A stretch of 64,000 nucleotides of DNA from Macrostomum lignano (GCA_002269645.1 NIVC01000076.1:85975-149974), one strand, 5' to 3'; counted from the stretch's first letter, positions 1 through 64,000 are shown. The notes: generated by a model not told the origin, from the letters alone. Numbers and translations: made by a program.

Positions 1-1157
1 AGTATGGAAGCATAGCACATGACTTGATTTATATTGCATAACTATATTATTAACTTTAATAGACTAGTATTGACTTGACTAAGAAATTGATTGTCATAAC
101 TGCTTTGTGTGACTTAATTCTGACTTAGTATGAGTATTAAATAAGTGCTAAAAATTCATTTTATAAAATCAACCAAAGCTACCTGGATATAAACAGACTA
201 CACTGCCAATGCAAAAACCTAGGTTCAAATCTTTGTAATTAATTTTTTTATCCAAAGCTTTTACTAAAATATTCATTAAATAATTATTAAATAGCAAAAA
301 GGATTTTTTTGAACTAGCTGAGATATGGAATATTGCACTAGCTAAGAAAAGGACTATTGCACTAGCTTAGAAAATAATTATTGCACTAGTTAAGACAGAT
401 TATTGCACTGGTTGAAAAGGATAGCCACCCTTGCCAAGCTTTTAGCCAAGCTTAATATTGCAGTGGCTGATACATAGATTATTGCACTAGCTTAGAAAGG
501 GATTATTGCATTACCTGAGAAAGCTATTATTGCATTAGCTGAGGAAATTGTTGCATTAGCTACTTGCTTTCTGGTGGATGCTTGCTATCTGAAGGGGGGG
601 TGTTTGATATCTCAGGGATGCTTGCTATCCGGGGGGGGGGGGGGTGCTTGCTATCTGTGGGATGCTTGCTATCTGAGATATTGTAACTATCAGTCAGATT
701 TCTGACTGATATATTGTTTTATAACCTAGGCTTGCATTTTTGGTGGCATGCATAAATGTTGAATAAAAGCATTTTTTAATTGTTTTAATATTCCAACATA
801 CATGTATATTGTTATAATAATGGCATACATAAGTTTATAAAATAAGTATATGCTATCAGTTTCTCAAATAGTAAGCTGCTTGTTGACTTTAAGCTTGAAA
901 GTTAAAGACTTGAAACTTTGTTTCAAGCTAATGGACATCATTTTGAGGATTTATCATGAGTCTGTCTCTCCTTTGTTTGATGTACTGTTAACAAAAGTGT
1001 TATTTTTTTAGTTTATACTTGGGTTTGGCTACCCTGTTTCGGTCCTCAGAGACTGTAAAATGGGGCCAGATACTCTGCTAGCATTAAAAATTTACCAGCA
1101 TATGACAAATAGTTTTAACCCAGTTTCAAATCGCTCACAAAACAATGGACTTATTGC

Positions 1158-4100
1158 ATGTCTGATCAAGCGTCTCACAGTAGACAACGCGAAGCTGCGG
1201 CCGCCGCCGCCGCCGCTCGCATTGCCAGCAGCGACGAGGACGACGCCAGCTCGAATGGCGACGATGAGGACAGTCTGGACTTTGATCCGTCTTATTATGA
1301 CAACACGGACGAGGATATGCTAGATGGAGCCAGCGCCGACTGTCGCTCGCAACCTCAGCATCAGGAATATGAGACTCTATCTGTGCCGCAGGTTGAGCAG
1401 CTGCTCAACGAAGCCGTTGAAGCCGCCTGCTCAGCTCTGGAGCTTCGTCCTGCCACAGCCAGGCGATTATTAATTGCCTATAATTGGAATTTGGCCGCTT
1501 TGGAAACCGAATGGCGTCGGGATCGGCGCGCGGTGATGCAGAAGGCGCGGATTTTGCCGCCAGATCCCTGCGTGTCCGGTGCTCAGCGTCCGCCGCTGGG
1601 GGCGCCGATGCCTAAGCCACAGGTAGACTAATATCGATTACATTGTGCGCGTTGGGGGGATATAATCATAAAAATCTACAGGGGGCTGTGGTGCACCCTG
1701 GTGCGCAATGCTTTCGGTGACTTCATCCCGCAACACCAGCGCTGAAGCAGATCTGCCTATTCTGCTGACTTCTGAGCATATACAAGCCTGTCAATACTGT
1801 ACGCAGGATTACACAGGATTTGCAGCGGCTCTGACCTTCTAATCGCTAGCCGTGATGCCATTTACGAAAATCATTAAATCAAGAATGGCATGGTAGATAC
1901 AGTAGGTATTGCTATGGGTAGATACAATAGGTATTGCTATGGGTAGATACAGTAGGTATTGCTATAGGTAGATACAGTAGGTATTTCTATGGGTAGATAC
2001 AGTAGGTATTGCTATGGGTAGATACAGTAGGTATTTCTATGGGTAGATACAGTAGGTATTGCTATGGGTAGATAAAGTAGGTATTGCTATTGGTAGAAAA
2101 AGTAAGGTATTGCTATTGGTAGATACAGTAGGTATTGCTATGGGTAGATGCAGTTGGTATTGCTATAGGTAGATACAATAGGTATTGTTATGGGTAGATA
2201 CAGTAGGTATTGCTATAGGTAGATACAGTAGGTATTTCTATGGGTAGATACAGTAGGTATTGCTATGGGTAGATACTAGTAGGTATTTGCTATTGGGTAG
2301 ATACAGTAGGTATTGCTATAGGTAGATAGATACAGTACTATAGTAGGTATTGTTATAGATAGGGTATACAGTAGGTATTGCTATAGGTAGATACAAGTAG
2401 GTATTGCTATGGGTAGGAAATAGCAGGTATTGCTATGGGTAGATATAGTAGGGTATTGCTGAGTAGATAAAGTAGGTATTGCTCTAGGAGGATATAGTAG
2501 GTATTCTTATTGGTAACTATAAATATATATGGCTATGGTAGACAGTAATAATTATGGTAAATAGAGAAGCTGAAAAGGCATAGACAGGACAGGCTCTTAC
2601 TCTTAATGCTGTGATAGACAGCTTTATATAGTCTTGATATAAAATGAATGAATTAATTACGTTAGTAAAAAGCTACATACCCTAATGCCAAATTCGCTTC
2701 TTAATGCAGGTAATGCAGCCAGGCATAGCCTGCCAAATCTGCTGCCTACCAACCAGCCCAAACGTGACAGTCAAAGGCTTAGCCTGCGGTCATGTTTTCT
2801 GCACAGACTGCTGGCAGGCCTACGTAGCCACCCAGCTGCAGGCTAGCAAAGCCGATGTACAGTGCATGGAGCGGGACTGCGCACTGCTGGCCACTGACGA
2901 TCTAGTTCTAGCCTGCCTGACCGATCCGGCTGTAAGGCGAAGATTTCACGAGGTTTCATTCCGAGCCCAGATTAGTTCGCATCCTCAGCTGGCCTTCTGC
3001 ACTCGGTCGGATTGCACCGGCGTGCTGAGGGCTAAACAGCGGGACGCCAGGCTGGTTGTGTGCGCCCAGTGCAAGTCGGCGTTCTGCTTCGCCTGCGGCT
3101 TGGATTACCATGCTCCGACTGATTGCGCTCTGATTAAACGGTGGCTGTTGAAGTGCAGAGACGATTCGGAGACTGCTAATTATATAAGCGCGCATACTAA
3201 GGTGAGACTTGCTGACAGGCGGACAGACATACACTGCAACAGCAGACAGACACTGCAACAGCAGACAGACACTGCAACAGCAGACATACACTGCAACAGC
3301 AGACAGACACTGCAACAGCTGACAGACACTGCAACAGCTGACAGACACTGCAACAGCTGACAGACACTGCAACAGCAGACATACACTGCAACAGCAGACA
3401 GACACTGCAACAGCTGACCGACACTGCAACAGCTGACAGACACAGCAACAGCAGACATACACTGCAACAGCAGACATACACTGCAACAGCAGACAGACAC
3501 TGCAACAGCAGACAGACACTGCAACAGCAGACATACACTGCAACAGCAGACAGACACTGCAACAGCTGACCGACACTGCAACAGCTGACAGACACTGCAA
3601 CAGCTGACAGACACTGCAACAGCTGACAGACACTGCAACAGCTGACAGACACTGCAACAGCTGACAGACACTGCAACAGCTGACAGACACTGCAACAGCT
3701 GACAGACACTGCAACAGCTGACCGACACTGCAACAGCTGACAGACACAGCAACAGCAGACATACACTGCAACAGCAGACAGACACTGCAACAGCTGACAG
3801 ACACTGCAACAGCTGACAGACACTGCAACAGCTGACCGACACTGCAACAGCAGACATACACTGCAACAGCAGACAGACACTGCAACAGCAGACATACACT
3901 GCAACAGCAGACAGACACAGCAACAGCAGACGTACACTGCAACGGCAGACGTACACTGCAACAGCAGACAGACACTGCAACAGCAGACAGTCAGACACTG
4001 CAGACAGACAGACACTGCAACAGCAGACAGTCAGACACTGCAGACAGACAGACACGTGCAACAGCAGACAGACACTGCAACAGCTGACCGACACTGCAAC

Positions 4101-7100
4101 AGCTGACAGACACAGCAACAGCAGACATACACTGCAACAGCAGACAGACACTGCAACAGCTGACCGACACTGCAACAGCTGACAGACACAGCAACAGCAG
4201 ACGTACACTGCAACGGCAGACGTACACTGCAACAGCAGACAGACACTGCAACAGCTGACAGACACTGCAACAGCAGACAGACACTGCAACAGCAGACAGT
4301 CAGACACTGCAGACAGACAGACACTGCAACAGCAGACAGACACTGCAACAGCTGACAGACACTGCAACAGCAGACAGACAGACACTGCAACAGCAGACAG
4401 TCAGACACTGCAGACAGACAGACACTGCAACAGCTGACAGACACTGCAACAGCAGACAGTCAGAAACTGCAGACAGACAGACACTGCAACAGCAGACAGT
4501 CAGACACTGCAGACAGACAGACACTGCAACAGCAGACAGACACTGCAACAGCAGACACTGCAGACAAACTCTGCAACAGCACACAGACACAGCAACTGCA
4601 GACACTGCAGACAGACAGACACTGCAATAGCAGACAGACACTACAACAGCAGACAGACACTGCAATAGCAGACAGACACTGCAACAGCTGACAGACACTG
4701 CAACAGCAGACAGTCAGACACTGCAGACAGACAGACACTGCAACAGCAGACAGTCAGACACTGCAGACAGACAGACACTGCAACAGCTGACAGACACTGC
4801 AACAGCAGACAGTCAGACACTGCAGACAGACAGACACTGCAACAGCAGACAGACACTGCAGACAGACAGACACTGCAACTGCAGACACTGCAGACAGACA
4901 GACACTGCAACAGCAGACAGACACTGCAATAGCCGACAGACACTACAACAGCAGACAGACACTGCAATAGCAGACAGACACTACAACAGCAGACAGACAC
5001 TGCAATAGCAGACAGACACTACAACAGCAGACAGACACTGCAATAGCAGACAGACACTACAACAGCAGACAGAGACTGAAACAGCAGACACTGCAACAGC
5101 AGACACTGCAGACAGACACTGCAACAGCAGACAGACACTGCAAAAGCAGACAGACTGCAACAGCAGACACTGCAGAAAGAAAGATACTACAGACAGTCAG
5201 ATAGACACTTAAAACAAAGAGACAGGCGGTCAGACAAGATAGGTTCAGTTGGACAGCTAGATATGTACAAAAAAGACAGGTTCAGACAAGACAGACCTTC
5301 TATGGTAGTCCACACAGTCCACACATAGAAGACAGCAGGTCCAGACAACAGAAAATGCAACTTCAGACAGACAGGTAAGGAAATACCAACAACCAGGTCC
5401 AGACATGAAAGACAAACAGACCCAGACATAAAAGACAGGCAGGTCCAGACGACAGCAAAGACAACTTCAGACAGACAGATAACCAGATCACAAAAGCCAG
5501 CTTGTTTGAATACTGTCGAAACGCAGTTTTAGAAAGTCTGTAAATGCTGTCATCCTAGTTAGCACCAAAACGAACACTCTAACCTCCCAATCCAGGACTG
5601 TCCAAAATGCGGAGTTTGCATCGAAAAGAACGGCGGCTGCAATCATATGCAGTGCTTCAAGTGCAGATTCGATTTCTGCTGGGTTTGCCTCGGCGACTGG
5701 CGTCAGCACGGCAAAGATTTCTACGAGTGCAGCAAGTACAAAGAGAATCCGTCGATGCTTAGCGAGGCCGCCGCAGGCGCCCAGGCTCGCGAGGCGTTGC
5801 GCAAATATCTGCACTATTTCACCCGCTGGGACAATCACGGCAAGTCGCTGCGATTGGAGGCCGACGCTTTGAAAAAGATTCGCGACCGAATTGAAGAGCG
5901 CGTCATGCTGAGCGAGGGCACCTGGATTGATTGGCAGTACCTGATTGTGGCGGCTGAGATGCTGCGCCGGTGCCGCTACACCCTGCAGTACACCTACCCG
6001 TACGCCTATTTTCTGCCTAAGGGTCACGTGCGCAAGGAACTGTTTGAGTATCAGCAGGTGAGTTTAAGTTAAAATAAAGTTTTCTGTACTGTCCATTGAA
6101 AACGATACCGTGACAAGAATAGCTGAAGAATCGTTGCAAACAATTGTCTAGTGACTCTAGCGACTCTGGATTCTGGAACGACTCAAAACGCGTCAAATGC
6201 GACAGAGAGGCTGAATCGTAGAGTCGCAGAATCGTAAAAGAGTCACGGTAGATTCGTCCAAGAATCTCTGTGTTGGCGCTTAACTTTCACCGGGGATGTG
6301 ACTCTAATTTCATCAAGCAACGCAAATGCGCCTCAAGCACAACTTTGTGACTAGAGTGGTTTCAGAGTCGCAGACAATAAAACGCTTTAAAGTGACTCTT
6401 AGGTGACTCTTTGACGACTTTATGGCGACCTGTACCGTGACATCTCGTAGTTTTAGAGTCTTCTAGAGTCACTTCTTTTCTATTTTACCTGAGTTTCCTG
6501 AGTTACCTGCAACGACTGAAACGACTTTGGGCCGAGGCAAGGGACCTTTTTGGCCTAGGTACCATGGAAGTCATGTTGCCAATGACTTTTCAACTTTACT
6601 TGTTGCCATTCTGAAGTTGGACCCAGGATGCCAAATTAAAATTGGAGTAATCTGTAAATATGGAGTCTGCAGAATTCTTTGACTAGCTGGCATCCTGGTT
6701 TTCAATTTGGCACTACAATTGCGATGCCCAGTGGTTAGAGCGTCGGACTCACGACTGAAAAGTCGGGGGTTCGATTCTCGGTCCACTCGGAACAATTTGG
6801 GTCCTTGAGCAAGGCACTTAACTCTGCATTGCTTCAGTTCACCCAGCTGTAAAATGGGTGCCAGCATTAGTTGGGGTAATTGAGGGTGTGTGGCAACCCC
6901 CAGTCCTTGGACTGAACAGCCGTACGCAGCCTTCAGATGCGCCGCGCAATAGCTGTGGCTGAGCTGTCGGTTGCACATCTGCCCATTATAGGTGTAAGTG
7001 TAATCAGTTATTATTATTATTATATGTGATGCTTAAAAAACCCTGGCTTATCAATTTTACACTTGATAGCAACACGATTGAAGAGAATAAAGTTTAATAT

Positions 7101-7454
7101 AGAGAACGGAAAGGTAGAATGTCTAGCAATAGCACAAGGACGTATTAGACTAGTATAAGAGTCGTTTGAATTTTAAAAAAAGTTAAATGAGTCGCGTAGA
7201 GTCTTGTTGGGAGACAGTTTTTGTAGCATTTTTAGTATCTAATATATTTTCTACTAACAGTAGTGTTAAGGGCAAAAGCGTTTGACTCTAACCATTTCTG
7301 TGTTCAACAGGCTATGCTGGAGAAAGCTGTCGAAGATCTGTCCTTCCTTATCGAGCGGGCCGATCTGTCGGATCGGTCCCATCGGGGCCAGGTTGAAAAC
7401 CAGATGTTCCACTGCGAGAAGATGCGCGAATTCCTTGTTAAGGAGTTTCACTGA
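1158..7454 (+). CDS. ARIH2: Ariadne-family RBR E3 ubiquitin ligase, ARIH2/TRIAD1-like; exons 1158-1622, 2710-3201, 5596-6057, 7311-7454 (~520 aa)
   Basis: Acidic N-terminus, RING1 (CQICC...[10 protein letters not shown]), IBR, then [14 protein letters not shown]|[31 protein letters not shown] (RING2 with catalytic Cys, nearly identical to recalled ARIH2), and an Ariadne domain ([12 protein letters not shown]...LFEYQQ|[11 protein letters not shown]). All three introns are GT-AG, phase 0, and join in frame. Confidence 0.95.
1892..2530. repeat. 25-bp minisatellite (GTAGATACAGTAGGTATTGCTATGG)n in ARIH2 intron 1
   Basis: Tandem copies read directly; they degenerate towards the 3' end. Confidence 0.92.
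3222..5175. repeat. Compound minisatellite built from CAGA/CAGACACTGCAACAG modules in ARIH2 intron 2
   Basis: Direct reading; it accounts for the Cys/Val/Ser-rich minus-strand ORFs in the track. Confidence 0.95.
6100..6563. repeat. Dispersed repeat rich in GACTC/GAGTC motifs; partial second copy at ~9024-9152
   Basis: 6415-6563 (GGCGACCTGTACCGTGACATCTC...TAGAGTCACTTCT...ACCTGCAACGACT...GGCCTAGGTACC) aligns by eye with 9024-9152. Confidence 0.7.
6720..7023 (+). mobile_element. tRNA-derived SINE with CORE-like central block and (TTA)n tail, in ARIH2 intron 3
   Basis: A-box-like TGCCCAGTGG, B-box GGTTCGATTCTC, CORE-like CCTTGAGCAAGGCACTTAAC...CAGCTGTAAAATGGG and a (TTA)n tail. A second copy lies at 44083-44289. 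Confidence 0.8.
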
Positions 7455-7718
7455 CTCATTCACGCAACGACTTTTTTACTTTGCGTTGTTTTCAATTTGT
7501 TCAAATTGTTCATGCGTAATAGATCGGAAATTCCCAGAGTGAGATGGGTATCCTAGGTGGATAGAGGTGAGTGTCCTATGTAGATTTAGGTGGGTGTCCT
7601 ATGCAGATTTACTCGTATGTGGGTGTCCTAGTCGGGGTGAGATAGGTGTCCTATGTGGGGTGAAACGGTTGTCTTAGGCGGAGTCAGTTGGGTGTTTTAG
7701 ATGGGGTGGGGATGTGTG

Positions 7719-8175
7719 TTCTAGCCAGACTGAGATGGGTAATCAAAAAGGAGTGGGTGGGTGTTCTAGCCAGACTGAGATGGGTAATCAAAAAGGAATG
7801 GGGTGAGTGTTCTAGCCAGACTGAGATGGGTAATCAAAAAGGAGTGGGTGGGTGTTCTAGCCAGACTCAGATGGCTAACCTGAAAGGAATGAGGTGGGTG
7901 TTCTAGCCAGACTCAGATGGCTAACCTGAAAGGAGTGAGGTGGGTGTTCTAGCCAGACTCAGATGGCTAACCTGAAAGGAGTGAGGTGGGTGTTCTAGCC
8001 AGGCTGAGATGGGTAACCTAAAAGGAGTGAGGTGGGTGTTCTAGCCAGACTGAGATGGGTAACCTAAAAGGAGTGAGGTGGGTGTTCTAGCCAGGCTGAG
8101 ATGGGTAACCTAAAAGGAGTGAGGTGGGTGTTCTAGCCAGGCTGAGATGGGTAACCTAAAAGGAGTGAGGTGGGC
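7719..8175. repeat. ~46-bp minisatellite (GTGGGTGTTCTAGCCAGACTGAGATGGGTAACCTAAAAGGAGTGAG)n
   Basis: About ten tandem copies visible. Confidence 0.92.
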
Positions 8176-9574
8176 GTGCTATAAAATGGCTTGAATTTAT
8201 ACAAGGTATAGTTTATTAATTCGGGTTATTTACGGCCACATCTCTGAAGTGTAGTGTTGTAAAGTAAATGTTCAGTTTAAACGACGCCCAAAAAATGTTC
8301 TTAAAACAGAATTTTTGCATCTTCTTGTTAACTAATATTTCTTTCTTTCTATTTTTGTAATCAGTTTTGCTAACTGTCCGTGCTACGTAGTACGGCATGC
8401 ATGAGCTCTTCTATTGTATGTAAATTATTCAGCATGCCAATAATTGGGCATAGCTCCAACTCTGTTAGTTTGTGATAGTGTGTGTCTGCTCTGTTGACTG
8501 TTTCTCCCTTAATGAGCATGTCAGATACGCTCGTTAAGTTTTACCTATGCTTGATTGGCCCCATTTTCATTTAATTATTGCAATATGCTCATTAAAATTT
8601 ATTTGGGTTAATTTGCTACCCGCTTTTGCCATTAGCCGAGTAATGTTCGCTACTAAATTGTTCGCTTCGTTCAACCGAAATTCCTAATCTGGTTTAATCG
8701 CTTCTTTTCTGTAAATTAATCACGCCCAGGTTTTAAAAAGATAATTGAAGAGCAATCATAATGCTATAATTACAGTTTTATGTACATAGTGCACTGCAAT
8801 CAATACGAGCGTAGTTACGACTTTCAGAACTTTATTATGTCCTGTTGTTCGGTTCAGTCTATCGTAATTTATTATTCTGCACCAAGCATGTTTTTTTTCA
8901 TAAATATTCAGGTGCCGAACTCTGAATTTATTATAATTGATTTAATTCTTTTTAATCGAATCTCTAATCATCCTTCATTTTATAAGTTAGATAATCTACG
9001 AGTATAAACCATACCCGTTGAAAACTGTTTGGCGACTTGTACCTTGACATCTCATCGGTTTAGAGTCGTCTAGAGTCACTTCTTTCCTATTTTACCTGTG
9101 TAACCTGCAACGACTCTGAAACCACTCTGGGACGCTTCTTGGTCTAGGTGCCGTTTTCATCGGGATAAATATTACATTGCTTCAAATATTTGTGTCTGTA
9201 TAATGTCAAAATAATATATACTATTCTCTAAATATAGTTAGTCTATGCACCGTTTTTGTTTATTATTTGCTTTCCTAGTTCTACTGTGTCATTTTCCTTA
9301 TTTAAATATATAAGAGTAGATGTTTCCTACCCTGAATTCAAGCTGTAATTAATTTTTGCTTTTTCACAGTGAATAATAAATGGGATTGGATTTAATATCC
9401 GCACTACATTATAATCTGTGCTATCAGAATGATGTCGAAATTCTGCAAACGAAACTGACTCCTAAAGGCAGGTAATTTTTGCTCAAATTCTTTATCAATA
9501 ACTTTCTATAGTCATGTATGTCGTGTCTTCAGTTTATCTAGCTGCCTCCAAACCTCATAATCAGTTCTCTGCTT

Positions 9575-10205
9575 TAATCAGCACCCTCCGAACTCAACAG
9601 CACCCTCGGAACTCAGCAGCAGCACCCTCCGAACTTAACAGCACCCTCCAACTCAACAGCGCCCTCCGAACTCAACAGCGCCCTCCGAACTCAACAGCGC
9701 CCTCCGAACTCAAACACTCAACAGCATCCTCCGAACTCAAACACTCAACAGCACCCTCGGAACTCAGAAGCAGCACCCTCCGAACTCAACAGCACCCTCC
9801 GAACTCAAACACTCAACAGCACCCTCGGAACTCAGAAGCAGCGCCCTCCGAACTCAACAGCACCCTCCGAACTCAACAGCGCCCTCCGAACTCAACAGCA
9901 CCCTCCGAACTCAAACACTCAACAGCATCCTCCGAACTCAAACACTCAACAGCACCCTCGGAACTCAGAAGCAGCACCCTCCGAACTCAACAGCACCCTC
10001 CGAACTCAAACACTCAACAGCACCCTCGGAACTCAGAAGCAGCACCCTCCGAACTCAACAGCACCCTCCGAACTTAGCAGCAGCACCCTCCGAACTCAAC
10101 AGCGCCCTCCGAACTCAAACACTCAACAGCACCCTCGGAACTCAGAAGCAGCACCCTCCGAACTCAAACACTCAACAGCACCCTCCGAACTCAACAGCAT
10201 CCTAC
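9575..10205. repeat. Compound minisatellite of CAGCACCCTCCGAACTCAA modules
   Basis: Direct reading; source of the spurious 187-aa ORF 9514-10077. Confidence 0.92.
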
Positions 10206-10538
10206 AAACTTTCCAGCATCCTCCCACTCATAGCACTCATACATTCTACATAGCACTCATCTTTCAAGCGCATGCAAACCTAAAAAAGACGTTAACGTCT
10301 TTGCAATGAAATATTGGCTCTAAATTAGTTCCTTATAATTTCTATCTTTAATATCTACAGTGTGTACTTGTACGAGTATTTACAAGTACTATTTATTAGT
10401 GCCAAGACAGGCAGTCAGACGCACACACTTGCAGACTGTTTGGCCACACCCTATTTTCAGCGTTTGATGCCATAGAAATGTTGGGCCTATATTATACAGA
10501 TACTAAATATACAACATCAGATAGAATGGCATGTAATA

Positions 10539-11042
10539 TTGGTTTTGTCAGCCTAACTGAGAATAAAGCCATCCAAAGTGAGAATCCTGCCTACGCTGAC
10601 TGCGAAGGGCCTGGCTGCGTGCAGCCTTAGTCTATGGGCCATAGACTATAAAGGACAAGCAAAGTGATAAAAAGCCATCCAATGTGAGAATCCTGCCTAC
10701 GCTGAATACGGAGGGCCTAGCTGCGTCCAGCCTAGTCTATGAGCCATATGAGTCTAGGATTTTAACTCTTTACTTTACTGTACTGTATCATCCAGTGTGT
10801 TCCTGTTTCCGTTATTCCGTTCAAGCTATTGGCTAGTCATATGGCTCAGAAGGTATAAAAATAAAAGAATACGACGCATAGACCAATCGATTCTCACATT
10901 AGATGGCTTTTTATCACTTTGCTTGTCCTTTATTGTCTATGGCCCATAGACTAAGGCTGCACGCAGCCAGGCCCTTCGCAGTCAGCGTAGGCAGGATTCT
11001 CACTTTGGATGGCTTTATTCTCAGTTAGGCTGACAAAACCAA
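10539..11042. mobile_element. MITE with ~155-bp terminal inverted repeats and TA flanks (Tc1/mariner-type TSD)
   Basis: 10537-10692 is a near-perfect reverse complement of 10889-11044; TA is present at both ends. Confidence 0.8.
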
Positions 11043-11811
11043 TACTAAACAGAGTGAATACGAGTATCTAATAACACGGTAGTGTTTCTTAATCAATTAA
11101 TCGTACCGGGTTTCCTTTTCCTATGTAATTTTTTCATTTTATTACATGTAAATCGATAAAATGTATCAACTATTTATGTTAGCAGCTTAGCTGCCATAAC
11201 AATTTATTGCCCCACATATAGATATAGTAAGGTTGTAAGGTTGACTGAAGAATCATACAGTTCTAGATAAAGTTTCTGGAAAGGAAACTGACTGTAGCTT
11301 CCATATTTTCACGCTTTAAAAGATAGGGAGGCCAAAAAGCCAGGTGTCCCACCTCTATATAGTGTTATTGAAATAGTTTCTGCGAGCCTAGTTAGTAAAT
11401 TATAGCTTACTGTGTCAGTTCCAATTCCATGTAGTCTAGATAGCTAATTTTAAAACACACTGGCTGCATACTTGCCCTTGAAAACGATTTTATAAGAAAA
11501 ATCGATCTAAGCTTTTGAATTCAACACTGCCATTTTAGACAGGAAATTCTAACAAATTTCAGTTTATTTTTTACGAGCTTGCAGGCCAATTCGAGAAGAA
11601 AAAAGTGGTTGGGAATGCTACGTGGACCGGAACTGACGTGGACTGTGCTCAGTCAGACTTGGTCATCCTTTTCTGTCAGCTTCTCATTGGCGGACGCGCG
11701 GAGCTCGGGCTTCTTGTTGAGATCTACTTAAATGCCAACCCCTATTGAAATCCTTGCCTTGCTACTTTTATTGTCGGTTTTCTCACGTACGCAGAGTAAC
11801 AATACGGTTCA

Positions 11812-12413
11812 ATGGTGAGTTTCATTATTCTGTTTCGAAATACATTCATTTTTCTAATATGAGTACACAAGATTTACCTATTCGATTTATTTATACGCAG
11901 GCAACTCTCAGGACCAGGAGCGTCGCTGCCGTCGCTGCGATCTGCTGCATTCTCTACCTGGCCTCCGTGATCACCGCTGCGTCCAATGAAGGCGACTCGC
12001 AATCGGCCCAGAAGGCCAAACGGCCCAAGTACAATGAAACTCGATTCAAGGAGGTTATCATCAGGGGCAATGTAGAATGGAATCGCACCAGAAAGGACGA
12101 CGACATGCGGCCGTCCTATGCTATGCTGCACGCCCACCTGCAGTGCGGCTCCAACCTGACTAACATTAAAGAATTTGTCAAGTCGATCCTGCAGGAAGAA
12201 TACTGGCCAAACGTCTACTGGAAGAACGGGCAGGACGCCAAGCCAACGCTTTACATATTCACCCAGGAGAAGAAGTACGCGCACCGGATTGATGTGCTGG
12301 ACAAGTCTTCCGACGAGATCAAGGATCTGCTGAGAGGCTACGGATTCAACGGCACTCCCGATCCGCCGGAAGAAGAGGCAGAGGAGGACAAGAATACGAA
12401 GACCGAGCTTTGA
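11812..12413 (+). CDS. Sep15/SelM-family-like ER protein without Sec; exons 11812-11814 (ATG only) and 11901-12413 (~171 aa)
   Basis: ATG|GTGAGT donor and TTATACGCAG acceptor in frame. Signal peptide MATLRTRSVAAVAAICCILYLASVITA. Segment LTNIKEFV...WPNVYWK...AKPTLYIF...RIDV...SDEIKDLLRGYGF follows the recalled SelM/Sep15 pattern. C-terminal KTEL resembles an ER-retention signal. Confidence 0.7.
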
Positions 12414-13752
12414 TTTTGATTCTATTAACTGCGTTGAACACATTACTCGTAGTAACTTACTTTGTGCTTTTACATGTAACAAAAAAACCAAACTTAATTT
12501 TAACTAAATAGGATAAGTACATGTAACTTAATTATTGGGGCGAGAAAATCGGTAATTAATACTACGTACTTTCAATTTATATTGTAAATGAATCAGCCAT
12601 TTCTGTTGGTTTTGGAAACTGATTAAAATGACCGACTACATTTTCTGTTTTGAATCTCGGTTGCACGCGTATTTATTGTACGACCTTCTTGATAAACAAA
12701 ATGCTTGCATTGGTTAATGCCCACTTGAGGCGAGGACTGTTTGTGAATTGTCAGCTGAATATTTTGTTAAAGATACACTTTGCTGAAGTGCAGTGCTAAA
12801 GGTCTTCGAGAGATTCTGTGACTCAATTTCTTACAGGTGTACGTGCGTACTTTTGAAACTTCTCTTCTAATGCGTGCACACAATCTTTTAATTATTTGTC
12901 AACATCTGCCAGCAAGTGTATAGCGAAATATGTTAAATAGCTTCCGAAAAGTTTAATTTGTTTGATTTAATTTCACGCATACAGGCCTTCTTGTTCAGGT
13001 GCAGGTACAGCACATTTTGTATGTGTACGAGTACATGTAGTCAAATTTTTATGTACTGCATATCGGGGAATAAATGTAATTGACACACTATAGCTAGCTA
13101 GATTTTAACAACAATGAGAAATCCAGATACAGTTGGATAAGTTTTGAGCAAAAGTCTATAGTAATATTAGTCATCTCTTCAGATTGATAATTCCCAAATA
13201 AATGGTTACATGTGTGTGTGCATGTCCATGCACGTCATGCTCGACAGCGGCTAAGATTATTCAAAACAAATGCTTCTGTGCAATCGCAGTTTAATGTAGC
13301 TATGCATAAAAATAAAGCCACACAAGGCTGCGTAAGTTACCCAAGCGAAATCGAATACAAGTGTGGCTTAAAATGCATGTTGCGTTTGATGAAATGAAAA
13401 AGATTATCTGCAATATAATAGCTCTTAAATTGTTTGCACATTAACGGTTTTTTTTTAAATTAAAACAAAAGAAAATATTATTTGTTTCACAATACTTTCT
13501 GATTGTATTTCAAAAGTTCAAAATTAAGTTATATTTTTTTATTTTTAGTCCGTTGTTTCAGCCGAAATTTAAGTTGTACATAAGTGGGGCGATTTTTTGG
13601 TCACTCATATTTTCTTTTTTCTTTCTTGTTGCGTGATGCGGACTTTTGCGCGCATGCCCATGCAGTGAGAAGTCGTGTCGTTGTTCGGTTAGTCGTGAAT
13701 GATGAAGACAATAAAATTTTGTTCTTTTTGATGTAGTGTTTTTGTATTGTAA

Positions 13753-15034
13753 TAGGCACTTCAGTGAGAAAATTAAATTTCAGAAATTGTTATAGGCTGC
13801 TATTTCACTAGATAGATCTTACTTTCCCATTTCCAAAATGGCCAAACTTTAGTGATTTGGTTGAGTAATAAGGAAACTACAGCTATTTTAGTAACCCCGA
13901 TTTGTGCCTTTAGCCAATGGAATTTTTACATTACGGTTTGTGATCATTTTTGGCCAAAAAGTTGGCTTTTTGTCTTTGAACACTTGTAATTAATTTTCTA
14001 GCCAACCAAAATGACTGTGCTTGGTGTCATTTTGTTCAGTTTTTTAGTGTTAATTGTATGAATTATATATTTTAATATTATTTTATATGCCCAAGTTGCT
14101 AAGCTAATTGAAACAGGATGGGTGTATGAAATTTTGACTATTTTAACCAGATACGCAATGATTGCAATTTTAAAAATACAATAGCATCTGTTCTGCTTGC
14201 TTAATTTATACAAGGCTAGTGTCATTTTGTTCAGGTTTTTACCTACTATAATACTATTCTACTTCTTGCCCTAAATTTTTAATGCATGACAGACACCCCA
14301 ACTGCAATGTAATGTGCTGTACAGGCTTTGCGCATGGGTTTATTAAAAAACGGTTTTGCCTATCGTGTTCAGCATAGCAGAATTAGTTAAATGACACAGA
14401 GAACTAGTTTGCCGGAAGGCAGAGTCTCACAAAAAACACGAAATACACGTTTCAATGGGTATTTTACATGTAAACGTATCAAAAAAAGAAACCTCCACAA
14501 AATTTTTGCGCCTATAGCTATTGGCAAGCGGTTTTTTTTACTGTGCTTGTATTGTCAATAGGTAATGAAAAATATAAAGAGAAACAATGCAGGAAAAGGA
14601 TTTCATGGAAAATTTTGGATTTGAAATTTTGCATAGAGCCATATGGGCATTAAAAGAAAAAAAAAATTTTTTTAACACCAGAAAAATGTTTCTAAATTAT
14701 CCCTTTACACTATAAAACCTTTGTTTCCATTATAAGAAACACATTGCAGCTAAGAAAAAGCATTTTCTGAACCACTGTTTTTTTATTCATTTTGGCTTCA
14801 ATTTTATATTCCTCCTAAAAAATGGTCAACTTTAAAAATAGACAGTGCAAAAAGTATAACAAAGCTAGACTTGCAGTTGGTGTCATTTGAAAGAGCTCCT
14901 TTTTACCTTTTAAATGCATATTTTACTTTCATCCTAGCTTCTATAGTTTCTTTAAAATCGCCCTTGAAAAATTGGACTTTTTTCTTACTTTTTTGCCATT
15001 GGCACGCACTTCTTATAACTCACTGAAGTCCCTA
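13753..15034. mobile_element. Putative non-autonomous DNA transposon (~1.28 kb) with 16-bp TIRs and 7-bp flanking duplication
   Basis: Left end TAGGCACTTCAGTGAG versus right-end reverse complement TAGGGACTTCAGTGAG (15/16); ATTGTAA at 13746-13752 and 15035-15041; AT-rich non-coding interior. Confidence 0.6.
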
Positions 15035-15288
15035 ATTGTAATATCATACTCGTATAATCAGAAATTTGTGAATTTTGGGTAGGCCTATATGATTTATATT
15101 TATTAAATAAAACTTTACAATTTTATCAAATCATAAATTTTGTCACCTGTAACCATACTTCATAGCCAGGTCCCGTGATTTTTATGGGGTATTTAGGGTA
15201 TTTTAAATTTAAGCTCCATTTCTCTGTAACTTTGACTAAAATCCATATAATCAATAATCCATGTAGAATTTATTGTGGCAGAAGCTTT

Positions 15289-15695
15289 GGCAATCTTTTA
15301 CTTTACTGCATTTAATTAATTTAACCGTTTTTTTATTTCAGAACATAAAGATGGTAGGAGGATAAAAGGTGAGTGTCTTTAAGTGTTAGGTAAGTCAATT
15401 AGTCAGTAGTAATGAGCCACCCAGTACAGGAAGTTGCTAAACTCCTTTCTAGGAAAGAGCCAGCACCAGAGATACTCATTGAGATGGGTTTCAAACAGAG
15501 CTTCAGAAGTGCCATGCATTGCCCAGAACTTTGCCTTGACATGGGCCCACAACCCCTCGATGGTGTTTGTGTAGATCTATGGGTCATTAGGGTAGACAAA
15601 ATTGAGTCAATAATTCACAACAGCGTGGTTCTGCAAGCCATTGTAGGCCTGCCATCTGCCAAAATTAATTAAAGGCAGTAAAGTAAAAGATTGCC
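15289..15695 (-). mobile_element. Internally deleted Merlin (IS1016/IS1595-like) DNA transposon with a decayed transposase C-terminus
   Basis: ~35-bp TIRs starting GGCAATCTTTTACTTTACTGC; degenerate 8-bp TSD GAAGCTTT/AAAGTTTT (6/8). Minus strand ~15657-15403 reads WQAYNGLQNHAVVNY*LNFVYPNDP*IYTNTIEGLWAHVKAKF...HLNEYLW, matching the recalled Merlin/ISXO2 motifs (W.AY..L, H..VNH..NFV.P, HTN.IE..W...K, YL.EY.W). Confidence 0.8.
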
Positions 15696-16020
15696 AAAGT
15701 TTTTCATTTTAAATTGTATTGTAATTGTATTAAGATACAAAATACTAGCTAGGGCCTAGGCACAGCAATGGCACTAGGCTTAGGTATACATTAATATATA
15801 TCTATATGTAATCTTGACTAAAATACATATAAAATATATCAAAAATATAGGCCTACCTATACTATACCTAGTGCTAGGCTTAGGCCTAGTGCTACAGTCC
15901 CATAGTATAGGGGCCTACTTAGGCCATAGTTTGGAAAGCAACAGAACATGTATCAGCAATCTTCCAGTTTGTTTTGCGATATTATTCTCAAGTTTGAATT
16001 GGTGCTGCAACACAATGACA

Positions 16021-16709
16021 CATGCTTGAGTGCAACCTTGGGATTCACTCGCATACATGCGTAACCCCCCTGTTTTACACTGGCCATGTGACTTACTGGG
16101 TTTTTTTCATCCAAAATCTAGTTGCCAAATGGCAATGTTTTTGCAACAATTTTCATGCATTGATGAAAAAAATAATATGCTCAAATCAGCTTAGGCTTCT
16201 GGTTTTCAGCCAAGTCAATCTTAGCAGTAATAAAATGTGACAGACTGTTTTATCATTGGCAACTGCCTTGGTTCAAGTTGGTTGCCAGATTGGCCTCTGA
16301 TGCCACAAATCCAGTTGCCAATGGCTTTTTTGGGTTGCTGGTGGCTATCGTATGGCCTAAAAAAACCCAGGTGACTTACCTATGAAAGAAACCCTAGAGC
16401 AACATTACCTAAAAACTTTTGGGTAAATAGCAGGAGTAACTATGACTGTCTTATAAGGGCTAAATGCCTCATCATCTAATTAGTACTATGTCTGTATTCT
16501 TTGGGATGGGCATTTTTTGTGACTTACCCCTGGTCCACCACAATTTATAGTGGCCAGATTGGCCAGGTCGGCCAGCAGTTGTGTATGCATATTCACTTGG
16601 CCATTTCTATTGGACAGAATAGTAGTCACATGACTACTCTCAGCCAATAGCGACTTACATGTGTTGCTAATAGAAACAGCCAGGTGATTCCCAAGGTTGT
16701 GCATGCATG
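16021..16709. mobile_element. CAT...ATG MITE (170-bp palindromic type) interrupted by a nested related element at 16052-16591
   Basis: Outer termini CATGCTTGAGTGCAACC...GGTTGTGCATGCATG with TSD CAATGACA/TAATGATA (6/8). Inner element CATACATGCGTAAC...GTTGTGTATGCATA with TSD TTCACTCG/TTCACTTG (7/8). Confidence 0.72.
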
Positions 16710-17402
16710 TAATGATATGTTAGAAAATGATGTCTATGGCCAAAAGGGATGCAAAATAGCACTATTAAAGACATTCTGATTTCACTGGCTATCTGAGGAA
16801 TTTCTATGGCACTGCCTATACCCTGGCATAGCATTTGGTGCTGTGCTATATTGAGTGTCATATTATTATCCTCTGTAACCAGATCCTCTATAGTTTTCTG
16901 CTCTGTTTTTTGCCCCCCTTTAACTATTACTTGTCTGCTTCTATTTCAGATCCCTTTTGGCCATAGGTATCATTTTCTGATGTTTCACTACATTGACACA
17001 CCATTTTAAACTAAATAAACAAGCAAATAATATTGTGAAACAAACTGGAAGATTGCCCATATATCATATATGCTAGTTGCCAGGATTTCTTGGTATACTA
17101 TAAAAATGAAAGTATTAAAAATTTTTTATACTTTGTTTTTCATTGCAAAGGAATTGCAATGATTTTTAATAAATTCGGGAAAAGGTCTCTACATATGCCA
17201 AGTATACCAAAAAATTGGAAATATGATAGTCATATATGCCAAAATTAAAAAATTATGCAACTTTACTTTGTGCTTCAACAATAAAAGACATATTGTGCAG
17301 TTGCAAACAAAACAGTATGCAGTAAAATTTGTTAATATAGTATTAAAATGTATTATATGAATGCTGCAAAATGCACCTTGATGTTATCTCTATAACAACA
17401 TA

Positions 17403-17701
17403 CATACATGCGCAACAGTCGGCCGAGTCGGCCGATCCGGCCGACCGATTTGGCGGCCAACCAAGGAAGTCGCAAAAATGCCCACCCAAAAAAATGACCA
17501 AGTAGTAGTACTAAGTAGCTGACGAGGCATTTTAGCCTAATAAGACAGTCATCGTTACTCCTGCCGTTTACCCAAAGTTGCGTTAACTTTGCTTTAGGGT
17601 TTTTTTTACATGTAAGTCGCATTTTTGGCCAAAAACTACGTCGCATTCTTGTTAAAACTAAGTCGCATGGCCGACCGAATTTCGGAGGTTGCGCATGTAT
17701 G
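17403..17701. mobile_element. MITE with TIR CATACATGCGCAAC and perfect 8-bp TSD
   Basis: Perfect 14-bp TIR; ACAACATA at 17395-17402 and 17702-17709. Confidence 0.9.
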
Positions 17702-17776
17702 ACAACATATGACTCATGTTTGTAGGTAGAACTTTTGCAATACAATAAGCAGAAATATATGAAAAAGCAACTAAAA

Positions 17777-18756
17777 TAATAATAATAATAATAATAATAG
17801 TTACGCCCTATGCTAGCCACGGGAGTGGCCAAGAGGGGGGAGCGTCAAATCGCGCGTTTCAGAGCTAGGTCTCTAATGTGCTTCACACTGGCCATCTGGC
17901 TGGGTGCTCGCACATCTTCAAAAAGGCGGTCGACATAGTGGGCTGATCGTCCCTGGCCACACCTGCATGGTCCCTGCGGGGTCCACAGCAGGATGTCCTG
18001 CAGTGGCTCTGGGCAGCAGGCTTTAGCCCGGATGACATGTCTGGCAAGCCGCAGGCGCCGCTGACTCAGCAGGGCAGAAGGCCGCATCAGGCCTGTGTGC
18101 TTGTACAGGGACTCAGTTGTCTCGCTGCCAGGGCTGCGGCGGGCGCCGAAAGCGGCGCAGACTAGGGCTGCATGTGATGCGTTGAGCTGTGCCTCAAGCG
18201 CCCTGGTCAGCGTCCAGGTCTCAGCATTGTACAGCAGGGTGGTCTCAACAACCGCCTGGAACAGCTGGGACCTGGTGCCGTCAGACAGGGCCTCGGAGAG
18301 CAGCACCACCCGCACAGATCGGAAGGCAGCCCAGGCCTTGCCGCGCCATCTCATTAGGTCGTCACCGACATCTGGCACCAGTCCGCCAAGGTAGACAAAT
18401 GAAGGCACTTCAGGAGCGCCGTCCCGGGGCCATCGCCGTCTCAAAGTCGAATCTTGGCGGGTAGATCATGCGGCACCATCAGCACCTTGGTCTTCCTGGC
18501 GTTGATGACGAGACCGACCCTCGCCGCCACCACAGTCAGGCTGTCCAGCAGCCGTTGGGCGCCTTTGGCCATGGAAGACAGCAGGGCGAGGTCATCTGCG
18601 TAGCCAAGAACAGACAGTTTCTTCTCCGGGTGCCGTCTACTGGTGCGCCTTTGCAGCAGAAAGCCATCCTCTGATGTCGGCAGGCCGGTCCTGAGCACCC
18701 AGTCCATCACCAGCACAAAGAGAAAGGGCGCCAGAGTGTCACCCTGTAGCACTCCT
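17777..18756 (-). mobile_element. 5'-truncated, frameshifted non-LTR retrotransposon (RTE-like) RT C-terminus with (TAT)n tail
   Basis: GVLQGDTLAPFLF...LGYADDLALL in one frame; FVYLGG...TLLYNAETWTLT in a second frame (shift near 18442); short 3' UTR and trinucleotide tail at 17777-17799. Confidence 0.88.
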
Positions 18757-20213
18757 GTAGCACAAAATTATAGAAATGGCTACTAAAGGCAATCATTGAT
18801 ATAAAATGCATGTCCTGTAGGCCTTTCTCAGAAGCAAGTGATAAGTAATAACTTAGTAGATAAGTTAAGTTTAAAGTATTTTAGCAATCAAAATTTTTTT
18901 ATGGATAAAAAAATAACCCTTAATCTCTATGGCAGTAGCAATTATACGAGCTAGCTACTGAAAAAATATTTTTTGATACATATAAGCAAGAATATTGTGT
19001 CTGGTTGCAACAACAATCTCTACTAGCATATAAAAGCCAAGTGTATAGAGGTGGCAAGCCCCCCCCCCCTACTAGCCTTTCAAAAGCCAGGAGTATGGAG
19101 GGTGGCAAGCCAACAGCAAAGTTGAGGGGAGGTAGAGGTATGAGTTAAGGAATTATAACTAAATATGGCTTCTTAGTTCTTATTTAGGCTAAATATATAG
19201 GTCTTAGTTATAAATCCATCGTCCTACCTTGAAGATAATAGCATTTTTATTCATTAGTTACAAGTAATTTAATCAATATTAAATGCCTAGCAGCAATATA
19301 TAATTTAAACTTGCAATAGAGAAATATTTAATTGTTCTTTTTTTAAAACTGAATCCTTTAAAAGCAAAATTAAGAATGCGAGTGCTATCATTTTTTGTTA
19401 TGTGACATGTTTTGCTTTGCATCAGGCATCGTTAGGCTCCTGATATTTAGTTACAATTTATTTGTTTATTTACTTTTATTTAGCAATTAGATGATAGCAT
19501 TATAATTTAGCAATTATAAGTAAATAAACAAATATTGTAACTAAATTTTAAGACCCTTTTCATCAGATGCGCAACTTTACCATAGTAATCCTTTAAAGTC
19601 CTTTAAAGGTTAATTCAATTAACATATTGTTTTTTCTAGGTCAATGTAGTTTGCGCTAGTAATCAAGTTGCAATTTCATTTTTCTTTTTCTTTTCTTTTG
19701 TTTTTCTTTTCTTTCATTTCTTTTATTTTTCTTGTCTTGTTGTTTTTGTTGTTTTTGAATTTTTAATTTCTTGGGTAGAACTTGGCTAGTAGCCTCTTTA
19801 TATAGCTAGATTGGCTAAGTCATTCTTCTATCATATATCTATGCATAAGGACATCAATTTTTTCATTTGGTATATTTCAAGTCTTTTCTAAAATGCTATC
19901 TTCTTAAAAGATTTCTAGTTTTGTTTCATATGCATATAGCTATATAAGAACATAAAGTAGACTGAAAATTTAGTGAATAAAATAGAATGTATTTGAATGT
20001 GCACAATAATTTTTTTAAGATATTAGGATTGAAACTGAATGATTAGGAGAGAAGAAGCTGAATTGTAAGATTAAAACATTTAGAAAATCAAATTTGTAAA
20101 AGCATATGATGACTACCAATTGTTTTTTGCTATATATAAAAACTTAACTATAATTTGTATTTATAATTTTGCAAAATAATACAACATAGTTAATATGTTT
20201 TTTATGTTTTGTC

Positions 20214-20358
20214 CATGCTTGGGCGCAACCTAGGGATTCACCTGGCCATTTCTTTTGGCAACACACACATGTAAGTTGCTATTGGATAGAATAGTAGTCA
20301 CTAATGTGTGTGTTGCCAATAGAAAGAGCTGAGTGATTCCCAAGGTTGCGCGTATATG
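20214..20358. mobile_element. Palindromic CAT...ATG MITE copy with an internal deletion
   Basis: CATGCTTGGGCGCAACC...GGTTGCGCGTATATG; TSD GTTTTGTC/GTTTTGCC (7/8). Confidence 0.8.
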
Positions 20359-22133
20359 GTTTTGCCTGCATTATTGGTATCTGGAAAATACTATTGTAAT
20401 AATGTATTTTAAAGCCCCAGGAATTTGCTAGCTAAACTTTTGTAGATCTTTTTTATACCAAACTTTTTTGAATGAATTGATGCTAATTGTTTTTATAATG
20501 ATAGTTGCCTTACTAAACACACAGAAAAAAAATTAAAATATGTAGAATAGCCTACTTAAGGAATAGTTGATAAATAAAGATTATTATCAATATGAATGAG
20601 ATTGATAGTTCAAATCACATTTAAACTCATATAGCATGCTGGTATCGCCTCTAAATAGTGATTGTTGAAATAATAGCTCATATTGGTAAGTAGGGATTTC
20701 CAAATCCTACCACTTTTCAATCATCAGATTAGGAAATCCCAAAATCCCAGGATTATACTCGTAAATCAAAGTAATTCCCAGCCCAAAGTAATTTTAGTCC
20801 TCCTAGACAGACCTTGATAAAGATTTAATTAGTTTTCAAATGTAATCATAGGCTGTGATGATAGTTTTAGCCTTCAATTTTTTGTTGAAAAGAAAGCATC
20901 TTACTCTTATTCACATTGTAGGAACTAGATCTACTAGATCTAGTTCTATGGTCACAACCATATCACAGACCATGCCTCGCCTCATGATTAGCTGACATTG
21001 TGGGTTAGTATTGGTGGGTCAACTGTCTGTCGGTAGTAAAATATGAAATTTGGAATTGCATGAATTGCTGTCATTTAAAAAGTTGCTATTGTAAATCCCA
21101 GAATTTACAGTTGTCGAAAATCCCAAATTTTAAGAATACATTCCAGACTATACTGGTGAATCACAAGAAATTGCATCCGTAGTAACACTTTTGATGCTTT
21201 AAAAAATCATTCCCCAGAATAAAGTAGTATTTGCTCAAGTGTAGCTGCAGCAAAAAATTAACGGGATTAATTTGGTTAGATTGTTCGCCTGACTGCCCCT
21301 TTTAAATTGTATTTTTAGTTCTAACTTTAATCCCTCGGCTTGCTGCTCCCAATCCCATCAGAACAGTGAGGCATTCCCTGAAAGATAGAAGTTTCAGGCA
21401 GGGGAAGGAAAAGATCGGATTGAGCAGGGGGGCAGTGCAGTGAAGGAGGAAAGAGTGTAGCCGAATGGGAAAAAGATCTGTGCGCAGCGGGGCATTGGCT
21501 CTTTCAGTCAGTTAGTCAGGCAGGCAGTCTGTGTGCTTTGATGAAAAAAAACTGATGGGCCATTCGCTTCCCTAAAGGCATCCTGCAGGAGGGAAGCCAG
21601 AGAGCTAGTGAGGGAAGGGGGGCAGGTCCCGGCCGATTTGAGGAGAATTTGAGAAGGAATGAAAACGTGCTCAATAGCGCTCGTCCAATAGGAGAGCTGA
21701 CTTCTTCAATATATCCAAACATCAAAGCGTTATTTCGCCTATATTGCAGTTCTGTCCCATAGTCCATAGTTTCTCTCTGTCTGTGTCTACACTGTCTATA
21801 TATGCCGATATTTTCAGACCCCATCCCCAATCTTTGGCTAATCGTTACATTCAACCCAGCTTCCCACAAGTTTTATATTGCTATAAAGTATATGTATTAA
21901 TATAACGTTTACTCTAAAAGATTGAAACTCCGCTGCTTTCTTGATTCAATATTTATTTTCGCTTTTTCAGGCTCTCACGGTGCGAAATAGTTAACAATAA
22001 TAACCATATTAACAGTGAGAGAGAAAGAGAGAGAGAGAGAGAGAAAGAGAGAAAGGCGATTCGACAAGGGCGAAAGTCGGCTTCGACTCGATAGAGAGAG
22101 AGAAAGAGCAAAGGATTGTGAGGCTGACGCAGC

Positions 22134-25100
22134 ATGCCAGCTCTAGTGGATATCAATGTCACAATGGCCCTGACGCCAGTGTCACACTCGCCAATGGACG
22201 CCGAACAATGGGGCCGTCAGAGATTCGCTATATTTTTAGCCGCTTCAATTGGTTTGTACGCCGGTTTAGGATGCCTATTATTAGCCTGTATAGGTATCGT
22301 TTGGCGCCGTCGGAGGCGCTTAAATCGGCGCCGATTACGCGCCGGCGCCTCGTCGGCGGCTGTGTCCTCGTCGTCGGCCGCTATGGGCAACGGTGGTCAC
22401 AATTTTGGCACCAATCACGACTGGCTGCTGGCGAGAGGCACCGGCTGCAGCTCTTCGTCAGCTGGCGGGACTCCGTCGATGGATGACTGCAGCGTTCGGT
22501 TGGTCAGGCAGCTGCCTTGTTCGGGAAAAGCCGCCATCATCTACGAGGCTGTGCTAGATGTGAGACTCCATAATCCCCTATTTAGATTCTATAATCCCTT
22601 ATTTAGATTATCTAATCCTCATTTTGGATTCTTTAATCCTCATTTTAGATTCTCTAACCCCCATTTTGAATTTTCTGATTCCCATTTTAGATTCTCTAAT
22701 CGCCATATTGGATTTCCTGATCCCCATTTTAGATTCTTTGATCCCCATTTTAAATTCTCTAATCGCCATTTTATAGATTGTCTAATCTCCATCTAGCATT
22801 CTTTAATCCTCATTTTAAATTCTCTAATCCCCATTGTAGATTCTCTGATCCCCATTTTAGATTCTCTGATCCCCATTTTAGATTCTCTAATCGCCATTTT
22901 GGATTTTCTGATCCCCATTTTAGACTCTCTAATCGCCATTTTAGATTCTCTGATCCCCATTTTAGATTCTCTAATCGCCATTTTAGATTCTCTGATCCCC
23001 ATTTTAGATTCTCTGATCCCCATTTTAGATTCTCTAATCGCCATTTTAGATTCTCTGATCCCCATTTTAGATTCTCTGATCCCCATTTTAGATTCTCTAA
23101 TCGCCATTTTAAATCCTCTAATCCAGATTATAGATTTTAAATCTCCATTTAAGATTCTCTAATCCTCATTTTATAGATTCTCTAATCCTCATTTTATAGA
23201 TTCTCTAATCCTCATTTTATAGATTCTCTAATCCTCATTTTATAGATTCTCTAATCCTCATTTTATAGATTCTCTAATCCTCATTTTATAGATTGTCTAA
23301 TCTCCATCTAGCATTCTTTAATCCTCATTTTAGATTCTCTGATCTCCATTTTAGATTCTCTAATCCTCATTGTTGATAGTATAATCCCCATTGTAGATTC
23401 TCTGATCCCCATTTGAGATTTTATAACCCCCTTGTCCACCCTCAATAATCAGTCTCATAAGCTACTGAATTCTGATTCGACCCATTCATACTTTAGTCTC
23501 AGAACGGCGATCCCTTATCACCCTTCCCATCATGCCTCATTCAGTCCTCAGCCGGTGACAGCAGCGGCAGTCGATCGTGTGTTGCCAAACTATTTTATCC
23601 GGAATCGTCGAGCTCTATAGCCCAGTACCGGTCTGAGCTGTCTTCTTATCGCAAGCTGGAACGAGCCAACGCTGTGACATTCTTCCCCAGGCTGTTTGGT
23701 TGCACAATGTACACCGGACAGAGGCCATGTCTGCTGCTGGAACTGGCCACCGGGGGCTGCTTATCCGACCAGTTGGCCGATAGGTGAATTCTTATCTATC
23801 ACTTAGTTCTCGCTGTACTTTTAGATATTGATAAAACCCCAGGAGTATTGTATCTGAAAGCACTTTAACGAGTTTCTTGTGTCATAGTACTCTTGGCGCG
23901 ACATGTTCAAATTTGAAATGGCATAACCGTTTTATTGGCCTTTCAATTATTATCTAGATTTAGATTAGCTAGATCTATATTGTCTATATTTATATAAGCA
24001 TTAGCAAGGGCGTGAGAGATTTGCTATCTTATATACTTAGCTTTTATTCTGTAAAACTGTTACGTACAATTTGCGTATATGCAGCGTAGGTCTACTTATT
24101 GGCTATGAGTTTATAAGCCTGCTAATCATAATTATTAATACGCTCGTATACAGCATTGCTTTGCAGAGATGCCTACCACAGTTCAGTTAATTAGCATTAT
24201 TACCTTCATTCGATTTTATATGCACTACGCACTGACGATTAGTGTTAAACCTAGACAAAGCTGGGTAGAAGAGGTGGGAACGTATTTCATAGTCGTGCAT
24301 CAGTCTTGAAGGGGTACCCAGATTTATGTAGGATACCTAGATTAATAAATACAGATAAACAGCCGTGTACTCAGATTAATACCTAAATAAATACTCAGTC
24401 ATATAGCCATATAAATACTAAATAAGTACCTAGCCGTATACCCAGATAAGTACCCAGTCATATACCCAGATGTCCAAAAAAGTGGCCATCCTTTTTAGGT
24501 GGACAGCAGGGTATTTATTTGGGTACATAATTAACTTTGAGTGACACTAAAAATCCCAATGAATATATCCAGCTGCTTAAGTGAACTCAAGCCCCCATCT
24601 GTTACTCACTTTCAACTGATAAAATTCAACCAATCAAGGTGCTACAGCTGGTCAGATTTCTGCCGTTTAGCCTGCGCCCTCTGCGCCGCCGTGGCCCAGT
24701 TTCACAGCATCGGTCGGGCTCATTGCCGATTAGAGACTGCCAGCTTTGTGCTCAGAGGGCCGCTGGCACCACTGCTAGTGGGCCTGTCCGGCTTCTGGTC
24801 CACCGTTGGTAGTCACCTGCGCTACGCTGCACCAGAGCTGTTAGCAGCTTCCCAGCAGACTCCGCAGCATCATAATCAGAAACGGAATGGCAAATTGCAT
24901 CAGCAGGGTCAGGGCTCGTTCAATCTGGAACAGCTGATGGCGGCTGATTCTTATTCGCTAGGCCTCATACTGTGGGAGGTCGCTACCCGGTAAGTCCAAT
25001 CACAGTGTATTAGTCTTCTACCGGTATGGGATACTTTGATATGGTTATGATGTCATTGATACTTACTGACGTCATCGACCCTCATTAATGCTTGCTCACA

Positions 25101-26228
25101 TCATCAACTCTCACTGATGCTTTCTGGCTTCATCGACCCATATTGATACTTAATGACGTCATCAACCCATATGGATACCTAATGACGTCATCGACCCGCA
25201 TTTATACCTAACTAATGGCGTTATTGACCACCTGATATTTGCTGATGTCATCGACCCGCATTTATACTTAATGACGTCATCGACACAACATTGATGCTTA
25301 ATGACGTCCTTGACCACCTGATATTTGCTGACGTCATCGACCCGCATTTATACTTAATGACGTCATTGACCCTCATTTCTCTGATCGATAATTACTGAGA
25401 CGTTATCAATCAATCGATCCTCGTTCTTGATACCTATAGACCTCGTTTATACGTGTCATTGATGACAGTAATAATCAAGCAGAGCTTATAAGTGACTATT
25501 CAATACAACTTTTCTGAATGATTTCAAAAAATGATTTTATTAATCAAAGTGATGATAAATAAACTTAATATTCCCTCAATCATTTGAAACGAAATCATTG
25601 ACACTTGTAGCTGGCTTATTTACTGACATCATTAACTACATTCATATTTAGCATACATGCGCAACCTAGGGGAATCGGCCGTTTGTTTCCATTGGCAACA
25701 CACACATGTAAGTGCTATTGGCTGAGAGCAGTCACGTGACTACTATTCCGTCCAATAGCGACTTACATGTGTGTTGCCAATAGAAACGGCCGGGTGAATC
25801 CCTAGGTTGCGCCCAAGCATGATATTTAGAATTTAGTTAGGCCATGATTCCAGTTCACACTACCTTAACTCGCATTGCGCAGGTGCTCTGCATTTTACGA
25901 TAAATCGGAATCGCCGCCATCCTATGCCCCCGTATTCTCTGACCGGCTAAAAGTTCGCAGTTCGTCTGCCTCATCGGCCGATTCGTCTGCTCAACGAACT
26001 CTAACAGCTTCTCAGGCTAGAGCAGCTCTGCTCAGGCCCGGCCTAGACTATTTGTCTACTGCTAATCCTCTGTCGGCCTCTCTGACACTGCCGGTGCAGA
26101 ATCATCCGGCGCTGCCATTTATTGCTGAAACTCTGGCCGAGTGTTGGACACCAGCTAGCGTTGGTAAACGGCTTAGCCCGGCCAGTCTGCACGCCAGGTT
26201 CTCGTCTTTGGCGCCAAATTTTGTTTGA
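22134..26228 (+). CDS. TGF-beta/BMP/activin receptor-like single-pass pseudokinase; exons 22134-22559, 23545-23783, 24639-24989, 25883-26228 (~453 aa)
   Basis: TM helix (FAIFLAASIGLYAGLGCLLLACIGIVW) followed by a basic stop-transfer stretch. Kinase-like motifs: IIYEAVLD, CVAKLF, CLLLELATGGCLSDQL, SWSDFCRLA, AHCRLETASFVL, LRYAAPELL, ADSYSLGLILWEVATRC, LAECW. GT-AG junctions keep the frame (phases 0, 2, 2; total 1362 nt). Confidence 0.82.
22570..23420. repeat. 21-bp-type minisatellite (CATTTTAGATTCTCTGATCCC / CATTTTAGATTCTCTAATCGC) in pseudokinase intron 1
   Basis: Direct reading; it explains the HFRFSDP and MGIRESK ORFs. Confidence 0.92.
25065..25375. repeat. Degenerate minisatellite with TGACGTCATCGACC core in pseudokinase intron 3
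   Basis: Repeated AATGACGTCATCGACCC units. Confidence 0.8.
25652..25821. mobile_element. 170-bp palindromic CAT...ATG MITE with perfect 8-bp TSD (intronic)
   Basis: CATACATGCGCAACC...GGTTGCGCCCAAGCATG; ATATTTAG at 25644-25651 and 25822-25829. Confidence 0.9.
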
Positions 26229-27039
26229 AATTTCTTTTCAATTTACCGGCTAATTAGCTGACGACGCATTAAAGCTTGATTTTTAATGCATTGTTGCTCC
26301 TGCCGCTTATTTACTTTTTAAAATAAACTCAAAAGAATGACTATGCGATTTTTTAGATTAGTTCTATAACTAATATAATACTCATTAGATGTCGAGGCCT
26401 CTCATTATCCTAACAAAATAATAGCTACTCGCGCCGTTTACCCATCGCAAACTTCAACATTAATGGAAATAGAAAATTATTATAACCCCTTCACTGCTTT
26501 GTGCAATTATGCACGAAATGTTACTTATTAAAACCATATCTACACCTGTAAGTCGATACTAGTTTATAATCATAGCCTCAAAACTAATTAGATGACGAGG
26601 CTTTTCATTAATAAGGCTAATGTATAGTTACTCTCGCCCTTTAAACCCTAAATATTCACTTGTATTTTGCCTCTACCCCTTCTCTCCCCTTCTCCTTCCT
26701 AAGAAAAAATAACACTCTCTGAAATTGGAACAGCAGCTTAATCCGATTGGTATTTGCATAGAGAAATATTAAATTTCTTCTTTTTTAACCTGCATCTAGT
26801 CAGTCCTAATCATGAAAGCAGAACGCTGAAGCTATCGGAGCCCGCCCCACGATTGCATGCCAGCTGCTTTTCGATTAACCAATTCGAATTTTATCTAGTC
26901 GCTTCTTATCCTGTTACTTGAGCTTCAACTGGTTCTTCTCTCAGCTGCTTTTTGCACAGCGATGCTGCAATGTTAATTTGGATTTTATCACTGCGCCTTT
27001 TTATTGCTTCACTGCTGTATTGTGTCAGCATGTAAGTCC

Positions 27040-27215
27040 TGTCTGTCTCTGTCTGTCTGATTGTCTGTCTTAGTACCTGTCTGTCTGTCTGTCTGTCTGT
27101 CTCTGTCTGTCTGATTGTCTGTCTTAGTACCTGTCTGTCTGTCTGTCTGTCTGATTGTCTGTCTTAGTACCTGTCTGTTTGTCTGTCTGTCTGTCTGATT
27201 GTCTGTCTTAGTACC

Positions 27216-27248
<33 letters not shown>

Positions 27249-27420
27249 GCTTTAGTACCTGCCTGACTGTCTGTCCGTCTGTCTGTCTGTCTGTCTGTCT
27301 GTCTGCTTTAGTACCTGCCTGACTGTCTGTCCGTCTGTCTGTCTGTCTGTCTGTGTGTGTGTGTGTCTGACTGTCTGTCTTTCTAGTGTCTGCCTGTCTG
27401 TCTCTTCCTATCTGCCTGTC
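27040..27420. repeat. (TGTC)n compound microsatellite
   Basis: Direct reading. Confidence 0.95.
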
Positions 27421-28804
27421 TCCCTTTGAGCCCACCAGCTGTCTGTCTGTCTTACCGCTACTGTCTCTATCTACTGTCCCCTTCATTATTCATTCGCTTG
27501 CCTAAAGTGCAACGCCCCCTAACTTGTTGATCACTTACAGCAGTGTTTAATTCGCAATCGAATTCAGCTCTATTATCTTTCATTCTGAGTGTAAACTTGT
27601 TTTTTTTATTTGAGTACTTTTTTGAGCACCAATCTTTTTAAGTCACCTCCACAGGGAATCGCGAAGTGAATATGCACTCAATAATTCATTGCTGAATCTC
27701 CGTAACTTCGTGCAGTGACTTCGTGCTAAATATTTTTCAGTACAAACTTGACCCAGTTTGCTACTCACTTGGCAGTTATTGCTGGGAGGCAATCTCTGTT
27801 GTTATAACTGTTAAATGCTTGTAACTATGGAGATTATATTTCTTCAATTCGTTGTGTACACACGCATCCTCTTCATACGAGCTTTGTTGACGGCCGATGA
27901 ATTTTCCCAATGATTTTTTATGGCTTACTATTTATTATTAGTATTAATTATTAGTCTGGTGTACATTCGTGTCTTCGTGAACAGATTTTGTACACAGTAC
28001 GTGGATGTATTTTTCTAGATAAAAGATCTAAGAAAAATTGTTTTGTGGCGTTTATACTGCAAATGAAAGTGCAATAAGTACTTTATATACTCTTTAGCTT
28101 ATATTTGTCTTGCCCGTTTTTTAACTGTTTTGTCCGCTTATAAATATGCATTGTGTACTTATTAATACAGATACTCAATAGAGTTAACTGCCACGCATAT
28201 TTGAGCATGTTCGTCTGCGTCTCTCCTATTCACTGCTGCACTTTTAACTTTGATAATACGAGTGTACTTTAATTATGGTCATTGTTGTTCTAATATATTT
28301 ATATTTGTTTTTTAAGTCATTGTCAGATTTTCTATTAGCATATTAAGTATATACCCAACACAATTCTTTTGGTACTGTTAAAATAAAGAAATAAAATTGC
28401 AAATATGCCAATCCAATAGTTTATCTTTCTCCTTTTTTATTATTGTAGAAACTAATTTCAGTTTTTTATCTCAACTTTTCTCACTTATTGTCAGTAATTT
28501 CTTTTCTATTTTTAACTTTTGTGTTTCTTTTTTTGCGTTTTTCCACTTACCTTTGGCTCTACTGTCTATTAGTGCAATTTGCGACAGAATCTAGATTATT
28601 TACTCGATAGTTTGAGTACTGACTGATGATGTTACCTTTGCAGCAGGTCAATACAAATACAGATGGACTTAATATATAGTGGCGTTATGTTAAGCAATAA
28701 AAGCTTTGCTTGTTTCATTTTATTCTACACATTTTAGTGGCTATAGCGCTTATTAGTATCCTTTTTCTGACATTTCCATTACAATCCGTGTTTTATATCC
28801 TAAT

Positions 28805-29475
28805 ATGACCCCCATTTGCATGTAGATCCTAACATGACCCCCATTTCCATGTAGATCATACCATGACCCCCGATTTACATTTAGATTCCGCAATGGCCCA
28901 CCAATTTACATTTAGATCCCACTATGGCCCACCAATTTACATTTAGATCCCACAATGGCCCACCAATTTACATTTAGATCCCACTATGGCCCACCAATTT
29001 ACATTTAGATCCCACTATGGCCCACCAATTTACATTTAGCTCCCACTATGGCCCACCAATTTACATTTAGATTCCACAATGACCCACCAATTTACATTTA
29101 GATTCTGCAATGGCCCATCAATTTACATTTAGATTCCACAATGGCCCACCAATTTACATTTAGATTCCGCAATGGCCCACCAATTTACATTTCGATTCCA
29201 CAATGGCCCACCAATTTACATTTAGATTCCGCAATGGCCCACCAATTTACATTTCGATTCCACAATGGCCCACCAATTTACATTTAGATTCCGCAATGGC
29301 CCACCAATTTACATTTAGATTCCGCTATGGCCCACCAATTTACATTTAGATTCCGCAATGGCCCACCAATTTACATTTAGATTCCACAATGGCCCACCAA
29401 TTTACATTTAGATTCCACAATGGCCCACCAATTTACATTTAGATTCCGCAATGGCCCACCAATTTACATTTAGAT
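28805..29475. repeat. 31-bp minisatellite (AATGGCCCACCAATTTACATTTAGATTCCGC)n
   Basis: About twenty tandem copies visible. Confidence 0.95.
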
Positions 29476-31768
29476 CCCTTCCGCTCCCTAAGTTGCCTTT
29501 CGCATTCTCCGTTTCCCCGTCTCTATTCGCAAAAGTTTCCCTACTTGAGCACAAACGCAGCATACATTGCTGATCATAATTTTCGCTTGCCTCATTCTCT
29601 TCCCCATTTACTTTTTTAGTTTCAATGTAGAAAAGTTTTTCAACTCGTTAAAAATCGCCCCCAAAGCTGTGCTAATTTCCCGTTTCCCTGATTTTATCAG
29701 CCTCCCCGCAAGTTCAGATCCGTTAAAAATCTACGAATTGCTGGTCTGTTTCCCAGGAGAAAATTGAAGCAATTATTGTGTCAGTTTTTTGACGAGAACA
29801 ATTTTTTCGCAGGAAACCTGCACTCATTGAAAAAGTGCACTGGTAGTTCTATATTAGTTTTATATAAAATCGATATTTACCAATACCATGTCAGCACTCT
29901 GCCTTCCCAGTCTTTTCTGTAGAGCTTTAAATTAGGGATCATAGTGTGCGTTTTTTTGGCCTATTCATTAGTAGTTAGTCATCCCGTATCCACCAATGTC
30001 CACACTGGTCAAGTGCTGCTGTACCAGTTATTAACGTTGAAGTAATTATAACCCATCGATTTATTATTTATGATACCTTGCCTGGCAGAGACGCATTATT
30101 ACATTGTATTCCAACATTCAGACTAATAGAATTCATATAGTCGTAACTGCGACTTTCGTAAGTGACCGCGTATTATAGAGGAGTCAATGTACTCTAAAAA
30201 ATCTCTTCCTTGGCTTAAATTTCCTGCAGTCAATTTTCAAGTAAAGCTTTTGTGCTGTGCTGTCGACTTCCTGTACCAGCACCAGCGCTCTTTGCTTTTC
30301 GTACTCCGCTTTGTTAATCCTATATGAGCTTAGATTCTCGGGCGTCTCCGCTAAGTAGCCATGTTAATTCTGCCGCGTCAGTTTCTTGCACCCTTGTCAA
30401 CCACTCCCTCACTAATACTGTATTGTGTTGGGTCAAAGCCGCTGCTATATGTGTGTATAGTGAAAGACTTTTCGACTCTTGACTTCTTCTTTCTTCTGGC
30501 GTTAGTTCTACAATGAAGTGGTTCCATATTCCATTACTAAACTTCCACAGCGTATGGGACAGAGTTGCAGACAGTCAATAGCTTTCGACACACACACAGA
30601 GTGCTTCCTTCTATTTGCATAAACTGCGCCGGGATAGCAAAATGATGCTGGCTGGTAGCATTATAAGACTAGTGGGCTGGCACTCACATAGAATGTACTG
30701 CGGCCCTGAGTTTCTAATCGTCAGATATGTACACTCAACACTTGCATAAAAACTGAATTACAAAAAACTATGAATTAGAAGTCCTGGAGATCTTGGAGAT
30801 GGAGATTTTCTAAGAGTGAAAGTGGCGAGTGAGTATTATTGGAGAGTGACAGGTGGCAAGCACTCAAGAATATACGGTTTCGTATTGTCTATCACAATTT
30901 TTTTCGGTAAACATTTCATGAAAGAAATAAAGAGCGAGTCAACATTCGACACATTTCATCTTTATTTGCAATTCAAAAGTCCAGATGGACGCGCTTCACG
31001 CCTTGTACGTTGCATTTGACCAGTTTGCTTGACTAGAGCTGAGTACACAAGGAGAGAATGTAGCAGAATTTTACCCAAACGAAAAAGCCGGCCGCTCAAT
31101 AAAACAAAGCTGGTTTTTTGTTAGAGTTCCCTTGGGTCCGGTCTAATCCATATTGATCTTCTGCTGTGCTCTACTCTGCTCTGCCGGTTAATCATCTATC
31201 GCAGCCGGCCTGTCCCCCCGTGCATCTCCCTTATCTTGTTCGTGCACTAGTTTCTCAATGTCCTCTCTTATGTTTTAGTCAGAAAAAAGAGCTAATCTGT
31301 ATTCTGCAACAAGCCTTAGCTAAATCCATTGGGAAATTGTCACTCACAAATTGCTATAGAGAAAAAAATGAAAAATCTACAAATTACAGCTGATTTTGGT
31401 TTGGGGCATCGGTGCTCAAATAAACCCTAAACAAAGCTTTCCGCGTACTGCCCATAGTGCTTACCTGACTGTTATAGACAATTTTTCAGTAGCGCAGCAG
31501 ACAGTTTTATTATCTTACGTTAATATTACATTATTGAGTTTATTTTTTGCCTGCAGGCATATTAGATGCAGCAACTATAGTGGACTGAATCAATAGCTGA
31601 TGATGAGAAAGATGGGTTGGAGACTGCTTGGCCAGTTAGGTCTGCGTACTTTTTGCATTCCGGCTTCTATATATAGAATCTACTTGCCCTGCGTGCATAT
31701 AAAACATCCGAATTCTCCGTCTGTCTTAGCCTTTTTGCCAACGTTCCGAATTAATTCTATTTGTGCGC

Positions 31769-31771
<3 letters not shown>

Positions 31772-31838
<67 letters not shown>
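31772..31838. repeat. (CT)n microsatellite
   Basis: Direct reading. Confidence 0.97.
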
Positions 31839-31840
<2 letters not shown>

Positions 31841-32179
31841 CCTGTCTGTCCTTCCTATTCTATGTTGCAATTCGTTTTACCTTCTAGTCCACATTGCATT
31901 GCATATTCTTAGTAGCAATTCTAATGGTTAATCCCTTTAGTACTTTTGTTTGTTGCTTTTTTGTCTTTTAAAAAGGACACGATGTCACTAAAATGGGTGA
32001 TTCAATATTAGTCACAAACTATACTTTACAACAAAACACACTCAGTATGAACCGAGAGACAACATCTGTAAGATTTTTTACTGCCAAGCTTGACACGGAT
32101 TATTATTTAAAAACATAAGCAATAGAAATTTTTAATTCAAGAGGATAACATCTTATCTAATTCAGTCTATGTTTATTCT

Positions 32180-32500
32180 CTACCTAAAGCCTATTGCAAG
32201 TCATTCTCCACCTAAAGCCATAGACTACTGCAAGTCATTCTCCACCTAAAGCCATAGACTACTGCAAGTCATCTTCTACCTAAAGCCATAGACTACTGCA
32301 AGTCATCCTCTACTTAAAGCCATAGACTACTGCAAGTCATACTCCACCTAAAGCCATAGACTACTGCAAGTCATTATCTACCTAAAGCCATAGGCTATTG
32401 CAAGTCATTCTCTACCTAAAGCCATAGACTATTGCAAGTCATTCTCCACCTAAAGCCATAGACAACTGAAGTTCATTCTCTACCTAAAGCCATAGACTAT
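32180..32500. repeat. 34-bp minisatellite (CCTAAAGCCATAGACTACTGCAAGTCATTCTCCA)n
   Basis: About nine tandem copies. Confidence 0.92.
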
Positions 32501-32648
32501 TGAAGGTCATTTTTGACGTAGAGCTAAATTTTACGTAACTAGCATTGTTACTGAGTGTGGTAATTAATTAATAAGTTATCTAGTTAACTTCACTTAGCTG
32601 CACTAAAACCCATAACTATACAATTAAAATTTCAGTTGCAAAAATACC

Positions 32649-33461
32649 ATGCACAAGCTAGTACACCTGCCAATCAATCAATTAAACGAGCACATCACCT
32701 GTCGCCTATGCCAGGGCTACCTGATTGACGCTACTACCATAGTAGAATGCTTGCACGCCTTCTGTCGCTCGTGCCTATTGACCCATCTGACTCAGCAGCA
32801 CGCCTGTCCAGTATGCGATATCCAGCTGCACAAAGGCGATCCATACCGCGCCATCCGCCTAGACCGGGCGCTGCAATCGCTCGTGTACAAACTCGTGCCC
32901 GGCCTATTCAAATCTGAGATGACTCGTCGCCGTCAGTTCTACGTTGAGCATCCTTCGGCTGGGTCTGACCGAGCTTTGAGTCCGGAGAAACGCGGCGATT
33001 TATTAGCGCCAGAGACTGCTAGCCTAGTCCAGGACGACGAACGGGTGTCCTTGTCGCTTGAACTGGCCGACACTAAGCGAATCCGTAATGGCCGACTGCT
33101 CAGAACTGATTGCGTTGATCAGACTCGGGCTTGTTACCTGCTAGCGCCCGCCTGTCTTACTGTGCAACAGTTGCAAAAATTTCTGCGATTGAAACTGGAC
33201 CTACGACCGACTCAGTCTATTGCAATATTCTACACTGAGGACTGTTTGCACGCCGACTTCTCTATTATGGATATTGCCTACGTGTACGCTTGGCGTAGGA
33301 AAGGACCTTTGAGACTGTTTTACACCGTGCTTGAGTCGGCTGCCGCTAGGGCATCTGCTGGAGCTGCTGCTGCGGCTGCTGCTGCTGGCTGTCCCAGCTC
33401 AACTTTTGGGTTGAGCAGCTGTTCCGCTAGCGACAGCGGGGCTGATGCCAATTCCAGCTGA
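32649..33461 (+). CDS. BMI1: Polycomb group RING finger protein, BMI1/PCGF2/4 (Psc)-like, 270 aa, single coding exon
   Basis: RING CRLCQGYLIDATTIVECLHAFCRSC...CPVCD; RLDRALQSLVYKLVPGLFKSEM.RRRQFY; RAWUL domain ending IMDIAYVYAWRRKGPLRLFY.V, all close to recalled BMI1. Exact orthology (BMI1 versus PCGF2) is not resolvable by eye. Confidence 0.9.
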   Translation: MHKLVHLPINQLNEHITCRLCQGYLIDATTIVECLHAFCRSCLLTHLTQQHACPVCDIQLHKGDPYRAIRLDRALQSLVYKLVPGLFKSEMTRRRQFYVEHPSAGSDRALSPEKRGDLLAPETASLVQDDERVSLSLELADTKRIRNGRLLRTDCVDQTRACYLLAPACLTVQQLQKFLRLKLDLRPTQSIAIFYTEDCLHADFSIMDIAYVYAWRRKGPLRLFYTVLESAAARASAGAAAAAAAAGCPSSTFGLSSCSASDSGADANSS

Positions 33462-34244
33462 GGTGCAGTGCAAGCTTGGGGTTTTTTGGCTAGGGTGATG
33501 GCTTTCATCTTCAGATTACAAAGTCTAGAGCAGGGGTGTCCGGCCCCCCGCGAAGCCTCTATCCGGCCCTTGGTTACTTTGAAACTTCACCATAGCAATC
33601 CAGCCCTCTCGAGGCTTCTCTTTTCAGCTCTCTCTTCTCTTCTTCTCTGCTCTCTCCCTTCTCTGCTCTCAGTCACCTCTCTTCTTTGATCTTCTCTCTC
33701 CCCTTTTCTTTTCTCTCTCCCCCTTCTCTCCCCTCTCCCCTCTTCTCTCATCTCTCATCTCCTCTTTCCTTTTCTCTCTACTCCCTTCCCTCTCCTTTCA
33801 TTCGGCTTGCAGCCATGAGCAAGATTAATTATCTGGCCATTGAGGCAAGTAACTTTGCCGACCCCTTGTTGTAACTCAAAAACGATCAGTTAAAATTCGA
33901 CAAATCTGTTCGGATTGTCGATGGAACTCTTGCAGAATCTTTAATCTTATGTATTCTTCAACTATTGCTCATGTTAATAGGAAAGAATTGTAATTTTTGT
34001 ATCATAATTGTGCTTATGAAATTGCATAATCTACTGTTGAAAAATGAATCTCTTTCCTGTTCTATTATTAGTGAATGTTAGCCGCATGTTTCTTTGCCTA
34101 CAATTGTGGAAATAATTGCGCTAAAAACTCTCTCGATATCTTTATTTTCTCAGTCCTATTTTCTAGAGCACATATTTGCCTGAGTTGCTTTGGCCTGACA
34201 ACTAAATAGATTGGCTGATTAATATGCAATTCCATCTGCTGCAT

Positions 34245-35007
34245 AGTAGTATAGTATCTAGCTGTGTACTAGTAGTATAGTATCTAGCTGTGTACTAGTA
34301 GTATAGTATCTAGCTGTGTACTAGTAGTATAGTATCTAGCTGTGTACTAGTAGTATAGTATCTAGCTGTGTACTAGTAGTATAGTATCTAGCTGTGTACT
34401 AGTAGTATAGTATCTAGCTGTGTACTAGTAGTATAGTATCTAGCTGTGTACTAGTAGTATAGTATCTAGCTGTGTACTAGTAGTATAGTATCTAGCTGTG
34501 TACTAGTAGTATAGTATCTAGCTGTGTACTAGTAGTATAGTATCTAGCTGTGTACTAGTAGTATAGTATCTAGCTGTGTACTAGTAATATAGTATCTAGC
34601 TGTGTACTAGTAGTATAGTATCTAGCTGTGTACTAGTAGTATAGTATCTAGCTGTGTACTAGTAGTATAGTATCTAGCTGTGTACTAGTAGTATAGTATC
34701 TAGCTGTGTACTAGTAGTATAGTATCTAGCTGTGTACTAGTAGTATAGTATCTAGCTGTGTACTAGTAGTATAGTATCTAGCTGTGTACTAGTAGTATAG
34801 TATCTAGCTGTGTACTAGTAGTATAGTATCTAGCTGTGAACTAGTAGTATAGTATCTAGCTGTGTACTAGTAGTATAGTATCTAGCTGTGTACTAGTAGT
34901 ATAGTATCTAGCTGTGTACTAGTAGTATAGTATCTAGCTGTGTACTAGTAGTATAGTATCTAGCTGTGTACTAGTAGTATAGTATCTAGCTGTGTACTAG
35001 TAGTATA
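34245..35007. repeat. Near-perfect 26-bp satellite (TAGTAGTATAGTATCTAGCTGTGTAC)n
   Basis: About 29 copies with only two visible substitutions. Confidence 0.97.
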
Positions 35008-35454
35008 GAACCAATTAGAAGCTAAGATCAATTTTCAACTTCCTGTATAGATAGACCGAGACAAACTGGTATTGCTACTATCAGCCCTAATTATATGGGT
35101 AATTATTGCTGGTAAAAATGCTTATCTGATGTGCATTATATAGCCCTTTGTGTACTTTAAGCTTTGTCGGTTAATTTAAACTTTGAGTGCATCGTTATTA
35201 ATGGCTTTTTAATGACTGAATTCGGGTACTTATCTGTAAATTGTCAGTGTGAAATTTTACTTTTCAGTTCTTCTCCAATTTTTATAGGTTTTTACTTATT
35301 TGCTGCAGGTAAACTATATTTTCGCTCTTTTATTTTTATTATTTAGTCTTTTATAGCCAACTAATTGTTTTTTATTCTGTTTGCCATGTTCTTTGTATAT
35401 TGTCTTTCTTTATTGCTTTTTACTTTATTGTAAAATTGGCTGTATGTGTGTCTG

Positions 35455-35700
35455 TGACCGTCTGTCTGTCTGTCCGTCTGTCTTTCTGCCTGTCTGTCTG
35501 TCTCTCTGTCTGTGTGTCTTAGTGTCTTAGTATCTGGTTGTCTGCCTGCCTGTCTGTCCGTCTGTCTGTCTGTCTGCCTTGTCTCTGTCTGTCTGTGTGT
35601 CTGTCTGTCTGTATGTGTCTGTCTGTCTGCCTTGTCTCTGTCTGTCTGTGTGTCTGTCTGTCTGTATGTGTCTGTCTGTCTTTCTCTGTCTGCCTGTGTA
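35455..35700. repeat. (TCTG/TGTG)n compound microsatellite
   Basis: Direct reading. Confidence 0.95.
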
Positions 35701-36829
35701 TCGGTTTCCCTGCCAAGATTGTGCACGCTGTGCCAAGACGCCAGTTTTATGTTATGCTAAAAAGAATTGGAAAAGCATCATCAATGCGGTTTCATATGAA
35801 AATTTGCAATTTTAGGCTTCACAGCCTAAAGCTTTAGCATTAATGTTCCAAATACGCTCGTACTTTGTTGCAGTGCACTGTCGCCAAGCGCATGCTCATT
35901 TTGTTGTTATGCAAACTTTTTTGAATGGCTTTGAATTGCTAATATTGCTAAAATGGAGTGCTAAAATAACTTTTTATTACAAGGTTTCTGATCTGCGCCT
36001 TTTGATTCAAGCAGTTCGCAGTGGCTATGTGAATTTTTATGCTGTTAGTAGTTGGCGCGCGTTTTTACTGCTTTTTATTTTTATAATCTTTACTGCTCAC
36101 CACCTGTATAGCTTTACAGGATGTAAGTTTTTCTCTGCAACGCAGCGACTGTTGAATTTACAAAATAAAATTTGCGTAATAAAAAATTAGGGTATTAACT
36201 ATTATGTATATATAATATACTAAGTAACTTTTTTAAAGCGCATTTAGAAATATATATTTCTTCTGTTTTGGTTTTGTTGTATTGTTTTTGCAGTATAATG
36301 TTATTATATTCATATTTTATTATAAATGGCCTGTCACTTGGAGAAATTTGCAAAATAACAAAGGAAAGAGGATTTACATTACATTAGGCGCATATTTTAG
36401 TACACATAGGGAAGTTATTGTTTTTTGGAGTATTTGAGACTTAGGTTCAGACGACTGGCCTGAATAATCAGGGAATTTGCTTTTAGATACAAGGGTTTAT
36501 AAAGCCAGTTAAAGCAATAAAAATCTGCTAATCAATGACAGTCTATTTTATAAAAACCTTTGCACACGGGTAGCATGACGACAGCACCGGAACTGAAAAC
36601 CGTGCAAGAATCACATTATTATGAATTCTAGATGAGCCAGTGCGAAGAAAAGTTCCTGTTTAAACTACTTTCTTTTGGGCATATGAAGTGCAAATAACTG
36701 CCAGATTTTGCAATGGGAAGACGTCAGATTTTTATGTTTTCGGCCGCAGGCAAATACTCAAAACCAATTAAAACTGAGATTTCGCTTTGACTATGCAATA
36801 GAATTCCCAGTGCTTTTAGGCCAACCTGT

Positions 36830-60728: not shown

Positions 60729-63700
60729 TTATTCGATATAAAACTTTGACAATACCATTATTAGCAATTCATAGCTAGGTCGCTTTACGACTTGTGCCGC
60801 TGCTTCTGGCGCGGTAGTTTGCTTAGGTACCCTCTGGCTAGCATTGACGCCTGCTGCTGGTGTAGCACCGCTGCCAGAGGCTGCGCCAGCGCCGCCACCA
60901 TTGCGACGCATCAAACCGGACAGAGTCGACCGAATTCCTCGCGGCCTAGCCGGTTTAGTTGGAATCACTCTGCTTGGCGGTGTAACCAGGGCGTTAGGCG
61001 ATGTAACAGTAGTGGTAGCAGTGGTAGTAGTGGCAGCAGTTGCACCAGTCATGTGCGGCGGCGGTGGCGGCGGCGGCGGCCTGAGTCCAGCCACGCGCGT
61101 GACTTTTAACGCCTGCTGAGAACAGGCCGCCTGCCTATCAGCTGATATCATTTGTTGACGACGAACTGGCAGCGGAGGCGGCGGTGGCTGCGGTGGCAGT
61201 TCGGACGAGCGCTGCCTAGTGAGTGAAACATTTGGTGCATTGGCGCTACTAACAGTAGTATTCGTAGTACTAGTAGTAGTGATACCAGTCGCAGTCTCGC
61301 CGCCGCCCGGGCATGTTAAATCGAAGGCGAAAGCGTGCGACAATAGAAGCTCCAGAGCGGTGGTCAAATCAGCAAAAAGTTCGCAATAGCGATTGTGACA
61401 GCCTCGTATGAAGGCTGTCTGTCGGTAGTAACGCTTTAATAGGGCCTCGTTGCGAGCTAGTTCAACTAGCCAGCTTAGTAGGATGCGAGTGCTGCGGGCG
61501 AAAGGTACAGTAAGGGGCAGAGAAATTTTATTGCTTGTAGAAACGAGGTGATGTACACTTAAGGACTTAGAGAAGTTTTATCGCCTGGGGAAAGGGGTGG
61601 TGTACATTTAGGGGCTAGAGAAGTTTTATCGCCTGGGGAAAGGGGTGGTGTACATTTAGGGGCTAGAGAAGTTTTATCGCCTGGGGAAAGGGGTGGTGTA
61701 CATTTAGGGCTAGAGAAGTTTTATCGCCTGGGGAAAGGGGTGGTGTACATTTAGGGCTAGAGAAGTTTTATTGCCTGGGGAAAAAGGTGGTGTATATTTA
61801 GGGGCAGAGAAATTTTATTACTTGTAGAAACGAGGTGATGTAAATTTAGGTGGCTAGAGAAGTTTTATTACCTGGGAAAAGGGTGGTTAAAGATTTAAAG
61901 TTAGAGAAACTTGATAGCTTGGAGGTGATCTAACTCACTTTAGGCAGGCCATAACAAAAGCATTAAATTTAAGCCGTTCAAGAGATAGACCGCTGATACT
62001 TCGAACAGAACGCAACGCTTCGCTAAACAGAGTGTTGTACGGGCCTAGAAAATGTAGTAGGGATGATAAAATGGTAACTAGCAAAGTAATAAACACGTCC
62101 GATACATATCGGTAATTCTAAAGATATACATTTAGCGGATATGCTCGTAACTACGCCCATTTTACATACGTAGCAGCATATTTAATAGTACTTTTTTACA
62201 TATCAATAAAGTCAAAGATAAAATCCAATTTTCGCCTCATATAGGCAAAACAAACAACTAAATGCGGTTTTGGCAACTAAAACTTTTCGATGCATTACGA
62301 CAGAACCAAAACCCGCCATACCGGGTTTGCAGGACTCTTCGATCATCTGCCACAGGTGAGAGCGATTTTTCACCACTCCGAATCCAAGACGACTACTAGC
62401 AGTCACCGCTGACGATGGCGCAGCAGGCGACGCGGCCGAAGACGTCGAGGAGGCAGCGCCGCCGCTGCCAGGCGCCAGCAACTCGTCAGTCAGCAGGCCG
62501 TGCAACGGTGGGCAAAGCCTGCGGGCCGCGGCTGACTGCGGGTCGCCGCCAGAGGCGATCGCCAGCAGCAGGTCGTTAACGCCACGGATTGCGTCGCTGA
62601 CGAGAGTCTGCAAGCGTTGTCGATGCGATTTTTCGCCAACAGCACGCGGCGATTCCGGCGGTGAGCCGTGGAACAGCAGAGGCGGACTGTCGCTGTCGCC
62701 GCCGTATAGACCAACCTTAGATTATCGTTGCGGGTGTTTACTTTCGATACATATTGGTTAAGCATCAGATTGGTAGTTAATTTCAATAACAATAGGATAG
62801 ATAAACAACGAAGGTTACAAGATGAAACAACTGAGCATTACCTGTTTCGGTATAACATTAGTTGTCAAATCGTTCAGCTGCAAACTAAGCGGCCTACGAA
62901 TCTTCGACTTTGAAGTCGACGTCGACGCATTAGCCGTAGCTGTCGACAGTCCAGCCGCCGAATTTTTCCTCGATGTCGATCGTCGATAGTTGGTGCGGAC
63001 GTCGGCGCCGACGGTGGCCGGTCGCAGAAGGACACGGACTTTTTAGCGCGGAATCCGCCGTTACTGCCAGCGCCATCGTCGGCTGCTGCAGCAGCGGCGT
63101 CATTGTCGGCGGCAGCTGCGGCAGCGGCAATGTCCGCATCGATAACTGACTCCGACGAGGACGAAGACGAAGAATCGACGTCGGCTTCGTCGCCAGCACC
63201 ACCGACATTGCCGCCGCCCCCGCCCCCAAGTAGGCATGACTTCAACGGTCGCTGACGGCAGCCGCATTTCCGACAGACGACGGTGCTGCAACTCGAACTG
63301 GCCGCAGCAGCTCCAGGCGTGTCGATGCCGGAGTCGCTGGTGTCGCCAGGCGGCGGAGGCGCGCGGTGGTGGCGGAGGCAGAGGGTCGCCAGGAAGCCAA
63401 GGCCGCTAGGCAAGGGCCGCCGCCGGCGCGTTGCCTTCTTAAATGCGCCGACAAGCCAGCGGCAGGCGGGAACTGGCAGGCGACGCTTTGACGATCGGCT
63501 GGAGTCGACGAAGCCGACGAGGAAGCGGCAGCTGTGGCAGCAGCGGCGGCAGCGGCGGCGACAGACAGGAGCGAACCGTGCGAGCCGTCCCGCGAGCTGT
63601 TGCGCCTTCGCGATCGCTGGAACAGCTCGAGCAGAGTGCCGGAGTACTGAGCTCGCTCTGACCAGGGCGAGACAACGTTGGCGGCTTCTTCTGTGCAGTC

Positions 63701-63751
63701 TTTGTCCAAGCAGAAGTCTTTGTTGCTATCTAATCTAAGCGAGGTTGCCAT
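60729..63751 (-). CDS. RUN-domain protein, RUSC1/RUSC2-like. Confident exons 62715-62322, 62044-61939 and 61491-(~60800); 5' exon ~63751-62842 needs frame switches; 3' end uncertain
   Basis: Spliced reading LCPPLHGLLTDEL...FGVVKNRSHLWQMIEESCKPG|PYNTLFSE...LKFNAFVMACLN|TRILLSWL...LLKRYYRQTAF...LLLSHAFAFDL follows the recalled RUSC RUN pattern (LCPAL, W..VEAS.KPG, F.AF...LLN, F.LDL). Splice phases 0, 1, 2 are consistent. No SH3 exon was seen. Confidence 0.75.
61545..61890. repeat. ~48-bp minisatellite (TGTACATTTAGGGGCTAGAGAAGTTTTATCGCCTGGGGAAAGGGGTGG)n in a RUN gene intron
   Basis: About seven copies. Confidence 0.9.
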
Positions 63752-64000
63752 GGTAGGCGGTACTCGCGCAATTTCGCTTAAAAGCGCGCCAAGATGCCAG
63801 CCGGTTGCCGGCGCTGCTTTTCATCGGCGCCACGTGGTCGTGTTGCGCCAGATTCCGTCGCTGTCGCAGCGCCTCTAGTTGCTATGGCAACGCCTAAAAT
63901 TCGAACAATGGTGATTGTATACTGCATAACGGTAATAAACAAATTTTCTAAACAAAGGACGATTCTAAAGGTTCCAAAAGTTATTAAAGGGTGGTTTGAA

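Follow-up and report, generated by a model that had tools for sequence, protein, structure and literature searches.

BAMBI is a membrane-bound, signalling-incompetent relative of the TGF-β-family receptors that is thought to form unproductive complexes. STYK1/NOK, a vertebrate protein of the tyrosine-kinase group that is unrelated to TGF-β receptors, is one of several receptor-like kinases in which the ectodomain is almost absent; it carries a cytoplasmic kinase-like domain behind a very short extracellular stub and an N-terminal transmembrane (TM) anchor without signal peptide. Here, we describe a gene of Macrostomum lignano, located in a 64,000-nucleotide stretch of genomic DNA (GCA_002269645.1 NIVC01000076.1:85975-149974; the window, to which all positions refer), whose product recalls both proteins in design. 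Whereas BAMBI has retained a type-I-like ectodomain but no kinase domain, the M. lignano protein appears to show the reverse, a dead kinase domain and no ectodomain. The sequences of the two are no more closely related than by family, and "mirror image" describes their design by analogy, without claiming a demonstrated function. The resemblance to STYK1/NOK is a tentative one of architecture.

The best sequence and structure matches of the protein are the type II receptors (TGFBR2, BMPR2/Wishful thinking, ACVR2A/B). Common to both are a single-pass TM helix followed by a kinase fold without a GS domain, the motifs WE..RC, PxYxxP, and CW..RL(T/S), and an LCNxNVT-like segment at typical spacing from the TM helix, which forms the N-terminus here and the close of the Cys box in the receptors. 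In contrast to these receptors, the protein has no signal peptide or three-finger domain, has lost the HRD Asp, the catalytic Asn, and the DFG Asp, carries a 9-residue deletion before HRD and a 20-residue deletion in the activation segment, contains Gln-rich and Ser-rich inserts, and ends without a BMPR2-type C-terminal tail. The type I receptors (ALK1-7), which belong to the same superfamily, share WE..RC and match the predicted structure nearly as well, but possess a GS domain (TTSGSGSG, PF08515) before the kinase that is missing here.

The open reading frame starts with the ATG at 22134 and closes with a TGA ending at 26228 on the plus strand, comprising 1362 nt in four exons (453 aa) with GT..AG at every intron. 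The coordinates, exon number, and intact frame proposed in the sequence-only reading prove exact, and the conceptual translation is identical to GenBank PAA91728.1 (Mlig016454g1, Macrostomum lignano), a hypothetical protein. Besides the window copy (locus L002, which equals window 12134-36228 base for base), two further genomic copies of 98-99.7% identity bring the total in Mlig_3_7 to three, all with intact reading frame and GT/AG splice sites. In the GenBank Mlig_3_7 record, all three are given the same 453-aa model with the same ATG, and the published annotation of this assembly is transcript-derived (RNA-seq; StringTie/TACO/TBONE and TransDecoder; PMC5730564). The gene is composed as follows:

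22134-22559, plus strand: exon 1, aa 1-142, with exoplasmic tail, TM helix, poly-Arg, linker, and β1-β2
22155-22163, plus strand: NVT sequon in the 30-aa exoplasmic tail
22224-22304, plus strand: TM helix, aa 31-57, KD19 up to 2.19
22305-22340, plus strand: poly-Arg stop-transfer stretch, aa 58-69
22341-22484, plus strand: Ser/Ala/Gly-rich linker of low complexity, aa 70-117
22509-22535, plus strand: degraded Gly loop QLPCSGKAA, exon 1
22560-23544, plus strand: intron 1, phase 0, GTGAGA..CAG, taken up for the most part by a 21-bp tandem array
22571-23431, plus strand: 21-bp tandem array, ~40 copies, inside intron 1
23545-23783, plus strand: exon 2, aa 143-222, with 9-residue insert, β3, αC region, and hinge with GGCLSDQL
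23581-23598, plus strand: β3 VAKLF with K157, exon 2, after the 9-residue insert SSAGDSSGS
23623-23637, plus strand: αC region QYRSE, exon 2, R171 on the Glu column
24639-24989, plus strand: exon 3, aa 222-339, with αE, catalytic loop, GLS, LRYAAPE, Gln-rich insert, and αF DSYSLGLILWEVATR; phase 2 introns on both sides
24721-24744, plus strand: dead catalytic loop HCRLETAS, exon 3
24781-24789, plus strand: GLS replacing DFG, exon 3
24817-24837, plus strand: LRYAAPE, exon 3
24844-24921, plus strand: 22-residue Gln-rich insert, within aa 291-316
25883-26228, plus strand: exon 4, aa 339-453 and stop, with RC of WEVATRC, PPSYAPVF, and Ser-rich insert; in its remainder LLRP, ETLAECW, KRLSPASLHARF, and TGA
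25914-25937, plus strand: PPSYAPVF, exon 4
25950-25994, plus strand: Ser-rich insert, exon 4
26139-26147, plus strand: ECW, exon 4
26322-26327, plus strand: poly(A) signal AATAAA, ~95 nt past the stop codon, in all three copies

As read earlier from the DNA, about 30 residues (exactly 30) precede the TM helix, which is the only hydrophobic segment in the 453-aa protein. Its N-terminal flank holds two K/R and three D/E (net -1) and its C-terminal flank nine K/R and no D/E (net +9), from which the positive-inside rule predicts an N-out/C-in topology with a cytoplasmic kinase-like domain. In the AF2 model, residues 23-72 form a helix (pLDDT 70-97). The protein contains no Activin_recp or ecTbetaR2 Pfam domain. 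Its N-terminus aligns to the segment LCNxNVT....P with which the Cys box of type II receptors ends (24 receptors); it reads LVDINVT, the invariant Cys-Asn that closes the box being replaced by Val-Asp, and lies 24 residues from the TM helix (family range 22-41). The N-terminus thus looks like the vestigial end of an ancestral Cys box, and its alignment there with loss of Cys-Asn suggests a 5' truncation of the ancestral receptor gene. The juxtamembrane stretch GTGCSSSSAGG had been taken for a possible GS-box remnant, which finds no support: there is no PF08515 match at E<=1, type I receptors match the protein poorly (see below), and the stretch is one of several Ser/Ala-rich runs of low complexity spread over the whole protein.

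Phosphotransfer and Mg-ATP binding by protein kinases depend on three residues: the Asp of HRD, the Asn of the catalytic loop, and the Asp of DFG. Column-by-column counts against aligned relatives (HMMER and MAFFT alignments) confirm that HRDLxxxN is replaced by HCRLETAS (250-257), with R252 in place of the HRD Asp and S257 in place of the catalytic Asn, and that DFG is replaced by GLS (270-272), with G270 for Asp. Since a pseudokinase is defined by sequence as being without at least one of β3 Lys, HRD Asp, and DFG Asp, the kinase-like domain, in which the latter two are both absent from a predicted kinase fold that is retained, is one by this definition. The Gly-rich loop, previously described as gone, is degraded rather than absent: G131 occupies the column of the invariant second Gly, P128 stands where the first Gly would be, with one residue inserted, and at the third position the protein shares an Ala with TGFBR2. 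The β3 Lys, reported as kept in CVAKLF, is probably retained as K157, which HMMER places on the VAVK Lys; in the MAFFT alignment, L158 takes this column, shifted by one residue beside the 9-residue insert. At αC, the Glu column is taken by R171, with E173 two residues on, and the activation segment lacks 20 residues that the relatives have. In the C-lobe, LRYAAPE, ECW, and DSYSLGLILWEVATRC are retained as claimed, and so is WEVATRC, whereas the expected Y..PF reads PPSYAPVF. WEVATRC, PPSYAPVF, and ECW....KRLSPA are in register with 35 receptors.

The earlier assignment to a TGF-β-receptor-like kinase domain is borne out by phmmer, by a large-library search, and by Foldseek, all of which place TGF-β-family receptor kinases nearest. 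Against the PDB, phmmer returns TGFBR2 (6e-9, aligned among others to residues 412-448 of the protein, in exon 4), ACVR2A (1e-5), ACVR2B (8e-4), and BMPR2 (1e-3); among non-receptor kinases the top match is at 0.02, and type I receptors reach E ~0.1 over only 25 residues, the αF motif. The TGFBR2 value together with a Pfam PK_Tyr_Ser-Thr score above the gathering threshold puts the kinase likeness beyond chance. A library of 1.84 billion representative proteins yields 57 distant matches, the top five single-domain scores being BMPR2/Wit-like type II receptors. WE..RC is found in 35 of the 57 and the CC..CN ectodomain box in 22 (either one in 37), Pfam Activin_recp in 15, and ecTbetaR2 in one. 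The GS-box sequence pattern occurs in none of them, and TGF_beta_GS is absent from the 20 scanned individually, including all with type-I-like motif or length. Moreover, a type II HMM scores 69.8 bits on the protein (fragmented) and a TGFBR1 HMM 14.8 bits. In a prediction that leans on an input alignment made of type II receptors, as do the structural matches drawn from it, AF2 folds the protein with pLDDT 70.6 and pTM 0.65 (kinase core >90), and Foldseek ranks the TGFBR2 kinase domain best (1.8e-13, TM 0.75 normalised to target) with type I receptors close behind (1e-11). Taken as sequence evidence, these results point to an affinity to type II receptors (TGFBR2, BMPR2/Wit, ACVR2) and not to type I.

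The DNA upstream of the ATG contains the following:

12414-22124, plus strand: upstream intergenic region, 9.7 kb back to a Sep15/SelM-like gene ending at 12413
13755-15034: 1.28-kb insertion in this region, confined to the window copy
17353-18444, minus strand: retroelement fragment in this region
22017-22052: (GA)n tract
22125-22133, plus strand: 5' context with in-frame TGA 22125-22127 (three codons upstream) and CAG 22130-22132

The acceptor-like CAG noticed earlier, one nucleotide before the ATG, is identical in all three copies, as is the TGA. It could serve in SL trans-splicing or be a fossil of the exon boundary of the ancestor; of [T/C]TNCAG, the SL-acceptor motif published for M. lignano, it matches CAG alone. 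If this CAG instead accepted signal-peptide and ligand-binding exons further upstream, missed both in the annotation and in our scans, the gene would encode a full-length type II receptor of the ordinary kind, albeit with a dead kinase. Such an arrangement would fit the conservation of the CAG in all copies, the gene's own acceptors, which are equally weak (TTCAG, TCAAG, GCGCAG), and the homology of the N-terminus to an ectodomain end, which implies an ancestral exon boundary at about this point. Further, ectodomains are hard to detect by sequence: our custom ectodomain HMM, which finds no match in the 9.7 kb upstream, also missed a held-out TGFBR2-like ectodomain. On the other hand, the CC..CN motif occurs in no frame of the whole 64-kb window, the plus strand holds no three-finger-like Cys-rich open segment, and Pfam has no matches at E<=5 in the plus-strand open segments of 12400-22140. 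The only GC-rich islands upstream are the retroelement fragment and a block at 21314-21713 without a suitable ORF. Within the scope of these scans, the sequence-only reading was right that no ectodomain exon is visible; by searches whose sensitivity to ectodomains is limited, no signal-peptide or Cys-box exon is detected in 12414-22124. In addition, the exchange of Cys-Asn for Val-Asp would break the ectodomain fold, and the GenBank models of Mlig_3_7, whose annotation was published as based on transcripts, share one ATG start in all three copies. A full-length receptor is therefore an unlikely reading, and the ligand-binding ectodomain appears to have been lost.

The absence of an ectodomain, the missing catalytic residues, and the low-complexity inserts would also be expected of a remnant that is transcribed but has no function, namely the decaying duplicate of part of a receptor gene, its ORF having survived by chance and recent duplication. 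Consistent with this, no orthologue outside M. lignano is found in 15 billion proteins, and none of the three gene identifiers turns up in the literature and supplements searched. However, the 453-codon ORF over four exons and its splice sites are intact in three copies, and 17 events separate these copies, 11 of them synonymous and 6 nonsynonymous (pairwise dN/dS 0.09-0.23). The nonsynonymous share, 6/17 against 74% expected under neutrality (binomial p=0.0009, from only 17 substitutions), shows recent purifying selection on the three copies. With the intact frames and the RNA-seq-based annotation, this deficit upholds the earlier view of a gene rather than a pseudogene. As no orthologue is found outside M. 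lignano, long-term constraint would be read solely from the survival of ORF and motifs; yet at ~25% identity, neutral decay would have destroyed the frame, fold-critical and C-lobe motifs are selectively retained, and AF2 folds the core confidently. We give the remnant a low probability, lower than that of missed ectodomain exons, and rate no higher the view that the protein is a divergent membrane-anchored pseudokinase of the TKL group, not derived from a receptor, with convergent or plesiomorphic WE..RC-type motifs. The latter gains from a crude NJ tree (BLOSUM62 distances, 273 columns) in which the protein forms a long branch at the base, with the outgroups and apart from the receptor clade, and joins type II in 0/200 bootstraps, at distances that are all saturated (0.81-0.90, type II nearest); identity to any relative is ~25-30%. 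Pfam recognises a generic kinase N-lobe only, and an HMM from 21 non-receptor matches, at 100 bits, scores above the type II HMM, a biased comparison as the set was cherry-picked from 1.8e9 proteins for similarity to the query. A fungal dual-kinase protein tops the full-sequence ranking, but owes this rank to its two kinase domains, and the five best single-domain scores belong to type II receptors. So do the seven best matches in the PDB phmmer search, an unbiased comparison, with a lead over any other kinase given as four to seven orders of magnitude. Receptor origin is also favoured by the family motifs in the right order (GCLxDxL, SWxxxCxxA, LRYxAPE, D.YSLGL.LWE.ATRCS.FY, P.Y..P, RP, E.CW, RL(S/T)) and by the succession of LCNxNVT-like N-terminus, TM helix, ~60-residue linker, and kinase. 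Least probable is an atypical kinase that is still active, with displaced residues (K157, E173, others) at work as in WNK-type kinases: a Lys in β3, a Glu near αC, the APE motif, and the αF Asp are present, but none of the three essential residues (HRD Asp, catalytic-loop Asn, DFG Asp) is left, no acidic substitute lies nearby, the activation segment is shortened, and the first loop Gly is lost.

On balance, we favour, as somewhat probable, a lineage-restricted functional gene that arose from a type II receptor, lost ectodomain and catalysis, and may serve as a scaffold. In this origin from a TGF-β-superfamily type II receptor serine/threonine kinase, the three-finger ectodomain exons would, for one, have been lost, so that the protein now starts with the former last residues of the Cys box. 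This would have left a glycosylatable 30-residue stub, the TM helix, and the cytoplasmic part, without a cleavable signal peptide. For another, catalytic decay would have exchanged the HRD Asp for Arg, the Asn for Ser, and the DFG Asp for Gly, degraded the Gly loop, and shortened the activation segment, with the kinase fold and the family C-lobe surface kept (αE, αF WEVATRC, PxYxxP, αH-αI ECW..RL). We infer that such a protein would neither transfer phosphate nor sense ligand, and that its most likely role would be that of a pseudokinase scaffold tethered to the membrane, with partners bound via the C-lobe. The kinase domains of type I receptors would be the obvious candidate partners, since they pair with those of type II receptors via the C-lobes independently of ligand, and BMP/activin-type signalling might be damped or biased. 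A C-lobe heterodimer is described for the kinase domains of ALK2 and BMPR2 (PMC8368100). More specifically, the ligand-blind, kinase-dead type II stub might tune BMP/activin signalling from the cytoplasmic side by taking up the C-lobe docking surface on type I receptor kinases, a tentative idea to which we assign a modest chance, well short of an even one; a "mirror-image BAMBI" function is pure inference by analogy. If true, such a cytoplasmic-side pseudoreceptor would constitute a regulatory principle complementary to BAMBI. We know of no description of this principle for the BMP/activin pathway.

The three near-identical copies may be homeologous or duplicated. Their exons are 98-99.8% identical, while introns 2 and 3 are 85-94% identical to L001, a difference that also speaks for selection on the coding sequence. 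Intron 1 has a GC content of 0.34, compared to 0.54-0.58 in the exons.

The gene Mlig016454g1 comprises four exons on the plus strand, at exactly the coordinates (22134-26228) that a reading of the sequence alone had proposed for an intact four-exon frame.

Exons of the gene
22134-22559, plus strand, exon 1, GT..AG junctions
23545-23783, plus strand, exon 2, GT..AG junctions
24639-24989, plus strand, exon 3, GT..AG junctions
25883-26228, plus strand, exon 4, GT..AG junctions

All junctions are GT..AG, the introns lie in phases 0, 2, and 2, and the ORF of 1362 nt encodes 453 aa. An identical protein was found in GenBank among 5.8 billion proteins searched (PAA91728.1, 'hypothetical protein BOX15_Mlig016454g1 [Macrostomum lignano]') and is entitled 'Protein kinase domain-containing protein' in UniProt. 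Around PAA91728.1, NIVC01000076.1 is identical to window positions 12134-36228; the window, which is eukaryotic, therefore belongs to Mlig_3_7, a genome assembly of this free-living flatworm. Two more copies, Mlig003883g1 and Mlig028532g1, also encode 453 aa each. The Mlig_3_7 annotation is based on RNA-seq, with StringTie/TACO transcripts cut at experimentally mapped spliced-leader (SL) and poly(A) sites and ORFs called by TransDecoder (PMC5730564), and a gene model in it therefore implies transcription. The annotated ORF begins at the same ATG in all three copies, which also preserve the poly(A) signal (AATAAA, 95 nt 3' of the stop codon), all splice sites, and the start context with its upstream TGA. 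Look-up of the identifiers Mlig016454, Mlig003883, and Mlig028532 returned no expression or literature record; the gene model is already public but uncharacterised. A further entry (P0006; UniProt A0A1I8FCK7, 'Receptor protein serine/threonine kinase') was rejected as an orthologue and reads as a frameshifted version of the same M. lignano gene.

Residues 1-30 of the protein are hydrophilic, with a single N-glycosylation sequon (N8-V-T), and precede its only hydrophobic segment (residues 31-57, FAIFLAASIGLYAGLGCLLLACIGIVW), which is followed by RRRRRLNRRRLR at residues 58-69. This matches the anticipated arrangement of about 30 residues before the transmembrane (TM) helix without a signal peptide. 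The net charges flanking the TM segment (-1 on the N side, +9 on the C side) predict an N-out/C-in orientation without a cleaved signal peptide. AlphaFold, supplied with a receptor alignment, yields a confident helix (23-72), a disordered linker (73-116), and a kinase fold (~118-453) at a mean pLDDT of 70.6 and a pTM of 0.65, with the kinase core above pLDDT 90. Single-sequence AlphaFold (pLDDT 41.6) is confident for the TM helix alone and uninformative for the rest.

In Pfam, the protein matches no more than a generic kinase N-lobe (PK_Tyr_Ser-Thr, E=1.2e-5). The fairest available competition is against all PDB chains, which include members of each major kinase group; the seven best matches are all type II receptors of the TGF-beta family (TGFBR2 6e-9, ACVR2A 1e-5, ACVR2B 8e-4, BMPR2 1e-3). 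CaMKs come next at 0.02 or worse, while type I receptors appear at about 0.1 and over the 25-residue alphaF motif only. Below 1e-10, an exhaustive HMMER scan of 1.84 billion representatives returned only the gene's own cluster and, as the one other entry, P0006; 57 further, distant matches lie at 4e-9 to 1e-3. The alphaF motif WE..RC is present in 35 of the 57, the ectodomain Cys box CC..CN in 22, Activin_recp (Pfam) in 15, and ecTbetaR2 in one. The GS-box pattern occurs in 0/57, and TGF_beta_GS is absent from the 20 that were scanned individually, which include all matches of type-I-like motif or length. By score of the best single domain, BMPR2/Wit-like type II receptors take the first five places (45-50 bits); a fungal protein leads the full-sequence list owing to its two kinase domains. 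With the AlphaFold2 model as query, the best Foldseek match is again the TGFBR2 kinase domain (1.8e-13; TM 0.75 to target); BMPR2 and ACVR2A come next and type I receptors after them, a ranking that leans on the receptor alignment used for the model. The resemblance to TGF-beta receptors described in the sequence-only reading was borne out, with an affinity to type II. The GS-box remnant it had also proposed was not: the stretch has no PF08515 match and is generic low complexity in a protein of type II affinity. Ectodomain-less receptor-like ORFs also occur among the distant matches and were not usable, as they come from 3-6 kb contigs with ORF-level gene calls.

In a neighbor-joining tree of 273 columns, the query sits on a long basal branch and joins type II in 0/200 bootstraps, with saturated distances (0.81-0.83 to type II, 0.885 to type I, 0.83-0.90 to others). 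Given the long branch and the saturation, the tree does not resolve the placement, and we do not take it as a refutation. The type I references had been obtained with a TGFBR1 kinase sequence as query, which is 100% identical to the database TGFBR1. Among locally built HMMs, the type II profile scores 69.8 bits against the query (fragmented), the type I profile 14.8 bits, and a profile of 21 non-receptor matches 100.3 bits. We judge this comparison biased, because the non-receptor set was picked from 1.8e9 proteins for its resemblance to the query and lacks the receptor insertions that are deleted in it; the per-domain ranking and the PDB competition are the fairer tests. The similarity rankings without such bias, and a series of family-specific motifs aligned in register, support an origin from a type II receptor well; the tree does not nest the protein within type II.

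Column counts against 35 receptors bear out the reported loss of catalytic residues. The invariant HRD Asp is replaced by R252 (in H250-C-R), the invariant catalytic-loop Asn by S257, and the DFG Asp by G270 (in G-L-S). Since all three residues that position Mg-ATP or serve catalysis are lost, phosphotransfer by the protein is very unlikely. The Gly-rich loop, which had been described as gone, is altered rather than absent: its first Gly is P128 and one residue is inserted, but G131 is kept, and the Ala at the third position is shared with TGFBR2. The beta3 Lys, which had been read as retained, is probably K157, which HMMER places on the VAVK Lys and MAFFT shifts by one residue, beside a 9-residue insert. 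R171 occupies the alphaC Glu column, and E173 follows two residues later. Relative to the receptors, 9 residues before HRD and 20 residues in the activation segment are deleted, while a 22-residue Gln-rich insert follows APE and a Ser-rich one lies near alphaG. The elements kept (GCLxDxL, SWxxFCxxA, LRYAAPE, DSYSLGLILWEVATRCSAFY, PPSYAP, LLRP, ETLAECW, and KRLS) form the core of the structure and a large part of the C-lobe surface.

The three-copy tree contains 11 synonymous and 6 nonsynonymous events, and pairwise dN/dS ranges from 0.09 to 0.23. With 74% nonsynonymous sites, the probability of at most 6 nonsynonymous events in 17 is p=0.0009. Identity between copies is 98-99.8% in exons, and 85-94% in introns 2 and 3 relative to locus L001, one of the three near-identical genomic loci of the gene. 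Together with the splice sites kept in all three copies, the dN/dS values and this p value uphold the earlier view that the locus is not a pseudogene. No orthologue outside M. lignano was found among 5.8 billion proteins or by HMMER over 1.84 billion representatives. The ORF is ~25% identical to its nearest relatives and has kept fold and family motifs while losing the catalytic residues, which argues for a long-term maintained function rather than decay.

The nearest upstream plus-strand gene, a Sep15/SelM-like ORF, ends at 12413, 9.7 kb before the ATG. No CC..CN box occurs in any of the six frames of the whole 64-kb window (regex), and a six-frame Cys-density scan of the 9.7 kb upstream found no convincing Cys-rich open segment. 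Plus-strand open segments of at least 28 aa between 12400 and 22140 gave no Pfam match at E<=5. None of all 2530 open segments matched a custom HMM built from 22 type II ectodomains, although this HMM also missed a held-out TGFBR2-like ectodomain. In the 9.7 kb, GC-rich islands are limited to a retroelement fragment and a block (21314-21713) that has no suitable ORF. The claim that no ectodomain is visible thus stands, within the limited sensitivity of these searches. The acceptor suspected 1 nt before the ATG does exist as a CAG (22130-22132); that an upstream coding exon with an ectodomain is spliced to the gene nevertheless appears improbable to us.

In the MAFFT alignment, the N-terminal L4-V-D-I-N-V-T10....P15 falls on LCNxNVT....P, which ends the Cys box of 24 receptors; N8, V9, T10, and P15 are the commonest residues at their positions, and the spacing to the TM helix (24 residues) lies within the family range of 22-41. 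The invariant Cys and Asn of the Cys-box end are Val and Asp here. This suggests that the protein starts at the former end of the ancestral ectodomain fold, where the last disulfide-forming Cys would no longer be needed. The alignment fits a 5'-truncated receptor gene but is only suggestive, the match being short and its occurrence by chance estimated at a few percent. On the truncation reading, the CAG upstream of the start codon may be a relic of the ancestral exon boundary. Alternatively, it may serve SL trans-splicing, which about 30% of M. lignano genes undergo; of the published SL-acceptor motif [T/C]TNCAG, only CAG itself fits here. Moreover, the SL ends in ATG, so that joining at the CAG would place an additional AUG, out of frame, 1 nt ahead of the true start codon. 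That AUG would open a 122-codon ORF (22118-22486, plus strand, frame +1 relative to the gene, overlapping exon 1) and not the kinase frame, which bears on the CAG as an SL acceptor. The overlapping ORF itself is probably meaningless.

TGF-beta/BMP signalling is usually tuned extracellularly (ligand traps, BAMBI, co-receptors) or downstream (inhibitory Smads). The protein would represent a membrane-tethered, ligand-blind, kinase-dead cytoplasmic domain of a type II receptor, for which a binding module would be the most economical role. [quoted passage not shown] By sequestering or pre-organising type I receptors, a receptor stub of this kind could dampen or bias BMP/activin signalling, as in the 'mirror-image BAMBI' idea of the sequence-only reading; we hold this idea, drawn by analogy, as a tentative and rather doubtful one, and recruitment of the domain to an unrelated scaffold role is equally possible. 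Literature searches for earlier descriptions of TGF-beta receptors that lack an ectodomain or are pseudokinases found nothing relevant. A type II derivative under purifying selection yet devoid of both ligand-binding domain and catalytic residues would be a natural experiment, probing scaffolding or allosteric roles of type II kinases separable from ligand binding and phosphorylation, an idea that comes from work on the ALK2/BMPR2 C-lobe dimer (PMC8368100). General significance is limited, as the gene has been found in one species so far and may have drifted to an unrelated role. BMP/activin signalling is important in flatworm axis patterning, regeneration, and germline. M. lignano is amenable to transgenesis and RNAi, and the scaffolding idea is therefore testable.

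The introns of the gene are mostly tandem arrays whose lengths vary among the three genomic copies. Intron 1 carries ~40 copies of a 21-bp unit (TAATCCCCATTTTAGATTCTC; 22571-23431), and intron 3 a 29/86-bp array (25054-25377) whose units hold the palindrome TGACGTCA, a CRE-like octamer. Intron 3 also contains a MITE-like inverted repeat (25670-25704 / 25768-25802; 35 nt, 80% complementary, 63-nt spacer). Translated fragments resembling this repeat (…TWPFLL..DRIVVT…) recur upstream of the gene, in the reading frames of 12.4-22.1 kb, and are suggestive of a dispersed family of small elements. A 1.28-kb segment at 13755-15034 of the window copy is missing from L001 and L003 and is an insertion/deletion polymorphism between homeologues.

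Upstream, exons of an Ariadne-type RBR E3 ubiquitin ligase (RING, IBR, Ariadne domains) lie at 1158-6072 (plus strand); a long satellite with strong AT skew fills an intron of this gene and gives rise to spurious Cys-rich minus-strand ORFs (2956-5000). The Sep15/SelM-like neighbour (11745-12413, plus strand) has an N-terminal hydrophobic segment, a C-terminal, ER-retention-like KTEL, and a weak redox-domain match (E=8e-4, under the gathering score); in the other copies, its annotation gives a protein of 171 aa. A degraded retroelement fragment occupies 17353-18444 (minus strand). It is separate from an apparently intact Ty3/Gypsy-type LTR retroelement interior at 44632-48726 (minus strand), which encodes a gag-like ORF of 289 aa (weak Retrotrans_gag match) and a pol of 1041 aa (protease, RT, RNase H, integrase). 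The downstream neighbour (32649-33461, plus strand) is a Polycomb-group RING finger gene (PCGF/Bmi1-like, RING and RAWUL) in a single 270-aa ORF, and its synteny with the kinase-like gene is preserved at L001 and at the window locus, L002. An uninterrupted, mucin-like ORF of 1968 aa (37232-43138, minus strand) combines a signal-peptide-like start, hundreds of Pro/Thr/Ser-rich repeats (…TTGPPSPAETTVDP…), and a short Cys-containing C-terminus. Further downstream, a 15-bp unit is repeated over ~900 bp (50384-51287, plus strand), and several frames of this array are open (…GALAP… repeats); 55534-56136 (plus strand) encodes a protein of 200 aa that looks secreted and has a WSC carbohydrate-binding domain.
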